Assembly: GCA_045593065.1 (NCBI GenBank) | Contig: JAZNVZ010000007.1 | Span: 12,071 to 76,070 of the forward strand | Direction of reading: 5' to 3' | DNA length: 64,000 nt | Origin: Candidatus Enterousia sp. | GTDB taxonomy: Bacteria > Pseudomonadota > Alphaproteobacteria > Rs-D84 | In this document: one piece after another, positions 1 to 64,000 of the stretch | Numbering within the stretch: the stretch's first letter is position 1 | Layout: the number at the start of each line of letters is the position of its first letter | Program-made: the position numbers and the translations under genes | Notes under the pieces: model-generated | Databases searched by the model: none | What the model was told of the DNA's origin: nothing | What the model saw: the letters and a program-made list of their open reading frames with translations, nothing else

Positions 1-178
1 CGATGTCATGCCTTTGGACGATTTCTTGAAAACAGAATCCAGATTCGGTGCGGCGCGCAGTGCAAATCCAAACTTTGACAAATTGATTGAACGCGCAATC
101 GCCAACAATAAATACAAGGCGGATTTGAAAAAATATATTGCACATTTTGCAATGAAAAACGATAATGGGGAAAAATGA
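1..178 (+). CDS. C-terminal end of probable pyruvate:ferredoxin/flavodoxin oxidoreductase (5' truncated by window)
   Basis: Open frame from base 2 (DVMPLDDFLKTESRFGAARSANPNFDKLIERA...) to TGA 176-178; resembles the PFOR C-terminal P..DFL..E.RF motif. Confidence 0.5.
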   Translation, partial: DVMPLDDFLKTESRFGAARSANPNFDKLIERAIANNKYKADLKKYIAHFAMKNDNGEK

Positions 179-609
179 TGAAAAAAATAATAACATTATT
201 GATGATTTTGTTATTGGCTGCGTGTACTTTTCAAACCAAGCACCGCGGGTATGTTTTTCCTGATGATTTAGAAACCCGGGTTGCCGGTATAAAGACCACC
301 ACACAATTACAAGAAAACTTTGGCGATCCGTTGGCGCGTACCGTGTATGGCGACACCGTTTGGATTTATTATGGATTGGATGAAAATTATCGCGGTCCAT
401 TGCCATACAAATACGACAATAAAACGGTCTTGTTGGCCTGGGTGCGTGGAAACGCCGTCATAAAAACCCAGGTTTTACACGATGATGATTTGCCTGATAT
501 CAAAATGGATGATGAAGAAACGCCAATTCCTGCCGCAGTTGAATTGAACGCAATCCAAGAATTGTTCAATAATATTGGACGGTTTTCGCCCGCTGGGATG
601 GGACAATAA
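175..609 (+). CDS. bamE: Outer membrane assembly lipoprotein BamE/SmpA family
   Basis: Lipobox LAAC; HRGY, FGDP and WIYY motifs; C-terminal IQELFNNIGRF typical of alphaproteobacterial BamE. Confidence 0.75.
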   Translation: MMKKIITLLMILLLAACTFQTKHRGYVFPDDLETRVAGIKTTTQLQENFGDPLARTVYGDTVWIYYGLDENYRGPLPYKYDNKTVLLAWVRGNAVIKTQVLHDDDLPDIKMDDEETPIPAAVELNAIQELFNNIGRFSPAGMGQ

Positions 610-769
610 CGCGCATCTGTTGCGGGCAACCGCCACGGCCGCGCCACACAATCACGACCCTATGCCAACAAAGACAGACGAGGCAAAATAAATAAAAATT
701 TGTTTTTTCGGTTTTTTATGATATAATTTGCATAAAACAGAGAGAATGGCAACTGTAAAGGGTGTTTGT

Positions 770-1339
770 ATGCCAAGTAAAAAATTAGATTTTAAAACAG
801 GTCAATATGTTGTTTATCCAACCCAAGGCGTGGGTAAATTGCAACGCATGGAAGAACAGGTTATTGCTGGCCAATCTGTTAAATTGTTAGTTATAGAATT
901 CGAAGCATCGCATATGACTTTGCGTGTGCCGTTGGAACGCGCCGAAATTTCGGGTCTGCGCCCGTTAACAACCGCAAAAAAGTTAGACGAGGCAATCGCA
1001 TCTGCCAAGGGACGCGCGGGGTCTAAACGCATGATTTGGTCGCGCCGCGCTGCGCAATACGAAGAAAATATAAATTCTGGCGACCCAATGAAATTGGCCG
1101 AGGTTGTGCGCGATTTGCAACGCCGCAGTCCTGCGGACACCATGACATTTTCTGCGCGCCAGTTGTATTTACGCGCATTGGAACGCATGGCGCAAGAATT
1201 TGCAGTATTGCATAAAATGGATGTTGATGCGGCATCTGAAAAAATCGAAGATATTTTGGGCGTACCAAAAGAAATCGATTTGAACGCGGTTGATGTCGAT
1301 GATGATGACGGCGATGACGGCACAGAATCCAGCGAATAA
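770..1339 (+). CDS. carD: CarD/CdnL family RNA polymerase-binding regulator
   Basis: FKTGQYVVYPTQGVG, GLRPL and WSRRA..YE..INSGD...AEVVRDL motifs; ATG 770 follows AAAGGG. Confidence 0.9.
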   Translation: MPSKKLDFKTGQYVVYPTQGVGKLQRMEEQVIAGQSVKLLVIEFEASHMTLRVPLERAEISGLRPLTTAKKLDEAIASAKGRAGSKRMIWSRRAAQYEENINSGDPMKLAEVVRDLQRRSPADTMTFSARQLYLRALERMAQEFAVLHKMDVDAASEKIEDILGVPKEIDLNAVDVDDDDGDDGTESSE

Positions 1340-1354
1340 AAAAAAGAATTAATA

Positions 1355-1378
1355 AAAACCGCCCAGTCGGGCGGTTTT
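1355..1378. terminator. Bidirectional intrinsic terminator
   Basis: AAAACCGCCC-AGTC-GGGCGGTTTT between convergent carD and ackA. Confidence 0.85.
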
Positions 1379-1395
1379 GTTTTTCATCGGCATAA

Positions 1396-2637
1396 TTATT
1401 TTGCAAACGAATAATCCATTTTCAAATGATCTGGATTATATGTACCGTTCATAATCGCGATGGTGTCTTCGACAATAACCAATTCTTCGTTGGTCGCAAT
1501 CATGATAATCTTGATTGGGCTGTCGTCTGTGCTGATAATCGCACTGTCGACACCTTTGCGTGCCAACGCCGCCGCATTTTTTTCTGGGTCTAATTTGATT
1601 CCTAATGGCTCTAACCCTTTGCAGAATTGTGCGCGCAAGTAATCATCATTTTCACCAACACCCGCAGTAAACACAATCGCATCAACATGACCCAATTCTG
1701 CCAAGAATGCCCCAATGTATTTACGGACGGCATGTGCCTCCATTTCAATCGCCAATTTGCATTCTGGTTTTGTTTCTTTATTAGCCTCGACATCGCGTCT
1801 GTCGGCAAAACATTCTGTAATACCCAACAAACCAGAATCTTTGTTCAAATGTTTTTGCATTTGTTCAGGCGTTAATCCTAATCTCTGCATCACGTATAAA
1901 ACAACGCCCGCATCCAGGTCGCCTGGACGTGTACCCATAACCAAACCGGCAACCGGTGTCATACCCAATGATGTGTCAACCGCAACGCCGCCACGAATTG
2001 CCGCCGCGGATGCCCCAGAACCAATGTGCAATGTAATTAAATTGCAATCACGGGCGGGTTTGCCTAAAATTGCAGCCGCGCGTTTTGAAACATACAAATG
2101 TGATGTCCCATGAAAACCATAACGGCGAACGCCTAATTCGCGATACCATGCCGCTGGCACAGCATAACGATATGCATAATCTGGCAAAGTGTTATAGAAC
2201 GCGGTATCAAACACAGCAACCTGGGTCGCATTTGGCAATAATTGCTTTGCCGCCATAATACCAACCAATGCCGCAGGATTATGCAATGGCGCAATCATAG
2301 ATAATTCATCAATTTTTTTAATAACTTCGTCTGTGATTTCAACAGAATTAGCAAATTTTTCACCACCCAACACAACACGATGACCAACACCTGTGATTTT
2401 GCTGATATCAATCGATGCCTCGCGCAATAAGCCGATAACAACATTTAATGCCTGGTTATGATCGCGCATTTCAACATCTTTGCGAACCTTGGCACCGTCT
2501 GGGTATTTTTGGGTCACGAAAGAATCAGCCAAGCCAATTTTTTCAACATTACCACTGACCAATGGTTGTTTTGTATCCGCATCAAAAACCTGATATTTCA
2601 GGGAAGACGAACCGCAGTTCAAAGCAAGTATATACAT
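1396..2637 (-). CDS. ackA: Acetate kinase
   Basis: LNCGSSSLKY, GHRVV, APLHNP, RRYGFHGTSH, MGTRPGDLD, FTAGVGEN, TNEE. Confidence 0.97.
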   Translation of the reverse strand: MYILALNCGSSSLKYQVFDADTKQPLVSGNVEKIGLADSFVTQKYPDGAKVRKDVEMRDHNQALNVVIGLLREASIDISKITGVGHRVVLGGEKFANSVEITDEVIKKIDELSMIAPLHNPAALVGIMAAKQLLPNATQVAVFDTAFYNTLPDYAYRYAVPAAWYRELGVRRYGFHGTSHLYVSKRAAAILGKPARDCNLITLHIGSGASAAAIRGGVAVDTSLGMTPVAGLVMGTRPGDLDAGVVLYVMQRLGLTPEQMQKHLNKDSGLLGITECFADRRDVEANKETKPECKLAIEMEAHAVRKYIGAFLAELGHVDAIVFTAGVGENDDYLRAQFCKGLEPLGIKLDPEKNAAALARKGVDSAIISTDDSPIKIIMIATNEELVIVEDTIAIMNGTYNPDHLKMDYSFAK

Positions 2638-2757
2638 CTTTTATCCTTTTTTCTCGTTTTAATACGCGCCAAGTTTAGCACCAGCAAAATAAAAAATCAA
2701 TGTTGATGTGGTCTGTTTTTTTATGGACTTGGAACTTTTTTTTGCTATCCTGGAAAT

Positions 2758-3180
2758 ATGCTGAGTGGTATAAAAATTTATTCCAGTGATTCTACTTGGC
2801 GCCAGATTTTGGCCGAATTGGGCGCAACGGTTGTTGATGCACCAAATGTTTTGGATATAAATTTTGATAAAATCGCGCCTGGTGCCCCTGTGTCAGCCAC
2901 AGAATTAAAAACATTGATTTTAGAATCTGGGGATGCCACAAATATTCTACATGCCGTGTTCGGCAATGACATTCCACAATTATCTGGTATTCAAACAAAT
3001 ATTATCATTTCATTGGTTCGCAGCGGCGGTATGACGGGCGCAGAATTAAACAAGGCATTGGGATATATGCCTGGGGTGGCAACACACACAATTACCACCG
3101 CGATATATGCGTTGCGTAAATTGTGTGGACATGATTTTATAACTCTGGACCGAGGGGTGTATAAAATTGGCTCTGTATAA
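2758..3180 (+). CDS. Winged-helix (OmpR-like C-terminal) DNA-binding protein
   Basis: C-terminal LGY....THTI.T.IY.LRK.......I....G.Y pattern; no SD, TGcTATCCT 6 nt upstream of ATG. Confidence 0.6.
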   Translation: MLSGIKIYSSDSTWRQILAELGATVVDAPNVLDINFDKIAPGAPVSATELKTLILESGDATNILHAVFGNDIPQLSGIQTNIIISLVRSGGMTGAELNKALGYMPGVATHTITTAIYALRKLCGHDFITLDRGVYKIGSV

Positions 3181-3832
3181 AGTATTTTCTTTTGATAAAA
3201 TCCCCAGTACCCAAACCATGGCCGCTGATATGATTGCATCGCATCGTGCCGGCGACCATTCTGTTATTGTTGCCGCCGCCCAGAGTGATGGCCGCGGACG
3301 CTTCCGCCGAAAATGGGTTTCTCATCATGGAAATTTATACGCCAGTTTTATTTATGCCGCACCTGAACGCGATGCGCGCCTGTCTTATGCGGTGGCGGTG
3401 GCGGTGGCAGACACATTAATTTCGTTGGGCATTATACCAACAATTAAATGGCCAAATGACATATTAGTTGATGGAAAAAAAATTTCTGGAATTTTGATTG
3501 AATATTTTGGCCGATTTGTTGTCGTTGGAATTGGAATCAACATATCTACAAATCCAACTGTCGAATCATATAAAACAACTAAAATGAATAATTATATAAA
3601 AACCAATGAACAAGAGGTATTGTCGCGTTTAATGAAGTTTTTAGACAAATGGATGCGCGCAGATTTTTCGGTTGTTCGTGCGCGTTGGATGTCTTTGGCC
3701 ACAGGATTAAATACAACAGTTAAATATCGCGGCGCAACCGCGGAATTGATTGGGATAAATGAAAATGGCGCATTGGTTTTGCGTTGTGGCACCCGATATG
3801 TTTTAGCATATGGCGATGAAATTGTGATATAA
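3167..3832 (+). CDS. birA: Biotin--protein ligase (group I, no HTH)
   Basis: STQ, Q..GRGR..RKW.S..GNLY, KWPND, KKISGILIE, GIGIN. Confidence 0.95.
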   Translation: MALYKVFSFDKIPSTQTMAADMIASHRAGDHSVIVAAAQSDGRGRFRRKWVSHHGNLYASFIYAAPERDARLSYAVAVAVADTLISLGIIPTIKWPNDILVDGKKISGILIEYFGRFVVVGIGINISTNPTVESYKTTKMNNYIKTNEQEVLSRLMKFLDKWMRADFSVVRARWMSLATGLNTTVKYRGATAELIGINENGALVLRCGTRYVLAYGDEIVI

Positions 3833-3837
3833 ATCTC

Positions 3838-3866
3838 TTGACTTGTGTTGCGATTTGTGATATAAT
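3838..3866 (+). promoter_or_regulatory. Near-consensus sigma70 promoter upstream of the phage-like cluster
   Basis: TTGACT-17 bp-TATAAT with extended -10 TG. Confidence 0.7.
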
Positions 3867-3892
3867 ACAAACCATCAAGAGCAGAAAAACTA

Positions 3893-3919
3893 CACGTCAT
3901 GATGACGTGATTTTTTTTT
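3893..3919 (+). terminator. Leader intrinsic terminator 1
   Basis: CACGTCA-TGA-TGACGTG followed by A and T9. Confidence 0.6.
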
Positions 3920-3932
3920 ACTTTTTTCAACT

Positions 3933-3958
3933 GGCGCACGATTTTGTGCGCTTTTTTT
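3933..3958 (+). terminator. Leader intrinsic terminator 2
   Basis: GCGCAC-GATTTT-GTGCGC followed by T7. Confidence 0.65.
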
Positions 3959-3985
3959 ATTTCTTACCACCAAGGGATACAAAAC

Positions 3986-4396
3986 ATGCAATTTAATTTG
4001 ATAAAACATCAAACCGGTTGGTCGCACGATGTTTATAAAATCGCCCATGTAATTTTTGCAGAAACATGCGCACAATCTCTGCGCGTGGTCGAAGCATTGG
4101 CATCGATGATTGCAAATGGCGCACGCGAATCACACCAAACAGAAATTGATTTCGTTATTAATTCTGGATTGTTTGAATCACTGGATAAAAAATCAAATCG
4201 GCATTATTTATTAAACACAAATGAAAATGCACGCGCGTTTCAAATGTGCCTGAGGGTGGTCGACAAAATGTTAAAACACAATTTGAACGATTCTTGTTTT
4301 GGCGCAACAAAATTCCACAGAACAGAATTTAATCCGTCTTGGTCAATCGCGCGCGGATATATTTTAGATATGGATGGATTGTTGTTCTATGCGTGA
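3986..4396 (+). CDS. Cell wall hydrolase (Hydrolase_2/SleB-like), divergent
   Basis: IA.VIFAE (catalytic Glu position), GATKFH, P.W and terminal LLFY; ATG 3986 after AAGGGA. Confidence 0.6.
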   Translation: MQFNLIKHQTGWSHDVYKIAHVIFAETCAQSLRVVEALASMIANGARESHQTEIDFVINSGLFESLDKKSNRHYLLNTNENARAFQMCLRVVDKMLKHNLNDSCFGATKFHRTEFNPSWSIARGYILDMDGLLFYA

Positions 4397-4414
4397 TAAA
4401 TAACGGATTTGAAA

Positions 4415-4657
4415 ATGAAAACACAAAAAATTATTCATGGCGGATATCTGGCTGGCCACAGAACATACATTTTATCAGGTGTTGGAATTTTATCAGCAAT
4501 CGCATCTTATTTGGTCGGCGATACAGATTTATTCATAACAATGCAATCAATATTTACTTTGGGTGGAATTTATTTCTTGCGCAAAGCAAACGATACAAAA
4601 AGGAGAAATTATGCAAAACATACCAGAAAAATTTCAAAACACAGACGGAACAGTTAA
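4415..4657 (+). CDS. Small membrane protein, holin-like
   Basis: About 80 aa, two hydrophobic segments after L.G.RTYI, basic C-terminal tail, adjacent to the hydrolase. Confidence 0.45.
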   Translation: MKTQKIIHGGYLAGHRTYILSGVGILSAIASYLVGDTDLFITMQSIFTLGGIYFLRKANDTKRRNYAKHTRKISKHRRNS

Positions 4658-5267
4658 TGTTGATGCGTTGATGAAATCTTATATGGAATTGGAAAAGAAA
4701 ATGGGCAGCATGATATCAGTGCCCACAAACACTGCGGATAAAAATGCACGCGAAAAATTTAATCGCGCGATTGGTGTGCCAGAAAACGCAAATGATTATC
4801 CATCAAATGATTTGTTTGATGACGAATCGGTTCGACAAAAATTTCATGACATAGGATTAACATCTGGTCAGGTTGAACAAATTTATTCTATTGCAGAAGA
4901 ATTTTTATCACCTGTACTTGCAGAATTATTTTCCAGTAAAAATGAAAATACCGAAATGTTAAAATTAGAAAAATTTTTTGGTTCGCGTGAAAAAATGACA
5001 GACGCATTAAATGCAATAAATACATTCGGTGAAAAATTTTTACCACATGATGCATTTGAATCATTATGCGCCAGCGCCAGCGGAATTCAAGGCGTGTATC
5101 AAATGATGCAATCGTTTGAACCGCATGTAAACACAACCAGCGACATAACAGAAAATTTAACCGATGCGGATTTGCGCCGCATGATGCGCGATCCAAAATA
5201 TTGGCGTGATAACGATCCAGAATATGTTCGCAAAATAGAAAATGGTTTTAAAAAATTATATGCTTGA
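4611..5267 (+). CDS. Capsid scaffolding/assembly protein (T7 gp9/BPP-1-like)
   Basis: IPEKF...G.VNVDAL.KSY.ELEKK N-terminus and MMRDPKYW...DP.YV.K...F..LY C-terminus; SD AGGAG. Confidence 0.8.
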   Translation: MQNIPEKFQNTDGTVNVDALMKSYMELEKKMGSMISVPTNTADKNAREKFNRAIGVPENANDYPSNDLFDDESVRQKFHDIGLTSGQVEQIYSIAEEFLSPVLAELFSSKNENTEMLKLEKFFGSREKMTDALNAINTFGEKFLPHDAFESLCASASGIQGVYQMMQSFEPHVNTTSDITENLTDADLRRMMRDPKYWRDNDPEYVRKIENGFKKLYA

Positions 5268-5372
5268 ATAAAATTTTTTTACTTTTTTCTTTACTATCAT
5301 TTTCTTTTATTATAAAATGTTATCAAGAACAAAAAAAGTTTGTTCTATCCAAAACACAAAAAGGAGAGAAGA

Positions 5373-5633
5373 ATGGCATTTTTATTCTCAGCAAAAAAAG
5401 CTGCAAAACCTGCTGCTAAACCTGCTGCAAAAAAAGTTGCTGCTAAACCAGCTGCAAAAAAACCGGCTGCAAAAAAACCAGCTGCTAAGAAAGTTGCTGC
5501 AAAAAAACCAGTCGCTAAAAAAGTAGTTGCAAAAAAACCAGCTGCTAAAAAAGTAGTTGCTAAAAAACCAGCTGCTAAAAAAGTTGCTGCTAAAAAACCA
5601 GCTGCTAAAAAATGCGCATGCAAAAAGAAATAA
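5373..5633 (+). CDS. Histone H1-like Lys/Ala/Pro-rich DNA-binding protein
   Basis: 86 aa made of PAAKK/VAAKK pentapeptide repeats; SD AAGGAG. Confidence 0.8.
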   Translation: MAFLFSAKKAAKPAAKPAAKKVAAKPAAKKPAAKKPAAKKVAAKKPVAKKVVAKKPAAKKVVAKKPAAKKVAAKKPAAKKCACKKK

Positions 5634-5656
5634 TTATTTCTGGACTGCAAAGATTT

Positions 5657-5682
5657 AACCCGCGAAAATTCGCGGGTTTTTC
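5657..5682 (+). terminator. Intrinsic terminator after the H1-like gene
   Basis: AACCCGCGAA-AA-TTCGCGGGTT plus T tract. Confidence 0.8.
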
Positions 5683-5817
5683 TTTACAATAATTTTAACC
5701 AGATAGTTTGTTGTCTGGTTAAAACTGTTGCAGGAAAATCTTATTTTGGACCCCGCATTTTGTTATATGACGCAATATTTATTGCATAATCAAAAAACAA
5801 AATATCAGTATATGGTC

Positions 5818-5844
5818 GGCGCAATTCGTTGCGTCTGTTTTTTT
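5818..5844 (+). terminator. Terminator-like hairpin immediately upstream of the capsid gene
   Basis: GGCGCAA-TTCG-TTGCGTC then TGTTTTTTT. Confidence 0.55.
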
Positions 5845-5865
5845 ATTTTAACAAAAGGAAAAATC

Positions 5866-6690
5866 ATGTCTGTTTCCATAGATCAAGTATTTGTGAAACA
5901 ATTTGAAGCAGATGTTCATTTGGCATATCAACAAATGGGCACAAAATTACGTTCCACTGTGCGCAGCAAATCTGGCGTTGTGGGACAATCTACAACATTT
6001 CAAACAATCGGGCGCGGCACAGCCAGCACGAAATCTCGGCACGGCATTGTTCCTGTTATGAATTTGAATCATCAACCCGTAGAATGCGTATTGCAAGATT
6101 ATTATGCTGGTGATTGGGTTGATGCATTGGATGAATTAAAAATCAATGTCGATGAACGCCGCGTGGTCGCATCTGCGGGCGCATACGCGTTGGGGCGCAA
6201 AACAGATGAATTAATTATATCTGCAATGGACAACGCCACTGCATACGCCGGTGATTTTACCACAGGTTTAACAAAAGCCCTGATTTTAGATGCCGTGGAA
6301 AAATTAAATGAAAAAGATGTCCCAGATGATGGTCGCAGATTTGCGGTTGTCGGCGTGCATCAATGGAACGAATTGTTAAATATTAATGAATTTGTGTCCG
6401 CAGATTATGTTGGCGATTCTAATCCGTTGGTTAACGGATACGAAGCCAAAAAATGGTTGGGCATAACATGGGTGTTGCATAATGATTTGCCGTTGGCCAG
6501 TTCTACTAACCGCAGTTGCTTTATCTATCACGCATCCAGCATCGGTCATGCGTGTGGACAAGAAGTCAAAACTGATATTACATGGCACGGCGAACGCGCG
6601 GCACACTTTATCAGCAACAGTATGTCTCAGGGTGCCGTATTAATCGACCAAGACGGCATAGTTCGTATCAAATGCAAAGATAACGCATAA
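5866..6690 (+). CDS. Major capsid protein, podovirus-type
   Basis: MS.SID..FVKQF...VH.A.QQ.G.KLR.TV, A.ALGRK.D..II and terminal GAV.ID..G.V motifs; SD AAAGGA; 274 aa. Confidence 0.88.
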   Translation: MSVSIDQVFVKQFEADVHLAYQQMGTKLRSTVRSKSGVVGQSTTFQTIGRGTASTKSRHGIVPVMNLNHQPVECVLQDYYAGDWVDALDELKINVDERRVVASAGAYALGRKTDELIISAMDNATAYAGDFTTGLTKALILDAVEKLNEKDVPDDGRRFAVVGVHQWNELLNINEFVSADYVGDSNPLVNGYEAKKWLGITWVLHNDLPLASSTNRSCFIYHASSIGHACGQEVKTDITWHGERAAHFISNSMSQGAVLIDQDGIVRIKCKDNA

Positions 6691-6721
6691 AAAATATTAC
6701 ACAACCAAAAGGAAACCTACG

Positions 6722-6952
6722 ATGGCATTTCAAAATAAAAATTTGTCTGTAATTGCATACGCAAATGGTTTTACTTTGTGGCATTATGCTGCAAATGAAA
6801 CAATGGCAACAATTTCCGAAAGTGGATATTTTAATAATGTTTTAACACTGATGAACACTGGCGATATTATTATTATCAACGCTTCTAATGGCACCGCCAT
6901 CAAAGCAATTACTGTGTCCAGCAGTGCTGTAACAGTAGCCGCATTATCATAA
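6722..6952 (+). CDS. Small phage-cluster protein (possible head decoration)
   Basis: LSV.AYANGFTLWHY...GYF.......GD.I; lies directly after the capsid gene. Confidence 0.5.
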   Translation: MAFQNKNLSVIAYANGFTLWHYAANETMATISESGYFNNVLTLMNTGDIIIINASNGTAIKAITVSSSAVTVAALS

Positions 6953-6970
6953 TTAAAGACATTTAAACAT

Positions 6971-7002
6971 GTGGGGTGATTCTGTGCACCCCACTTTATT
7001 TT
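6971..7002 (+). terminator. Intrinsic terminator after the capsid/decoration genes
   Basis: GTGGGGTG-ATTCTGTG-CACCCCAC plus TTTATTTT. Confidence 0.7.
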
Positions 7003-7024
7003 ATATAAACCAAAGGATATATAC

Positions 7025-7543
7025 ATGCCGAGTAAAATAGATTTGTGTTCTATGGCGTTATTAAAATTGGGCGAAAAACCCATTACTGATTTAAATAACG
7101 ACAGCGCATCTGCACAACTGGCCAATACATTATATGACACAACATTGGATGCGTTATTGTCTGCTTATCCATGGCGTTTTGCCACACAACACATTATTAT
7201 AGAAAAAAACCAAGATGGTGAATTTATCGTTCCAAAAAATGTATTACGCATATTACGATGTTCTGGGCGCGTATACGGAAATAAAATCGTATCAAATGAA
7301 AACAATGCAAAATTAGTCGCGGTTATGCGTATACCTGTTGAAGAATACCCCAGTTATTTCATATCATTGGCCGCCACAAAATTAGCAATGGAATTTTGTA
7401 TACCGTTAACCGGAAATCAACAGACACTGAGAATTTTAATCAGTTTATACGAATCCGAATTTCAAAATGCTAAATTTATAGATTCTACAACAAGTGCAAA
7501 TTCCAGCATAGAACAATTTTCTTTGATAAACGCACGTTTCTAA
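7025..7543 (+). CDS. Tail tubular protein A / adaptor (T7 gp11-like)
   Basis: IDLC..AL..LG..PI......S..A......YD...D.LL...PW.FA. Confidence 0.8.
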   Translation: MPSKIDLCSMALLKLGEKPITDLNNDSASAQLANTLYDTTLDALLSAYPWRFATQHIIIEKNQDGEFIVPKNVLRILRCSGRVYGNKIVSNENNAKLVAVMRIPVEEYPSYFISLAATKLAMEFCIPLTGNQQTLRILISLYESEFQNAKFIDSTTSANSSIEQFSLINARF

Positions 7544-7567
7544 TTTGAATACAAAAAGGTACAAATA

Positions 7568-9280
7568 ATGACAGAATTTATACATACACAAAATTCATTC
7601 GCAAACGGAGAAATTGCGCCCGAATTTTACCTGAACAAAAATATTAACGGGTTATCAAAATTAGAAAACATAGATGTTATGGATGGCGGCGGATTAACGC
7701 GCCGGCCAGGATTAGTTGATATTGCAACATTGACGGGGCCCGCCAGAATTTTTTCTTTTGATTTGTCTGACCAAGAACATTTCATTGTGGTGTTGACCAA
7801 TTATGCGTTAACAATTTATTCTAACAATTCTGCGATTTTTAATTGTATTGCACCATGGCCCACCGATGCAATGGGACAAATACAATTCGCAGCACGTGGC
7901 GATTCTATGATTTTTGTGCATCCCGATGTCAGTCCGTATGTGCTGGTTAAAACTAAAAACTCTTTCGCATTGAATAAATTTAGTTTTTATGACACAACTG
8001 GGACTATCCCGCAACAGCCCATGATGACATACGATGATATGAATGGTATTTCAATCAATGTATCTGGTGGGCCGTATGGTGTTAAATCTGCGACATTTAC
8101 AACAAATGCAGATTATTGGTCTGCAACAAATGTAGAAACAATTATTAAATTTAATGATCAAACCTGGAAAATTATCGAATTCGTTAGTAAAACTGTGGTC
8201 TATGCCGTCAGCACAACAGAATATACATTGCCGAACGCCCCAATCACTAGTTGGACTGAAAGCGCATTTGATAATCGTCATGGATGGCCTTGTGCAATTA
8301 CATTCCACCAAGATAGATTGATATTCGGTGGAACACATTATGTTCCTGGCGGAATTTGGATGTCGCGTGTTGGCGCACACAATAATTTTGATGTCGGTAC
8401 TGGATTAGATGACGAAGCGATTATTACAACATTATTATCCAAAGAACGTCAACAAATATGCAGTTTAATCAGCAGCGATACATTACAAGTTTTAACATCT
8501 TGTGGTGAATGGGCGATTGCAAATAAACCAATTACACCCGCCAGTATGAATATTATGCAACATACATCTGTCGGCAGCGCAACCGCACATTGTTTAATCC
8601 CCCAAAAAATCGAGGGCGAAACAGTGTTTGTATCTAATACCATGACAGAAATTAGAAAACTGTCGTTGGATACATTGGGCGAAAAGTACAATGCAGACGA
8701 TTTGTGTGCTTTTTCCAAACACTTGATAAATCAACCTGTGGATATCGCATATAATAAAGCATTAAAAAAATTGTATTTGGTAAACAATGATGGAACCATG
8801 GCGGTATTAAAACAAAACAGTGTTTTAGGAATTTCTGCGTGGGCAAAGTATTTAACATACGGAAAATTCACATCTGTGGCCGTCAGTGCCAATGAAACAT
8901 TTGTCGTATTAAAAATAAACAATATATACAAATTATCAAAATTTTCTGACGCAGCCACCAATGATTCAGGAACCTATAACATAGATTTTTGCGTATCTGG
9001 GGTGCCATTAAGTTTTTCTGGACACAGACCTGCGCATCTAAAAATACACAAAATCAATTTGCGTTTATTTGAAACAAAAAGTGTGTTTATAAACAATATG
9101 CGCGTGTCGTTACCAAATGAAATTTATTCCCCCGCCAGTCCCGGATTTTCAGGAGATATCACAATGAATATGCTGGGGTCGCAAATAGACACCGCAACAT
9201 CGCCATGGACAATCCACGGCAATGACCCGATGCCAATCACAGTGTTTTCTGTATCACTATATGGACAATATGAAATTTAA
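7568..9280 (+). CDS. Tail tubular protein B / nozzle (T7 gp12-like)
   Basis: Q.SF..GEI.P, GG..RRPG, GWP..ITFHQDRL.FGG, W.SR.G...NF..GT..DD. Confidence 0.82.
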   Translation: MTEFIHTQNSFANGEIAPEFYLNKNINGLSKLENIDVMDGGGLTRRPGLVDIATLTGPARIFSFDLSDQEHFIVVLTNYALTIYSNNSAIFNCIAPWPTDAMGQIQFAARGDSMIFVHPDVSPYVLVKTKNSFALNKFSFYDTTGTIPQQPMMTYDDMNGISINVSGGPYGVKSATFTTNADYWSATNVETIIKFNDQTWKIIEFVSKTVVYAVSTTEYTLPNAPITSWTESAFDNRHGWPCAITFHQDRLIFGGTHYVPGGIWMSRVGAHNNFDVGTGLDDEAIITTLLSKERQQICSLISSDTLQVLTSCGEWAIANKPITPASMNIMQHTSVGSATAHCLIPQKIEGETVFVSNTMTEIRKLSLDTLGEKYNADDLCAFSKHLINQPVDIAYNKALKKLYLVNNDGTMAVLKQNSVLGISAWAKYLTYGKFTSVAVSANETFVVLKINNIYKLSKFSDAATNDSGTYNIDFCVSGVPLSFSGHRPAHLKIHKINLRLFETKSVFINNMRVSLPNEIYSPASPGFSGDITMNMLGSQIDTATSPWTIHGNDPMPITVFSVSLYGQYEI

Positions 9281-9304
9281 CAATATAAACCAAAGGAGGT
9301 ATTT

Positions 9305-9652
9305 ATGGGACAATTAGTATCAGATGTAACAAATGTATTGAATGCACAAAATTCAAAACGTGCAGCAAATAATAAACGGCAAGAAATTTTACAACAAATT
9401 GCCAAAGATGAACAAACAAAAACCAACCTGATAAAAAAAGCATTGGCCACACAACGGGCAAATTATGGCGCAGGCGGCACAAATTCCGCCAGCACCAGTG
9501 CCGGCGCAGTATTACAGCGTCTGCGCAATGAAACCGCCGCCCCATATGACGATAAAAAAGAGCAAAATATCAAAAAAATTAAAAACATTACTGTGAAAAA
9601 AAATAATTTGTTAAAGAATTTACTGGCCAGATTAGACAATATCGTTGGATAA
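9305..9652 (+). CDS. Putative internal virion/ejection protein
   Basis: Gln/Ala-rich helical protein with ALA.QRA.YGA.G.....S motif, located after the nozzle gene. Confidence 0.5.
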   Translation: MGQLVSDVTNVLNAQNSKRAANNKRQEILQQIAKDEQTKTNLIKKALATQRANYGAGGTNSASTSAGAVLQRLRNETAAPYDDKKEQNIKKIKNITVKKNNLLKNLLARLDNIVG

Positions 9653-9655
9653 AAA

Positions 9656-10258
9656 ATGATTACGCAAATACACCAATTTGCAAATGATTGGAATCGTATT
9701 TTGGGGTACAACACGCCACGCCATCACCAAGATATGCTGGATTTTTTATACAATGTATGGCAATCACCGCCCCATCGCGGATTATTAATGGCTTTTCGGC
9801 ATTCAGGTAAATCTACCGTTGTTGGTATTTTTGCCGCATGTGTTTTATATTTACGGCCTGAAACACGAATACTGGTATTATCTGCACACACGACATTGGC
9901 TGCACGAATGGTTGCACATATAAAAAACATTTTGGAAAACCACCCAATGTGTTGCGATTTAATTCCTAAATCAAAAAAAGAATGGGCTGGCGATAAAATA
10001 ACAATCAACAGACCTATTGGTATTCGCGAACCGTCTGTGATATGTCAAGGAATCCACGGAAACATTACAGGAATGCGCGCAGATTTAATAATTTGTGATG
10101 ATGTCGAGGTTCCTAATACCGCAAACACACCACAAAAACGCGCCGCATTACGAGAAAGATTGCGCGAATTAGATTTTATCTTGTCGCCATCTGGCACAAT
10201 TATATATATCGGCACCCCACACGCCGTGGACACAATATACAGAACCCAAGAAGATTGA
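9656..10258 (+). CDS. Large terminase, N-terminal ATPase domain only
   Basis: Walker A AFRHSGKST, G.ITG.RAD, Walker B LIICDDVE, coupling motif YIGTPH; stops nine residues after GTPH. Confidence 0.88.
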   Translation: MITQIHQFANDWNRILGYNTPRHHQDMLDFLYNVWQSPPHRGLLMAFRHSGKSTVVGIFAACVLYLRPETRILVLSAHTTLAARMVAHIKNILENHPMCCDLIPKSKKEWAGDKITINRPIGIREPSVICQGIHGNITGMRADLIICDDVEVPNTANTPQKRAALRERLRELDFILSPSGTIIYIGTPHAVDTIYRTQED

Positions 10259-10260
10259 TT

Positions 10261-10917
10261 TTATTCTGCGTTATCAGGATGAGATTTTTGCTTGATGAGT
10301 GTACGCAATTTGGTTAACAACTGATTCCCAGCATCCGCGAACATCGGCAAAAATGTTTCATATTCTGGCATATCGGCTTGAATCTGTGCCAGGACGCGTT
10401 CGGTTAATGGTTTATTAATAATTTGACTGGCCGTGTCCCACACATGATATGCGCGCCATGTTTGCATAACAATACGCCATTTTGCCAACATATCTGGATA
10501 ATCAGTCAACATTGTTTTGATTCCAACCAACCATTCATCGCCAAATTTTTTTATAACATCCAATTTTTGCAGTTTTTGCAAACCTTGTTGATTGGGGGTG
10601 AATTCACGCAATGCGTTTCGTAATTGCGTCCATTGTTTGTCCGTCAATGGTGTTGTCATCGCAGATTCTGTCATTAATCCGCCATACGGCAACAAATTTC
10701 GGTCGATTGAATTCATCGGGGTTTTTCCACTGCGCAAATTCAAAATATGTTGAACCAAGAGTTTTCCTGTGGGCAATTCCGCCATTTTATCCAGGACATC
10801 ATCGGTTGCCTCGTTAACAAATATTGGGTTTAATGCCGCCCAACCGCCCAGAATTACGTGTTCTTGACGATACAGGTTTACCAATTTTTGTGCAACTAAA
10901 TTTGCTTTTGGTTTCAT
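10261..10917 (-). CDS. Hypothetical protein
   Basis: 218-aa ORF with SD GGAGAG, downstream of the XRE gene in the same orientation. Confidence 0.75.
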   Translation of the reverse strand: MKPKANLVAQKLVNLYRQEHVILGGWAALNPIFVNEATDDVLDKMAELPTGKLLVQHILNLRSGKTPMNSIDRNLLPYGGLMTESAMTTPLTDKQWTQLRNALREFTPNQQGLQKLQKLDVIKKFGDEWLVGIKTMLTDYPDMLAKWRIVMQTWRAYHVWDTASQIINKPLTERVLAQIQADMPEYETFLPMFADAGNQLLTKLRTLIKQKSHPDNAE

Positions 10918-10938
10918 ATTCTCTCTCCGTTAATAATA

Positions 10939-11946
10939 TTATTCGGTTAGAATTAAAACGACACGATGCATGGTTTTTGCATAAATTTTTTCCTGGGGGT
11001 TAAGAATCGCGCCATACAAATTACCCTTGGCATCAGCGCGCACAGTCGCAATTTGTGCACTGACAACATCGTCTGGGTTTAAAGATGAAAAATCAGCATC
11101 CAGACACAATGCCAAATCGCCCACCCCAGCAGGTTGAGACGCATCAACAAAAACATACGATTTTTCAGGAATAAAACCGCCCGTACGTTTTGAAACAGGC
11201 ATAACCGCATAAATTGATTTGCGCCCTTCAAGTGATGCAGGTGCCACAATCATAATTTTATCGTTTTTCTTGAATGCGATTGCACCACCATTTTGTGTAC
11301 CAAACACAGGCACCAATTTTCTGCGCGCACTGTCATACAATTTGGCACCGTATACACCATCGTGCATATCAATACCAGATACAGGACTGTCCGGAACCAA
11401 TACAGATTTCACGCGTTCTTTGACCTTGTTGATTTGTGTATTTAATTCGCCAGATTTATATAATGTCGCAATTTTGTCGAACATTTTTTCCGCCGTCATC
11501 GCAAAAGATTTGGCCAATGGCGCAACCTCGTTCTGGTAAATTTCACGTTGACCGATTTCTATTTTATGGTATACGGACAATGTCATTCCGGCATCCTTGG
11601 CCGCTTGGGCGATTGTTTTGCCCTGTAATTGGCGGATTTTGCGCAACCCAGAACCGAACACCTTTAACCCACCATGTTCGTTGTCATTCAGGCGGCGTTT
11701 AATTTCGCTTTGCCATTTGTCGGCAACCGCATCAGATTCCTTGATGAATATATCAGATAATTTGCAACCTAAAATATTGCAAATATTCAATAATTGTTTT
11801 TGGTTCAAACGGCGAACGCCCTTTTCGATTTTGGACACCGCAGATAAACTGAGTCCTGTTTTACGGGCCAATTCGGTCATTTTCATACCGTTGTTCAAAC
11901 GAATTGTTCTAATGTTATTAGGAAATATGATTTCTTCTTGCGCCAT
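10939..11946 (-). CDS. Tandem XRE/HTH transcriptional regulator with possible degenerate S24-like C-terminal domain
   Basis: Two HTH_3 units (IRTIR...ELARKTGLSLSAVSKIEKG; LRKIR...AAKDAGMTLSVYHKIEIG); LVPVFG...YAV C-terminal beta region; SD AAGGAG. Confidence 0.8.
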   Translation of the reverse strand: MAQEEIIFPNNIRTIRLNNGMKMTELARKTGLSLSAVSKIEKGVRRLNQKQLLNICNILGCKLSDIFIKESDAVADKWQSEIKRRLNDNEHGGLKVFGSGLRKIRQLQGKTIAQAAKDAGMTLSVYHKIEIGQREIYQNEVAPLAKSFAMTAEKMFDKIATLYKSGELNTQINKVKERVKSVLVPDSPVSGIDMHDGVYGAKLYDSARRKLVPVFGTQNGGAIAFKKNDKIMIVAPASLEGRKSIYAVMPVSKRTGGFIPEKSYVFVDASQPAGVGDLALCLDADFSSLNPDDVVSAQIATVRADAKGNLYGAILNPQEKIYAKTMHRVVLILTE

Positions 11947-12027
11947 TTATTCAACTCCTTGCAGGTACTTGACAAAAGTTTAGTCAATTTTTGAATAATT
12001 GGCAAGTAAAAATTTGTCAAAAAATAA

Positions 12028-13596
12028 TTATACAGGCATATCGTCAGGTATTGCAGATATATCAACACCAGTTTCTGGGGCCCCAACAGGATGTGATTCC
12101 ATGGGTTGTGCCACCCCACCAAATTCACCAGGCAACGGCGCATCTGCACGATTTGCCGCGTCATCCAGATTATCAAACAGGCAATAATCATTTAAAAACG
12201 CCAAATGGACAGTTTCTGGACGGCCATGACGATTTTTACCAATAATAACATCGGCCTTGCCACGCGCGCGTTCCAAACGTTTTTGCCATGTTTCAACACT
12301 GGTTTGTGAAACGGTATTAGACATACGTTGCGATGGGTTGCGATCGTTCAAATAATATTCTTCGCGATATGTGAACATGACAATATCGGCATCTTGTTCA
12401 ATAGACCCTGATTCACGCAAATCCGCCAACTGGGGGCGTTTGTCATCACGCATTTCAACACTGCGCGATAATTGAGACAACGCAATAACCGGCACATCCA
12501 ATTCTTTGGCCAACATTTTTAATCCGCGGGTAATTTCAGACAATTCTTGCACACGATTGTCATTGCGTTTCCCGCCAGGCGACATCATTAATTGCAAATA
12601 ATCGATAACAATCAATGCAATGCCACCATATTTCCGTGCCAACCGGCGTGCGCGCGTACGAATCATCGGTACAGACATGCCCGCAGTGTCGTCAATTACC
12701 AATGGTGCTTGAGAAATCGCCTTGGCGTATTGGGTCATTTTCAGGAAATCTTCGTCCGACAAACTTTTGCCTTCGCGCATATATGTCGCAGGTATTTTTG
12801 TTTGTGATGATAAAATACGCGTTGCCAGTTGCGACACAGACATTTCTAGTGAAAAAAATGCAACGACACCACGATAACGTTTGTTTGCCCGACCTGATAA
12901 AATAGCATTTGCTGCGTTAAATGCGATATTCATCGCCAATGTTGTTTTACCCATCGCAGGACGGCCAGCAATAATTATCAAATCAGAATGATGTAAACCG
13001 CTGAGTGATTTATCCAACGCCGTCAACCCAGTTGTCAACCCAGACAATGAACCATCTGCCTGGTATGCGATTTGCACTTCTTCCAGTGCACTCTGTAATG
13101 CGTTGGCAATGGGTGTTGGTTCGTGTTCCGCAACCCCGGTTGATGCCATATCAAACAATTTCTGTTCGGCGATTTCCAGTTGCCGTGCCACAGGTTTATC
13201 CAGGTTTTCGACATACGCATCATCAACAATCGATTGCCCCAATGCAATTAATTGTCGGCGCATGGCGTTTTCATAAACGATTCGCCCATATTGTTCAACA
13301 TTTACAACCGTTGCGCCAGCCGCAGATAATTCTGTCAAATAATCAATACCGCCAACCGAATCAAGGATGCCCTGCTGTTGCAGATAATCTTTGACAGTAA
13401 TGATGTCAAACGGCACGCCAGATGCAAACCGATGCAATGCCAGTTTATAAATTTCTTGATGGGCCGGATGCGAAAAATGTTCCGGTTTTAGAAAATCCGA
13501 TACCTGTTCCAAGGCGCGATTACTCATCAACGCGGCAGCCAGAACGGCTTGTTCGGCTTCTAGATTCATTGGTAAAGTTTTGGGAGTAAAGTCCAT
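12028..13596 (-). CDS. dnaB: Replicative DNA helicase
   Basis: P.N.EAEQ, AGRPAMGKT, FFSLEMS, IDYLQL, LSQLSR, DLRESGSIEQDAD, KNRHG; full length, alphaproteobacterial type. Confidence 0.97.
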   Translation of the reverse strand: MDFTPKTLPMNLEAEQAVLAAALMSNRALEQVSDFLKPEHFSHPAHQEIYKLALHRFASGVPFDIITVKDYLQQQGILDSVGGIDYLTELSAAGATVVNVEQYGRIVYENAMRRQLIALGQSIVDDAYVENLDKPVARQLEIAEQKLFDMASTGVAEHEPTPIANALQSALEEVQIAYQADGSLSGLTTGLTALDKSLSGLHHSDLIIIAGRPAMGKTTLAMNIAFNAANAILSGRANKRYRGVVAFFSLEMSVSQLATRILSSQTKIPATYMREGKSLSDEDFLKMTQYAKAISQAPLVIDDTAGMSVPMIRTRARRLARKYGGIALIVIDYLQLMMSPGGKRNDNRVQELSEITRGLKMLAKELDVPVIALSQLSRSVEMRDDKRPQLADLRESGSIEQDADIVMFTYREEYYLNDRNPSQRMSNTVSQTSVETWQKRLERARGKADVIIGKNRHGRPETVHLAFLNDYCLFDNLDDAANRADAPLPGEFGGVAQPMESHPVGAPETGVDISAIPDDMPV

Positions 13597-14443
13597 GTCA
13601 ATTATAGTAAATCAAAAAATTCATTTTTCAACGCCTTTTTTAACTGGATACGAAAAATTTGTTTTGCCAATCCAAAAACCAGACGGAACCGCCGTTTGGC
13701 CAGAAATGTTTCCACCAGATAAAATCGCAGATATGCGCGCATCAGTCGGCGAACACCACTTTATGGCGCAAATGATGTTGGAATTCACACCAATGGAGCG
13801 TGTGCGTTTAGACCCAGGAATGATTAAATTTTACAACGCAGAATTTAATCCACACACAGCAAAAATCAACGATTGGTCCGTTACAGGCGCATCTGTGTAT
13901 TGGGACCCATCGTTGGGACATAAAAATACAGATGCCAGTGTGTGCGCACTGGTTTTTCGTGATGATAAATTACACAACATATTTTTGCATGACATAATCT
14001 ATATGACTGTGCCACGCGAACACCCGCAACCATTAACATACCAATGTGATGTAGTGTTAGATTTTTTGAACAAATACAAATTGCACAGATTATCAGTCGA
14101 AACAAATGGATTAGGAAACGCATTGCCAGAAATACTGGGCGATAAAATCGCAAAACTGGGCGGTGGCATTGTTGTCCAGCGCATTACGAATAACACAAAA
14201 AAAGAATCGCGAATCATGGGCGCATTAGAACCACTGTTGGGCTCTGGCCGAATATTTGCACACGAACGCATAAAACAAACCCCATTCTTGGCAGAAATGA
14301 TTGGTTGGTCGCCTATTGGTGGCATCGGTCATGACGATGGATTGGATGCAGTCAGTGGCGCAATAAACACAATTCCTGTGCCAATTCGACCATTGGGTAC
14401 AACCGTTCGCCCAATTTCAGCAAACACAAATTTCATAATATAA
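13595..14443 (+). CDS. Large terminase, C-terminal RNase H-like nuclease domain
   Basis: WPE.F, F.AQMML, YWDPSLG, D.SV, VETNG.G, K..RI, HDDGLDAV; own SD GGGAG at 13582-13586. Confidence 0.85.
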   Translation: MSIIVNQKIHFSTPFLTGYEKFVLPIQKPDGTAVWPEMFPPDKIADMRASVGEHHFMAQMMLEFTPMERVRLDPGMIKFYNAEFNPHTAKINDWSVTGASVYWDPSLGHKNTDASVCALVFRDDKLHNIFLHDIIYMTVPREHPQPLTYQCDVVLDFLNKYKLHRLSVETNGLGNALPEILGDKIAKLGGGIVVQRITNNTKKESRIMGALEPLLGSGRIFAHERIKQTPFLAEMIGWSPIGGIGHDDGLDAVSGAINTIPVPIRPLGTTVRPISANTNFII

Positions 14444-14459
14444 CCAAAGGAGATAATTT

Positions 14460-15683
14460 ATGAACATCAAAAAAATACAACAAATGTATAACAACGCATT
14501 AAAAATACGCGAACCATGGATGCAAAAATGGGACGATGCACGCAGATATACTATCCCCACAACAAACACAGAATCTGCTACTTTGTTTGATGGTACGGCG
14601 GCTGATGCAGTTGATAATTTAGCTGCATCAATTTATACATTATTAACACCACCTGAATCATTATGGATAAACCTGGTGCGCGAAAGCGACATGTCCCCAA
14701 ATCCAGATATCGCAACCGCGGTACTGCGTGCAAATTTGAATGATTCTAATTTTTATACCACCGTGCATCAAGCGTATCTGGATTTGTGTATATACGGCAC
14801 TGCGTGTTTGTTCATGGCTGAAAACCCGATTGGTGCAGATTCTGCGTTTTCATTTACTGCAATTCCGTTAACAGATATTGCAATATTGAATAACGCAATA
14901 TTCCACACAACAACCATGACCGCAACCGAAGTCGTTGGCGCATATCCAACATGGACACCAACCCCAGATGTGCGCAAAAAAATGCAGGCAGACCCGAATA
15001 CACCACTGCGTTTGGTTCAAGCATTGATTGGTTTAGATTTTGTCGCATGGTTGGATGTGGGGGGCGATATCGAAAACAATATTGTTGCAACCGGTACATT
15101 TGAAACAAACCCGTATTTAATATTCCGTTGGTCATTAATCAGCGGCGAATTATATGGACGCAGTCCGGTGTTGCGCGCCCTGCCCGATATAAAAACCGCA
15201 AACAAAGTCGTGGAATTGGTTTTGAAAAACGCAACTATCGCGGTCAGTGGTATTTGGCAAGCAGATGATGATGGCGTAATAAATCTGCAAAATATAAATT
15301 TAACCCCAGGCGCAATTATCCCAAAGGCCGTGGGCAGTTCTGGGTTAACACCCTTGTCCAGTGGCGCAAATTTTGATGTATCGCAACTGATACTGAATGA
15401 TTTGCGCGACAGAATTCGCCATACATTGTTGGCAGACAGATTGACCATGATTGCAGAACGCGATATGACCGCGACCGAGGTTTTGGCACGCAATGCCGAT
15501 ATGATGCGCGTATTGGGCGCAACATACGGACGATTGTTGCATGAATTTATACGGCCACTGTGCGAACGCGGTTTACAAATCTTGTCGCGCCGCGGTGTCA
15601 TAGAACCCATATCACTGCACAGCGATGCAGAATTAAAATATCTGGCACCAATCGCCACAGCAACCAAAGAAACTGTTTTATAA
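14460..15683 (+). CDS. Portal / head-tail connector (T7 gp8/BPP-1 Bbp21-like)
   Basis: LFD.TA..A...LAA.....LTPP...W, P....RW....GE.YGRSP...ALPDIK, MTATEV..R; SD AAGGAG; 407 aa. Confidence 0.9.
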   Translation: MNIKKIQQMYNNALKIREPWMQKWDDARRYTIPTTNTESATLFDGTAADAVDNLAASIYTLLTPPESLWINLVRESDMSPNPDIATAVLRANLNDSNFYTTVHQAYLDLCIYGTACLFMAENPIGADSAFSFTAIPLTDIAILNNAIFHTTTMTATEVVGAYPTWTPTPDVRKKMQADPNTPLRLVQALIGLDFVAWLDVGGDIENNIVATGTFETNPYLIFRWSLISGELYGRSPVLRALPDIKTANKVVELVLKNATIAVSGIWQADDDGVINLQNINLTPGAIIPKAVGSSGLTPLSSGANFDVSQLILNDLRDRIRHTLLADRLTMIAERDMTATEVLARNADMMRVLGATYGRLLHEFIRPLCERGLQILSRRGVIEPISLHSDAELKYLAPIATATKETVL

Positions 15684-15697
15684 AAAAGGATACCAAC

Positions 15698-15895
15698 ATG
15701 CAAGAAATCGAAAAACAATATGCACGCGCATTTCAAACACCCGCAGGACGCGCCGTATTGCAACATTTACGACATATAACGATTGAACGAGTATTGGGGC
15801 CAAATGCAACAGATAACGAATTAAGATGGGCTGAATCTGGGCGCGCCATGGTTCGTCAAATTGAATCAATGATTGCGCGCGGAACAAAAGGGTAA
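15698..15895 (+). CDS. Bbp19-like small phage protein
   Basis: Y.R.F.TP.G..VL.HL...EG.R..V..I-like pattern directly after the portal; SD AAAGGA. Confidence 0.7.
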   Translation: MQEIEKQYARAFQTPAGRAVLQHLRHITIERVLGPNATDNELRWAESGRAMVRQIESMIARGTKG

Positions 15896-15900
15896 TAAAA

Positions 15901-16158
15901 ATGCCAAAGAAACAAAACATAACAAATATAATAGATACATTACGCACAGGGTGGGTATTATTGGCGGCGGTGTTCGGTATAGTATATTGGATTGCCCGCC
16001 AAGATTCATCTCTCACTGAATTAGAACGCGCAGAAACACGCATTACCGCATTAGAAAACCGGACAACAATACTGGAAAGCGGTATTGGACAATTACAAAT
16101 GAAAATTGACGGAATCAAAGAAGATGTAACATTGATAAAATCCGCGGTGATTAAATAA
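15901..16158 (+). CDS. Membrane-anchored coiled-coil protein (XhlA/holin-like)
   Basis: One transmembrane segment followed by a heptad region RITALE....LE. Confidence 0.5.
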   Translation: MPKKQNITNIIDTLRTGWVLLAAVFGIVYWIARQDSSLTELERAETRITALENRTTILESGIGQLQMKIDGIKEDVTLIKSAVIK

Positions 16159-16174
16159 TCATTCAACGATAATT

Positions 16175-16345
16175 CCGCCACAGTTCGTATAGCCGTCATA
16201 CCGCCGTAGTTCGTATATCGTCATACCGCGGACGCGCGGTATCCAGTCCGCCATAGGCGGACTTGTGTAATAAGTGAGCAAGTTTGCTTCGCAAACTGGA
16301 TTCCGGCATGCGCCGGAATGACGATTATGTGGGCGGGGTGACGAT
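16175..16345. repeat. Distal copy of CGTC-tagged palindromic repeat module
   Basis: Near-identical to 25227-25387 (CGTCATACCGCGG.CGCGCGGTATCCAG ... CTGGATTCCGGCATGCGCCGGAATGACG). Confidence 0.9.
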
Positions 16346-16394
16346 TTTGCGCCAACTGTCCCCTCTTTGGCGGATACAGCAAGAATAATATATC

Positions 16395-16421
16395 AAAAAA
16401 ACGGGCGTTTGCCCGTTTTTT
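16395..16421. terminator. Bidirectional intrinsic terminator
   Basis: AAAAAAACGGGC-GTTT-GCCCGTTTTTT. Confidence 0.8.
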
Positions 16422-16435
16422 ATTTTGATTGAATT

Positions 16436-16765
16436 CTATTTTGATTGAATTTCTTTTACTGTTACCTTGAATACAACATCGTGCCCAGCCAGTTGTGGAA
16501 CATAATTGTCTGGGAAACGGATGTTAACATCGCGTTGTTCGCCAACGGTTGCGCCAATTAATTGTTCTTCAAATCCTGGGACAAATTGACCACTGCCCAA
16601 TGTTAATGGAAAGTTTTCTGCGGTGCCACCTTCGAATTGAACACCATTATCAAATCCCGCAAAGTCAATAATTACTGTGTCGCCATTTTTAGCACCCGCG
16701 TTCGAATCGCATGCGGTTAAACCAAATGCCGCACAAACACCCAATACAGACATAATTTTTTTCAT
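16436..16765 (-). CDS. Lipoprotein FKBP-type PPIase (trigger-factor-like domain)
   Basis: Lipobox LTAC, then GD.V.IDF.G...G..FEGG.AE...L.LGSG.F.PGFEEQL.G...FP..Y...LAG. Confidence 0.85.
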   Translation of the reverse strand: MKKIMSVLGVCAAFGLTACDSNAGAKNGDTVIIDFAGFDNGVQFEGGTAENFPLTLGSGQFVPGFEEQLIGATVGEQRDVNIRFPDNYVPQLAGHDVVFKVTVKEIQSK

Positions 16766-16799
16766 ATTCTTTCCTTTTTTTTATATGGTTAAAAACTGA

Positions 16800-17351
16800 T
16801 TATTTTTTTGTGTACACGCAACGGAACCCGTATTCGCGCATCGTTGGACCATCAGATTCTATGCGATAATCAAAGAATGGCGTTGGACGCATAACCTCGA
16901 ACGAAGGTTCATCGTACACAACGACAATACTTTCCACATTACGACCGCAAACGCGTTTCATTTCGTAATCTGCAACATGTGCCAAAATCGTACGGGAATC
17001 GCCGTCAACATCCATGCCGTCCGCACTTTGAATCAGGCGCAGGCGCATACGGCGCAATTCGCTGTCCCCCAATAATATTTGAACACGAACCATTGCACCA
17101 TGATATTCTTGCCAACGCGTTTCCATGCGGGACGAATTCCACATTTTATTAGACGCATCTTTTTCGGCATCTGTGCGCGTGCGCATCGAATCGATTCCAG
17201 CGTATTCATTGGTCGCATCCATCATACTGGATGTTTGTTCGTTATACTGGGGCATGTTTTCGCCCGTATTGCCCGATTTCCCAGTATTATCTGTTGTACA
17301 TCCCGCAACCAGCGGCGCCAATAAAACAGCAAATAGCAATGATTTTTTCAT
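16800..17351 (-). CDS. Hypothetical lipoprotein
   Basis: Signal peptide with VAGC lipobox. Confidence 0.7.
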   Translation of the reverse strand: MKKSLLFAVLLAPLVAGCTTDNTGKSGNTGENMPQYNEQTSSMMDATNEYAGIDSMRTRTDAEKDASNKMWNSSRMETRWQEYHGAMVRVQILLGDSELRRMRLRLIQSADGMDVDGDSRTILAHVADYEMKRVCGRNVESIVVVYDEPSFEVMRPTPFFDYRIESDGPTMREYGFRCVYTKK

Positions 17352-17435
17352 TTCTTTTTCTCTTTTCTCTTTTTTTTATTTTAACAAATAAACTATTTTG
17401 ATTCAAGAGCCGATTTGTGATAAAATAAAAATATA

Positions 17436-18395
17436 ATGACTAATATCGTTCTGGATTCTTTGTTAAAACCTTTGGCGGAATTTTATACGCCGTCTTTTGT
17501 CGAAGAAATCGCAATAAATCACGCCGGCCAGGTGTGGATGCGTCTGCACGGCGCACGCGTCCCGTGGGTCGCGTACGAGGCACCACAATTAACCAAACAA
17601 TACTTGGTGGATTTAATTCATACGGTCGCAAATATTTATGAACAACCGTTTGACCCGTATCATGGTGTGCCGGTCGTTTATGCTACATTGCCCGGAAACC
17701 ACCGGTTTTCCGCCATCGCGGGACCAAATGTACAATATGACGATAATGATTTAACCGGCGGTGTCGCAATGAGTATTCGCGGCGGCGGTGCCACAGATGT
17801 CAGTTTCAAAAACTATCACTTGGAACAAGGTAAACAATTATTAAAAATTAAACCGCGCGACAAAGTTCGACCTGATGACCCGTATGAACGATTGATGAGT
17901 GCAATTAATGACGCCAGTCCTATTTTAATTTCTGGCGCAACCGCAACTGGAAAAACAACATTTTTGAACCATATGTTGACTCTTATCGATAAAAACGCGC
18001 GTGTAATTACGGTCGAAGATGCACGCGAAATCCATGTAGAACAGCCAAATCGTGTGCATTTTATATTGTCCAGAACAGAACAAAATAACGATTTTTCTTA
18101 TGCTCGATTGCTGGATTTGGTTGTGCGTATGACACCAGATGTTATTATCGGCGGCGAAATTTCAACCAGCAACGCATCAATTTTATGGGAAATGCTGGGG
18201 ACAGGACACGACCATTTTTATACCACAATTCACGCAGAATCAGCCGAGGCCGCGTATGCCGCATTTGCTGACCGCATTTTGCATACACAACCTGCGTACG
18301 ACCGATCTGATTTAATCGCAGAAATGAAAAAGAAAATCCGCGTTGTACAATTATCGCGCGATGGTGGATTACGCGCCGTAACCGAGGTCGTATAA
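17436..18395 (+). CDS. VirB11/CpaF-like secretion ATPase
   Basis: EEIAIN, Walker A GATATGKTT, TVEDARE, RMTPD.II.GE, TGH...TTIHA. Confidence 0.85.
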   Translation: MTNIVLDSLLKPLAEFYTPSFVEEIAINHAGQVWMRLHGARVPWVAYEAPQLTKQYLVDLIHTVANIYEQPFDPYHGVPVVYATLPGNHRFSAIAGPNVQYDDNDLTGGVAMSIRGGGATDVSFKNYHLEQGKQLLKIKPRDKVRPDDPYERLMSAINDASPILISGATATGKTTFLNHMLTLIDKNARVITVEDAREIHVEQPNRVHFILSRTEQNNDFSYARLLDLVVRMTPDVIIGGEISTSNASILWEMLGTGHDHFYTTIHAESAEAAYAAFADRILHTQPAYDRSDLIAEMKKKIRVVQLSRDGGLRAVTEVV

Positions 18396-18459
18396 AACAT
18401 TGACATTTTGCAGTTTTGTGTTATATTAAAATAAATAACAACAACAAAAAGGTGGCAAT

Positions 18460-18864
18460 ATGAATAACGATAATATGCCCACAAAATTGGACAACATTAA
18501 AACAGAAATTAAACAAATGCTGTTTTTTGCATGCGCTATTGACGACCGTGGCAAAATCATAGATTTACAAAGGTACACCAATGTTATTAATCAAACTATT
18601 GCAGAACGCGAATCTGCACTGCGCGCAAACACAACCATTGATGGCGTGCCATTGAATCGCGAAATTGTTTCTGTGTTGATGGGCGAAATCGCATACCTGA
18701 AAAACATCAAAACACACAAAGAAAATTTGGATGAGTTGATAGAACACCCCATAAAAGACCGTGTTGATTATGGTACTGAATATAATTTCAAAAGTATGTT
18801 TCAAGATATCACACGCGTTGCGCGCCGTGTGTCAGGGGTGGCAAAAAGATATTTTCAACGATAA
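18460..18864 (+). CDS. Hypothetical protein
   Basis: 134-aa ORF with SD AAGGTGG and upstream TTGACA/TATATT promoter-like sequence. Confidence 0.65.
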   Translation: MNNDNMPTKLDNIKTEIKQMLFFACAIDDRGKIIDLQRYTNVINQTIAERESALRANTTIDGVPLNREIVSVLMGEIAYLKNIKTHKENLDELIEHPIKDRVDYGTEYNFKSMFQDITRVARRVSGVAKRYFQR

Positions 18865-21063
18865 TTACATAAAATTCTGGGGATTTACATCAATTTTTAT
18901 ACGAATGTTGGCTGGGACCCGAATGGTTGCCAGCCATTTTTTTACAATCGGTTGTAAATTCGCGTTCGCCCCACCCGCAATCAAAAAACGCATGCGGTAC
19001 CAATTCCTTATTTGATAAATTTGCGCCGCAATCGGCCCCATAATTTTTCCACCAACCAATGTCGGCGCAGACAATCGCAACGCATCACAAAATTGTTTTA
19101 ATGTTTGTTCTTGGGCGCATTCCACAATCAATGCAATCAGTTGACCAAAAGGTGGCATATTCGCAGCGCGCCGCGCATCCATATCATTGCGCACAAATTC
19201 ATCCCTGTTGCAATTACAAATCGCCAATAACACAGGATTGTCTGGCTGGTATGTCTGCAACAACACACGCCCAGGAAATTCGCCACGCCCAGCACGACCA
19301 GCAACCTGGAACAACTGTTGAAAAGTGTGTTCAGCCGCACGAAAATCTGTGCCGTATAAACCCATATCACTGTCCACCACACCAACCAATGTCAGGTTTG
19401 GAAAATGATGACCTTTGGCCAAAATTTGTGTTCCAATAACTATATCTATGTCGCCATTTTCCATTTTTTCAACCAAACGTTCCAATGTTTGACGCGTCAT
19501 GATTGTATCACTGGACACCAATGCCACATTGGCATTTGGAAAACGGGCAGAAACCTCTTGGGCTATGCGTTCCAGCCCTGCACCAAACATTGTAATTTCA
19601 TGTCCACATTCAGGGCACTGTTGCGGCAACGCCATTGTACGACCACACATGTGGCATAACAATTTTCCTAATCTTTTATGATATGTCATGCCAACAGAAC
19701 AATCTGGGCATGTCGCAACCCATCCGCATTTTTTGCATTGTGTGATTGGCGCAAATCCACGGCGATTTATAAACAGCATAACCTGTTGATGTGCGTTCAA
19801 TGTTTCATTTATTGCATCACATAATATCGGTGATAAATTGCCGTGTTGTGGTGCGGTATCGTTTGTAATAATATAATCTGTGGGACGATTTTCGCGCAAA
19901 TCAACCGTTGATATTGTCGGCATTTGTGCGCCACCAAAACGCGATGTTAATTTTAATATCTTGTATTTACCCAATGCCACATTATTTAATGTTTCCATTG
20001 ATGGTGTCGCAGACGCCAATACAACCGGGAAACCCGCAATCTTGGCACGCAAAATCGCCATATCACGCGCATGATAATTGCCCATATCTTCTTGTTTATA
20101 AGATGTGTCGTGTTCTTCGTCAATCACAACCAGACCCAAATCTTGCCACGGTAAAAACAGCGCGCTGCGCGTACCAACAACAATTCTTATTTTTCTATTT
20201 AACACACCACGCCAAATTTCACGCCGGCGCGCAGCAGTTAAATTACTGTGCCACACCACAGGCGGCGCACCAAAACGTTTTTCAAATCGTGTCATGAATT
20301 GCGCAGTTAATGCAATTTCTGGCATCATTAACAATACAGATTTTCCAGCATTATATGCACGCAACACAGAATCAAAATACACCTGGGTTTTACCACTACC
20401 AGTAATGCCATCTAATAAATGCACAGAAAATCCACCCGCCGCCATCGCCGCGCCAATCGAATTTGCCGCCGCAGATTGTTCTTCGTTTAATTTAATATCG
20501 CCAGTATCATGATAAGTGTAATTAAATTCGTTCGATTCAACTGTGCGCGTATCTGCCAATGTCAACAACCCGCGTTTTATCATCGTGTTTATAACCCCGG
20601 GGGCAACATGCGCGATATTACGCAAATCATTCACAGTCATTGGTGTATTGTCATTCAAAGAAAACGCATCCATAACCATTTGGCGATTTTCTGTCATTTT
20701 GCCGTCTGTGGCAAAATTAAAATTATATAATGGTTCGATTTTTGGCGGCAAAAACGCGTCTGGGACATTCACAATCAAACGCAGCACCGCCCCCAACGGC
20801 ATCAGTGTCCAATTCGACATTTTTTGTATCCAAGATAAATCATCCACTGATAATTTGTTCGGGTATATTTCAGCAATATTTTTTATTTTGTTCGGGGGCA
20901 AATTACTGTCGCCAAATCCAAATATAACACCAATGTATGGCCGGTTCATCACAGATACACGCACAAATTGACCAATATCGGCATCACTGGTTAAACGATA
21001 ATCGTATCCAGTGTTGATAACATTTGGTATTAAAACTTTGACAACAGTACCTGCATTAAACAT
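18865..21063 (-). CDS. priA: Primosomal protein N'
   Basis: GITGSGKT, PEIALT, DEEHD, SATPS, NRRGF, four CxxC pairs, QVAGRAGR. Confidence 0.97.
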   Translation of the reverse strand: MFNAGTVVKVLIPNVINTGYDYRLTSDADIGQFVRVSVMNRPYIGVIFGFGDSNLPPNKIKNIAEIYPNKLSVDDLSWIQKMSNWTLMPLGAVLRLIVNVPDAFLPPKIEPLYNFNFATDGKMTENRQMVMDAFSLNDNTPMTVNDLRNIAHVAPGVINTMIKRGLLTLADTRTVESNEFNYTYHDTGDIKLNEEQSAAANSIGAAMAAGGFSVHLLDGITGSGKTQVYFDSVLRAYNAGKSVLLMMPEIALTAQFMTRFEKRFGAPPVVWHSNLTAARRREIWRGVLNRKIRIVVGTRSALFLPWQDLGLVVIDEEHDTSYKQEDMGNYHARDMAILRAKIAGFPVVLASATPSMETLNNVALGKYKILKLTSRFGGAQMPTISTVDLRENRPTDYIITNDTAPQHGNLSPILCDAINETLNAHQQVMLFINRRGFAPITQCKKCGWVATCPDCSVGMTYHKRLGKLLCHMCGRTMALPQQCPECGHEITMFGAGLERIAQEVSARFPNANVALVSSDTIMTRQTLERLVEKMENGDIDIVIGTQILAKGHHFPNLTLVGVVDSDMGLYGTDFRAAEHTFQQLFQVAGRAGRGEFPGRVLLQTYQPDNPVLLAICNCNRDEFVRNDMDARRAANMPPFGQLIALIVECAQEQTLKQFCDALRLSAPTLVGGKIMGPIAAQIYQIRNWYRMRFLIAGGANANLQPIVKKWLATIRVPANIRIKIDVNPQNFM

Positions 21064-21133
21064 ATCAATAAAATACTTGTTTTTTTTGAAAAATTCAATA
21101 CTATTTATAATAAATCAAACCCAGGCATAATTT

Positions 21134-21844
21134 ATGTGGAAATTATTTTTTGAATTCGCATATGCAATCAGTTTTTTTATCATCGTGCCAAAATGGCGGC
21201 ACGCATTTCGTGAACGTGTTTTATTTGGATATCGCGAAAAATTGAACGATTTATTGGAAACATGTCCTGAATTGCGTGGGCAAAAAATGCGTTTGGCCAA
21301 GGGCGGCGGTTCTTTGGCATTTATTTTTGATAATAAAAGCGTGTATCGTGTCCGCAAAACATTGGCCGAGGCCACAACCATATTCCCACGCGTGGCACGC
21401 GAAAAACGCATTACTGATGCGTTGCGCCGTTATGTACCTGTGGCAATCCCAAAAATCACCGTCATTCGCGGAAATAAATTTTTCTTTTACAAAACAGATT
21501 TCATCCCTGGGGTTATGCTGGCCAGTTTGTCCAAGAAAACATTAAATGCGCACAGTGATGAAATCGCAATTCAGTTGGCAGAATTTTTGAAAAAACTGCA
21601 CGGGGCAAACCCAAAATCTATTGCAGATTTAACCGACAAAAAACCGAACAAGCATTGGTGCCACACCGATTTGTGCAGTAATATTTTAATTGACCCAAAC
21701 ACATTCAAAATTACCGGAATTATTGATTGGGAATGGGCAACATGGATTGATATTTCTTGGGATTTCCACAGTTTATACAACCGCCGCCGCAAAATGCGCG
21801 CCACAGAAATTCCTATTAAAACAGTAATTAAATATTTTGAATAA
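21134..21844 (+). CDS. Aminoglycoside phosphotransferase/kinase-like protein
   Basis: HTDL..NILI (Brenner motif) and GIIDW. Confidence 0.75.
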   Translation: MWKLFFEFAYAISFFIIVPKWRHAFRERVLFGYREKLNDLLETCPELRGQKMRLAKGGGSLAFIFDNKSVYRVRKTLAEATTIFPRVAREKRITDALRRYVPVAIPKITVIRGNKFFFYKTDFIPGVMLASLSKKTLNAHSDEIAIQLAEFLKKLHGANPKSIADLTDKKPNKHWCHTDLCSNILIDPNTFKITGIIDWEWATWIDISWDFHSLYNRRRKMRATEIPIKTVIKYFE

Positions 21845-22733
21845 CCATGGATAAATCTGTGTCATTTGGCACATGGTCAATAACGATATCTGGCGCAAAT
21901 TGTGTACGAAACCAGGTGCGTTGCCGTTTAGCATATTGATTAGTTTTGATTATCCAATTTTTAATTGCATCATCACGACTGATTTTGCCCTGTAAATAAT
22001 TCACCAACTGGACCGCACCAATGGCACGCGATGGATTCCAATTATTGGATATAATCGTGTGCGCCTCAATCATGGCGCCACCAGACAACATTTCAGGAAT
22101 TCTGTCAGCGATACGCGAACGCAAAACATCGGCATCTGGGTTAATCAAGATTTTAATTGTATCCGCCGGCAACACCGCCCCAACCCGCGGTTTTTGTTGG
22201 AATTCTGTGATATGATGACCTGTTTGGAAAAACACTTCGATTGCACGCGCAACGCGTTGTGGGTCGGTCGCAGTAAAATTTTCTGGCAATAATTTGCGCG
22301 CAGATTCAATGTCGTGCGCCGTCAATTCACGCGCACGGGTGCGTGCATCTGGGGAAACATTTGGAATTTGCGAAATGCCATACAACAATGCGTTTGCATA
22401 ATACCCTGTACCGCCAACAAATATTGCAGGTTTGCCTGCGGCATGCGCTGCATCGTATTCGCGGCGCGCCATTGCCAAATAATCATTGACACTTTGTTGT
22501 GTTGATAAATCCAACACAGAAAACAATTTATATGGCACGCCGTCCAACATTTCTGTTTCGATTTTATCGACATGTCCTGCAAATGGACTGGCAGATATAT
22601 TTTCAATTCCGCGATAAATTTGGACACTGTCGCAATTTATAATCACGCCACCAATTTTGCGCGCCAAGCAATCAGCAAACCCAGATTTGCCAGATGCGGT
22701 TGGTCCAACAATAATCACATCGCGCGTTTTCAT
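21828..22733 (-). CDS. miaA: tRNA dimethylallyltransferase
   Basis: GPTASGKS, DSVQIY, VGGTG.Y, DPQRV.RA.EV, QYAKRQRTWF. Confidence 0.95.
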   Translation of the reverse strand: MKTRDVIIVGPTASGKSGFADCLARKIGGVIINCDSVQIYRGIENISASPFAGHVDKIETEMLDGVPYKLFSVLDLSTQQSVNDYLAMARREYDAAHAAGKPAIFVGGTGYYANALLYGISQIPNVSPDARTRARELTAHDIESARKLLPENFTATDPQRVARAIEVFFQTGHHITEFQQKPRVGAVLPADTIKILINPDADVLRSRIADRIPEMLSGGAMIEAHTIISNNWNPSRAIGAVQLVNYLQGKISRDDAIKNWIIKTNQYAKRQRTWFRTQFAPDIVIDHVPNDTDLSMVIQNI

Positions 22734-22851
22734 ATTGAATTTATTATAATTGCCAAATATCGTGAATTCAAGCACAACACGCAAAAAATCTCGTTGTTGC
22801 GCGCGTGCAAAAGTGGTATGATTATATCATCAGGAAACGAAAGGATATATC

Positions 22852-23850
22852 ATGAAAAAAGTAAGAGTTGCTATTAACGGTTTTGGTCGTATCGGTCGTT
22901 TGGTTTTACGCGCAGCATTAGAATCTGGGCGCAACGACATTGAATTTGTTGCAATAAATGATTTGGCACCGATTGAACAGAACGCACATTTGTTGCAATA
23001 TGATTCTGTGCACGGCAGATTGCCCATGAATGTCCGCACAGATGGCGATTACATCATCGTGGGCAAGCAGAAAATTAAATGTATCAGTGAACGCAATCCT
23101 GAAAATTTACCATGGAAAAAATTGCGCGTAGATATTGTTATGGAATGCACCGGATTATTCACATCTGGGGCGGCAGCGCGCGTCCATGTGAACGCGGGGG
23201 CAAAACGCGTATTGGTTTCTGCGCCATCGGCGGGGGCAGACAAAACAATCGTGTTTGGTGTAAACGAAAAAACATTAACCAAGAAAGATATAATTGTATC
23301 GAACGCATCATGCACAACAAATTGCCTGGCACATGTGGCCAAGGTTTTGAGTGAAAAGTTCGGCATAAAAAACGGATGGATGACAACTGTGCACGCATAT
23401 ACCGGCGATCAGCAATTACTGGATAAAACCCATCGTGATTTGCGCCGCGCCCGCGCAGCCGCCATGTCTATGATACCGACAACAACCGGTGCGGCGCGCG
23501 CGATTGGATTGGTTTTACCAAAATTAGCGGGCAAATTAGACGGTATTGCAATTCGCGTTCCAACCCCAGATGTGTCTGTTGTGGAATTGGTTGTGAATAC
23601 AGAAAAACCAACCACCGCAGACAAAGTCAACGCGGCCATGAAAAAGGCAGAATCGGCGGTGTTTGGATATTGCGATGCGCCGTTGGTTTCGGTTGATTTT
23701 ACGCACGATGCGCACAGTGCAATATTAGATGCGGGTCAAACAAGTGTGATTGATGGGCATTTGGTTCATGTAACGGCGTGGTATGACAACGAATGGGGAT
23801 TTTCTAACCGCATGTGCGATACCGCGGTGGCGATGGGCAGATTGATATAA
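22852..23850 (+). CDS. gap: Glyceraldehyde-3-phosphate dehydrogenase type I
   Basis: INGFGRIGR, SNASCTTNCL, WYDNEWG. Confidence 0.97.
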   Translation: MKKVRVAINGFGRIGRLVLRAALESGRNDIEFVAINDLAPIEQNAHLLQYDSVHGRLPMNVRTDGDYIIVGKQKIKCISERNPENLPWKKLRVDIVMECTGLFTSGAAARVHVNAGAKRVLVSAPSAGADKTIVFGVNEKTLTKKDIIVSNASCTTNCLAHVAKVLSEKFGIKNGWMTTVHAYTGDQQLLDKTHRDLRRARAAAMSMIPTTTGAARAIGLVLPKLAGKLDGIAIRVPTPDVSVVELVVNTEKPTTADKVNAAMKKAESAVFGYCDAPLVSVDFTHDAHSAILDAGQTSVIDGHLVHVTAWYDNEWGFSNRMCDTAVAMGRLI

Positions 23851-23908
23851 AAAAATAAAAAAAACACTTGCAAAGCGACAAAGAACAGTATAATATGGGT
23901 ATCGCTTT

Positions 23909-23986
23909 GGGGTGTTAGCTCAGCTGGTTTAGAGCGTCTGCCTGTCACGCAGAAGGTCGAGGGTTCGAGCCCCTTACATCCCGCCA
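23909..23986 (+). tRNA. tRNA-Asp(GTC)
   Basis: Acceptor stem GGGGTGT/ACATCCC, anticodon GTC, GGTTCGA T-loop, encoded CCA. Confidence 0.95.
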
Positions 23987-23995
23987 CGAAATTCG

Positions 23996-24022
23996 AACCG
24001 CAGGAAACCTGCGGTTTTTTTT
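23996..24022 (+). terminator. Terminator after tRNA-Asp
   Basis: AACCGCAGG-AAA-CCTGCGGTT plus T tract. Confidence 0.8.
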
Positions 24023-24063
24023 GTTTTATTGACAAAGCGCACCGATGCAGTATAATACAAGGC

Positions 24064-24183
24064 ATGAAAAAAGTTATACTTTGTTTATTGGTATTATCGA
24101 TGGTGGCATTGGGGGCATGTGGTAAAAAATCCCCATTAGAACACCCGACCCAGGGGTATCCACGCGATTATCCGGTGTATTGA
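24064..24183 (+). CDS. 39-aa lipoprotein, LptM/YifL-like (not in the ORF track)
   Basis: MKKVILCLLVLSMVALGACGKKSPLEHPTQGYPRDYPVY; lipobox LGAC followed by G.K..L..P; TTGACA-16-TATAAT promoter ends 7 nt upstream. Confidence 0.7.
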   Translation: MKKVILCLLVLSMVALGACGKKSPLEHPTQGYPRDYPVY

Positions 24184-24195
24184 TAATGTTTTTTT

Positions 24196-24280
<85 letters not shown>

Positions 24281-24386
24281 CCCTTTGTATTTGCGATGCT
24301 GTGGGTGGAACACATCAATAAAAAACACTTGATTTATCAAAAAAAAACGATAGAATACGATACGCAATAGAAAAAAGGTTATTAAA

Positions 24387-24566
24387 ATGGCATCTAAGAA
24401 AGGCGCAATAGAAGTTATCAAGTTGGAAAATAAAGAAACTGGTTTCTTTTACACAACAACAAAAAACACAAAATCTGAAAACACCAAGGGCAAAATGAAA
24501 TTCCGTAAATACGACCCAAAATTGCGCAAGCATGTCGAATTTACCGAAGCAAAAATGCCTCACTAA
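24387..24566 (+). CDS. rpmG: 50S ribosomal protein L33 (zinc-independent type; not in the ORF track)
   Basis: IKL...ETGFFYTTTKN...K..FRKYDP..RKHV.F.E.K. Confidence 0.92.
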   Translation: MASKKGAIEVIKLENKETGFFYTTTKNTKSENTKGKMKFRKYDPKLRKHVEFTEAKMPH

Positions 24567-24656
24567 AAAAAATCAACAAGATTCGTAAAAATGTCGCCAT
24601 TTGGGCGGCATTTTTTATTACACCAGTTGGTACGGTAGTGGGGGGATTAACTGCTC

Positions 24657-24836
24657 CGTCATACCGCGGGCGCGCGGTATCCAGTTTTGCAGAACGCAAA
24701 ACTTGTGTCATTTTGCTTTATTACACAAGTTGGTGCGTTGCACCAACTGGGCCCCGCCCTGCGGCGGGGTGACGATTTTGCGACCCTCCCCGCCCTACGG
24801 CGGTATGACGACTATACGAACTGCGGCGGGGTGACG
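24657..24836. repeat. Left cluster of CGTC-tagged palindromic repeats
   Basis: 24657-24775 matches 25403-25521; 24796-24836 is the reverse complement of the 25-nt unit CGTCATACCGCC.CAGTTCGTATAT. Confidence 0.85.
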
Positions 24837-24882
24837 ATAAAAAATATTTGCAATAATAATAACACAATATAAAATCAATGTT

Positions 24883-25200
24883 ATGAGAACTGGTGGCTAT
24901 GTTTATATTATGGCATCTAAACGCATGGGTACTTTGTATATAGGTTCCACATCAGATTTGGTTGGACGCGTGTGGGAGCATAAAAATAAAGTATCGCCGA
25001 AATCTTTTACAGCAAAATATAAATGCAATAAATTAGTATATTACGAGTATCATGAGCGTCTGGAAAATATGGTTTTGCGCGAACGACAATTAAAAGAATG
25101 GAATAGGAATTGGAAAATAAAACTAATTGTTGATAAAAACCCAGGTTGGGATGATTTGTATCCAGCATTTTTAATTGCGAATGGTTATGCCCCAGAATAG
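24883..25200 (+). CDS. Small GIY-YIG nuclease (YhbQ/UPF0213-like)
   Basis: YVYIMAS..GTLYIG.T.DL..RV.EHK, FT.KY...KLVYYE, RE.QLK.W.R.WK..LI...NP.W.DL. Confidence 0.92.
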   Translation: MRTGGYVYIMASKRMGTLYIGSTSDLVGRVWEHKNKVSPKSFTAKYKCNKLVYYEYHERLENMVLRERQLKEWNRNWKIKLIVDKNPGWDDLYPAFLIANGYAPE

Positions 25201-25219
25201 TTGACACGAAATTCACATC

Positions 25220-25662
25220 CGTCATACCGCCACAGTTCGTATATCGTCATACCGCCTCAGTTCGTATATCGTCATACCGCGGGCGCGCGGTATCCAGTCC
25301 GCCATAGGCGGACTTGTGTAATAAGTGAGCAAGTTTGCTTCGCAAACTGGATTCCGGCATGCGCCGGAATGACGATTGTGTGGGCGGAAAAACTAACAGT
25401 CCCGTCATACCGCGGACGCGCGGTATCCACTTTTGCGGAACGCAAAACTTGTTTTATTTTGCATTATTACACAAGTTGGTGCGTTGCACCAACTGGGCCC
25501 CGCCCTACGGCGGGGTGACGATTCTTAAGTGAGCAAGTTGGTGCGTTGCACCAACTGGATTCCGTGGATTTACCCACGAAAATTTGCAATTTTCGCGGGG
25601 CCCGTTTTGCGCCGGAATGACGATTATGTGGGCGGGGTGACGATTATGTGGGCGGGGTGACG
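25220..25662. repeat. Right cluster of CGTC-tagged palindromic repeats
   Basis: Tandem 25-nt units, nested palindromes (AGTTGGTGCGTTGCACCAACT, GTCCGCCATAGGCGGAC) and tandem GACGATTATGTGGGCGGGGT. Confidence 0.9.
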
Positions 25663-26487
25663 TTATTGCATCAATCGCATGCAATTCGTGCCGTTGCCAT
25701 TACAGAATTTTGTAAATGCACCTATCTTGCATTGTCTTTCTTCCCTTGCGCCTGGCTCGCCCTGAAAGTTTGGGTCGTGTCTTACTCTTTCATAAGCTGC
25801 CTCAGGGGTTTCGCCATTCCTAGGAACAACTGTCAGCATGCCGGCGGGACACTTGGTACAGGTTGTTGTGCCATCGCCATAGGTATTTCCCTTGCACACA
25901 CATTCATTATCCAGGACAACGGCATATTCATGGCACTGGGTACAGGTGTAAACATTACTAGTACCAGTGACAGGCGTTTTGGCCTGATTTTGTCCACATT
26001 GACCGCATTTATACTGATCCCTGTCGTCCTTGATTAAATAGTTATCACCCGAACAACACGCCGCTAAATTGGACATGTATCCATTATCAACGGTTATAAT
26101 GCTGAAACTTGTACCTGGGCATGGGGCACAACTGTTTTCGTCATTTTGAAAATAATCCGTGGCACACACCCATGGACATGACGATAGACCAGTGGTATTA
26201 TTGTAATCAGGGTTAAAAACAGAGTGATCAGGGTGAGTGGATTCGGTCTCTGCCCACGACCAAACACCATTAGTATACGAACCACATTCTCGGCAGGTAC
26301 CATTTGATTCGCCACCAGGGTTGTAGTATAACTCATTACACCCACTACATTCGATACCATCATTGTCGTAATAACAACCTGCTGTAGCACCACAGGTATC
26401 GGGATTTGTTATGCTTCCGCATTGAGTGTCTGCAAGTACTGGTGACATCAGAACTATATACAAAAAAAATGAAAATATAAATTTCAT
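25663..26487 (-). CDS. Secreted cysteine-rich protein
   Basis: Signal peptide; many CxxC and C.pCP motifs. Confidence 0.7.
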   Translation of the reverse strand: MKFIFSFFLYIVLMSPVLADTQCGSITNPDTCGATAGCYYDNDGIECSGCNELYYNPGGESNGTCRECGSYTNGVWSWAETESTHPDHSVFNPDYNNTTGLSSCPWVCATDYFQNDENSCAPCPGTSFSIITVDNGYMSNLAACCSGDNYLIKDDRDQYKCGQCGQNQAKTPVTGTSNVYTCTQCHEYAVVLDNECVCKGNTYGDGTTTCTKCPAGMLTVVPRNGETPEAAYERVRHDPNFQGEPGAREERQCKIGAFTKFCNGNGTNCMRLMQ

Positions 26488-26589
26488 GTTGCTTTTCCCT
26501 CTTTATTGTATGCTAGAAAATTATAAAATTTAATGCAATAAAAAAAGACGGTTTATAAAAACCGCCTGTTGTTATTGCAATAAATAATT

Positions 26590-27036
26590 TTATCTGCTGG
26601 TAACATTGTATTTTAATGTATCGGCAAAAAATCTGACAATTTCAGGATTATTCACAATAGATTCATTTTGTAATTGCAATTCGCCTTTGCCGAAAACTTT
26701 GTTTGGATTTACATTATGACGTTCACGTAATTTGTTTGCAACGTTTTTTAATCCGTTTGTTGATAACGTGCTATATTTATTATATCTATCTGGAATCATG
26801 AATATTGTATCAACAGTGGGGTCAGAGTTGTATTTGTAAATAGTATCCATGTGCAAATCTTGCGCGATGTCAGCAAACACCAATTCCACATTATGTTTTT
26901 GGGTTGTGGGGGTGACTGGTGTTGGGTTTACTGGTGTTGGTTCAACCGGGTCTTTTTCACATGCCGCAAATGGCATCGCGCAAATCATCGCACCAATCAT
27001 GTATTTCTTGATGTTCTTTATATTATATTTTTGCAT
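26590..27036 (-). CDS. Hypothetical lipoprotein with Pro/Thr linker
   Basis: FAAC lipobox, PVEPTPVNPTPVTP; SD AAGGAG. Confidence 0.65.
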   Translation of the reverse strand: MQKYNIKNIKKYMIGAMICAMPFAACEKDPVEPTPVNPTPVTPTTQKHNVELVFADIAQDLHMDTIYKYNSDPTVDTIFMIPDRYNKYSTLSTNGLKNVANKLRERHNVNPNKVFGKGELQLQNESIVNNPEIVRFFADTLKYNVTSR

Positions 27037-27102
27037 ATAAAAACTCCTTTGATTCTTGTATATTATATATATAGCACATATTTTGCAATTTGTCAAGTGG
27101 TG

Positions 27103-27354
27103 TTATTTGGAATGTTTTTTTAACTGAAAAATTATGCTTTTCGTTAATTCGCCAACGGTCGCATATTTGTCAAAATCTGATTCGGGTAAATTAACACCAA
27201 ATTTGTGTTGCAATGTATATAATGCACCCATACATTCAAAATACGATATTGATGGATTCGATATAAATGCTGTGCGGGTGTTAATGTTTTTGCGCCGTAT
27301 CCCACATTCACGGGCAATTATGCTGTATACAGATTGCGAAATATTCTTGCTCAT
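27103..27354 (-). CDS. Acyl-carrier-protein-like protein (atypical)
   Basis: L..KFGV.LP..DF....TVGEL C-terminal ACP pattern; DSL motif absent. Confidence 0.5.
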   Translation of the reverse strand: MSKNISQSVYSIIARECGIRRKNINTRTAFISNPSISYFECMGALYTLQHKFGVNLPESDFDKYATVGELTKSIIFQLKKHSK

Positions 27355-27531
27355 CCCGATATACCCCCTTGTTTTGTTGTTATATATTAAACATGCGGTG
27401 TATGATATAATTCTTGGACATGGTTGTCAAATATTTTTTTTGGGCATTTAATAAAATTTTAATTTCTGTAAAAACATATAGGTTTTTTTAACAAATTATG
27501 ATAAAATATACACAATCGAGAGAGATTTTAT

Positions 27532-29094
27532 ATGAAAAAATTCTGGGGTGTGTCTTTGCTGGTGCTGTGTATGCCAACATTTGCGTTGGGTGCCAGTGGA
27601 TATGCCACCCAAAAGGGATGCACATTTACTTTTTCTGCAAACGGAAAGACCGAACAATTAGAAAATATCGGTCGGGCAACGTTTTATAGCGGACTCTCAG
27701 ATTTATGGTATGCAGACGGTGAATCTGTTCCGGGGGCTAATCTTAATGGGTTATTTACATGGGGTAATTTGAAATCTATTAATGGAAAATCGGTAAACAA
27801 ATCCCTGGCTGATGGTGCAGAAAGCGTTTCTTTTAATTGTGATAAAACATCACAAAATAACGGTTTTGCGGTAACATGTGGCGATATTGATGGCTCTGTG
27901 GGACAAACATCGTTGGGCGGTCGGTATTTTGCCAAATGTGTAAAAAAGACATACAAAGTCCCAGAATCTGTGAAAAAAGAATTAAAAAATCCAAACGCCC
28001 CATCAAAATCCCAGGCATCGTCAAGCAGTATCGATTCTTTCATTTTTCAATACAAACAAAAAGATAAAAATTCTGGCGATTGGCAAGAAAATGTTTTCAA
28101 TGTCGCCAAGGCAATTTTTGACACCAGCGCATCCCGCTATTTTGATGACCGAGACCAACCCCTGCGCGGAATCCCAGATGCCGTGTATTTACAAAAAATC
28201 GATAATAAATCGGTCAATATAGCAAAAGTTATACAAGAAATGAATGCAACATCTGTGATTTTTAACGGCAGTGATTACAAAAGAACCAACAGAATGTTTT
28301 ATGCCAGATGCAATAAAGATTTACAGGGCGGCAAAAAATTGGGCACAATCGAATTGTTTGGCGAACGTTATACTGTATTTGATAAATGCGTTAAGCCCAC
28401 CGCCAAAGTCCCAGCGCAACCTAAAAAGCCCGATGAAAAGTCAACAGAATTGCCTGGATGCAAATTAACATTTTTGGATAACACCGTATATGAAAATGTT
28501 TCCGTTGGCAAAACATTGGTAAACAATGACGGATATTCCGCAGAATACACAGGGACAAACAACCAAATTTTATATTCTGGATTAACAGATTCTGGGGTGC
28601 AATCTTTGACCGATTTATACATGATAAACGACACGGATATTGCCGCGCATGTCGGTGGCGCACAGGAAATTTATTTTCAATGCGATGCAGAAAATCAAAT
28701 TCAAATCAAATCTTGTCAGGATGGATACACCCCCGATGGACAATTCACCACAGAAAATGGCGATGTGTTTTACAAAAAATGTGTTCAAAACAAACCCACA
28801 GAACCAGAACAATCTGCGCCTGCGCCATCCCCCGTGTTCACAGAAATTGACGATATGTTGTATCAACATTTCCGTGAATCATCCGTGTGGAAAAATGACG
28901 AAGGCAAATTTAACACCGCACGTTTGGTGTCTGATTCTGTCGCAGGTATTGTGTTGGGGACAACCGGCGGCGTTGTTACCAGTGTCGTTATGAAAAAGAA
29001 CCAGGTCAAACACGGTCTGGAAAATGTTAAATGCGTAATTGGCGGACAAGATGTCGCCGATTACAAAGATGTCTTTGTCGTGGGCAGGCATTAA
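27532..29094 (+). CDS. Secreted protein with three degenerate repeats and Gly-rich C-terminus
   Basis: Signal peptide; units begin (GC)TFTF...EN and end KCV. Confidence 0.7.
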   Translation: MKKFWGVSLLVLCMPTFALGASGYATQKGCTFTFSANGKTEQLENIGRATFYSGLSDLWYADGESVPGANLNGLFTWGNLKSINGKSVNKSLADGAESVSFNCDKTSQNNGFAVTCGDIDGSVGQTSLGGRYFAKCVKKTYKVPESVKKELKNPNAPSKSQASSSSIDSFIFQYKQKDKNSGDWQENVFNVAKAIFDTSASRYFDDRDQPLRGIPDAVYLQKIDNKSVNIAKVIQEMNATSVIFNGSDYKRTNRMFYARCNKDLQGGKKLGTIELFGERYTVFDKCVKPTAKVPAQPKKPDEKSTELPGCKLTFLDNTVYENVSVGKTLVNNDGYSAEYTGTNNQILYSGLTDSGVQSLTDLYMINDTDIAAHVGGAQEIYFQCDAENQIQIKSCQDGYTPDGQFTTENGDVFYKKCVQNKPTEPEQSAPAPSPVFTEIDDMLYQHFRESSVWKNDEGKFNTARLVSDSVAGIVLGTTGGVVTSVVMKKNQVKHGLENVKCVIGGQDVADYKDVFVVGRH

Positions 29095-29111
29095 TTTGCC
29101 GTCATATAATC

Positions 29112-31358
29112 TTATTTAGAAAATTTACCACTGCGCGGGAATCCCACAGGTATCGTGCGACCCTGGGATGCACGGCGCGCCACCCATGGCGACATATCAT
29201 CCAATTTTGTCGTGCCACGCCCAGTCGTCCAACCAAAACCGTCCGCCGCATTAAAGAACATTACATCCAAAACATAAGTTCTTTCGGCATTATATTTTTG
29301 CAAAATTACACCCTTGCCACGCGACATTTCAGGTATTTGGTCAGTGCTGAATATCAATAATTTATCGTTGGACCCAGATATCGCAACCGTGTCCCCAGAT
29401 ACAGGTACACACAAAATCGCAGGATTTGCCGCATCAACATTCATAACCTGTTTGCCGTTCTTGGTTTGCGCCAAACAATTTTCACCACTGACAATAAACC
29501 CAGCCCCGTGTCGCGACACCAATAAATATTTCGCCGATGTGTCCAATACAAATGCACGAACAATGTTTTCATCTGCATGCAAATCCACCATCATACGAAC
29601 AGATTCACCAAAACCACGCGCAGACGGCAAATCGCCCACACCAATCGTAAACATTTTGCCAGATGCACCAAATATATTTACCTTGTCATTACTCATCGCA
29701 TGGAAAGCCGTTAATAAATTATCCCCATCTTTGAATTTTGCATCCAGATTATCCAAATCTAAATGTCCCTTGGCAGCACGTATCCAACCCATTTCCGATA
29801 AAATTACCGTCATCGGTTCTTTTTCAACCCATTCGTCTGGGTTTACAACAACATCATCAGTCGCCGCAGCCCATGTCGTACGGCGGCGGCCCAATGCGGT
29901 CTTTTTATCATATGCCTTTTTGATGTCCATAAACCACGCCTTTAACTGGGTCCGCTGTAATTCATCGTCCGCCAATAATTCTTGTAATTGTTGCTGTTCC
30001 GCACGCAATTCGGCATCTTCGCGTTTGATTTCCATTTCTTCTAATTTACGCAAAGAACGCAGGCGCGTGTTCAATATCGATTCAACCTGGATTTCCGTTA
30101 ATTCAAATTCAGCCATTAATACAGGTTTTGGGTCGTCTTCGCCACGGATGATTTCAATTACCCTGTCCAAATTCAAATACACAACCAACAGCCCACCCAA
30201 GATTTCTAATCTGTGCGCAATGTTTTTTAATCGCCAATTCGTCCGGCGTATTAATACATTTTTCTGGTGCGCAATAAATGCACGCAAAACATCCCCAATC
30301 GGCATAACACGCGGCGCACCATTTACATCAATAACATTGAAATTCATGTTGAATTTCGATTCTAAATCAGTCATCGCAAATAAATGCGCCATCATTTTGT
30401 CCACAGGTATATTACGGTTCTTGGGCGTGATAACAATGCGAACATCGGTCGTTGATTCATCAACAATGTCATCCACCAATGGCAATTTTTTCGCGTCAAC
30501 CAATTCGCCAATCTGTTCAACCAATTTAGATTTAATAACACCGTATGGAATTTCTGTGATTACAACCTGGGTTTGGCCGCGCCCCAAATCTTCGGTTTCC
30601 CATTTCGCACGAATGCGAAACGCACCACGTCCAGTGTCGTAATTTTTCACAATCGTTTCAAAATCATCAATTAATACACCACCCGTTGGAAAATCAGGCC
30701 CAACTAATTTTTTCATAATCTGGGCAGTCGTGGATTCTGGTTTATCAACAACCATACATAATGCATCGCAAACCTCTGCCACGTTGTGTGTCGGGATGTT
30801 TGTCGCCATGCCCACAGCAATGCCCATGCCACCATTCGCCAGCAAATTTGGAAACGCCCCAGGCATAACCGTTGGTTCCACGGTCGTTCCGTCAAAATTC
30901 GGCATCATGTCAACACTGTCTTCGTCAATACCTTCCATAATCATCATGGCCGCCTGGGTCATTTTGGATTCAGTATAACGATATGCCGCCTGGGGGTCGC
31001 CATCAATGTTGCCAAAATTCCCTTGGCCATCAATTAATGGATAACGAACCGAAAAGTCCTGGGCCAGTCGAACCATCGCATCATAAACAGATGAATCCCC
31101 ATGCGGATGATAATGACCCAATACATCCCCAACCACAGTCGCACATTTACGAAATGCCGCAGATGGCGATAATTTTTGCCGCAACATAGAAAATAAAATT
31201 CGGCGATGTACGGGTTTTAACCCGTCACGAACATCAGGCAATGCACGCGATACAATCGTTGATACCGCATACGATAAATAACGTTCGCTTAACGCATCCC
31301 CCAGTTGCTGGGAATCAATTTTTTCAATAGTTTTTGCGTTTTCTTTCATGTCTGCCAT
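29112..31358 (-). CDS. parC: DNA topoisomerase IV subunit A
   Basis: RYLSYA.STI.SRALPDVRDGLKPVHRR, YHPHGD, AAYRYTE; 748 aa with short CTD. Confidence 0.93.
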   Translation of the reverse strand: MADMKENAKTIEKIDSQQLGDALSERYLSYAVSTIVSRALPDVRDGLKPVHRRILFSMLRQKLSPSAAFRKCATVVGDVLGHYHPHGDSSVYDAMVRLAQDFSVRYPLIDGQGNFGNIDGDPQAAYRYTESKMTQAAMMIMEGIDEDSVDMMPNFDGTTVEPTVMPGAFPNLLANGGMGIAVGMATNIPTHNVAEVCDALCMVVDKPESTTAQIMKKLVGPDFPTGGVLIDDFETIVKNYDTGRGAFRIRAKWETEDLGRGQTQVVITEIPYGVIKSKLVEQIGELVDAKKLPLVDDIVDESTTDVRIVITPKNRNIPVDKMMAHLFAMTDLESKFNMNFNVIDVNGAPRVMPIGDVLRAFIAHQKNVLIRRTNWRLKNIAHRLEILGGLLVVYLNLDRVIEIIRGEDDPKPVLMAEFELTEIQVESILNTRLRSLRKLEEMEIKREDAELRAEQQQLQELLADDELQRTQLKAWFMDIKKAYDKKTALGRRRTTWAAATDDVVVNPDEWVEKEPMTVILSEMGWIRAAKGHLDLDNLDAKFKDGDNLLTAFHAMSNDKVNIFGASGKMFTIGVGDLPSARGFGESVRMMVDLHADENIVRAFVLDTSAKYLLVSRHGAGFIVSGENCLAQTKNGKQVMNVDAANPAILCVPVSGDTVAISGSNDKLLIFSTDQIPEMSRGKGVILQKYNAERTYVLDVMFFNAADGFGWTTGRGTTKLDDMSPWVARRASQGRTIPVGFPRSGKFSK

Positions 31359-31455
31359 CTCTGTTTTATCAAAAGCAAATTAGAACATTTCAAAATTTTT
31401 CGCAAGCCCAATTTGAGAACTTTTGCCATTTACAATAATTTTACAGATTTTATAC

Positions 31456-31484
31456 TTGACACAAAATGTATTTTGTAATATAAT
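31456..31484 (+). promoter_or_regulatory. Perfect sigma70 consensus promoter
   Basis: TTGACA-17 bp-TATAAT. Confidence 0.8.
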
Positions 31485-31490
31485 TGTATA

Positions 31491-31634
31491 TACAAAGGTT
31501 AATATCTGTGGTTCCCAATATGTTGGGCGGGCTGTCGTGGTGATAAGTCGGGATGTGCCGTGCATGGGCATGTTTGAATGTACGTTATGAAAAGATAACG
31601 AACCATTAGTGTCAAAAACCCTGGGTGGTTTTTG
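31491..31634 (+). ncRNA. Candidate structured sRNA or regulatory leader
   Basis: Multibranch fold closed by GTGGTTC/GAACCAT, followed by a terminator-like AAAAACC..GGTTTTT. Confidence 0.4.
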
Positions 31635-31664
31635 CGCACAAATGCAAAACAAAGGGGAGCCAAG

Positions 31665-32732
31665 ATGAAATTTTCGAAAGTATTTCAATATTTTTTACTT
31701 GGGACACTGGTCGCAGTACCAAAGATTAGTGGCAATTTCGATGACACCGGCATTTCTTTGCATGCACAACAGGTTAAGACCGTGAAAATTCCAACCGTTC
31801 AAGACAAAATTAATAAAAAAGCAGAAAAACTGTGTGATGTATATATTGCTAATGTTTTGCGCGGACAACAAAATATTAAAAACAGCAATAAAACCTATAC
31901 AAGGGCTGTGCGCACTGAATTACCAGGCGCGCCTGTTAAAATGCACTGTATTTATGGACAATACACGCAATTAAACCGTGCGTTGGACGAATTGAATGAC
32001 ACATTAACTGTTGTGCCGTTTGCTGCGCGCAATGCGTGTTCTGTGTTCCGTAATGAAATGAAAAAGAAATATGCTGGTGCTGAATTTGCCGGCGCGTTGC
32101 ATAACGGGAAAATGTTCAAAAATGCCGCATCGTATAATCGCGCATTGGACCAATTCTTGAAACATCATAATGTTACAGAAAACACACCTGATGATATAAA
32201 AAACAAGGTTATTGCCAAATTTAAACAAAATAATTACAAGGCAGACGATTTGCATCCGGGGACTATTTTAATTGTTCAACGCGGGGCAAACCCAAATAAT
32301 GCCCACGCTATTATGTACCTGGGACGCGGCCGCGTTGAAAACAAAAAGGATTTTGTTCCTGACGCGAACGGTCAACATATTTACGCTGGGTACAATAATG
32401 AATCTGTAGGGGATTTGTTCTTGGCATTTAATACAGACCATGTTTTTGCCGCAGATGTTTACACAATCGCATCTGTATTGTATACAAATGAATTTAACAA
32501 GATTCAAAATATGAAGGATAAAGAACTGTTCCGCTTTGTATACGATGCCCCCAGCGAAGAATACGCATTTATGCCACAAAAAGAAAAATTACAAAATATG
32601 GCAACAGAAAAATATTTTAATCGAGAAACATTTGTCCCAGGTGCAACACCAATTAAAAAAACTAATACAGCAGTCGCATCTTTTGCACCAAAACTGTTGG
32701 ATGTAATGTTAAACAAAAAGACAAATCAATAA
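31665..32732 (+). CDS. Hypothetical exported protein (possible Cys/His peptidase-like fold)
   Basis: SD GGGGAG; N-terminal hydrophobic segment; HC...Q and PG.ILI...HAIMYLG motifs. Confidence 0.6.
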   Translation: MKFSKVFQYFLLGTLVAVPKISGNFDDTGISLHAQQVKTVKIPTVQDKINKKAEKLCDVYIANVLRGQQNIKNSNKTYTRAVRTELPGAPVKMHCIYGQYTQLNRALDELNDTLTVVPFAARNACSVFRNEMKKKYAGAEFAGALHNGKMFKNAASYNRALDQFLKHHNVTENTPDDIKNKVIAKFKQNNYKADDLHPGTILIVQRGANPNNAHAIMYLGRGRVENKKDFVPDANGQHIYAGYNNESVGDLFLAFNTDHVFAADVYTIASVLYTNEFNKIQNMKDKELFRFVYDAPSEEYAFMPQKEKLQNMATEKYFNRETFVPGATPIKKTNTAVASFAPKLLDVMLNKKTNQ

Positions 32733-32750
32733 AACAAAGGGGGCAATTTT

Positions 32751-33029
32751 TTAGCCCCCTATTTTATGTTTAATTTCACGAATCCGCGCCAATATTTCAC
32801 GCAAATCAGCATCGGTTGCCGCGGCGTTTGGACGATTATGGATGCCGTCTGCCAAAACGATACACAATGTTGCCAATAACGATGTTTCAGGCAATGGCCC
32901 AATTTTATCCAATATTTCGCGTGCACGCATATCAATTATCCGTCCCAATTCCAACAAACGTTCTTCCTGGCCGTCTTCACAGCCCATTTGGTAATTTTTA
33001 TTAACGATGGATATTGTAACGACACTCAT
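32751..33029 (-). CDS. zapA: Cell division protein ZapA
   Basis: V.I.I....Y...CEDGQEE.L..L...ID.R......LAD. Confidence 0.85.
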   Translation of the reverse strand: MSVVTISIVNKNYQMGCEDGQEERLLELGRIIDMRAREILDKIGPLPETSLLATLCIVLADGIHNRPNAAATDADLREILARIREIKHKIGG

Positions 33030-33033
33030 ATTC

Positions 33034-33252
33034 TTATTTTCTCTTTAATTTTTCCAATATTGACATAGATTTATCAATCATTTCAACAGCGCGCGCGTTT
33101 TTGGCACGCAAATTTTTAACCTGTTGCGTTAAAATTGCAACCTCTAAATCCGTTTGCCGCCCAGCCGCAGACACATCCGAACGCAGTCCCAACACCGCGT
33201 TTTCCAGTGCATTTAATTCTTGAAATATTTGTTGTTTCAAATCTGTCATCAT
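33034..33252 (-). CDS. Small coiled-coil protein upstream of zapA (ZapB/ZauP-like)
   Basis: 72-aa heptad protein; conserved position before zapA in alphaproteobacteria. Confidence 0.55.
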   Translation of the reverse strand: MMTDLKQQIFQELNALENAVLGLRSDVSAAGRQTDLEVAILTQQVKNLRAKNARAVEMIDKSMSILEKLKRK

Positions 33253-33340
33253 TTTTGTATTTTACGACATTTTTTATATGCGTTCAACCAGAAAATGTGA
33301 TATAATGATATCGAAATATTTCAATCAAGGATTGGGTTTT

Positions 33341-34276
33341 ATGAAAACAAAAATTATCTATATCTCTGGGAGTGAGGTTTTTAATATGGCTGATGTGCGT
33401 ATGGCATTTGACACCGTGCGCCGCGAATTAGGATTGGGGGGCGACACCATACTGTTTGGTGTGCCTGTGGATGCAGACGATGCGTTGGGCGCACAATTTG
33501 AATCTGTGCAACCTGCCCCGGCGCATACAGAAAAAACAATCGTTCCTGAACCAACCACTGTCAATGATACAGACGCAACTGTGGAAAAACCAAAACGCAG
33601 AAAAAAAACTGCGCCCCGGGTCGTTGAACCAGAACCTGTGATTGAAACAGTCCAAGAAACCATTGTATCTGCAACACCAGAACAAAACCAAGAATCTGGG
33701 GTTATTCCTATTTTATCTGTGTTGGGCGGAAATGCCACAAGCACCCAGGAACCTGCGCCAGATATTCAAAATGATGATATTGTCGATAACACAAATGACG
33801 ATGTCGCAGATGAACAATTTGATACAGAACAAAATATCACCATATCTGGGGTCAGTGTTGATATTATTGATGATGCAGATGATGAAACAACCGAACAAAT
33901 TGACGATACCAACACAGATACAGACGAAGAAGACCCATTGGCAAAATTATTACAATCTGTGCAATCTTTGAACGATGACAAAAACGATGCAGACATGTCG
34001 GTTTTGCAAGAACCAGACGACACAACAGATGAAACAGATGCAACATTGGAAAAATTGGCAACAGAATTCGCCGAAAACCAAGATAAAATCGTTAACACAA
34101 CCAAAAGTTCTGCGCGCGGTGGCAGAATTGGAAAATTAAAAAATATTTTGCCATTTAAAAAATCAAAACATAACGAATCCAGTTTAATGGGCGATTTGTT
34201 TGGATGGGCGGGGGTTGCTGCAAACGATGAAGAATTCGCAATTCCTGAATTTTTCCCAACCGCTGCAAAAAAATAA
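33341..34276 (+). CDS. Acidic low-complexity hypothetical protein
   Basis: Asp/Glu/Thr-rich linker with apparently ordered N- and C-termini. Confidence 0.7.
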   Translation: MKTKIIYISGSEVFNMADVRMAFDTVRRELGLGGDTILFGVPVDADDALGAQFESVQPAPAHTEKTIVPEPTTVNDTDATVEKPKRRKKTAPRVVEPEPVIETVQETIVSATPEQNQESGVIPILSVLGGNATSTQEPAPDIQNDDIVDNTNDDVADEQFDTEQNITISGVSVDIIDDADDETTEQIDDTNTDTDEEDPLAKLLQSVQSLNDDKNDADMSVLQEPDDTTDETDATLEKLATEFAENQDKIVNTTKSSARGGRIGKLKNILPFKKSKHNESSLMGDLFGWAGVAANDEEFAIPEFFPTAAKK

Positions 34277-34285
34277 GGCGGGTGT

Positions 34286-34732
34286 ATGAATCAAGAGTTA
34301 TTAGAAAATATTTATAAAACTCTTAAAAACGCAGGGTTTGAAATGCCGTCCAGTTGCCCTGGCGGTAAAATTTGCATCATCGACCCAACATGTATTTGGC
34401 CACCATTACTGGATTTTATACATACCGCATGGATATTGTTGACAATCGCAACAGTGGCATTGTTGGCTGGATGGGGTGCAACAATGTTGCGGGGCGCAAA
34501 TCACGACATGGTAAAAAATTTACGCACATTGGTATTAATTTTTGGTGTGCTGTCTGCGACATTGCCAATATTAAAAGTTATCGGCGGCGAAAACGTGTTA
34601 ATCAATCAATGTAATGTCATAGAATTACCACAACAAGATGTTGCAAAATTGTTGGAAACCGCACAAAAAAGTTTGGAAAAAGCAAATTACGAAAGTTTCG
34701 AAATTATTGATTCTCAATACGATAATTTTTAA
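34286..34732 (+). CDS. Hypothetical membrane protein
   Basis: Two hydrophobic helices. Confidence 0.65.
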   Translation: MNQELLENIYKTLKNAGFEMPSSCPGGKICIIDPTCIWPPLLDFIHTAWILLTIATVALLAGWGATMLRGANHDMVKNLRTLVLIFGVLSATLPILKVIGGENVLINQCNVIELPQQDVAKLLETAQKSLEKANYESFEIIDSQYDNF

Positions 34733-35412
34733 TCACGCAATAAACCAACATCACGCGCAGAATAAATTGAATGTTTTGATACCAACAAATGGTCATACAA
34801 TTTTATTCCCAGACCATCAAATAATTTCTTTACTTCTGCGGTGGTGTCAATATCTTGACTGGAAAATGTAGAATCACTGGCTGGATGATTATGAACCAAC
34901 ACAACACCCGTAGAGTTTAATTTTAACGCATGACGAACAATTTCGCGAACATATAAACTGGCCGCATTGCATGTTCCAGAATTGTGTAATTCGTCTTGCA
35001 ACAAACGATAATCGCCGTCCAGGTACAATACATGAATTTCTTCAACTGGTTTATCTGCATACGCCCATTTGCAATAATTTTTTAATAAATTTATATCATA
35101 AAAAATTGGACAATTACCCATTGCATCTCGATACCCAATCAAAACCATGTCGTGCACCAATTTCAAAAATATTGCTATATTACGACCAACGCCGGGTACC
35201 AACAACAATTCATCCATCGGCGCAGATATTACACGCGCCAATGAACCAAATCTTTTGATTAACGCATGCGCCAACGGACGCATATCACGGCGCGGCACGA
35301 CATAACCCAACATTAATTCTAATTTTTCATAGTCAGCCAGATTGCCGTCCAAAAATTTTTGACGCAATCTTTCCCTGTGGCCACAACGAAACATAGAATT
35401 TGGATTTGCCAA
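34729..35412 (-). CDS. radC: RadC/JAB domain protein
   Basis: GHRERLR, HhH VPGVG, HNHP.......S..D, DHL. Confidence 0.9.
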   Translation of the reverse strand: MANPNSMFRCGHRERLRQKFLDGNLADYEKLELMLGYVVPRRDMRPLAHALIKRFGSLARVISAPMDELLLVPGVGRNIAIFLKLVHDMVLIGYRDAMGNCPIFYDINLLKNYCKWAYADKPVEEIHVLYLDGDYRLLQDELHNSGTCNAASLYVREIVRHALKLNSTGVVLVHNHPASDSTFSSQDIDTTAEVKKLFDGLGIKLYDHLLVSKHSIYSARDVGLLRD

Positions 35413-35415
35413 TCT

Positions 35416-36177
35416 TTATACCATTTTTTCTGTGAATATTATAACACCGTCTTCGGTAATCCCCAGTGTGTGTTCCCATTGCGCAGATAATCCGCCGTCA
35501 ACAGTCCTGGCCGTCCATCCGTCTGCATCAATTTTACATTTCGGGGACCCAGTATTTATCATTGGTTCAATAGTAAAAACCAATCCAGGAACCATTTTGA
35601 CCCGGTCCCACATTTTATCATAAAAATGAAAGATTTGTGGATCATCGTGCATGACCTTGCCTATACCATGCCCAACAAAATCACGCGATATCGAAAAACC
35701 ATGCGGTTTTACCACAGATTCAATCGTTTTACCAATTTCTGATAATGGTACACCTGGGGCACAAATAGATATTGCAGCATTTAATGCATCTTGGCATGTT
35801 TGCACCAATTCACGCGCCTGGGGCGACACATTGCCAATCATAAACATACGCGATGCGTCACCATGGAAACCCTTGTATTCTGCGGTTAAATCGACATTGA
35901 CGATATCGCCGTCTTTTAAAATTTCATTATCATTTGGAATTCCGTGCACAATAACATCATTGACAGATGTACAAATATGTTTTGGATATCCCATATATCC
36001 TAAATCCGAAGAACGCGCACCGTTGGCATGTAAAAATTCAGCAACCAACCTGTCGATTTCACCCGTAGAAATTCCTGCACGAATGTGCGGGGTAATATAA
36101 TCAAAGCACCGTGCAACCAAATCCCCAGATGCACGCAACCGTTTAAAATCTTTTGGGGCATATACAGACGACAGCAT
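35416..36177 (-). CDS. map: Methionine aminopeptidase type I
   Basis: CTSVND..VHGIP, GHGIG, FTIEPM, SAQWEHT. Confidence 0.96.
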   Translation of the reverse strand: MLSSVYAPKDFKRLRASGDLVARCFDYITPHIRAGISTGEIDRLVAEFLHANGARSSDLGYMGYPKHICTSVNDVIVHGIPNDNEILKDGDIVNVDLTAEYKGFHGDASRMFMIGNVSPQARELVQTCQDALNAAISICAPGVPLSEIGKTIESVVKPHGFSISRDFVGHGIGKVMHDDPQIFHFYDKMWDRVKMVPGLVFTIEPMINTGSPKCKIDADGWTARTVDGGLSAQWEHTLGITEDGVIIFTEKMV

Positions 36178-37166
36178 TATTTTCTCCTCTTGCTAGCAAT
36201 TTTGGCAGTCCTGAGTGCCAATTTCAACGAAAAATCCCGTAATAAAATTTCACCCGGCATATCCTTGGTACGTAATTGTCCTTCTAATTCATTTAATCTT
36301 ATCAAAACCGCATCTATTTCTGGTTCTGTCCAAATTTTAATCGCACGATTAAACTTGTCAGAAACCTTCCAAAACAGGTGCGGTAATTGCCCATCAACAA
36401 CCGCCGTTAACAATTTCTTGAAATGCGAATCCAGCATACGAATCAACATATTAGGGTCAACATTGTCGTACATTAACCTGTCCAGCGCAGTCATTGTTTG
36501 CGACACATAACCCGCCGTCAAAGAATATAAATAATCATCAATGTCTGATGCAGATGTATCAGGCAAACATTTTTCTACATCGTCCAGTTCAACGACCCTT
36601 TTGTCGCCAACATACAACGCAATTTTGGTTAAAAAACCACGCGTAATTCCACGGTCGCCCCCCATGTGCGTTGTCATATATTCCATTGCATCCGGGGTAA
36701 TTTGGTCAATGCCCGCAGATGCAGACAATGTGTCGCGTATTAAATTCGCCAATGTGCGCGCATCATCTGTATAACACGGCAATGCCGCCATGTCTGGGGC
36801 ATTTTCGTATAATGTGCGCAAACCACCCCCTGCCCGCAATTCCCCAGCGCATACAATCACAGATGCACATAAACCTGGGTGGCAAACCAAATCCTGGACA
36901 GATTTCGCCATAGAATCACCAGCATTATAAATAATCACCATTTTTTGACCGCCAAACATAGATGGACTGCAACTTTCGGCAAAAATAGCATCTTGTTTGT
37001 CGCGGAATTCATCGGCGTCCACAGAAAATAAATTATCCCTGTCTATTTGTAAAATTTCAACCGCCTTGTCGCACAGTTCATCAACCTGACCAGCATCTGG
37101 GCCATAAATCAAAACCGATTTAATTGTTTTGATACCATTTTTAAAATCGGTCTCTTTCCATTTCAT
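36177..37166 (-). CDS. holA: DNA polymerase III delta subunit
   Basis: LIYGPD.G, SMFGG, CY.D, KIALY; follows lptE. Confidence 0.85.
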   Translation of the reverse strand: MKWKETDFKNGIKTIKSVLIYGPDAGQVDELCDKAVEILQIDRDNLFSVDADEFRDKQDAIFAESCSPSMFGGQKMVIIYNAGDSMAKSVQDLVCHPGLCASVIVCAGELRAGGGLRTLYENAPDMAALPCYTDDARTLANLIRDTLSASAGIDQITPDAMEYMTTHMGGDRGITRGFLTKIALYVGDKRVVELDDVEKCLPDTSASDIDDYLYSLTAGYVSQTMTALDRLMYDNVDPNMLIRMLDSHFKKLLTAVVDGQLPHLFWKVSDKFNRAIKIWTEPEIDAVLIRLNELEGQLRTKDMPGEILLRDFSLKLALRTAKIASKRRK

Positions 37167-37630
37167 TATTTGCCCGCCTTGTCATAATCCTGGGTTTCTG
37201 CGATGGCACGACTGCTGATTTTATCAGCCAATACAGACACCGCATTTTGAACAGCATTATTATACGATGCGTTCGCAGCCACCAAATAACGAACAAATGT
37301 ATATGATTCCGATGCAACCTCGGTCCCCGAGGCAATTTTGTTATCGCCCGCAAATAAATCATAATGCGCAGTTAATTTAATTGCCTGCCATGTTGCAGTA
37401 CCAGACACATCTAATCCTTTGTATGTTCGTTGGGGTTCGTCCAGTTTCACCACCAGTTTATATGCGGCCCCAGGTGTGCGTGCACCACCAAATTTTGCAT
37501 TTAATGAATTTCGTAATTCAATACCGTTTATGCCGCTGATTTTTTCAACATAAATATCCGTATCGTTCCCAGAAAACATAGGACGAAAACCGCACCCAGC
37601 CAACAATAACAAAACCAATAATTTTTTCAT
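37166..37630 (-). CDS. lptE: LPS assembly lipoprotein LptE
   Basis: LAGCGFRP lipobox; lptE-holA synteny. Confidence 0.8.
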   Translation of the reverse strand: MKKLLVLLLLAGCGFRPMFSGNDTDIYVEKISGINGIELRNSLNAKFGGARTPGAAYKLVVKLDEPQRTYKGLDVSGTATWQAIKLTAHYDLFAGDNKIASGTEVASESYTFVRYLVAANASYNNAVQNAVSVLADKISSRAIAETQDYDKAGK

Positions 37631-37700
37631 ATTAAAACCGTTTTTATTTGTTGCATTTTATATTTATATTACCTACACTTTTGATAAATCGCAAGAGGGA

Positions 37701-38930
37701 ATGATGAATATTTTTCTCACTGTTTTGGTGGCATTGTTTTTAGGGGCATATTATATATTTACTGCACCTGCGGTGCGTACCCCCGCGCAAGAAACCGAAT
37801 ACGCGGTAAAATATGCTGATTTGCGTGCTATTATTGAATGTACGGCCGCCGTACATAATGCACACCTGAACGACATGGAATTCCAAGATGTTTGCGTTGA
37901 ACAAAATGGGATTCAATCCGATATAATCTGTTTAGATAAACGTATGAAATTGGTTGATTGCGCCCAAACATCAGTAAATAACTATGTAATTACAACATCT
38001 GGGATGATTCCAAACACACAATTTAACAACACAATGACAATACTGGAACAAAATTTTGCTGATGCTGGGCATTTCGGTATATTTAACGGTGGCGCAGTGA
38101 TATCTGGGGCCAGTATGACAAAATACCGTGTGCCAAACGCATTGGTGGAACACATGCATATAACAGATGGTCAGTTGGTGTATATAACACAGTTCGCAAA
38201 AACTGCGCCGGGGGCACAATTTACTGCACCAGGCGTGGACGATGTTGTATGTCCCCCAGACACCGAAAAAATCTTGCGTTTTGGACGATGGCAATGCGTT
38301 GGATATAACACAAAAACAACATGCGCCGGCGATACAATTTGGGATTATTATACCAACAGTTGCATTCCTGACGATTCAACCAAACCATTGTGCGGCAGTT
38401 TACAAACCGCATTATTGGTTGACGATGTGTGGGAATGCGTTGACCCGTTCCCAGACAGACAATGCGATGGCGCGACTGTTGCAAAATTAAACTATACAAC
38501 AATGTCATGGGAATGTATTACAGACCCAAATAAAATCCCAACAAATACAAAATGTTCTGGTGCGAACGCAGATGTTGTGCCTGGTCGCGGTCATGGCAGT
38601 ATTACACGCCGCAAATTAACATGTACAAACTGTGAAAAAATGCAGGTGGATGAAAATACATGCAGCGCACATTGTGTGCCAGACCCAACCAAGATAACAG
38701 ACCCAACATGTTATCCAGATGATGCCGATGCATGCACGGGTGATGCGCGCGGATTGTATTTTGGTTTTCCAAATGTTAAATACGCACAACATGTGGATGC
38801 TGTGTCAGGAAAAGATATAACATTCGATTCGTCTCGTTCACAAAACAGACGATTTAATTGTATGGATTGTGGCGAACGCGGTATTGATATCGAACATTCT
38901 TTGCCACCATATATTATCGTATGCAATTAA
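37701..38930 (+). CDS. Membrane-anchored cysteine-rich protein
   Basis: N-terminal transmembrane helix; repeated W.C motifs. Confidence 0.7.
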   Translation: MMNIFLTVLVALFLGAYYIFTAPAVRTPAQETEYAVKYADLRAIIECTAAVHNAHLNDMEFQDVCVEQNGIQSDIICLDKRMKLVDCAQTSVNNYVITTSGMIPNTQFNNTMTILEQNFADAGHFGIFNGGAVISGASMTKYRVPNALVEHMHITDGQLVYITQFAKTAPGAQFTAPGVDDVVCPPDTEKILRFGRWQCVGYNTKTTCAGDTIWDYYTNSCIPDDSTKPLCGSLQTALLVDDVWECVDPFPDRQCDGATVAKLNYTTMSWECITDPNKIPTNTKCSGANADVVPGRGHGSITRRKLTCTNCEKMQVDENTCSAHCVPDPTKITDPTCYPDDADACTGDARGLYFGFPNVKYAQHVDAVSGKDITFDSSRSQNRRFNCMDCGERGIDIEHSLPPYIIVCN

Positions 38931-38975
38931 AAAACCGCCAAAAAGGCGGCTTTTTGTTCTGTAAAAGCTGTTTTT

Positions 38976-39221
38976 TTATTTTTTGTGTTGCAACATAACC
39001 ATGGAACGGTATTCTGCAATTTTTGCCTGTTTATCTGCGATTTCAGCACTGTACCATTCTATTTCACTGCGATAATGGTTGATTTCGTTTCTGTCTTCGT
39101 AATCGTTGTTATCTAATCCTTGCATGCTGGTTTGGTTGTCTTGGATATGTTGTTCACAATCCAAAATATCGCCCTGCAAATCTTCGATAATAGGGTCAAA
39201 AATTGTTAGTTGTTTAGCCAT
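38976..39221 (-). CDS. Small acidic coiled-coil protein with N-terminal QLTIFD
   Basis: SD GGAGG, own TTGACA promoter, terminator at 38929-38957. Confidence 0.75.
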   Translation of the reverse strand: MAKQLTIFDPIIEDLQGDILDCEQHIQDNQTSMQGLDNNDYEDRNEINHYRSEIEWYSAEIADKQAKIAEYRSMVMLQHKK

Positions 39222-39331
39222 TTAAACCTCCATTGGTTGGTTGCTGTACTAAATATAACACACATTTTTATTTTGTCAAGAATATTTGTGCAAAATTTTA
39301 TTAAAAAAACTGCCGAATTGGCAGTTTTTCT

Positions 39332-39655
39332 TTATTTTTGATTTTGGTTTAATACCGATTTTTGACTTTCTTGCAACATTTTTGCCTGTTGTGCGCGCAA
39401 TTTTGCGATTCTGTTTTTACCTTCTGCTATGATTCTGTCATTGCGTAAAATGTCGACCCGATAATAATAAATGTCGTTTTCATAGTCCTTGATATTCTGC
39501 CAATCCGCAGTTTCCAAACATTTTTCTTCATATGCCAAATCTTTGCGATTCTGGACGTTTTCCGCCTCTAAATCATTTATCATTTTTTGTTCGGCATCGA
39601 TTTTTTCTTGTATCGCCGCCCAAGTTTCATCAAATATAGTTAATTGCATCACCAT
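39332..39655 (-). CDS. Paralogous coiled-coil protein with N-terminal QLTIFD
   Basis: SD AAAGGA; terminator at 39303-39330. Confidence 0.7.
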   Translation of the reverse strand: MVMQLTIFDETWAAIQEKIDAEQKMINDLEAENVQNRKDLAYEEKCLETADWQNIKDYENDIYYYRVDILRNDRIIAEGKNRIAKLRAQQAKMLQESQKSVLNQNQK

Positions 39656-40028
39656 CCACAAATTCCTTTGTTTATTCATCGTATTTATATATAACACATA
39701 TTTTCCTATTATCAACGGTTGTATTATCTATCATTATTTTGTCAAGATATAGTGGTTGCGCATAATTTTTATCACTACATTTTGTGTTTTTATAAAAAAT
39801 ACGAATCGGCAAAATCATCAAAACGACATATTTTAATACACAAAACACCCTTTTGTATCAATTTGGTACCGATTCGTTATAAAAAAACCCCCAGAAAACC
39901 CCAATTTTTTTAATGCAAGCGAAAAAATATAAAAATTTTATATTTCTGCGTTGAGATTATTTTCTATATACTATATATTGGTATCAACAAAGACACAAAA
40001 CACTACATATAGATTTAAGGGTATGGTT

Positions 40029-42068
40029 ATGACCGAAAATAATATGACATTTATTACAAAACAGACACAAATTACTAAACGTTCTGGGGAAATCGTGAAT
40101 TTTGATGCACATAAAATATACAATGCTATTAAAAAGGCGGTTGCGGCAACAAATGAATTAAACGATTCTCAAATTTTTACAATTACACAATTTGTATTAA
40201 ATAAATTAGATATAGAATTTGCCGATAAAATTCCATCTGTTGAACAAATCCAAGATACTGTGATTCAAACACTGATGGATTCCCGCGCATACAAAACAGC
40301 CGAGGCATATATTATATATCGTCAAAAACATACTGAATTGCGTGATGCCAGTATTGATGCCGTCCAGGTTATCGATGGCTATGTGACCGAGGCCGATTGG
40401 CGCGTCAAAGAAAACGCAAACATTGGTTATTCTATTGGCGGTTTGATTTTGCGTACATCCGAACGCGTAACCGCAGAATACTGGTTGAATTTGTATCCAA
40501 AAGAAATTGCCGAGGCACACAAACGCGCATCTTTCCATATTCACGATTTAGGATGGCTGAGTGGTTATTGCGCCGGTTGGTCTTTGCGCGAATTGTTGTA
40601 CGAAGGATTCAACGGGGTCAAAGGTTATTTACAATGTGGCCCGGCCAAACACATGGTCACCGCGATTTCTCACATGGTGAATTTCCTTGGTACATTGCAA
40701 AATGAATTTGCTGGCGCCCAGGCGTTTTCATCTGTGGATACATATTTGGCACCATATGTCCGCGTTGATAAATTGTCATACGCAGACATCAAAAATTCTA
40801 TGCAAACATTGGTGTTTAACTGTGCTGTGCCATGCCGTTGGGGAACACAAACACCGTTCATCAACTTTACATTTGACTGGACTTGCCCAAAAGATTTGCG
40901 CGCACAACGTCCATTTATCGGTGGTAAACAGGTTGATTTTACATACGGCGATTTGCAAAATGAAATGGATATGATTAACAAGGCATTTTTGGAAGTATTA
41001 ACCGAAGGTGATGCGTTGGGTCGTCCATTTACATTCCCAATTCCAACATACAATATCACAGACGATTTCCCATGGGATCACCCAAATGTGAAACCTTTGT
41101 TTGAATGCGCGGCAAAATATGGATTGCCAAATTTCCAGAACTTTTTGAATTCTGATTTGAATCCATCTGATGTGCGTTCTATGTGCTGCCGTTTGCGTTT
41201 GGATGTTCGTGAATTGCTGAAACGCGGTGGCGGTTTGTTCGGTTCTGCTGAAAAAACAGGTTCTATTGGCGTTGTCACAATTAACTTGGCACGTTTGGGT
41301 TATTTGCACAAGGGCGACCGCGAAGGTTTGTTCCGCGAATTGAAACAATTATTGGATATGGCACGCGATTCTTTGGAAATCAAACGCCGCGTGTTGACCA
41401 AGAACATGGAACGTGGTTTGTATCCATTTACTAAACGTTATTTGGGCAACTGGAATCACCACTTTTCAACAATCGGTGTCAACGGCGCAAATGAAATGGT
41501 TTTGAACTTTACAAATGGCGCCGAAAACTTGGCATCGGTGTTTGGCAAAAAATTGATTTTGGATGTTATGGATTTCATCCGCGACAATTTGGCCAATTAC
41601 CAAGAAACAACCGGCAATTTGTATAACCTGGAGGCCACACCTGCCGAAGGATGTGCATACCGTTTTGCAAAAACAGACAAAAAGAATTTCCCAGATATTA
41701 TTACCGCGGGAACCGAAGATGCACCATATTATACAAATTCTACCCAGTTGCCTGTGAATTACACAGATGACCCATTTGTCGCATTGGAACACCAAGAAGA
41801 AATTCAACGCAAATACACAGGCGGTACAATGTTCCACCTGTATATGGGCGAACCAGTATCCAGTGGCGATGCCGCAATGAAAATTATACGGACAATCTTT
41901 GAAAACTACAAGATTCCGTATATGACATTGACACCAACATTTTCAATCTGTCCAAAGCATGGATATTTGGCCGGTGCGTATGATTACTGTCCAAAATGCG
42001 ATGCAGAAATTGCCGCAAACAGCAACGGGGAATGCGCTGATTGCCACAACGAAAATTATAACCTGTAA
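40029..42068 (+). CDS. nrdD: Anaerobic (class III) ribonucleotide reductase, large part with ATP cone
   Basis: KRSG ATP cone, HIHDL..YC, SMCCRL, EATPAE, YYTNS, YTGG, CPKHG..CPKC; lacks the glycyl-radical tail. Confidence 0.95.
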   Translation: MTENNMTFITKQTQITKRSGEIVNFDAHKIYNAIKKAVAATNELNDSQIFTITQFVLNKLDIEFADKIPSVEQIQDTVIQTLMDSRAYKTAEAYIIYRQKHTELRDASIDAVQVIDGYVTEADWRVKENANIGYSIGGLILRTSERVTAEYWLNLYPKEIAEAHKRASFHIHDLGWLSGYCAGWSLRELLYEGFNGVKGYLQCGPAKHMVTAISHMVNFLGTLQNEFAGAQAFSSVDTYLAPYVRVDKLSYADIKNSMQTLVFNCAVPCRWGTQTPFINFTFDWTCPKDLRAQRPFIGGKQVDFTYGDLQNEMDMINKAFLEVLTEGDALGRPFTFPIPTYNITDDFPWDHPNVKPLFECAAKYGLPNFQNFLNSDLNPSDVRSMCCRLRLDVRELLKRGGGLFGSAEKTGSIGVVTINLARLGYLHKGDREGLFRELKQLLDMARDSLEIKRRVLTKNMERGLYPFTKRYLGNWNHHFSTIGVNGANEMVLNFTNGAENLASVFGKKLILDVMDFIRDNLANYQETTGNLYNLEATPAEGCAYRFAKTDKKNFPDIITAGTEDAPYYTNSTQLPVNYTDDPFVALEHQEEIQRKYTGGTMFHLYMGEPVSSGDAAMKIIRTIFENYKIPYMTLTPTFSICPKHGYLAGAYDYCPKCDAEIAANSNGECADCHNENYNL

Positions 42069-42115
42069 CCGCGGGTTAAAAACGGATTCAAAAAACAAAA
42101 AAAAGAAAGGAGGAA

Positions 42116-42298
42116 ATGATGAACCCACAAACAAGAACAAAATGCGAAAAATTCTCACGCGCAATGGGATACTATCGCCCTGTCGATAACTTTAACATTG
42201 GTAAACGCGCTGAATTTGAAGAACGCAATACATTCAAAGAATGCAACTGCTTGACTACTGGGGCTCGTCATCAAGATTTGTTAAAGAAAGCAGCATAA
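42116..42298 (+). CDS. Stand-alone NrdD glycyl-radical C-terminal peptide
   Basis: CE.FSR.MGYYRPV..FN.GK..EF.ER; strong SD AGGAGG. Confidence 0.88.
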   Translation: MMNPQTRTKCEKFSRAMGYYRPVDNFNIGKRAEFEERNTFKECNCLTTGARHQDLLKKAA

Positions 42299-42305
42299 GT
42301 TTATT

Positions 42306-43007
42306 ATGAAAGACATTCAAATTGGGGGTTTGGTTCCGTTCACAACGATTGACTATCCAGGAAAACTGGCTGCGGTTCTGTTTTTGATGGGTTGTCCCCT
42401 GCGTTGTGTTTACTGTTCCAACCCCCAATTTTTTAATATTGGCGATGGTCCGTATGACCCCGACAAGGTTATGGATTGGATTCAATCCCGCGTTAATCGG
42501 TTAGAAGCCATCGTTTTTTCTGGGGGCGAGGCCCTGATGCAAGGCGATGCCACCATTGATTACATGAAACGCGTTCGTGATTTAGGTTTTGCGATTGGAT
42601 TGCATACCAATGGTTTTTACCCTGACCTATTAAAACGCGCCGCACCATTTGTCGATTGGATTGGTCTGGATTACAAGGCAACCCGCGCCAGATACGAATC
42701 TTTGGTTGGAAATGGTATTGCGTATGACCAGATGTCTAAATCATTAGATTTTTGGTTGGGCACCGGCAAAGATTTCGAAGTGCGCATTACATGCGACCCG
42801 CGTTTTATAACCAAAGATGATTTAATCGAAATCGCAAACGATTGCGCGGCGCGCGGGGTTCATAAAATCGCAATTCAAAAATATAATCCTTATTTTGACG
42901 AAGGTGAAAACAAAACCACGCCCGAGGCACGCGAACAATTTTTCAATGACGACAAATTGCACGCTGATATAAATGCTAAATTTGAAACCGTCATTTGGCG
43001 GGAATAA
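42306..43007 (+). CDS. nrdG: Anaerobic RNR activating enzyme (radical SAM)
   Basis: DYPG..A....GCPLRCVYCSN, SGGE, LHTNG. Confidence 0.93.
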   Translation: MKDIQIGGLVPFTTIDYPGKLAAVLFLMGCPLRCVYCSNPQFFNIGDGPYDPDKVMDWIQSRVNRLEAIVFSGGEALMQGDATIDYMKRVRDLGFAIGLHTNGFYPDLLKRAAPFVDWIGLDYKATRARYESLVGNGIAYDQMSKSLDFWLGTGKDFEVRITCDPRFITKDDLIEIANDCAARGVHKIAIQKYNPYFDEGENKTTPEAREQFFNDDKLHADINAKFETVIWRE

Positions 43008-43073
43008 ATTCATATCTATTTGCAAAAATCACGATTTTTTAGTATAATACATTGATGTACCAAGGAGAGTTTT

Positions 43074-44516
43074 ATGCCTAAAACCCAAGTTGAACAAAAT
43101 GGTGATTTTTTGCGCATGATTGTTGATAACCTGGATAAACAGAGAAAACAGGCTCTCCGTGATTTTGATAATAAATATAAACAGCGCAAAACGCGACTGA
43201 CCATCGAAGACCCGGAAACCACAGACGACAAAATAAAATATCATCTGGAACAACTGACTAATGTTGGTCGTCTTACTGCTTCGTCTGTATTGCAGAGCAT
43301 GGTAACAGCGGCAAATGTTGGTTTGGTTGATAACCCAATTTTGCGCAAACTGGAAACAGGTTATGCCGAAGCAAAACATGATGATAAAAAATTTATACGT
43401 TGGCTTAGAAAACGTCCAGCATTATCTTCGTATGTGTCTTATTATGTTATTGCGGGCATAATTGCTGCGACATCTTTTGGAACCGCGGGTGCTGCAACAC
43501 CTGAAAAAAGCCCAATCGACAAAGACGCAATCAAAAAAGAATATTTCCAAGAACAAAAAACAGATACAATCCCCGACAACACCTATGTTATCGAATCTGC
43601 TGCCGAAGAACAACAAGACGGTGTTTATAATGTCCAAGATTCTAATTTCGTGCCTAATTTTGTTCGCGATAATTGGGATGATATTGCGGTATGTCTATTG
43701 CAATTTGAAACATATCGTGGCGCGCCCAAGGTACATGAAGGCGAATCCAGAAAAACCTATGGTCCGGGGCTGACATGGGTTTACGAAGTGACCAAGGACG
43801 GCAAAATTATTGCACACGAATGTACAGGCGAATGGGCAAAAAAGGCATCTAAATTTACAGATGAAGACATCTGGGAACAGGTTAAACTACATTTACTCCA
43901 CCGAGACGAGGTTATGTACCGTATTCAACGGGCTTGCAAACGTAATAAAATAGAAACATTAACCACAGAACAAATTTTGGCATTGATGATCGCAGGATAT
44001 CAATTACCCAGCAATATCAGCGGTATTGTTAATGGTATTAATACTGCGCAGAGCGAACAAGCGATTGCGGATGCATTCAAATATTATACTGGCAAATCTG
44101 CCTATTTTAACGGCACAATGAAACGTCGTTGGTGGTGTGCTGCACTGTATAATGGTCAAATTTCTGTAGATGATTTGGCTAATTTACAACGCGATGTATT
44201 TAACGAAGCCAAATTAGATTCAGTATTTAGACGCGGACATTTTCGTATGAACGACAATATCGTTGAATATTGCCTGGGACGTACCAACAAAAATGAAACC
44301 GTGAATCAGTTTATCGTCGATAGAAAAATCAGCGATTTTGCACCCAAAGAAGAACCGGAAAAAGAGATAGCATTAGCCGAAAAAGACGATATTGCACAAC
44401 AAAAGGCCGCATTAACACGTGCAGAAAAATTCAAGGTTGCAACTCAGGATTTAAAAGCATCCCGCAGCAAAGGGTTCTTTGCGACATTGACCGCCGCGAA
44501 CCAACAAAATGGTTAG
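43074..44516 (+). CDS. Membrane-anchored protein with divergent GH24 lysozyme-like domain
   Basis: Transmembrane helix, then FE.........T.G.G.T, LT..Q..AL....Y and G...RR....L patterns. Confidence 0.45.
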   Translation: MPKTQVEQNGDFLRMIVDNLDKQRKQALRDFDNKYKQRKTRLTIEDPETTDDKIKYHLEQLTNVGRLTASSVLQSMVTAANVGLVDNPILRKLETGYAEAKHDDKKFIRWLRKRPALSSYVSYYVIAGIIAATSFGTAGAATPEKSPIDKDAIKKEYFQEQKTDTIPDNTYVIESAAEEQQDGVYNVQDSNFVPNFVRDNWDDIAVCLLQFETYRGAPKVHEGESRKTYGPGLTWVYEVTKDGKIIAHECTGEWAKKASKFTDEDIWEQVKLHLLHRDEVMYRIQRACKRNKIETLTTEQILALMIAGYQLPSNISGIVNGINTAQSEQAIADAFKYYTGKSAYFNGTMKRRWWCAALYNGQISVDDLANLQRDVFNEAKLDSVFRRGHFRMNDNIVEYCLGRTNKNETVNQFIVDRKISDFAPKEEPEKEIALAEKDDIAQQKAALTRAEKFKVATQDLKASRSKGFFATLTAANQQNG

Positions 44517-44625
44517 TATTTATTATTTTTGTTATACTTAATAACTCAATTTACATAAAATCACGCAAAATACTTGACAACACGAAATTTTTTATATAAA
44601 ATTTGTCGGCATTATAGCAGTTTAT

Positions 44626-44700
44626 GGCCCCATCGTCTAATGGTTAGGACACCGCCCTTTCAAGGCGAGAATCCCGGTTCAAATCCGAGTGGGGCTGCCA
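44626..44700 (+). tRNA. tRNA-Glu(TTC)
   Basis: Acceptor stem GGCCCCA/TGGGGCT, anticodon TTC, GGTTCAAATCC, CCA. Confidence 0.93.
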
Positions 44701-44708
44701 AAATTCAA

Positions 44709-44811
44709 AAATCGGGTTTTATGCCCGATTTTTCTTTGTTTTCTAATACTTTCAAGAGTTCGTAAGTTAGGTATCAAAAACAGCCATCGTTTTACACATT
44801 TACGAACTTTT
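44709..44811. repeat. 103-bp repeat B, copy 1 (copy 2 at 46765-46867)
   Basis: AAATCGGGTTTTAT.CCCGATTTTTCTTTGTTTTCTAATACTTTCAA...TTTTACACATTTACGAACTTTT. Confidence 0.9.
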
Positions 44812-44863
44812 AAAAAGAAAAGGTTAGAAATCTAACCTTTTTCTTTGTTTGTATTTGATTGCC

Positions 44864-45358
44864 TTATTTGTATAATGAAGCCACATATTTTTGTATAATA
44901 CTTGGTATTAATACATCTGGTGATGCATCCTTAAAAGCAAATATATTACTTTTTTTATACAAATTTTGTTCATTAACAACATTTTGGGATTTTACATCAA
45001 AAATTCTGATATTTATCCCGACTTTATCTTGGGTTCCTGTGTTTGGGGTGTCACTATCTCTCCATTGAGTGATCATTGGACATACCATCACATCTGCCTT
45101 TTGCTTTTTTGCTTCAACAAAACCTGTTTTTATAGAAGAAGAATCTAGGGCTGTTGAAACATTATTTTTTGAGAATTTTTGAAAATTTTTATTTAATTCC
45201 TGTTGAACCAGGTAAGTTGGTGCAGAAATAGAAGCATCTGGAAACATGATATATACACTTTGGTTTTCGTTTAATATAGGAATTTTCTGTGTTTTGGTGC
45301 TATGAGCGCAACCAGCAAGTGTCAATAAACCTAAAATACAAATGAATATCTTTTTCAT
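44864..45358 (-). CDS. Lipoprotein (DUF4823-like)
   Basis: LAGC lipobox; P.I..W.D......G..DK pattern. Confidence 0.6.
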   Translation of the reverse strand: MKKIFICILGLLTLAGCAHSTKTQKIPILNENQSVYIMFPDASISAPTYLVQQELNKNFQKFSKNNVSTALDSSSIKTGFVEAKKQKADVMVCPMITQWRDSDTPNTGTQDKVGINIRIFDVKSQNVVNEQNLYKKSNIFAFKDASPDVLIPSIIQKYVASLYK

Positions 45359-45377
45359 TTTTTACTCCCTGTCAGTA

Positions 45378-46112
45378 TTAATCTAATACTCTATCCTTGC
45401 CCAACATATCTTTAATTTTTTCGACATGTTCGGTTTGTGTATCTGAGTCATTGCCATTATCGACAGCAGATTTTAAGATTGTCATTACTTCGCGTTTGTC
45501 TGTATATTCTGCTTCGTCATTATCCAAAATAATATCTAACACATCTTCCAATCTATGTGGTTTTATTACAAATGTTCCGTCTGGTATAAAACTGATATCT
45601 CTTAATTCACTATCTCCATAAAAAACGACAACAGAATAAAATGGTAAATTTGCAAATTGTTTTGATTGTTTTTGTAATACTTTTATATGTGATTCGTTTT
45701 GTAATACAGGGTTATAAAAACGATATGTATGTTTTTCGCGATGATATTTATCATAGAAACTTTGTGTCCATTTCGTATCTTTTGCACGACCAAAAATCCA
45801 GCCAGAATAATCTTTCACTTCAAAAACTATCAACCCAACCTTGGTTGCAACGACGATATCTATTTGAGAAAAACCATATTTTCCATTTTTAACATATAAA
45901 TCATGAAAAATTGCTTTTGGCGAAATACCGTAATCAAGTAAAGAACTAATTAATTTTCGTTCAGACCAAGTCCCCCTTTCTTCAGATGTTATTTCATCTA
46001 ATCTTTCATCTCGTCTTTTTGGCCAAAATGTTGTATTGCTAGACTTACGACAGGCTAATTTAATTATTAAACCAACAAATATCACAATTAAAAATATAAT
46101 GAATATTTCCAT
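45378..46112 (-). CDS. NERD-domain (PD-D/ExK) nuclease with N-terminal TM
   Basis: G..E, QIDIVV...GL.VFEVK.YSG.I.G, YNPV.QN..H. Confidence 0.88.
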   Translation of the reverse strand: MEIFIIFLIVIFVGLIIKLACRKSSNTTFWPKRRDERLDEITSEERGTWSERKLISSLLDYGISPKAIFHDLYVKNGKYGFSQIDIVVATKVGLIVFEVKDYSGWIFGRAKDTKWTQSFYDKYHREKHTYRFYNPVLQNESHIKVLQKQSKQFANLPFYSVVVFYGDSELRDISFIPDGTFVIKPHRLEDVLDIILDNDEAEYTDKREVMTILKSAVDNGNDSDTQTEHVEKIKDMLGKDRVLD

Positions 46113-46171
46113 GTGTCATATAGTATCAGGACAATACAGGATTTTCAAACTATTTTTTGGTTTGTTTATCC

Positions 46172-46251
46172 AAAAACGCTTTAACATCTTTCCCAAACAA
46201 CAACAAATCTCGCATGTCATCAACTCGTGAATTACACAGATGGCCCTGCCA
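46172..46251. repeat. 80-bp repeat A, copy 1 (others at 46612-46691 and 47343-47422)
   Basis: Core TTAACATCTTTCCC.AA..ACAACAA; copies 1 and 2 end in CCCTGCCA. Confidence 0.85.
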
Positions 46252-46282
46252 AAATATAAAAATAGGGTTTTGCTCGATTTGT

Positions 46283-46564
46283 TTATTTCGCTTTTTTATG
46301 ATGTTTCTTTGTTGTGATAATCATATACAATATGATGCTGTTGAATATCAAGGTTATACTATTAAACAATATTATTTGGAAAGAGTTTAGATATACCCCA
46401 TACAGAATCCAAAATACCAAACCTATACAGTATATAACATACATTGATAAAGACAGACCTGATACGTTTTTTGTGACAATGGATTTTATTGCTTGGGGTA
46501 AAAACGCCATTGTTGTGCAAATGCCGGATAGATAACCAAAAAATTCACCAATAAAACTGTCCAT
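46283..46564 (-). CDS. SemiSWEET/PQ-loop sugar transporter
   Basis: G....CTT.AFLPQ..K...TK....LS..MY.....G...W..YG. Confidence 0.9.
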   Translation of the reverse strand: MDSFIGEFFGYLSGICTTMAFLPQAIKSIVTKNVSGLSLSMYVIYCIGLVFWILYGVYLNSFQIILFNSITLIFNSIILYMIITTKKHHKKAK

Positions 46565-46611
46565 TTTAGAATCCTTTCTTTATTCAAAAATCATTATATC
46601 ACAAAATCTGC

Positions 46612-46691
46612 AAAAATGTTTTAACATCTTTCCCGAACAACAACAAATCATGCATAAACTCTGTTCGCAAATTGCTTAAGTGACCCTGCCA
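46612..46691. repeat. 80-bp repeat A, copy 2
   Basis: Aligns without gaps to 46172-46251. Confidence 0.85.
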
Positions 46692-46764
46692 CTATGAGTA
46701 GCAGAGCGATTTATCGCGATGCGTTAGGAATGCCGCACAGGCACAACGTGCCGAGCGAAACACC

Positions 46765-46867
46765 AAATCGGGTTTTATACCCGATTTTTCTTTGTTTTCT
46801 AATACTTTCAACAGTTCATAAGTTAGGCGTTGAAAACACACACCGTTTTACACATTTACGAACTTTT
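46765..46867. repeat. 103-bp repeat B, copy 2
   Basis: Aligns to 44709-44811. Confidence 0.9.
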
Positions 46868-46874
46868 TAATTTG

Positions 46875-47279
46875 TTATCTTTCATTCTCGTTTTTTGGTA
46901 AGAATAATTTTTTGCGGAATTCGGCATCTGCACTGATATCGGCAACACAATAACAATATGTTTCAACAGCATTGTTCCATATCAGGTTTGGTACCCAATA
47001 TCCCAGTTTACCGTTAGTAAATTTTATACGACACCATGTATATTTTCCATCTTGTTGTGATGGCTGTTCATTTGTATTGTATAGTTTGGCTTCGGTTTTT
47101 GATGATAATACGTGACATTCTTCAATTACTGGAAATTTCTCTTGTATATAAAGGAAATATGTTTGTGTCAAACTTTGTGAATGCATTTTTTTGCCACGAT
47201 AATAAATTGCGGGTTCTCCACCAACAAAAACTCCATCTTTTTTTATAGTAATATATTCTGTATTTGGAATATCTTGCAT
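46875..47279 (-). CDS. Hypothetical protein
   Basis: 134-aa ORF in the AT-rich island. Confidence 0.6.
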   Translation of the reverse strand: MQDIPNTEYITIKKDGVFVGGEPAIYYRGKKMHSQSLTQTYFLYIQEKFPVIEECHVLSSKTEAKLYNTNEQPSQQDGKYTWCRIKFTNGKLGYWVPNLIWNNAVETYCYCVADISADAEFRKKLFLPKNENER

Positions 47280-47342
47280 TTTATGCTCTTTTTACATTCA
47301 AAAAATAGCAAAAATTGTTATAAAGTCAAGTTGGTAGTATTC

Positions 47343-47422
47343 AAAAACATCTTAACATCTTTCCCGAATGACAACAATGCATGACTAAAATCGGCTCGTG
47401 AATTGTGCGGGTTGTTTTGGCT
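47343..47422. repeat. 80-bp repeat A, copy 3 (more diverged)
   Basis: Shares TTAACATCTTTCCCGAA and CTCGTGAATT. Confidence 0.75.
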
Positions 47423-47436
47423 GGCGTAAAAAACAA

Positions 47437-47985
47437 TTATCTGTTTGGTTTATAAACCGTGTAACCTTGTGTCACATAATCTTTTAAAACTTGTTCGCCA
47501 GCATCCGTTTCAATTTGACCATAAACAGTTATACCGCGTTTTTTAAATTCTTTATACCAATCTGGTTTAAAACCTTCGTCAAAGCCAGTTATTTTGGTAA
47601 CCCGCTTGGACGAAACACCATAATAAACCTCTTTTATCCCAGACCACATAATCGCACCCAAACACATCATACATGGTTCAGCCGTCACATATATACTTAA
47701 ATTATACGGCGACAAATCGTAAGTTCCCAATTTCTTTTCTGCTAATTGTATTGCGTTTATTTCGGCATGATTATTACTGCAAGATTTATTAACAACATTA
47801 TTAGCGGCCTTGGCAATCAAATTACCGTTTGAATCATAGATAGCGGCCAAAAACGGTCCATAACCTTTGTTAATATATTTTTTTAATTCTTGCTGTAAAT
47901 CCAATATAATTTTATTGGCATTCGCTAATTTCTTGGCATCAATTTTTTTATTAGCAATTACAGATATTTTGTTATTTGTTTTCAT
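47437..47985 (-). CDS. Nucleoside/guanine deaminase (CDA-like zinc deaminase)
   Basis: GPF.A, HAE, EPCMMC, GFDEG. Confidence 0.9.
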   Translation of the reverse strand: MKTNNKISVIANKKIDAKKLANANKIILDLQQELKKYINKGYGPFLAAIYDSNGNLIAKAANNVVNKSCSNNHAEINAIQLAEKKLGTYDLSPYNLSIYVTAEPCMMCLGAIMWSGIKEVYYGVSSKRVTKITGFDEGFKPDWYKEFKKRGITVYGQIETDAGEQVLKDYVTQGYTVYKPNR

Positions 47986-48045
47986 ATTGTTCCCTCTGCA
48001 AAGGATTATGACATAAATTATACAAAATTGCAAAATATGTCTTTA

Positions 48046-48075
48046 AAAAAACACCGGCATTTACCGGTGTTTTTT
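48046..48075 (-). terminator. Intrinsic terminator
   Basis: AAAAAAACACCGG-CATTTA-CCGGTGTTTTTT. Confidence 0.75.
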
Positions 48076-48094
48076 ATCGTTTTTTGCAAAATTA

Positions 48095-48421
48095 TTATTT
48101 GTTTTTTTGGCGGGATTCCAACACAGCTTTGGTCACAACACTGCTCGAAATATCACGAATTTTTTGCTTTGGCACAGTATCAAAAAATCTAGTTAATTCT
48201 GGCCACAGACCGATGTTTGCGTGTGTTTCCCTGGACACCCAATACACAGATTCTATGTCATCAGAATCAGTCATATACAAACATGCTAATTTTTCACAAT
48301 ACTGCGTATAACCACGAAACACACATGCACTGCAATTACCGCCGGCCCAACCTGTTGGTACCGCACGCAAATTGCGCACAAACCAAGTTTTTGGACGCGA
48401 AAATTCTGTTTGTTGGGGCAT
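48095..48421 (-). CDS. Hypothetical protein with Cys cluster
   Basis: CSAC..C....C; abuts the upstream gene. Confidence 0.6.
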   Translation of the reverse strand: MPQQTEFSRPKTWFVRNLRAVPTGWAGGNCSACVFRGYTQYCEKLACLYMTDSDDIESVYWVSRETHANIGLWPELTRFFDTVPKQKIRDISSSVVTKAVLESRQKNK

Positions 48422-48422
48422 T

Positions 48423-48839
48423 TTATCTTGTTTTTACCTTGCTGGCCTTGCGCGCTTTGTTTGCAGCGATAATCGCGGCATATCTGGCCTCGCACGCTTG
48501 GACAAGTTTTTGATGATCTGGGGCTTCCAGTTTAAACATGACGTGTTCAACATCGTCCGCTTCGATTGAATACACTCTGTGTAAATTAGAATCAATAGCA
48601 TACTCAACGCGATCCATATCTTCGCCATAATGAATAATGTATTTAAATCTTGGCAGTTTAATACCATATACGGTGGAACTTTTGTCTTTTTTAAATATAC
48701 GCGCTTCGTTTATCTGGTCCAGCAAGTCATTGATATCTGCCGAGTCCGCCAATCTTGGTTCAATCAACATGTGATAATTTTGTTCAACCACCACATCAGC
48801 CAAAGGGGCGTATGAATCTTTCTTTACTCTGCGTACCAT
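48423..48839 (-). CDS. Hypothetical protein
   Basis: SD AAAGGA before MVRR. Confidence 0.65.
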   Translation of the reverse strand: MVRRVKKDSYAPLADVVVEQNYHMLIEPRLADSADINDLLDQINEARIFKKDKSSTVYGIKLPRFKYIIHYGEDMDRVEYAIDSNLHRVYSIEADDVEHVMFKLEAPDHQKLVQACEARYAAIIAANKARKASKVKTR

Positions 48840-48976
48840 TTTCAATCCTTTTATTGCATCGTATGCCACAGCATAGCACAAGTTGCCCGTTTGTCAATCA
48901 ATACTATATAAAAAAACACCGCCCACATTTATTGCCTGGCGCAACGATTGATGGGCGGTATTTTTGATTAAACAGA

Positions 48977-49225
48977 TTATCTGCCTATGCCGGTATTATG
49001 CGGAAACATGTCGGCAAATTCGTCTGCGGATGTGTTTGTTGCACTCAATACCTTGGCGATTGTTTCCATGGACAACCAACGCGGCTGGCCGTATTTGGAT
49101 GCGCGTTTAGATTTGTTAAACGTCGTTGGATCCAGTCCACTGGCGCGGGCCAGACCACTGCATGTCATGTTGTTTTTGCGTGCCAATATTTCGATAGCAT
49201 TCCATAAATCTTCATGGGTAAACAT
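48977..49225 (-). CDS. HTH regulator (N-terminal domain of an alphaproteobacterial S24/LexA-like repressor family)
   Basis: H..LW.AI..LA......SGLAR..GLDPTTFNKSKR....G.PRW.S.E.IAK.L.AT. Confidence 0.8.
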   Translation of the reverse strand: MFTHEDLWNAIEILARKNNMTCSGLARASGLDPTTFNKSKRASKYGQPRWLSMETIAKVLSATNTSADEFADMFPHNTGIGR

Positions 49226-49385
49226 TTCTTCTCCTTTGTGTTTTGCTATCCGTCAACGATAGGTATTTTAACAAATGTTCAGGGATATATTCAATTTGAC
49301 CTAAATCCTAGGAATTTTTTTTACACATATATAATTTTGCATTTGCGTTATCAAAAAAATAATATATAATAAACCCGTTGTTCGT

Positions 49386-49466
49386 AACAAAACCGCAGGT
49401 TTGAAAGACCAGCGGACAAATATGAGTTTAGGATGGGTGGCAGAGCGGTCGAATGCGACGGTCTTG
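49386..49466 (+). pseudogene. Duplicated leader plus 5' half of tRNA-Ser
   Basis: 81-bp near-perfect copy of 49545-49625 ending in the anticodon loop. Confidence 0.85.
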
Positions 49467-49589
49467 CATACGAGTTAGCGAGGCAAACGCCTGTGCCGCC
49501 GAGCGCGAACGAGTGGTGAGCAGCACCGTCAGGTGCGAAAAGCGAACAAAACCGCAGGTTTGAAAGACCGGCGGACAAATATGAGTTTA

Positions 49590-49679
49590 GGATGGGTGGC
49601 AGAGCGGTCGAATGCGACGGTCTTGAAAACCGCTGTGGGGGCAACTCCACCGGGGGTTCGAATCCCTCCCCATCCGCCA
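49590..49679 (+). tRNA. tRNA-Ser(TGA)
   Basis: Acceptor stem GGATGGG/CCCATCC, anticodon TGA, long variable arm, CCA. Confidence 0.95.
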
Positions 49680-49747
49680 TAAATACAAACGCGCCCGATG
49701 GGCGTGTTTTTATTTATCATGCATGGTTGGATTCAAACACACGATAA

Positions 49748-49849
49748 GGGGGTTCGACCCGCAGCAAAAAGGCGGAATAACGCCGGTTCGCCATCAGCGA
49801 ATTTTGCAAGGTGGTGAAGCGAAGCGAAACAATCCCTCCCCATCCGCCA
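49748..49849 (+). pseudogene. Duplicated tRNA-Ser 3' end interrupted in the T-loop
   Basis: GGGGGTTCGA + about 73-bp insert + AATCCCTCCCCATCCGCCA. Confidence 0.8.
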
Positions 49850-50127
49850 GGAAAATTAAATCGGCATGGTGCCGATTTAATTTTTATCGTATATGGCACT
49901 GGGGTTGAACACTGGGCCACAACCTGGCGTGCGTTATTGTATAAATCTATGATTTCTGGCATGGCATCCTTTTTTTTATAAACGGCAAATCAAAATTATG
50001 TAAATTCAAGGATTTTTGTCCAATTACGCACGTTTTTTCGGTCACCATTTTAGCCCCATAAAAAACTTGACATTTTTTATTTTTGTATTATATTAGTACC
50101 AAAATAACAATATTCAGGAGAACAGAA

Positions 50128-51510
50128 ATGCCTAGAAAACCAAAAACAGACAAACAGATGGCCACAGAAAAAGCCATCAATAAAAACTATACGTATGCAG
50201 AGATTATTGACGTAATATCTCTGGATGTTGTGCACAGTTTAAATAGTGATGCAGCAATTAAAATATTAACAAATGATATCAATATTATTCAAGAATTGAT
50301 GACACGCGATACTAAAAACACTGCCAATAATTTAAAATGTTTATATGCTTTGCATGCGCTTATGTTGCCACTGGCACCGGCATCTGTTAATCGTCAAGAT
50401 GTTTTACACAATATGATTGGCGGGAATCGCAAGGCATTACAACAGTTAATTGCAGATGCATTAAAACAACCTAGACCAGATGAAAAACTCTTAAAAAGAA
50501 CGATTGAAAAACGCTCTGGGGAACCTGATTCTGCAATCAAAGAATACATGATAAAATCAGCGAATATAATACTGGAAATTTTGCCTTGCTGGGACGAAAT
50601 ACACCAAGAGTTATTAAATTGGGCAGATGCAGTTGTCAATTACCAACCAACCCGTGATTCAAATGAATCAAGCCAAGGTATAACAAACGAAACAGAAAAC
50701 TGGAAACTTGTCGATGACAAATTAGCACAAGATTTTGGTTACGAAACAAAAGCAGAGTTTCGTCACAGAAAAAATAAATTAATAGAACGAATAAATCACC
50801 ACAACAAACAAAAAGCCGATGAAATAAAATCCTGGTTTAGAGTAAAAAACCTGGGCAATCATGAAGGATATGTTACCTATTTCAACATGGCGCATTTTGA
50901 TGATTTAAAAAAGGAATTATTATCTGCGGCCCCAATACAAATACCAGAAAACTGGAAACCTGTTAATGACGAATTAGCACAAGAGTTTGGTTACAAGACA
51001 AAAAAAAGCTTTGTTAAAGCAAAAGAGAATTTATTAAACAGAAGATATAAAAACACAAAAAAAGCCGATGAAATAAAATCGTGGTTTAGAGTAAAAAACC
51101 TGGGCAATCATGAAGGATGTGTTACCTATTTCAACATGGCGCATTTTGACGAGTTCAAGGCATTATTGCAAAATAAATCAAACACTATGCCAAAGGTTGA
51201 AACAGTCAAAGTGGCCAGCAAACAAAAACAGGCATCTGGCAAACAAAATTTAACAGACGCCAAAGTATTAGAGGCAGTTGCCACAACACTGTCGAAAGCA
51301 GACAGCAAACTGGCCACAAAACAAACCGAGTTAAACCAAGCACAAGCCGAATTTAACGCCGCAAAAGAAAAAGTGGCACAAAAACAAAAAGAAGTTGACG
51401 AAGCCAAAGCTGAACGCGATGTTGCAAAAAGCAAATTCGATAAAGCCAAGGAAGTCAGCAAAACAAACCGCCAAATGGTTATTGAATGGCAATCAACAAT
51501 GAGTATGTAA
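50128..51510 (+). CDS. Hypothetical protein with duplicated ~80-aa domain and coiled-coil tail
   Basis: Two copies of ENWK.V.D.LAQ.FGY.TK..F...KADEIKSWFRVKNLGNHEG.VTYFNMAHFD; SD CAGGAG. Confidence 0.75.
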   Translation: MPRKPKTDKQMATEKAINKNYTYAEIIDVISLDVVHSLNSDAAIKILTNDINIIQELMTRDTKNTANNLKCLYALHALMLPLAPASVNRQDVLHNMIGGNRKALQQLIADALKQPRPDEKLLKRTIEKRSGEPDSAIKEYMIKSANIILEILPCWDEIHQELLNWADAVVNYQPTRDSNESSQGITNETENWKLVDDKLAQDFGYETKAEFRHRKNKLIERINHHNKQKADEIKSWFRVKNLGNHEGYVTYFNMAHFDDLKKELLSAAPIQIPENWKPVNDELAQEFGYKTKKSFVKAKENLLNRRYKNTKKADEIKSWFRVKNLGNHEGCVTYFNMAHFDEFKALLQNKSNTMPKVETVKVASKQKQASGKQNLTDAKVLEAVATTLSKADSKLATKQTELNQAQAEFNAAKEKVAQKQKEVDEAKAERDVAKSKFDKAKEVSKTNRQMVIEWQSTMSM

Positions 51511-51526
51511 TGAAAAAACTCTGATA

Positions 51527-51551
51527 AAAACCGTGCAAATGCACGGTTTTT
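51527..51551. terminator. Bidirectional terminator
   Basis: AAAACCGTGC-AAAT-GCACGGTTTT. Confidence 0.8.
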
Positions 51552-52779
51552 ATTTATCGTATTTTTTAAATATCAATGATGTGTTGATGCCGCCGAACGC
51601 AAAATTATTACTCATCACATATTCTGTGTTTATTTCACGCCCCTGCCCCATTATGTAATCCAGGTTGCCACAATTTTCGTCCACATTGTTCAAATTCAAT
51701 GTCGGCGCAAACCACCCGTCATTCATCATATTAATAGAACAAATCGCCTCAATCGCACCACATGCGCCCAGGGTATGCCCCATATAACTTTTCAAACTGC
51801 TGGCGGGAACATGGCCCAACACAGATTCTGTGGCGGTAGATTCTGCAATATCGCCGTTGGTTGTCCCGGTGCCATGCAAATTCACATAACCAATTTTGTC
51901 TGCGGACAGTCCAGCGTCCGCCAATGACAATTCCAAACATTTAGCCATTGTGGTTTTATTTGGCTGGGTTGCGTGCATGCCGTCTGTATTTGTGCCAAAG
52001 CCAACAATTTCAGCATATATTTTTGCGCCGCGGTTTACCGCGTGTTCATATTCTTCCAGTACCAATGTCCCAGCACCAGAACCAATAACCAATCCATCGC
52101 GCGCAACATCAAATGGCGATGGCGACAATTCAGGCGTATCGTTTTTTACACTGGTTGCATACAATGTATCAAACACAGCAACCTGGGCAACATCAAATTC
52201 TTCGGCACCACCAGCAATCATAATGTCTTGGGCGCCGTGTTTAATTGCCTCGTACGCATAGCCGATTGCCAAACTGCCAGATGTACATGCGGTACCACTG
52301 GGGATAATGCGACCAACGGTTTTGAAAAACAGTGATACATTTACCGCAGTTGTTTGTGGCATCAATTTCAAATATGAAAAAGATGTTAAATCGCCAACCG
52401 CATGTGTTTGCTGAATTGAAAAGAAATCTGCCAATGCGCCTGTTGAACCAAACGATGAACCATACGCAACACCCGTACGCCCAGATGTTAACACCGGAGA
52501 CCCCGTCAATCCCGCATCCCGCACAGCGTTTTCTGCCGTCCATACAGCCATAATCGACACAGGTCCCATTGTGCGTAAAACCTTGCGCGTGTAGTGTTCT
52601 GGCAATTCAAAATCAATCGCAGGTGCCGCCAAATTCGTATTCAATCCGCGAATGTCGCGCAATGCGTCCATTGTGTGCACAGCATTTTTATATACACGCA
52701 AACGCGCCGATACATCCAATGGGGTATTACCCAAAGAACTGTTTATCCCCATCCCAGTAATAACAACACGCCGCATCAT
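51550..52779 (-). CDS. Beta-ketoacyl-ACP synthase (ApeR/FabF-like)
   Basis: TACTSG, HGTGT, KSYMGHTLGA, NNFAFGG. Confidence 0.9.
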   Translation of the reverse strand: MMRRVVITGMGINSSLGNTPLDVSARLRVYKNAVHTMDALRDIRGLNTNLAAPAIDFELPEHYTRKVLRTMGPVSIMAVWTAENAVRDAGLTGSPVLTSGRTGVAYGSSFGSTGALADFFSIQQTHAVGDLTSFSYLKLMPQTTAVNVSLFFKTVGRIIPSGTACTSGSLAIGYAYEAIKHGAQDIMIAGGAEEFDVAQVAVFDTLYATSVKNDTPELSPSPFDVARDGLVIGSGAGTLVLEEYEHAVNRGAKIYAEIVGFGTNTDGMHATQPNKTTMAKCLELSLADAGLSADKIGYVNLHGTGTTNGDIAESTATESVLGHVPASSLKSYMGHTLGACGAIEAICSINMMNDGWFAPTLNLNNVDENCGNLDYIMGQGREINTEYVMSNNFAFGGINTSLIFKKYDK

Positions 52780-53501
52780 GCCAATCCCCCGTTTACAGAA
52801 ATAACCTGGCGCGTGATGTATGCAGCATCGTCAGTCAATAAATATGCAACCAAACTGGCAACCTCGGTCGTTTTACCAAATCGCCGCATTGGGATTGCAT
52901 CAATTACCATGTCTGTGGGCAATTCTGCCGTCATATCTGTTTCAATTACCCCAGGCGCAATCGCGTTTACGGTAATATTGCGTTTTGCCAATTCAGTCGC
53001 CAAAGATTTTACAAATCCAATAATTCCTGCCTTGGACGCGGCGTAATTTGTTTGACCACGATTGCCAATAACCCCAGATACAGATGAAATCGCAATAATA
53101 CGCCCGCCAGCGCGCGCAGATATCATCGGCATAACACATGGTTGCAATGTATTATAAATTCCGTCCAAATTTGTGTGAATCACCCTGTCCCACATATCGC
53201 CGTCCAGCGCAGGAAATGGCGCATCTGCCGCCACGCCAGCATTACACACAATTCCCCAATACGCACCGTTTTCAGCAATGTCTGCCGCAATTACATCGCG
53301 GGTTTGTTCACGATTTGAAATATCAAATGATAATATGCGTCCATTGCCACCCGCCGCACGCACCGCCGCCAAAACATCGTCCGCAGCATTTTGGTTTTTA
53401 TTGTAATGCAACACCAGTTCATAACCCAATGGTGCCAAATACAATGCGATTGCACGACCAATACCACGACTGGCCCCGGTGATAAGAATTCTTTTATTCA
53501 T
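52776..53501 (-). CDS. fabG: 3-oxoacyl-ACP reductase (ApeQ/FabG-like)
   Basis: TGASRGIG, NAG, YAASK, YITRQVISVNGG. Confidence 0.9.
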   Translation of the reverse strand: MNKRILITGASRGIGRAIALYLAPLGYELVLHYNKNQNAADDVLAAVRAAGGNGRILSFDISNREQTRDVIAADIAENGAYWGIVCNAGVAADAPFPALDGDMWDRVIHTNLDGIYNTLQPCVMPMISARAGGRIIAISSVSGVIGNRGQTNYAASKAGIIGFVKSLATELAKRNITVNAIAPGVIETDMTAELPTDMVIDAIPMRRFGKTTEVASLVAYLLTDDAAYITRQVISVNGGLA

Positions 53502-53964
53502 GTCGTTCGTCCATAAATTTTTGTATATCGTCTGGGCGGAAAACATTTACCGCCCCAGATGCGACAATTTGTTTATCTGGATTGTATATTTGGCATTCGA
53601 AATTTGCAATATTTTTATCACAAAACGAAGATACGATATCTATGTAATAACTGTGCCCCGCCAGATACACCGGTGTCGACACAGACAATTTTCGCGAACC
53701 CAACACAAATCCAATCACGGGTTTTGTATCTGGCGCAGTTGCTAAATCATTCGCACCGATAAAACACGCAATCGCCTGGGCCATGTATTCCAATGTTACC
53801 CAAGACGGTACGCCACCTAAATTCGCATCATACATCAAATCGTCAGTCGACACATCAACCCGCGCCAACAGAGTTTGTTTTTCTAAATCAATAGATTCTA
53901 TCGCCGTTATCAGTTGCATCGGCGGACGTTGTGGTATTAAATCAGATATCGTATATTTTTCCAT
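53494..53964 (-). CDS. Hotdog-fold dehydratase subunit (ApeP-like)
   Basis: LIPQR.PM, LEYMAQ, GF.LG.RK. Confidence 0.85.
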   Translation of the reverse strand: MEKYTISDLIPQRPPMQLITAIESIDLEKQTLLARVDVSTDDLMYDANLGGVPSWVTLEYMAQAIACFIGANDLATAPDTKPVIGFVLGSRKLSVSTPVYLAGHSYYIDIVSSFCDKNIANFECQIYNPDKQIVASGAVNVFRPDDIQKFMDERHE

Positions 53965-53966
53965 AT

Positions 53967-55103
53967 TTACCGTCCAATTATTATACTTGAATTACTGCCC
54001 CCAAAGGCAAAGGCATTACACAAAATATTTTTCACATTTGTGATTTCATTTCGTTTACATAAACGCACAGGCGCACAATCGTCTGCAATTACACCGTCAA
54101 ATACATGCGGTATTACAAAATTATGATTTAACATTAACCAAGCGAGTGCCACCGAACATGCGCCTGCCGCCCCCAGGCAATGCCCTGTCAAAGGTTTGGT
54201 TGATGCGCACAATGGTTTATCGCCAAACACATCATAAATTGCATGACTTTCCATTGCATCATTTGCGATTGTGCCTGTGCCGTGCATGTTTATATAATCT
54301 ATGTCCGCCAGGGTCAATCCCGCATCCGTCAACGCATCGCGCATAGATTGTTTTGCGCCATCGCCAGTTGGGTCTGGGGCGGTTGGATGATATGCGTCTG
54401 TGGTTTCGCCAAATCCCAATACGCGCACCCCATTATCACCACGGCGCATGATAAACAATGCCGCGCCTTCGCCCAGGTTTATTCCATCACGATTTTTTGA
54501 CATTGGATTTGTTAATTTGTGAGACAATGCCTCTAACGCATTAAAACCATTTAGAGCAAAATCACAACGCGCATCCACACCCCCACACAAAACCGCATCG
54601 CAAATATCATTTTTAATTAAATCACGCGCCGCATCCAATGCCTTGATACCAGACGAACAGGCGGTCGATATTGTAAAACAAGGCCCACCAAATCCAATAC
54701 GCGATTTAATGTATGCGGCGGGCGTTCCCAATTCCAACATTGAAATAGAAAAACCGTCCGGCATTTCACCTGATTGAAATTTTTGCGACAAGAGTTTTTG
54801 TGCCTCGTGTACGGCGGTATTACTGGCCCCGATGACGATACCCAAACGATATAGTTGGTATTTAGTTTTCAAATTTTCTATATCTGGCAAAATTTGGTTT
54901 ATTGCCGCATCTATTAAATCACAGAACCGCACATTTTGTGTTGTTGCGATTGGCGCCATACCAAACGGCACATTATCGCCACCAACCGCCACGCATTCGC
55001 GCAACATGCCATCCGTTGCGCCACGGCGCGCATTTTCGACAATGTCTGCATGTGTCACCCCCAGCGCACACACAAAACCAAGATTTTCCAATACCGTATT
55101 CAT
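53967..55103 (-). CDS. Beta-ketoacyl-ACP synthase (ApeO-like)
   Basis: ISTACSSG, RDGINLGEGAA, HGTGT..ND..E, TGHCLGAAG, AFGG. Confidence 0.9.
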   Translation of the reverse strand: MNTVLENLGFVCALGVTHADIVENARRGATDGMLRECVAVGGDNVPFGMAPIATTQNVRFCDLIDAAINQILPDIENLKTKYQLYRLGIVIGASNTAVHEAQKLLSQKFQSGEMPDGFSISMLELGTPAAYIKSRIGFGGPCFTISTACSSGIKALDAARDLIKNDICDAVLCGGVDARCDFALNGFNALEALSHKLTNPMSKNRDGINLGEGAALFIMRRGDNGVRVLGFGETTDAYHPTAPDPTGDGAKQSMRDALTDAGLTLADIDYINMHGTGTIANDAMESHAIYDVFGDKPLCASTKPLTGHCLGAAGACSVALAWLMLNHNFVIPHVFDGVIADDCAPVRLCKRNEITNVKNILCNAFAFGGSNSSIIIGR

Positions 55104-55181
55104 ACTTGCAAAGACCATGTATTCCTATTATACTTGCCGTATAAGTATTGTATAAACAAAGCCATTTTGCAAGTATGAATA
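55097..55181. repeat. Perfect 16-bp inverted repeat containing both divergent start codons
   Basis: TATTCATACTTGCAAA (55097-55112) and TTTGCAAGTATGAATA (55166-55181). Confidence 0.9.
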
Positions 55182-55795
55182 ACGGATTAGAACGGTTTAT
55201 TATATGGCGCGCGACTGACAATGAAAAATTGCCAGATGTATCGTTTATTCCGCCTATGGCGCGCCGCCGCATGACAGATTTGCAAAAAATCACGATTGGA
55301 TTGGCAACGGCGATTGCGCCCAGCAAACCTGATTATAACATTATATTCGCATCACAATTTGGCGAATGGCAACAAACAATAAAACTGATTGAACAATTTG
55401 CCAGGGACGGCGAAATGTCGCCCGCAGGATTCAGTAATTCTGTACATAACGCGGCGGCAGGTGCATTGGCGATTTTGGCAAAAAACAAAAATTCCTATAC
55501 ATCTATTGCCGCAGGCGAACGCACATTGGAAAACGCGATTTTGACCGCTATCGCCGCAAAAAAACCAACCATGGTTATTTATGCGGACGAACAATCGCCT
55601 GATGTATATAATGACTATCTATCTGCGCCTGCGGGGGCGCATGGCATGGCATTTATGTTGGATAAAAATGCCGAACGCAAATTCACATGGACGCCAAATA
55701 ACACAGAATTGCCACCATTGACATTCGACAGGTTCGCAGAATTTTTAAGTCGCGGTGGCGACATTGCTACATCTATATGGGAAATAACGGAATAA
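55175..55795 (+). CDS. Ketosynthase chain-length factor (ApeC-like)
   Basis: P....IPPM.RRR, FAS..GE, SP..FS.SVHNA. Confidence 0.88.
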   Translation: MNNGLERFIIWRATDNEKLPDVSFIPPMARRRMTDLQKITIGLATAIAPSKPDYNIIFASQFGEWQQTIKLIEQFARDGEMSPAGFSNSVHNAAAGALAILAKNKNSYTSIAAGERTLENAILTAIAAKKPTMVIYADEQSPDVYNDYLSAPAGAHGMAFMLDKNAERKFTWTPNNTELPPLTFDRFAEFLSRGGDIATSIWEITE

Positions 55796-55797
55796 CA

Positions 55798-56538
55798 ATG
55801 CGCATTATTCGTAGTTTTCTTTGCATGTTATGTTTTGTGATATTCGGCATTGGGGCATTGGGGTTGGGCGGACTGATTTTCCCGATATTTTTACTGGTTT
55901 CGCGCAACAAATCACGCCAACGCAAATTGTTGGCAAAATCTGTACATGTTTCTTGGCGCGGATTTGTATGGCTGATGACGGCAATGCGACTAATATCTGT
56001 TAAATGCAGTGATAAAAAACGACTGCGCAATTTACATGGGCATATTGTTGTTGCAAATCATCCGTCATTGATTGATGTCGTGATTTTAATATCACTGATT
56101 CCAGATTGCGTATGCGTTGTGAAACAGAGTTTGTTTAACAATTTCTGGGTCAAATGGGTTATTCGCAAAATATATTTGAACAGCGATATGCCAGCAGATG
56201 AATTTATCAAACGCGGCACAGATTTTTTGCAAAATGGATATAACATCGTTATTTTTCCCGAAGGTACACGCACCGTTGCCAATCGTAAAATCAGGTTGCA
56301 CCGCGGATTTGCATATTTGCATATTGAATCCAAATGCCCAATATTGCCAATTCACATAGAAAACAACCCGCCAATTTTGGGCAAAAAACAACCTTGGTAT
56401 GATGTTGGAACAAAAACATCTGTGTATACAATTACATTAACCCCAGATGTTGAATTTATGTCCCGTGCTGACCACAATATTCGTGATACCGCCCTGGATA
56501 TAACAAAACAAATTTCTGGGGCAATATTTAACGCATAA
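55798..56538 (+). CDS. Lysophospholipid acyltransferase (ApeD-like)
   Basis: ANHPSLID, FPEGTR. Confidence 0.9.
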   Translation: MRIIRSFLCMLCFVIFGIGALGLGGLIFPIFLLVSRNKSRQRKLLAKSVHVSWRGFVWLMTAMRLISVKCSDKKRLRNLHGHIVVANHPSLIDVVILISLIPDCVCVVKQSLFNNFWVKWVIRKIYLNSDMPADEFIKRGTDFLQNGYNIVIFPEGTRTVANRKIRLHRGFAYLHIESKCPILPIHIENNPPILGKKQPWYDVGTKTSVYTITLTPDVEFMSRADHNIRDTALDITKQISGAIFNA

Positions 56539-56605
56539 AAACTTGACATGCGGCCTTTGTTTTCCTATTCTGGGGGTATTCAACTTTAACCATTGGAAAA
56601 AAATC

Positions 56606-56881
56606 ATGAAACGCGAAAATTTAGAACAAGAAATCAAAGAACTGATTGTTTCTGCCCTGGATTTAGAAGATATTCAACCCGCTGATATTGCAACTGATGC
56701 ACCGTTGTTCGGTGATGGGTTGGGATTGGATTCTATTGATGCATTGGAATTGGGCATGGCATTGAAAAAACGTTATGGCGCTGTATTTTCTGCCGACAAA
56801 GAAGCAAACAAAGAATATTTTAAATCTGTTGCGGCATTGGCTGATTATATCGCAACATCAACAGGTATGAATTTGGAGTAA
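56606..56881 (+). CDS. Acyl carrier protein (ApeE-like)
   Basis: LFGDGLGLDSIDALELG. Confidence 0.92.
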   Translation: MKRENLEQEIKELIVSALDLEDIQPADIATDAPLFGDGLGLDSIDALELGMALKKRYGAVFSADKEANKEYFKSVAALADYIATSTGMNLE

Positions 56882-56887
56882 AAAATT

Positions 56888-57142
56888 ATGTATACAAAGC
56901 AAGAAATTTTTGAACATGTTGTTAAAATTTTAGTCAGCGATTTTGGATGTAATGCAGACAATTTGAAAATGGAAACCAAATTGGTTGATGATTTAGATTT
57001 AGACAGCATTGATGCCGTTGATTTAATCGTCCGCCTGCAAAAGGTTATCAATGTGCGCGTTAATCCCGAAGATTTCAAACAAATAACAACCTTGCAGGAT
57101 GTTGTCGATGCGATTGAAAAAATTGTTAATTCAGGCAACTAA
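56888..57142 (+). CDS. Acyl carrier protein (ApeF-like)
   Basis: DLDLDSIDAVDL. Confidence 0.92.
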   Translation: MYTKQEIFEHVVKILVSDFGCNADNLKMETKLVDDLDLDSIDAVDLIVRLQKVINVRVNPEDFKQITTLQDVVDAIEKIVNSGN

Positions 57143-57653
57143 AATTCTGGGGACTGTCGTTGCAATAATTTATCCGTTTGCTGTGTTTGCCGCGCTGCAC
57201 AATGGTTTGTCTGTGCGTTTTATTGGATTGGCACTGGTTGCGGTGGTTTTAATCGGTATGGCACGACACAAAAATTTATGGTTGGGGCTGTGCGGAATTG
57301 CATTGGCCGCGATTGCATTTTTTTCAAATCAAAAAATATTTTTGAAACTGTATCCTGTGTTGATGAATTTTGGAATTTGTTTGGTGTTTGCATTATCTTT
57401 GACAACAAAACCCATCGTTCAACGCATTGCTGAAAAAATGAAATATAGTATGACAAGTGATGCAAAACAATATGCGCGCCGTGCCACAGTTGCATGGGCA
57501 ATTTTTATGGGCGCAAATACAATTATTTCTTTGGCAACTGTGTTTATGAATGATGCAGTTTGGGTGTGGTATAATGGATTGATTTCTTATTGTTTTATTG
57601 GAATCATGATGGGCGCAGAATATTTAATACGAAAAAGGGTTGCACATGTCTAG
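57108..57653 (+). CDS. Membrane protein (ApeG/COG4648-like)
   Basis: YP, LYPV.., Y.R..T..W..F...N, W.WYNG.ISY. Confidence 0.8.
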   Translation: MRLKKLLIQATKILGTVVAIIYPFAVFAALHNGLSVRFIGLALVAVVLIGMARHKNLWLGLCGIALAAIAFFSNQKIFLKLYPVLMNFGICLVFALSLTTKPIVQRIAEKMKYSMTSDAKQYARRATVAWAIFMGANTIISLATVFMNDAVWVWYNGLISYCFIGIMMGAEYLIRKRVAHV

Positions 57654-59337
57654 ATTTGATTTGTTTTCACCACACCGCAACGACAATACCGCCCTATTCT
57701 GTGGTGGACGCGGCGCATCATGGGGCGAATTTGTTATGGATGTCGCACGCGCAGCAAATTATTTTTCACGCATCCAACACGATACGGTGATTTTATATGT
57801 GCCAAATGATATGTATTTGTTCTGTGTGTGCTTTATGGGACTGATTCAGGCGAACAAGGCCGTTGCATTGCCAGGAATGTTAACGCCGACAAACGCACCT
57901 GATTTGGCGGATTTAACCAATGTTATTGTATCCAATGCACCAAACGATTTCCCAGGGTTTGAAAAAATCGAACCGGTAATTGATGGCGCAACCGATTGGA
58001 ATTTTACCGACATTTCCAACGGTGTGATTTATTTCTTTACATCTGGGTCAACAGGGAAACCAAAACGCATTCGCAAAACCCTTTCCATGCTGTTGGCCGA
58101 GGTTTCTATGCATACCGATATGCACGCAACACAAATCGAGCAATCGCCTGTGGTAATTGCATCCATTGCACCGCATCACATGTATGGTTTATTGTGGCGC
58201 GTACTGTTTCCTATGTTGGCAGGATTGCGCATCGATACAGATATTATTTTCACACCCGAAGAACTGATAAATCGGCAATCAACATACAATAAAATTCTGT
58301 TTTTAACAACACCATCCTTTCTGGACGGCATAACAAGATACAATGACCAATACAAGTTCGCCAATAATTGTATCGGTATCTTCACATCAGGCAGTTTATT
58401 AAATCATGACACATCTGCCGCCGCGTATAAAATGTTTGGGACTTCGCCTTTTGAAGTATTTGGCAGTACCGAAACCGGTGGTGTCGCATATCGGCAACAG
58501 GCGGACACAGAAAACTGGACTATATTTACACCGGTTAATGTGTCGGTTGACGACAATCGTTTAACAATAAATTCTGCGTTTTCATTTATGAATCCTTATT
58601 TGATGTCTGATGCGGTCGAAATGTTGGACGGCGCACATTTCAAATTGTTGGGACGCGCAGACAGAATTGTTAAAATCGCCGAAGAACGCATTTCTTTGCC
58701 AGACATGGAAAATAAATTAAACCAAAACAATTTGGTCGCGCGTGCTTACTGTTGCGCGATAAAACGCGGCGCACGTGATGTTGTGGGGTGTATGTTGGAA
58801 CCAACGGCGGCGGGCGCGGAATACATCATACAACATGGTCGGCGCGCATTTGTTGATATTATCAAAAAATGTTTGGCTGAATTTGTGCCTGCGGTTGCAT
58901 TGCCACGGATTGTGCGAATTGTAAATCAAATCCCAACAAACACCCAGGGCAAATTTATCAAAAACGAAATTGTGGCATTAATGCAATCTGGGGTCGTTGA
59001 ACCAATTATGCAAAACGCAAAAAAAACAAACGAACAATTTGTTGCTGATTTAACTTTCTTGGGCGACAGTGCATATTTCGTTGGGCATTTCACAGATTGC
59101 CCTATTTTGCCTGGGGTTATTCAATTACATTTTGTATTTATGTATATTCGCCAATTTTTTCATTTGGATGCTGCGACATTTGATGTGATTAAATTAAAAT
59201 TCACTTCTTTGATTTTGCCAAACACATTAACGCATTTCGAATTAGTACGATTGAATGAACATGAATTTTCTTTTTGTTATTCACAAAATGGGCAACCTTG
59301 TTCGGCTGGCAAAATTAACATTCAGGGGACAAAATAA
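57646..59337 (+). CDS. Acyl-ACP synthetase (AMP-binding) fused to dehydratase (ApeH/ApeI-like)
   Basis: FTSGSTGKPK, HHMYG, FGSTETGG, LLGR.DR; C-terminal F.GHF...PILPGV.Q. Confidence 0.88.
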   Translation: MSRFDLFSPHRNDNTALFCGGRGASWGEFVMDVARAANYFSRIQHDTVILYVPNDMYLFCVCFMGLIQANKAVALPGMLTPTNAPDLADLTNVIVSNAPNDFPGFEKIEPVIDGATDWNFTDISNGVIYFFTSGSTGKPKRIRKTLSMLLAEVSMHTDMHATQIEQSPVVIASIAPHHMYGLLWRVLFPMLAGLRIDTDIIFTPEELINRQSTYNKILFLTTPSFLDGITRYNDQYKFANNCIGIFTSGSLLNHDTSAAAYKMFGTSPFEVFGSTETGGVAYRQQADTENWTIFTPVNVSVDDNRLTINSAFSFMNPYLMSDAVEMLDGAHFKLLGRADRIVKIAEERISLPDMENKLNQNNLVARAYCCAIKRGARDVVGCMLEPTAAGAEYIIQHGRRAFVDIIKKCLAEFVPAVALPRIVRIVNQIPTNTQGKFIKNEIVALMQSGVVEPIMQNAKKTNEQFVADLTFLGDSAYFVGHFTDCPILPGVIQLHFVFMYIRQFFHLDAATFDVIKLKFTSLILPNTLTHFELVRLNEHEFSFCYSQNGQPCSAGKINIQGTK

Positions 59338-60068
59338 TGTTTAATCCGGTGATTATTGTTCCTTGTTATAACCATGCAGATGCGTTTGAAAATTTTGGGC
59401 GCAAATTGGCAACATTGAAAATGCCTGTAATGGTTATTGATGACGGCAGCATGCCGGCACAATCCCGTAAATTGCGTGATATTTGTCGCGAACATGAATT
59501 CAAATACATTCATGCGTTCCCAAATGGTGGCAAAGGTGCTGCGTTAAAGATTGGATTTCGCGCCGCGTTGGATGATGGTTATACTCACGCATTGCAAATT
59601 GATGCAGATGGACAACACAATATTAACGATATACATGAATTTTTAGGTTTAGCAGAAAACAATCCTGATAAAATGATTATCGGGCAACCCGTGTATGATG
59701 CCAGTGCACCATTCGCACGAAAATTCGGTCGTAAAATCACAAATTTTTGGGTGGCGATTGAAACACTAAATTTTCATATGCCTGATGCAATGTGCGGATT
59801 TCGGGTATATCCGTTAAAACAGACCTGTGCCATTTTGGGCAAATTACATTTCAATCGCATGGGATTTGATATTGAAATTTTGGTTAAACTGTATTGGGCG
59901 GGTGTAAATCCAATTATAAAAACAACAAATGTTATATATCCTAAAAATGGGTCTTCCAATTTTCATGTATTTCGTGATAATGTTTTTATCAGTTTAATGC
60001 ATACTTATTTGTGTTTAATTGCGCCATGGAATTTAATCAAAAGAATTTTTATAAAGAAAGGGAGATAA
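59337..60068 (+). CDS. Glycosyltransferase family 2 (ApeJ N-terminal-like)
   Basis: P.YNH, DDGS, GGKG, QIDADGQH, CGFR.YPL. Confidence 0.9.
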   Translation: MFNPVIIVPCYNHADAFENFGRKLATLKMPVMVIDDGSMPAQSRKLRDICREHEFKYIHAFPNGGKGAALKIGFRAALDDGYTHALQIDADGQHNINDIHEFLGLAENNPDKMIIGQPVYDASAPFARKFGRKITNFWVAIETLNFHMPDAMCGFRVYPLKQTCAILGKLHFNRMGFDIEILVKLYWAGVNPIIKTTNVIYPKNGSSNFHVFRDNVFISLMHTYLCLIAPWNLIKRIFIKKGR

Positions 60069-60070
60069 AA

Positions 60071-60655
60071 ATGAAAAAATTTTTGATGTTGATGACATTA
60101 ATTTTGTCCGGGTCGGCGGTTGCGGCACCGATTACAGAAATGCCTGAACGACTGGGACAATTTACTGAAAACCTGGATACGGTTTCTGCCACATTCCGCC
60201 AGACAAAAATTATTCCTGATTCTGTTAAAAAATTTAGTTCGTCTGGCCAGGTAAAATTTCACAAAGGTATTGGTTTTATTTGGAAACAGCAAAAACCAAA
60301 TGCACAAACTTTTATTTCCACCACAGACCGATATTGCATAAATGGTCGCGTGCGTGATTTAACATCTATGCCATATTTTTACTATGTGCGCAGTATTATT
60401 GACGACACATTAAATGGTGATGTTGATGCATTAAATACTGTGTTTTTTGTTGATTATAATGAATATAACGCCAATCAATGGCAATTAACCGCGCGGCCAC
60501 GTTTGACATCTGTGCGCGATTTTGTGCAAGAATTTGTTATGTATGGCACAATTACTGATTTAGATAAAATTGTTATGACATATCAGGACGGCACGATTAT
60601 TATTATTGAATTCAAACGCATGAACACCGAAATCCCAGATGAAATTAATTGTTAA
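60071..60655 (+). CDS. LolA-like carrier protein (ApeL-like)
   Basis: Signal peptide; F.Q.K......F.SSG......G..W....P. Confidence 0.75.
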   Translation: MKKFLMLMTLILSGSAVAAPITEMPERLGQFTENLDTVSATFRQTKIIPDSVKKFSSSGQVKFHKGIGFIWKQQKPNAQTFISTTDRYCINGRVRDLTSMPYFYYVRSIIDDTLNGDVDALNTVFFVDYNEYNANQWQLTARPRLTSVRDFVQEFVMYGTITDLDKIVMTYQDGTIIIIEFKRMNTEIPDEINC

Positions 60656-62774
60656 AAAAATAATCTTTATCGGTTTAATTTTGGTTGGCGCAATAATTAC
60701 ATTGATGCGTCCAGGCGGAATACATTTTCAAACAGATTTAACATCATTGATAAAAATGGATTCAAATGATGATTGGCCAATAGCAGATATTACCAATCAA
60801 TTTTCCAATGTGATGAATGTTGTTATTCAAACAACCGAACGCATAAATGGCGAAATAATTGCCACCCATGTACGCGACATTGTGGACGAATTTGATAGCA
60901 TGGAAATTATGACAGCATCGGTCGCACCGCGCGAATTTGTAAGTTCATTGGGACAATATAAAAACTTTTTCATCAGTACACAGTATCGCGAACTGATGAA
61001 ACAAAATGATTTTGCATCAATAACAAAATTGGCGGTCAATCGTGTTGAATCGTCTGTGGCGCCAAACATGTTGTCGTTGCAAGACGACCCGTTTTTATTA
61101 GTTTCAAATTATATTACTGAATTAAACAGTGGTGGCAACGGGTGGATTCCCCAAGATGGCATTTTATGGCAATATCGATCGCCAAATAATTTTTATATGA
61201 TACCGATAAAAATTAACATTGATGACAACGATATGTTGGCTGACACGGTTATAAAATTTCAATCACGTGTATATAATTTACAGAACGACAAAACACAAAT
61301 TTATATTGGTGGCACGCCCGTACACACAGCACAAATGTATAATGCCAGCAAAACTGAAATCGGTATATTGTCGGCGATTGCGTTGATAATGATTATCGTA
61401 TTAAATTACATTCTGTTTCGTAAAATACGAACAATTATTCCTATTGGCATCAGTTTATGTGTTGGGTATTTGACCGGAATAATCGCCCTGTTTTTATGCT
61501 TTGGCACACCACATATATTGGTATTTGTATTCGGCACAACATTGGTTGGATTAGGTATAGATTATTCATTACACACAATTTGCGCGGGTCCAGACAACAA
61601 AACAACCAATAAAAACATTTTGCATTCATTGATTACGACAATTATATGTTTTGCACCATTGATGTTTTCATCGGTTGAATTACTGCGTCAAATTTCTGTA
61701 TTCACGATTATTGGATTGATTGCGATATATTTATTTATTCGTCTGTTTGTTAATACGCATGCGAAATGTATGATTAATTTCGCGCCAAAACCAGTCAGGA
61801 AAAAATTCCGCACGCCAATTATTGCAACAATATTTGTTGTTATCATTGCGGCAATATTCACTGCAAAAACAGAAAATAATATGTCGGCAATTTATCGTCC
61901 AAATGCAGAACTGGCGGCGGCAGAACGCGTGATTGGCGAATTAAATGGCACAAAGGACAGTGGTTTTTTAATTGTGCGTGGTGAAACATTGCAAGAAATT
62001 TTGGAAACCCAAGAAAAATTGCGCGATGATGGCACGGATTTTTTTGGTATATCAAATGTAATTCCTTCGTTAAAAAGACAAAACGAAAACCAAGAATATG
62101 TGCAAAAACTCTATGCGTCCCAGGCAAAAAAAATCCGCACAGCATTGGCATTGAAAAACACACCACAATTTAAGGCATGTGATGCATTAACATTGGAAAA
62201 TGCTGGGGCGATTGGGGATGTTATGAAAAAATTCCTGATTGAATCAAACGGTTTTATCTATTCAGTCAGCACGATTACTGGCGCGCCGACAATAAACGAT
62301 ACAAACGCGCGCGTGGTACAACCTGCAAAAACAATCGAACAAACAATGACACAATATACTATGAACGCGTACCGTTTATTGACGATATGCGGTGTGGCAT
62401 TAATGATTGCATTGTTTGCAATGTATCGCCGTCATGCATTAAGATATATTGGGCCTGCGATAATGGGCGCGGGTGCCGCAGTTGCGATAATCACGATATT
62501 GGGTATGCCGTTAACATTTTTCCATTTTTTGGCGTTGTTTATCGTGGTGGGGTTGGGCCTGGATTACGCGATATTTCATATAAACACAAATTCAGCGAAT
62601 GAATTACGCGCAACATTTTATTCTTTTTTGACCAGTTTTATTGGATTTGGACTGTTGGCATTTACCAGTTTCTTTGTAATTGCGGCAATGGGGATTACAT
62701 TGGCGATTGGAATTGCAGTTGCGTATTTAACATCACTGTATCTGTTCAGGGGCGGCACCGATAAAGTGCGGTAA
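60639..62774 (+). CDS. MMPL/RND-type exporter (ApeM-like)
   Basis: Two TM bundles with G.G.DY motifs; DPF. Confidence 0.85.
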   Translation: MKLIVKKIIFIGLILVGAIITLMRPGGIHFQTDLTSLIKMDSNDDWPIADITNQFSNVMNVVIQTTERINGEIIATHVRDIVDEFDSMEIMTASVAPREFVSSLGQYKNFFISTQYRELMKQNDFASITKLAVNRVESSVAPNMLSLQDDPFLLVSNYITELNSGGNGWIPQDGILWQYRSPNNFYMIPIKINIDDNDMLADTVIKFQSRVYNLQNDKTQIYIGGTPVHTAQMYNASKTEIGILSAIALIMIIVLNYILFRKIRTIIPIGISLCVGYLTGIIALFLCFGTPHILVFVFGTTLVGLGIDYSLHTICAGPDNKTTNKNILHSLITTIICFAPLMFSSVELLRQISVFTIIGLIAIYLFIRLFVNTHAKCMINFAPKPVRKKFRTPIIATIFVVIIAAIFTAKTENNMSAIYRPNAELAAAERVIGELNGTKDSGFLIVRGETLQEILETQEKLRDDGTDFFGISNVIPSLKRQNENQEYVQKLYASQAKKIRTALALKNTPQFKACDALTLENAGAIGDVMKKFLIESNGFIYSVSTITGAPTINDTNARVVQPAKTIEQTMTQYTMNAYRLLTICGVALMIALFAMYRRHALRYIGPAIMGAGAAVAIITILGMPLTFFHFLALFIVVGLGLDYAIFHINTNSANELRATFYSFLTSFIGFGLLAFTSFFVIAAMGITLAIGIAVAYLTSLYLFRGGTDKVR

Positions 62775-63212
62775 TTCATCGCCAGTGGTCGCAACGCAAA
62801 TCATATAATCACCCAGTTTATAAAATCGTGTTGTGGTCGGTGTGGCGGGTTGCATTTTATAACGCGCCTCGGTCGATGTAAACGCACGATAAAATTCGTC
62901 AGCGGTACTTATACCATTTACACCTAAAAACGCACCTGCGGCGGAAAAATCGCGCTTTATTGTGGTATTTTCTATATCAACCCCGATTGGTGTATTCGCA
63001 CCGGCAACAACAACCCAATTATCTTTGTGAGAAATAGACACATATTGAAACCGCCCAGTCAAATCATTGGCGATACTGTGCGCGCATAAAAATTGGTCTG
63101 CGCGGCGATTACGCGTAAAATGGTGGTACCGCGCCAGTTGTGGTGGGGTCAATTTTTTCAACAAATCTGTTTTGTTGCAAATGTCAGTTAAATTTGATAT
63201 ATAAATGTCCAT
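62733..63212 (-). CDS. 4'-phosphopantetheinyl transferase (Sfp-type)
   Basis: SISH, IGVDIE, F...EA..K. Confidence 0.75.
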   Translation of the reverse strand: MDIYISNLTDICNKTDLLKKLTPPQLARYHHFTRNRRADQFLCAHSIANDLTGRFQYVSISHKDNWVVVAGANTPIGVDIENTTIKRDFSAAGAFLGVNGISTADEFYRAFTSTEARYKMQPATPTTTRFYKLGDYMICVATTGDELPHFIGAAPEQIQ

Positions 63213-63251
63213 ACGCCAAATATAACACAATTATAACCAAAGGCAAGACGC

Positions 63252-64000
63252 ATGACAAATTGGTACCAAATGCGTGAACGCGGTGCAGGAAAATACAGGA
63301 TGGAATTCCTGTGGGTCGTTTATCGCGTATTTGGTTTGCGTGTATTGAAATTCGTGGTGCGCATAATTGCGTGGGTGGTGGCAACATTTGCGCCAGGGGC
63401 ACGCAACGCATCGCGCCAGTATCGCTTGGCATTAAACGAATATGAAAAAAATCACAATTTGAAATTATCGCGGTTTTCCAGCACCGCGCACATTTGCGAA
63501 TTTGCGGCATCTGTGGTTGATAAAATGTCCGCGATTTGCGATAAAAAAACTCCGCTGAAATTCGCGGTGGCAGACACCGCAGGTTGGCATAAATTACAAG
63601 AATTACTGGCGGCGCAGCGCGGTGCATTTTTTATCTGTTCGCACATGGGGAATATCGAAACATGGGGCGCAATGCCCAGTGGCGCAGATGTTCATATGCA
63701 CGCGTTTATGGATGTCGCAATCAATCGTCAATTTCGTGATTTTATGGCACGCCATGCGAAATACACAAACACAACAATTCACCCAACAGAAAACATAGGT
63801 GTTGCGATGGCTGGGGAAATGTACGGCGCACTAAAACGGGGCGAATTGGTAATGATGGCGGGCGATAGGATTTCTCCAAATGCGCCAGACAAAGTGATAA
63901 ATGTAAAGATATTAGATAAAAATTGTGCATTGCCGATGGGGGTATTTAGATTTGCACGCGCATGCGATGCGCCGGTGTTTGCGGTCACGGCGGTGAATAT
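63252..64000 (+). CDS. LpxL-like acyltransferase (ApeJ C-terminal-like), runs off the window
   Basis: MTNWYQMRERG start, SHMGNIE, L.RGE.V...GDR, P.G. Confidence 0.75.
   Translation, partial: MTNWYQMRERGAGKYRMEFLWVVYRVFGLRVLKFVVRIIAWVVATFAPGARNASRQYRLALNEYEKNHNLKLSRFSSTAHICEFAASVVDKMSAICDKKTPLKFAVADTAGWHKLQELLAAQRGAFFICSHMGNIETWGAMPSGADVHMHAFMDVAINRQFRDFMARHAKYTNTTIHPTENIGVAMAGEMYGALKRGELVMMAGDRISPNAPDKVINVKILDKNCALPMGVFRFARACDAPVFAVTAVN

Follow-up and report, generated by a model that had tools for sequence, protein, structure and literature searches.

To our knowledge, only a handful of independent gene transfer agent (GTA) lineages are known, two of them in Alphaproteobacteria. RcGTA-like clusters encode a siphovirus-type tail with a tape measure and tail tube, a prohead protease, and a P22-like large terminase (TerL), and RcGTA relies on ComEC and DprA for DNA uptake. 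Capsid-forming PICIs combine an integrase and a replication module with their own capsid and packaging genes and have no tail genes, and domesticated phage genes with defence roles are known in general. A GTA-like element that is probably podovirus-like, FpGTA of Faecalibacterium prausnitzii, is already in print, going by the portions of the report available to us (PMC12946183).

The locus described here lies in a 64,000-nt stretch of DNA (the window) from Candidatus Enterousia sp. (GCA_045593065.1, contig JAZNVZ010000007.1, positions 12,071–76,070, forward strand), a gut bacterium of the order Rs-D84 with an 850 kb genome. Between positions 3838 and 16421 it carries a T7-type module on the plus strand, single-copy per genome, with genes for lysis, scaffold, an H1-like protein, capsid, adaptor, nozzle, terminase, portal, and a Bbp19-like protein. 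Family scans of the module returned T7-type profiles only, and the siphovirus tail, prohead protease, and P22-like TerL of an RcGTA-like cluster were not among them. Nor does the module qualify as a capsid-forming PICI, given that tail genes are present and no integrase lies at the locus. It does meet two of the criteria for a GTA: chromosomal phage-derived structural, packaging, and lysis genes without autonomous replication or integration genes, and vertical inheritance with host co-divergence and purifying selection, which extends to the class level. Because the module has been pared down to what is needed for assembling, filling, and releasing a short-tailed particle, and because this set was inherited from ancestors rather than gained by recent infection, we consider it, with a probability of roughly 0.72, to be what remains of a T7-type, pelagiphage-like podovirus that the host now owns and passes on vertically, making it a GTA-like “viriform.” This reading draws on direct observations of gene content, intactness, purifying selection, host co-divergence, an ancestral terminase split, and promoter–terminator architecture; particles and DNA transfer have not been shown.

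The module follows birA (3167–3832, identified by family match) and opens with an endolysin-like hydrolase (3986–4396) whose match to phrog_938 is weak (1.1e-6); an outgroup orthologue (L142, 14581–15150) matches the same family at 8e-18, and the gene is intact in 61 of 62 loci. A holin-like small membrane protein (4409–4657), with hydrophobic segments and a basic C-terminal tail, is conserved order-wide and had no family match in profile scans that included PHROG. The gene for the T7-type scaffolding protein (4563–5267; PF05396, 9.4e-10) was examined in 65 loci; it is intact in 62 and falls at a contig edge in three. It is followed by a Lys/Ala-repeat histone H1/Hc2-like gene with 15-nt tandem repeats (5340–5633), which matches PF07382 at 7e-8, under that family's cut-off; each of the 10 Enterousia loci examined, as well as two f3 loci, has a Lys/Arg-rich ORF here. 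The major capsid protein (5866–6690; PF19821, 6e-74), whose true start is Met47 of an ORF opening at 5728, is intact in 79/80 loci, with dN/dS of 0.025–0.047. Both p76, a small conserved protein of the virion module (6722–6952; phrog_18004, 5.6e-14), and the T7 gp11-like tail adaptor (7025–7543; phrog_394, 2.3e-33) are intact in 80/80, while the T7 gp12-like nozzle (7568–9280; phrog_376, 4.4e-78) is intact in 78/80, with the other two at contig edges. After it comes p115 (9305–9652), a protein of unknown role that is conserved across the order and in outgroups (intact in 78/78 loci). Beyond the terminase, the portal (14460–15683; PF12236, 7e-81; intact in 66/70 loci, dN/dS 0.065–0.078) precedes a Bbp19-like gene (15698–15895; PF25181, 5e-8) that adjoins the portal in phage Hodr and in outgroups too. 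The last gene, p85 (15901–16158), encodes an N-terminal membrane helix and a coiled coil, features that leave a lysis-related role possible and nothing firmer. Intact ORFs were counted per locus with a match, and counts for the holin-like (holin82) and Bbp19 genes were excluded as query-boundary artefacts.

These results largely bear out a preliminary description of the locus, which had listed the module genes as open (now supported by ORFs and family matches), placed their start right after birA (which ends at 3832, with a promoter from 3838), and credited them with good ribosome-binding sites (AAGGA-type sites precede most of them). Its assignment to a T7-like, short-tailed type is upheld by the scaffold, adaptor, nozzle, portal, and TerL matches, and the interleaved H1-like gene, despite its sub-threshold score, holds a conserved position. 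Its co-oriented set is accurate in that the module genes all lie on the plus strand, but the set is not contiguous, being broken at 10261–13596 by minus-strand genes. It had also called p115 ejection-like, a label we could not sustain: hhalign against the phage positional equivalent, with a gp14-like protein as the candidate, gave a probability of 2%, no family matched, and we could detect no named homologue of p115.

A strong sigma-70-type promoter (3838–3866, plus strand; TTGACT and TATAAT 17 nt apart with a TG, 11 of 12 matches) lies directly after birA, and two tandem intrinsic terminators (3893–3909 and 3933–3952, plus strand) stand in the leader ahead of the hydrolase. The promoter pattern was matched by 51 of 65 distinct Enterousia birA–hydrolase spacers, and 52 of the 65 held two hairpin-plus-T-run sites, with one in 10, three in 1, and none in 2. 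Hairpins were counted per sequence, as a MAFFT alignment was out of register for pair counting; the stem sequences vary from species to species, and the order of promoter then terminator(s) is present in further families. Additional plus-strand terminators follow the H1-like gene (5657–5678), p76 (6971–6994), and the end of the module (16396–16421, 11-bp stem). Judged on the sequence pattern alone, the operon may be gated by antitermination, although the promoter and leader terminators could alternatively constitute a small RNA gene. What bears on possible host control of production is the conserved promoter with its tandem terminators and the XRE regulator adjoining dnaB; a connection between any regulator and the module has yet to be made.

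The large terminase consists of two ORFs, cleanly cut inside the ATPase domain, a split that the preliminary description missed when it correctly listed a terminase gene. The N-terminal piece (terL_N, 9656–10258, plus strand) matches positions 4–191 of the 500 in NF033889 (2e-67), retains Walker A, Walker B, and the C-motif, and aligns to residues 32–215 of the T7-type TerL 8dgc. The C-terminal piece (terL_C, 13580–14443, plus strand, starting at a TTG at 13580 or an ATG at 13595) covers positions 230–500 and PF22530, comprising the remaining ATPase domain and an RNase H-like nuclease. Between them lies the host block of p218 (10261–10917), a two-HTH XRE regulator (10939–11946), and dnaB (12028–13596), all on the minus strand. 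The single-polypeptide criterion of a T7-type large terminase (NF033889) is thus not met, but all catalytic residues are kept across the two pieces: the terL_N motifs are invariant in 21 sequences (dN/dS 0.04–0.09), as are the terL_C nuclease acidic residues D109, E174, D252, D253, and D256 in 19. Intact ORFs were found in 76/77 loci for terL_N and 70/70 for terL_C. In 20 of 20 relatives, terL_N is a separate ORF of ~200 aa that ends within 2–6 residues of the same motif. The split is ancestral and common to all six Rs-D84 families sampled.

Structure prediction suggests that the halves may work as a pair. The modeled terL_N–terL_C complex scored 0.81 vs 0.01 for the best control, and 58 of 80 solved complexes attain this mark, against 2 of 110 mismatched pairs; model runs had at least 88% of contacts in common, with a partner pLDDT of at least 77. 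Still, the result may reflect mere likeness to a known fold because T7-type TerL structures have been solved (8dgc, 4bij); terL_C had no match to PDB sequences at 0.01. Other ways of joining the halves were considered and rejected. Rfam searches at gathering thresholds of the window and six further loci, including some in which the halves are adjacent, found only tRNAs and no intron. The terL_N match to terminase runs up to its last residues and therefore leaves no room for an intein, and the longest repeat common to both junctions, which excision would require, is 8 nt. The ~100-aa gene that precedes TerL in outgroups (phrog_31793), taken as the candidate small terminase, had no match in this genome or in 20 Rs-D84 loci at an E value of 0.01. 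Either the lack of a detectable small terminase or the cut in the ATPase domain might just as well be a sign of impaired packaging, with the genes retained for some other purpose.

The host genes inside the module weigh against mobility. The p218–XRE–dnaB block occupies the same position in all Enterousia loci examined, other families have essential host genes interleaved (ftsZ and an AmiC-like amidase), and dnaB has only one match in the whole genome, in agreement with the earlier remark that the module contains dnaB. Also confirmed was the reported absence of an integrase, att duplication, and replication genes: the genome has just two tyrosine recombinases, both on other contigs (C5 and C2), there is no flanking att-like repeat, the best direct repeats being 18–21 nt at 83–90% identity in AT-rich DNA, and genes for an integrase, for replication, or for internal core proteins did not turn up. 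When ORFs of the nearest cultured phage were compared with the whole genome, only the module genes and one unrelated locus matched, and its 783-aa and 1247-aa core proteins had no match. The module therefore fails the criteria for a functional T7-like or HTVC010P-like podovirus, namely core/ejection proteins, replication/early genes, an integrase if temperate, and a single TerL. No tail fibre gene lies within the locus, but the search elsewhere proposed in the preliminary description succeeded for the fibre, which is on contig C2 (14485–15348 in this genome, G000), and failed for the small terminase. The encoding genes are thus spread over at least two contigs. Of 24 sampled members of the genus, 23 had fibre genes with variable C-termini, at one to four matches per genome. 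ComEC and DprA are encoded in this 850 kb genome as well; both genes are common, and finding them does not establish any connection with the module.

To follow the module's history, we surveyed its distribution across relatives. A capsid profile match was found in 295 of 328 Rs-D84 genomes, in 211 of 224 at ≥90% completeness, and in 28 of 30 genera. The match was absent in 33 of 328, including 13 of the 224 high-quality genomes, and the system is therefore dispensable. Loss was all-or-none, in that five near-complete capsid-less genomes also had no terL_N or portal match. Gene order, including the birA flank and internal dnaB, was identical in nine of nine other Enterousia loci and in the 80-locus set, in which there was almost no pseudogenisation and shortfalls were mostly contig edges. 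Against four relatives, dN/dS (NG86) was 0.025–0.26 for all module genes, 0.05–0.075 for dnaB, and 0.09–0.12 for birA; these values are rough because dS is near saturation (0.6–2.5). Median identity was 84% for the capsid vs 74.5% for DnaB. A tree of concatenated module genes from 21 genomes in six families agreed in its deep topology with that of the unlinked rpoB, with all families monophyletic in both, though the trees were built by a quick method, shallow within-genus nodes differ, and long branches (G027, for example) cannot be relied on. The module has been retained across six families whose genomes are <1.1 Mb and shed genes. Outside Rs-D84, 23 of the 149 alphaproteobacterial families sampled carry it with an unsplit terminase (capsid and T7-type TerL both required); there, TerL frames are 399–937 aa, mostly 493–626, and the class-level module is again congruent with rpoB. 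Synteny that is fixed across the genus in an order-wide module, congruent trees, dN/dS far below 1 for every gene, and near-absent pseudogenisation had each been named beforehand as tests of domestication, and each came out in its favour. Vertical inheritance is thus supported as proposed, but there is no evidence of any kind for the particle production or host-DNA cargo that the same proposal envisaged. The module's spread beyond Rs-D84 had gone unnoticed in that description.

Several other explanations were weighed. The most serious, which we regard as improbable but not negligible, is a domesticated particle that serves some purpose other than gene transfer, such as a PBSX-like killer, a device used against or on a partner organism on which these metabolically dependent bacteria may rely, or release of DNA or nutrients to kin. 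The evidence for a conserved, functional particle applies identically to this possibility, the fibre tips diversify, ejection proteins and a small terminase were not found, and the order is reported as probably partner-dependent in the accessible part of PMC12306168. Nothing at the sequence level distinguishes it from gene transfer, although retention of a complete packaging motor whose catalytic residues are invariant speaks for the importance of packaged DNA. Retention of the structural genes as a defence against related phages through assembly interference or decoys, with no particle of their own, seems very unlikely: such phages do exist, but defence would not need lysis, scaffold, portal, both terminase pieces, nozzle, and fibres to stay intact together, and it does not predict all-or-none loss.

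Explanations without domestication fare worse still. A functionless prophage remnant in slow decay would account for the missing replication, integration, and core genes, the split terminase, and loss in a minority of lineages, yet it is close to refuted by frames that are open in nearly all of the 80 loci, housekeeping-low dN/dS with a capsid more conserved than DnaB, retention across six families of gene-shedding <1.1 Mb genomes, and loss that is all-or-none rather than piecemeal. We give the least credence to an active temperate phage or satellite (e.g., a capsid-forming PICI) moving between hosts. Many 4–15 kb IMG/VR “viral” contigs carry the module, and real phages (L217 and L232) have 56–62% identical capsids along with 748-aa and 1036-aa core proteins. 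However, the short IMG/VR contigs examined (L210, L226, L233, and L234) hold the same cellular-type module, the chromosomal position is fixed with birA beside and the only detected dnaB inside, integrase and att repeats were not found at the locus, and the module tree tracks rpoB. Moreover, the adaptor, nozzle, and fibre are not expected of capsid-forming PICIs, and identity to the nearest cultured phages is just 43% for the capsid, 33% for the portal, and ≤34% for TerL.

A functional domesticated particle system is therefore what we hold most confidently, whereas gene transfer as its role is a possibility that we rate slightly below an even chance. If the host-owned, GTA-like reading is correct, the operon would be silent by default because transcription from the strong promoter at 3838 would run into the pair of leader terminators, and expression would need read-through by antitermination, presumably in few cells. 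Scaffold, capsid, and portal would build a procapsid, and the ATPase core and the lid-plus-nuclease piece would form a two-piece terminase by strand complementation. With no small terminase detected, heads would probably be filled non-specifically with cellular DNA. The adaptor, nozzle, and fibre from the other contig would complete the tail, and the hydrolase and holin-like protein would lyse the producer. Because gp15/gp16-type ejection proteins are missing, DNA might be delivered only as far as the recipient's periplasm, from where ComEC and DprA could take it up, as in RcGTA. More tentatively, the module may represent one branch of a previously unrecognised third, T7-type family of alphaproteobacterial GTAs, domesticated before Rs-D84 split from several orders, present in about one-sixth of sampled families (23/149), vertically inherited since, and distinguished by a two-subunit terminase in Rs-D84, dnaB between the halves in Enterousia, and antitermination gating.

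We found no description of the module in the literature on Enterousia, Rs-D84, podovirus/T7-like GTAs, T7-like alphaproteobacterial prophages, or split terminases, supplements not covered. The words phage, capsid, prophage, terminase, and gene transfer do not occur in the accessible text of PMC12306168, and Enterousia is not mentioned in the available portions of PMC12946183 or in bioRxiv 10.64898/2026.07.08.737213, whose supplements, also not covered, might list such taxa. The terminase split common to all six families sampled, the class-wide module with an unsplit terminase, and the promoter–terminator arrangement are new observations. If true, a T7-type GTA in genomes <1 Mb implies that the particle pays for itself under extreme gene loss, and it would give partner-dependent gut bacteria that have not been cultured a means of exchanging genes. 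A terminase kept as two polypeptides over a whole order's history, with the cut falling within the ATPase domain, provides a natural experiment in packaging-motor assembly, and the class-wide unsplit copies probably include cultivable free-living species that would allow direct tests of function. Virus-prediction catalogues list the host module as viral contigs and therefore inflate provirus counts in gut Alphaproteobacteria.

Among described elements, Pelagibacter podophages (EXVC031P Hodr and the HTVC010P type) and phage contig L217 share the order portal–Bbp19–scaffold–capsid–p76–adaptor–nozzle, and the module capsid is 43% identical to that of Hodr and 62% to that of L217 (IMG/VR). By contrast, these phages encode early genes and long fibres along with large proteins of the internal core, and their terminase is of a different type; neither terL piece of the module had a match in Hodr at 1e-3. 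As far as the accessible part of PMC9662315 goes, BaGTA of Bartonella (Bartogtaviriformidae) is likewise alphaproteobacterial, with short-tailed particles reported, a main cluster of ~14 kb, and host co-evolution, but it is described as Bartonella-restricted. Sulfitobacter phages reported as nested within BaGTA TerLs were not among the best 20 of 2782 phage matches of an outgroup TerL, an indirect comparison in which no BaGTA sequence was used, and PMC6899734 and PMC7947584 provided nothing usable on BaGTA gene content. FpGTA, to judge from the available portions of PMC12946183, is similarly a GTA-like element of a gut bacterium with lysis genes and more than one locus; it differs in belonging to Firmicutes and in having direct evidence of packaged host DNA, which the Enterousia module lacks. 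RcGTA/CcGTA (Rhodogtaviriformidae) had a different ancestor: by family scans, without direct sequence comparison, our module has a T7-type scaffold, a PF12236 portal, adaptor, nozzle, and NF033889 TerL instead of a tape measure and long tail, and its terminase is split, with no small terminase found. Still, the two systems resemble each other in being phage-derived, structural-only clusters of the same class that are vertically inherited under purifying selection, with additional loci elsewhere (here the fibre), producer lysis, and plausible uptake through ComEC and DprA.

The gene set at 3838-16421 of the window (plus strand), here called the module, fits a domesticated particle system resembling a gene transfer agent (GTA). 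Its source, Candidatus Enterousia, is an alphaproteobacterium of gut and rumen in the GTDB order Rs-D84, according to a published account (PMC12306168). The source genome comprises 7 contigs totaling 849,724 bp at 96.8% completeness, with the window at 12071-76070 of contig C7. Bordered by birA (3167-3832) on one side and a terminator (16396-16421) on the other, the module encodes on the plus strand an endolysin-like hydrolase and a holin-like protein, a T7-type scaffold, the major capsid protein and p76, with a Lys/Ala-repeat H1-like gene lying between scaffold and capsid. Then come the adaptor, nozzle, and p115, the N-terminal and C-terminal ORFs of the large terminase (terL_N, 9656-10258; terL_C, 13580-14443), and finally the portal, a Bbp19-like protein, and p85. 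The minus strand between the two terminase ORFs carries p218, a two-HTH XRE regulator, and dnaB, the sole dnaB match found in the genome. In other Rs-D84 families, ftsZ and an AmiC-like amidase (AMIN plus Amidase_3) are interleaved with the module (loci L019:11139-12821, L021:3419-4939, and L021:5532-6707), so that essential replication or division genes sit inside it in different lineages. We also observed a 140-aa ORF (2758-3180) overlapping the birA start. Every Enterousia locus keeps it with birA beside the module, at a dN/dS of 0.16-0.23. It had no family match, and its C-terminal half looks, by eye only, like a winged-helix domain.

The preliminary description had inferred a vertically inherited cluster and proposed synteny, dN/dS below 1, and agreement with the host tree as checks, all of which supported it. 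All Enterousia loci examined share the same gene order, with birA adjoining the module and dnaB within the terminase, and across another 80 loci of the genus, module genes were intact almost everywhere. The median identities to the window copies were 84% (capsid), 76% (portal), 74.5% (DnaB), and 67% (BirA). The capsid protein was matched in 38 of 41 relatives from six families (source genome counted), all with genomes of 0.5-1.1 Mb. Across the order, matches to a capsid profile were present in 295 of 328 genomes, in 211 of the 224 high-quality genomes, and in 28 of 30 genera. Five near-complete family genomes without a capsid match also lacked terL_N and portal matches; loss of the module therefore seems all-or-none and the system dispensable. 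Against four relatives, dN/dS was 0.025-0.047 for capsid, 0.04-0.09 for terL_N, 0.065-0.078 for portal, 0.12-0.18 for terL_C, and at most 0.26 for the remaining module genes, compared with 0.05-0.075 for dnaB and 0.09-0.12 for birA. Because dS was near saturation, these ratios are, if anything, too high. A tree of concatenated capsid, portal, nozzle, adaptor, terL_N, terL_C, and scaffold from 21 genomes in six families (f1-f6) had the same deep topology as the unlinked rpoB of the same genomes, with f4, f1, and ((f5,f6),(f2,f3)) as separate branches. The internal topology of f3 was identical, both trees recovered (window,G020) and (G001,(G007,G002)), where G-numbers denote other genomes, and differences were confined to shallow within-genus placements. 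Both trees were built by a quick method, and one genome (G027) sat on a long branch in each.

The module also extends beyond Rs-D84. We surveyed 149 other alphaproteobacterial families, with one genome of at least 90% completeness per family. The capsid profile matched 38 of them at E <= 1e-8 (28 strongly, at 285-482 bits) and the terL_N profile 25, with both found in 23. All 12 outside loci that we fetched, from genomes of 1.1-6.5 Mb, carried the same module. Host genes flank it, and TerL is followed by an endolysin and a holin-like gene. Portal and scaffold were often away from the capsid, by 4.7-20 kb in four genomes and by 70-90 kb in one. With 12 genomes from Rs-D84 and 11 from outside it, the module and rpoB trees both set Rs-D84 apart from the rest and shared a ladder of G422, then G423, then all others, as well as the groups (G375,G361,G403), (G358,G402), and G413 plus G335, with no well-supported conflict between them. 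These class-wide results rest on a small genome sample. In the 6.5-Mb genome G375, the portal match falls in two pieces 17 kb apart (C2:1262494-1263357 and 1280209-1280631), 70-90 kb from the capsid, which may mean that this gene too is split or that the copy is disrupted.

The terminase is divided in Rs-D84, whereas outside the order it is a single ORF (487-501 aa in three loci with ORFs listed; frame lengths of 399-937 aa in out-of-order genomes vs. 201-202 aa in two Rs-D84 genomes). The T7-type TerL model NF033889 is covered at positions 4-191 by the first ORF and 230-500 by the second, and terL_N can be aligned with a solved T7-type TerL over residues 32-215 of the latter. The break thus lies within the ATPase domain, past the C-motif, and nothing is missing. 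In 20 of 20 relatives, terL_N is a separate ORF of ~200 aa (171-214) ending 2-6 residues past a conserved DTIY motif, with one exception bearing a 19-residue tail. The halves adjoin in f2, f4, and f5 with a gap of 175-575 bp; they are separated by portal and ftsZ in f3 and by the dnaB block in f1. Walker A, Walker B, and C-motif are invariant across 21 terL_N sequences, as are five acidic nuclease residues across 19 terL_C sequences. The split is long-standing in Rs-D84 and has been maintained. We found no intron joining the halves, and the longest repeat common to both junctions, through which they might be rejoined, is 8 nt. A model of the two ORFs in complex scored 0.81 vs. 0.01 for the best control. 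Of 80 solved complexes, 58 attained this mark, as did 2 of 110 mismatched pairs. Runs had at least 88% of contacts in common and a partner pLDDT of at least 77, with terL_N strand 41-47 pairing with terL_C residues 19-31. Since T7-type TerL structures are already solved, the model shows likeness to the intact fold rather than demonstrated binding.

The region's best promoter match (3838-3866; TTGACT-17-TATAAT with an upstream TG) directly follows birA, and two hairpin-plus-T-run terminators stand between it and the first gene. Among 65 distinct Enterousia spacers, the promoter pattern occurred in 51, and leader terminators numbered two in 52, one in 10, three in 1, and none in 2; stem sequences vary between species with pairing kept. 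In other Rs-D84 families, each of the eight scanned loci had one terminator or two immediately preceding the operon, and five had the promoter pattern. Additional terminators are located after the H1-like gene, p76, and p85. The arrangement of promoter and leader terminators is reminiscent of late operons controlled by antitermination, an inference from sequence pattern; alternatively, the promoter and leader terminators could constitute a separate small RNA gene. A 21-nt motif (CGATTTGTGATAWAATA..., 3851-3871) overlapping the -10 region recurs with 90% identity at 17411-17431, immediately before a VirB11-like ATPase gene (17436-18395), and the pair could be a shared operator or merely a similar promoter.

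An active prophage is excluded by the evidence. The preliminary claim that the locus lacks an integrase and att duplication held: no integrase was found near the module, both tyrosine recombinases of the genome are on other contigs, and no flanking att-like repeats were found. When ORFs of Pelagibacter phage Hodr, the nearest cultured phage, were compared with the whole genome, they matched only module genes and one unrelated locus, and its 783-aa and 1247-aa core proteins had no counterpart in the genome. A proposed search for a small terminase and tail fibre elsewhere in the genome succeeded only in part, as no small terminase was detected. The module locus has no fibre, but a 287-aa fibre gene lies outside the window among polysaccharide/glycosyltransferase-type genes (contig C2:14485-15348; L135:9485-10348), and its product has a T7-fibre domain at the N-terminus, a coiled coil, and a weak Gp53-like match at the C-terminus. 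Each Enterousia genome holds 1-4 fibre-like matches, whose C-termini differ (23 of 24 sampled genus members), and many relatives carry a fibre stub of ~180-240 aa between p115 and terL_N. In close relatives, fibre-like genes occupy still other genomic places, and in genome G013, a gene with a fibre tip domain follows p85.

A functionless remnant could likewise lack these parts, yet with module genes intact and dN/dS low, this reading is very nearly ruled out. A particle with some use other than gene transfer is a different matter, as the evidence cannot distinguish it from gene transfer. The RcGTA-like uptake route involves ComEC and DprA; both are retained in the source genome, which is compatible with such a route but constitutes weak evidence. 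The domesticated, GTA-like particle system is the reading that fits.

Cultured phages lie at a far greater distance from the module (identity at most 43% for capsid, 33% for portal, and at most 34% for TerL). Two IMG/VR sequences of true phage type (L217 and L232) have capsids 56-62% identical to the module's but portals only 32-34% identical; they encode large core proteins and gave no terL match of the T7 type. Many 4-15 kb “viral” contigs in IMG/VR are the host module. Dozens of 4-13 kb “viral genomes” (L163-L216; capsid identity 67-92%) start or end at the module capsid gene, and four longer contigs (L210, L226, L233, and L234; 62-78% identity) carry the same cellular-type module at gene level, including birA and dnaB in L210. 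Entries carrying the module seem to result from a host-owned cluster having been called as a provirus. A 5,084-bp human-faecal scaffold (GenBank MT838907.1, “UNVERIFIED Bacteriophage sp.”) has the order portal-scaffold-capsid-p76-adaptor-nozzle (capsid identity 63.5%, portal 42.7%) and is too short to distinguish a phage from another cellular copy. We found no published description of the module in literature on Enterousia/Rs-D84, podovirus- or T7-like GTAs, or split terminases. However, a GTA-like element of podovirus-like type, FpGTA, has been published for Faecalibacterium (PMC12946183), so the kind of element is known. The module would be a lineage independent of FpGTA, with unusual features.

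Follow-up and report, generated by a model that had tools for sequence, protein, structure and literature searches.

Large terminases, which rank with the strongest molecular motors, are studied as single chains. In the 64,000-nucleotide stretch of Candidatus Enterousia DNA analysed here (the window), the ATPase and nuclease motifs of such an enzyme are divided between two ORFs with a 3.3-kb gap and three minus-strand genes (a 218-aa ORF, a double-HTH regulator and DnaB) between them, raising the question of whether the two ORFs still make one terminase. The host is a gut alphaproteobacterium of the order Rs-D84 with a genome of ~0.85 Mb, assembled as seven contigs. Both halves and the three intervening genes were found where the original prediction had placed them (Table 1); in place of one polypeptide of ~470-590 aa carrying ATPase and nuclease together there are two ORFs, termed TerL-N and TerL-C. 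We consider it somewhat probable that both genes are functional and that their products come together as a single T7-type large terminase, within a vertically inherited, domesticated cluster that resembles a gene transfer agent (GTA).

Table 1. Features of the T7-like cluster and of the block between the terminase halves, in window positions.
Feature	Position	Strand	Remarks
Promoter-like site	3838-3866		score 11/12; ahead of lysozyme-like ORF
Lysozyme/endolysin-like ORF	3944..4396	+	150 aa; first gene of cluster; weak match to phrog_938 endolysin, E 1.1e-6; syntenic in relatives
T7-type capsid assembly (scaffold) protein	4563..5267	+	PF05396, E 9.4e-10
Major capsid protein	5728..6690	+	PF19821, E 6e-74; phrog_3437
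Tail tubular protein A-like	7025..7543	+	phrog_394, E 2.3e-33
Tail tubular protein B-like	7568..9280	+	phrog_376, E 4.4e-78
115-aa ORF	9305..9652	+	immediately 5' of TerL-N; kept in genus; dN/dS 0.23
TerL-N	9656-10258	+	200 aa; PF03237; terminase ATPase core with Walker A, Walker B, C-motif
218-aa ORF	10261..10917	-	last gene of block; conserved in genus; dN/dS 0.21
Host transcription regulator, two XRE-type HTH domains	10939..11946	-	335 aa; PF01381 in 2 stretches; dN/dS 0.082
Host replicative helicase DnaB	12028..13596	-	PF03796 + PF00772; dN/dS 0.059
TerL-C	13595..14443	+	282 aa from ATG 13595; alternative start TTG 13580 gives 287 aa (13580-14443); PF22530; last ATPase strand, lid and RNase H-like nuclease
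Portal (head-to-tail connector)	14460..15683	+	PF12236, E 7.2e-81; dN/dS 0.073; adjoins 3' side of TerL-C
Bbp19-like small phage protein	15560..15895	+	PF25181, E 5.1e-8; start uncertain, ORF overlaps portal end
Conserved 85-aa ORF	15901..16158	+	last of cluster; weak match to phrog_736; syntenic in relatives
Terminator-like hairpin	16396-16421		3' of 85-aa ORF

The same two profiles recognized both halves. TerL-N matched positions 287-459 of phrog_38 (E 5.6e-43) and positions 4-191 of NF033889 termin_lrg_T7 (228 bits, cut-off 150), and TerL-C matched positions 482-710 (E 1e-37) and 230-500, respectively. TerL-N could also be aligned with chain 8dgc_E, a terminase of 586 aa, over residues 32-215 of the latter. 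With the TerL-C sequence alone, phmmer gave no solved relative and a fold search succeeded: the predicted structure (pLDDT 82.8) resembled terminase nuclease domains (Z 14-17; Foldseek E 4.4e-12), with residues 64-276 matching residues 294-539 of the PhiV-1 terminase at Z 17.1. The claim that both halves keep their catalytic motifs was borne out in several families. Among 48 TerL-N sequences, R48, G51-K52-S53, D148-D149, E151 and G186-T187-P188 were invariant, and the motifs SGKS, ICDDVE and GTP identify an ASCE ATPase. In the same way, W103-D104-P105, E169, N171-G172, D247-D248 and D251 were invariant among 45 TerL-C sequences, and the motifs WDP, ETNG and DDGLD identify an RNase H-like nuclease with acidic catalytic residues. 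An internal stop suspected in two of 80 TerL-N matches was the natural stop codon, one or two residues earlier. As predicted, TerL-C is a separate ORF directly upstream of the portal gene, with its own Shine-Dalgarno sequence (GGGAG) ahead of the ATG.

The divided gene is a feature of the order. Within the genus of the window, all 24 genomes had a TerL-N frame of 185-240 aa, as did 12 of 16 genomes from elsewhere in Rs-D84; of the remaining four, three gave no match and one matched only weakly, through an unrelated frame of 603 aa. Wherever Rs-D84 genomes had a match, the frames were separate, with N of ~200 aa and C of ~270-410 aa. TerL-C was found in 110 of 121 Rs-D84 genomes, always in open frames of at most 412 aa and never fused to N, and had no match in the other 11. 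Terminase matches occurred in 60 of 401 sampled alphaproteobacterial genomes: the four from Rs-D84 had frames of 201-211 aa, and those from outside the order had frames of at least 399 aa with a single exception (G225), where the apparent break was a run of masked bases and a split terminase was rejected. N and C matches abutted in all 10 loci fetched from outside Rs-D84.

All 17 loci compared share one breakpoint. The N frame stops after GTPHxxxTIY and the C frame begins before PFLxGY, at a position where intact homologues have a variable loop of 0-10 residues. The halves sum to 482-487 aa, compared with 470-510 aa for intact homologues, and alignment to the latter revealed neither a missing conserved block at the junction nor an intein-sized surplus, in agreement with the predicted normal length of ~480 aa without loss. 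The original prediction had assigned the break to a linker region. Instead, it falls inside the ATPase fold, ~65-80 residues ahead of the nuclease domain and not at the interdomain linker. Gene order around the halves is scrambled between families and the ORFs are retained. Judged by these sequence comparisons, the split is ancient and not an accident of this genome.

The block containing dnaB, to which the interruption had been attributed, does not account for it: families that lack dnaB between the halves are split too. The block occupies this position in Enterousia only, and other families have the halves adjacent or flanking ftsZ/portal. Thus, the split is conserved across the order, whereas the dnaB insertion does not extend beyond the genus. 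The gene is the sole dnaB of the 850-kb genome (single DnaB_C match) and of host type, scoring 590.8 bits against NF006606 (cut-off 540) without reaching the phage_DnaB cut-off. In five of five other-family genomes dnaB lies at another genomic position, and orthologues of the HTH regulator (36-41% identity) reside at loci unlinked to the cluster. Because the split is present where dnaB does not separate the halves, and dnaB and the regulator are unlinked there, the split is older than the insertion. The division of the terminase gene would thus date back at least to the ancestor shared by the sampled families, and the three host genes would have moved into the gap later, in the genus of the window. 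The 218-aa ORF had no match among Pfam, PHROG and NCBIfam profiles, and Atlas gave no usable one. At one edge of the block, TerL-N and the 218-aa ORF terminate with stop codons 2 nt apart; at the other, the start codons of TerL-C and dnaB overlap divergently in the palindrome CATG.

Selection was estimated for each half separately, as the original prediction had proposed, and was purifying on both. Median dN/dS was 0.112 for TerL-N and 0.179 for TerL-C, values that are rough because dS (~1.3) is near saturation and that come from genomes that are kin rather than independent samples. For comparison, capsid gave 0.128 and lipB 0.184, with portal and dnaB lower (Table 1). The original prediction had feared intact terL genes in relatives beside decaying halves; intact genes occur outside the order only, and the halves are under purifying selection. 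Because both genes are kept intact across the whole order, the terminase probably still works as two pieces.

Modeling of the pair as a complex, also proposed beforehand, passed its controls. The N-C model reached an ipSAE of 0.82, compared with 0.00 for the best of three controls; the mark applied was attained by 116 of 157 solved complexes and by two of 215 mismatched pairs. Three runs shared at least 97% of contacts, with partner pLDDT of at least 79. In the model, residues 19-26 of C pair with residues 41-47 of N, the strand leading into Walker A, and N has neither a strand beside Walker A nor a lid, both of which C supplies. If, as modeled, the ATPase receives its lid and one core strand from C, the N half could not be an independent motor. 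The suggestion that cutting and translocation may be regulated separately, which could favour sequence-independent packaging, found no support in this analysis. The high score may stem from resemblance to terminases solved as single chains (8dgc, 4bij) rather than from binding of these two chains to each other. Collectively, intact ORFs, invariant motifs, purifying selection and the model support halves acting together, as the original prediction of a functional two-subunit terminase requires; that the two chains assemble and package DNA is what we infer from them.

Both halves belong to a ~12-kb T7-like cluster comprising lysozyme-like, scaffold, capsid, tail tube A and B, TerL and portal genes, of which portal (PF12236), capsid (PF19821) and scaffold (PF05396) are of the same phage type as the terminase. 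The major capsid protein retains 65-71% identity between families of the order. No integrase, replication or lysogeny gene was detected with Pfam and PHROG profiles between lipB and the FKBP gene, an interval with several unannotated small ORFs, and the window yielded no recognizable small terminase, tail fibre or internal core protein. Profiles from Pfam, PHROG and NCBIfam placed the 115-aa ORF in no family, and its equation with a T7-fibre-like ORF at the same place in another locus (L025) was rejected on account of dissimilar sequences. For the hairpins with CU-rich loops, RNAalifold predicted no pairs on a MAFFT alignment owing to one misaligned row, and single folds were used instead.

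The cluster is present in nearly all Rs-D84 genomes, as a structural cluster of GTA type would be, and in this order it would be fixed in the chromosome and passed on vertically. It is flanked by lipB in the genus (in locus L030, a weak lipB-like match of 28% identity comes after portal) and interleaved with host genes, namely dnaB in this genus and ftsZ in other families. Rather than a prophage, it is most likely a GTA-like particle system that has become domesticated. Another terminase in the genome, unrelated to the split TerL, serves as internal control: found in 12 of 41 relatives, several times as fragments, it behaves like ordinary prophage debris. Matches to TerL-N in IMG/VR were 4-14-kb records carrying the same TerL-N; from their length, we regard these records as provirus-style cut-outs from this cluster and not as evidence of free virions.

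Four other explanations were weighed. It is unlikely, if the most serious of them, that both halves are selected without forming a joint terminase, one or both having been co-opted, with TerL-N acting for example as a free-standing ATPase that partners the portal. Such a role would suit genome G029 (family f6, 99% complete), in which a motif-intact TerL-N is followed directly by portal and no TerL-C was found, profile search included; this genome shows that TerL-N can be kept when no partner is detectable. Co-option would also agree with the scrambled gene order in several families and with the unrecognized small terminase. It fits poorly with a modeled N half that needs a C-supplied strand next to Walker A and a lid, with a nuclease triad in C that is invariant across families, and with the co-occurrence of N and C, joined by capsid, scaffold, tail tube and portal, in almost every Rs-D84 genome. 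A decaying prophage, its two ORFs being pseudogene fragments, is very improbable. The gene is interrupted, many phage genes are absent from the cluster, and in L097, one of the 80 loci from the genus, tail A, tail B and portal are missing along with parts of the capsid gene and TerL-C. Patchy spread, frame decay and relaxed selection are nonetheless not seen in the split TerL, whose frames and motifs are intact at dN/dS 0.11-0.18 across the order with proteins only ~50% identical, whereas the real prophage terminase of the same genomes is patchy and fragmented.

That the parts are rejoined by intron or intein splicing, by recoding or by excision of the 3.3-kb block is hardly to be expected. 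Group I intron splicing is reported to restore a split terL in other phages (PMC12880540). Here, Rfam gave no match at E <= 1 in window positions 9000-15000 and, at gathering score, only tRNAs in five loci of relatives (L023, L027, L029, L030, L031). Only short, imperfect repeats occur in 9300-14800, none of note at the block edges, so excision or inversion of the block was rejected; nor did any joint in the contig runs remove it, the short 'skips' listed having sides of less than 30 letters. Furthermore, the three genes of the block are conserved host genes that run opposite to the terminase, the two halves add up to a full-length protein without surplus residues, and N has its own stop as C has its own Shine-Dalgarno sequence and ATG. 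An assembly artefact, for which the seven-contig state of the genome might be cited, has a negligible chance. Gene order was the same in 80 of 80 loci from other, related MAGs as far as each contig reaches, the dnaB/TerL-C start overlap was identical in 66 of 66, and a single contig of run X1, which may be the source sample, spans 9300-14600 unbroken. Misassembly is thus excluded.

Under the favored reading of two genes for one terminase, the N chain would carry the ATPase core up to the C-motif, and the C chain would contribute the core strand that follows, along with the lid and the complete nuclease. Reassembly would proceed by fragment complementation, either chain alone presumably being inactive. 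A two-chain terminase broken after the C-motif strand but before the core strand that follows, and maintained in this form over long evolutionary time, would be a ready-made natural system, heterologously expressible, for probing how ATP hydrolysis is coupled to lid and nuclease. A particle system of phage origin is suggested as well, one that is T7-like, unlike the known, siphovirus-like GTAs of alphaproteobacteria; no description of such a system was found in a literature search, and the words 'phage', 'terminase', 'capsid' and 'gene transfer agent' are absent from the main text of the Rs-D84 genome paper. The hosts are partner-dependent gut bacteria with genomes below 1 Mb, for which DNA exchange could matter in escaping genome decay. 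A bolder proposal, which we regard as doubtful, is that the whole order of uncultured gut alphaproteobacteria with reduced genomes maintains a T7-derived GTA whose motor is an obligate two-chain terminase split within the ATPase core. The cluster would be embedded in the chromosome to the point of enclosing the sole dnaB of the host in Enterousia, where the start codons of dnaB and TerL-C overlap, or its sole ftsZ in other families, and particle production would then be transcriptionally entangled with chromosome replication or cell division.

Among known systems, the closest is the T7-type large terminase (gp19 family, NF033889; PhiV-1 8dgc chain E; T7 threading models 4bij/4bil), which shares the ATPase motifs and RNase H-like nuclease and is likewise encoded near T7-type portal, scaffold, capsid and tail tube genes. 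The Rs-D84 enzyme differs in consisting of two polypeptides broken within the ATPase fold, together ~100 aa shorter than the PhiV-1 terminase, and in being encoded by a vertically inherited chromosomal locus, not in a phage genome. Intact alphaproteobacterial homologues (Azospirillum, Roseospira and Roseicella among others; 470-510 aa) are 50-56% identical to TerL-N, and their clusters contain the same neighbors (portal, Bbp19-like, scaffold, capsid, tail A/B, lysozyme); the one annotated intact-terminase locus (L123) is likewise small, ~11 kb, and without integrase. These clusters differ in their single terminase frame and in having portal upstream of scaffold rather than after TerL. In jumbo gut 'Jug' phages, terL is reported to exist as two or three ORF fragments, which are transcribed together and reunited when a group I intron is spliced out (PMC12880540); compared with that account, the Rs-D84 locus has no detected intron and has conserved opposite-strand host genes between the parts.

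The GTA-like role that we propose for the cluster draws on RcGTA of Rhodobacter and BaGTA of Bartonella, phage-derived structural and packaging clusters that are fixed in their lineages, lack replication and integration genes and are under purifying selection. Known alphaproteobacterial GTAs are siphovirus-like, whereas this cluster derives from a T7-like podovirus module and has a split terminase. Packaging ATPases of the phi29 gp16 type have no covalently attached nuclease, and phi29 has no nuclease partner at all; in contrast, Rs-D84 has retained the nuclease on a chain that also bears part of the ATPase fold.

The large terminase of the Enterousia phage-like cluster is encoded as two ORFs, TerL-N and TerL-C, that flank a dnaB-bearing block; matches of both parts to phrog_38 and NF033889 confirm the original prediction on this point. 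TerL-N (200 aa) covers phrog_38 positions 287-459 and NF033889 positions 4-191, and aligned to residues 32-215 of the 586-aa PhiV-1 terminase (8dgc chain E). TerL-C matches PF22530, phrog_38 positions 482-710 and NF033889 positions 230-500. Invariant among 48 TerL-N sequences are R48, Walker A G51, K52 and S53, Walker B D148, D149 and E151, and C-motif G186, T187 and P188, as are W103-D104-P105, E169, N171-G172, D247-D248 and D251 among 45 TerL-C sequences. The GGGAG predicted ahead of the TerL-C ATG (13595) is present. This ATG overlaps the opposite-strand dnaB ATG within the palindrome CATG, with an offset identical in all 66 genus loci in which the matches to both genes begin at residue 1. 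The stops of TerL-N and the convergent 218-aa ORF are 2 nt apart. Divergent dnaB and TerL-C have zero intergenic DNA, and the promoter-like sites nearest to them each fall in the other gene's coding sequence.

The window sits on contig 7 of an 849,724-bp genome (7 contigs, 96.8% complete). According to PMC12306168, Enterousia is assigned to the uncultured order Rs-D84, in which genomes are reduced throughout. The plus-strand phage-gene cluster, interrupted by three minus-strand genes, lies between host genes, with ackA and lipB at one end and, at the other, genes for an FKBP, a lipoprotein and a VirB11-like ATPase, plus priA. Within the cluster no gene for an integrase, replication or lysogeny was recognised, and the window as a whole gave no recognisable small terminase, fibre or internal core protein. 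Strong terminator-like hairpins after the scaffold and capsid genes could raise the output of these two genes above that of the genes downstream.

Features of the cluster, its relatives and the internal control. dN/dS is the median pairwise Nei-Gojobori value for pairs with dS 0.05-1.5; dS is ~1.3, near saturation, so values are rough.
Feature	Position	Strand	Match or remark	dN/dS
Phage-gene cluster	3944-16158	+		
Endolysin-like ORF	first in cluster	+	weak match	
T7-type scaffold	after endolysin-like ORF	+	PF05396	
Terminator-like hairpin	5657-5678		after scaffold	
Major capsid protein	after scaffold	+	PF19821	0.128
Terminator-like hairpin	6971-6994		after capsid	
Tail tubular A-like protein	after capsid	+	phrog_394	
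Tail tubular B-like protein	after tail A	+	phrog_376	
115-aa ORF	between tail B and TerL-N	+		
TerL-N	9656-10258	+	phrog_38, NF033889	0.112
218-aa ORF	10261-10917	-		0.212
HTH gene	10939-11946	-		0.082
dnaB	12028-13596	-		0.059
Promoter-like site	13301-13330	+	inside dnaB; consensus match only	
TerL-C	13595-14443	+	phrog_38, PF22530, NF033889	0.179
Promoter-like site	13631-13604	-	inside TerL-C, ends 8 nt before dnaB ATG; consensus match only	
Portal	after TerL-C	+	PF12236	0.073
Bbp19-like protein	after portal	+		
85-aa ORF	last in cluster, after Bbp19-like protein	+		
lipB	flank			0.184
Second terminase region (L033)	G000:C5:158000-177000			
Hairpin(s)	L023:8252-8398	-		
Hairpins	L025:8654-8703 and 9219-9275	+		
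Hairpin(s)	L027:8779-8908	-		
Hairpins	L028:8113-8169 and 8521-8572			
Hairpin(s)	L029:9263-9365	-		
Hairpin(s)	L030:8990-9149	+		
Hairpin(s)	L031:9186-9327	+		
Hairpins	L032:8163-8219 and 8552-8603	-		
ftsZ	L025:10139-11821	+	TIGR00065, 355.7 bits	

The break lies at the same point in 17/17 loci: TerL-N stops right after GTPHxxxTIY and TerL-C opens right before PFLxGYxxLxIP. At this point intact homologues (470-510 aa; 50-56% identity to TerL-N) carry a variable loop of 0-10 residues and nothing further, which bears out the earlier view of no obvious loss at the junction. Placement of the break in the interdomain linker does not stand. In TerL-C the nuclease domain does not begin until about residue 64-70: over residues 64-276 the TerL-C model matches PhiV-1 terminase residues 294-539 (Z 17.1), and for the isolated nuclease domains of the terminases of P22, Sf6, G20c and RB49/T4 the match sets in at residues 65-70. 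The ~63 residues ahead of it are therefore the counterpart of about 216-293 of the single-chain enzyme, in the ATPase domain, and the break falls inside the ATPase fold. This fold argues against the split uncoupling cutting from translocation. The predicted complex speaks for the halves fitting each other as in the intact terminase rather than for their binding, with TerL-C residues 19-26 forming a strand against TerL-N residues 41-47, the strand leading into Walker A. Its ipSAE was 0.82 (0.00 for the best of three controls), past a mark reached by 116/157 solved complexes and 2/215 mismatched pairs; contact agreement of the runs was at least 97% and partner pLDDT at least 79. This pass may come from likeness, because single-chain relatives have already been solved.

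A TerL-N frame of 185-240 aa was found in 24/24 same-genus genomes and in 12/16 other genomes of the order; the remaining four comprise one with a weak unrelated match only and three without a match. TerL-C is present in 110 of 121 sampled Rs-D84 genomes, in frames of at most 412 aa throughout, and had no match in 11. The 80 closest loci are from MAGs of animal-gut origin. All 80 genus loci share, as far as each contig reaches (the entire cluster is visible in 53), the order tail B, one further gene, TerL-N, the opposite-strand 218-aa ORF, HTH gene and dnaB, then TerL-C and portal. In other families the halves are likewise separate ORFs with no dnaB in between, either adjacent across a 175-380-nt gap (L023, L027, L029, L030 and L031) or separated by ftsZ and portal (L025 and L032). 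A class-wide search of 401 evenly drawn alphaproteobacterial genomes (E <= 1e-10) returned a terminase match in 60 (~15%), at 42-56% identity and mostly as one close copy per genome. Frames are 201-211 aa in the four Rs-D84 genomes among them and at least 399 aa in all others bar G225, where an apparent split was rejected, the break being a run of masked bases. N and C matches abut in ten loci from outside the order. Separation without dnaB in other families, together with intact frames outside the order, indicates that the split arose once, at the root of the sampled Rs-D84 families or earlier, and that the dnaB block is a later, Enterousia-specific insertion into a pre-existing gap. The split is thus ancient and order-wide and was not, as first proposed, made by the dnaB block.

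Outside the order, the arrangement is mostly portal, Bbp19-like gene, scaffold, capsid, tail A, tail B, 1-4 kb of other genes, TerL and lysozyme. Capsid (53-61% identical) and tail genes occur in nine of the ten outside-order loci fetched (L123-L132). At L123 the whole cluster is only ~11 kb and had no integrase that we could see; lnt plus a LexA-like gene lie on one flank, a MacB efflux operon on the other. A small T7-like element may span the class.

In Rs-D84 genera other than Enterousia, eight loci carry one or two unusual hairpins directly downstream of TerL-N. Each combines a stem of 10-17 bp with a pyrimidine-rich loop of 22-30 nt and a U-run, and in the five gaps read (L023, L027, L029, L030 and L031) they are preceded by a promoter-like site close to the TTGACA consensus. 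Two loop sequences, of 18 and 20 nt, recur unchanged in families with ~50% protein identity, and both hold CCUCCUUA-like anti-Shine-Dalgarno motifs. Neither loop motif (up to 3 substitutions) turned up in our genome, 86 Enterousia loci or 10 outside-order loci, and Rfam gave no match for the hairpins. They have the look of a small RNA or leader conserved at the split site.

The dnaB gene is the sole DnaB_C match in the whole genome and is host-type by NCBIfam (NF006606, 590.8 versus a cut-off of 540; phage_DnaB under its cut-off). The 335-aa protein of the block has two XRE-type HTH domains; the 218-aa ORF had no family match in Pfam, PHROG or NCBIfam and no usable Atlas match. In 5/5 other-family genomes the orthologues of dnaB and the HTH gene sit far apart, and both are distant from the phage cluster. 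In other Rs-D84 genera, the host's only ftsZ is within or beside the phage-derived cluster (L025, L028, L032, L027 and L031). In genus g3 (3/3 loci) it stands between TerL-N and portal, in L027 between TerL-C and portal. Nesting of an essential host gene in the cluster thus recurs and is not peculiar to dnaB. FtsZ/tubulin (PF00091) had no match in the two Enterousia genomes searched (G000, our genome, and G020; 96-97% complete) and one match each in three genomes from other families; tblastn of G000 with a relative's FtsZ also found none. Division in Enterousia may be FtsZ-less.

An assembly artefact is excluded by one contig of run X1, possibly the source sample, that spans the stretch and by relatives' loci, which repeat both gene order and start offset. 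Rejoining of the halves by splicing, recoding or excision was considered and found no support in Rfam, repeats, contig joints or junction length. Values of dN/dS were obtained for both halves (Table). As internal control, G000 holds an unrelated, intact 482-aa second terminase large subunit outside the window, near genes for a DUF5681 protein, ParB-like methylase, serine recombinase, LexA/S24-like repressor and ADP-ribosylglycohydrolase. It occurs in just 12/41 relatives, several times as fragments, so that its region looks like a mobile prophage or island; it shows the usual fate of prophage genes in these genomes. Some observations speak against a working pair: in G029 (family f6; completeness 99%) a TerL-N with intact motifs adjoins portal and no TerL-C was detected, profile search included; TerL-C had no match in the 11 of 121 genomes named above; in one of the 80 genus loci (L097) deletions have taken out tail A and B and the portal along with portions of TerL-C and the capsid gene; and no small terminase, fibre or core protein was recognised. 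Conservation supports the reading as a functional two-subunit terminase; the age of the split, the position of the break and the role of dnaB are the points on which the proposal needs correcting.

A literature search of incomplete coverage returned no account of a phage-like cluster in Rs-D84 or of any terminase that persists as two separate polypeptides. The terms 'phage', 'terminase', 'capsid' and 'gene transfer agent' have zero occurrences in the main text of the Rs-D84 genome paper (PMC12306168). Split terL genes in print, as in Jug phages (PMC12880540), are interrupted by an intron and restored by splicing, which found no support for the two-part terL here.
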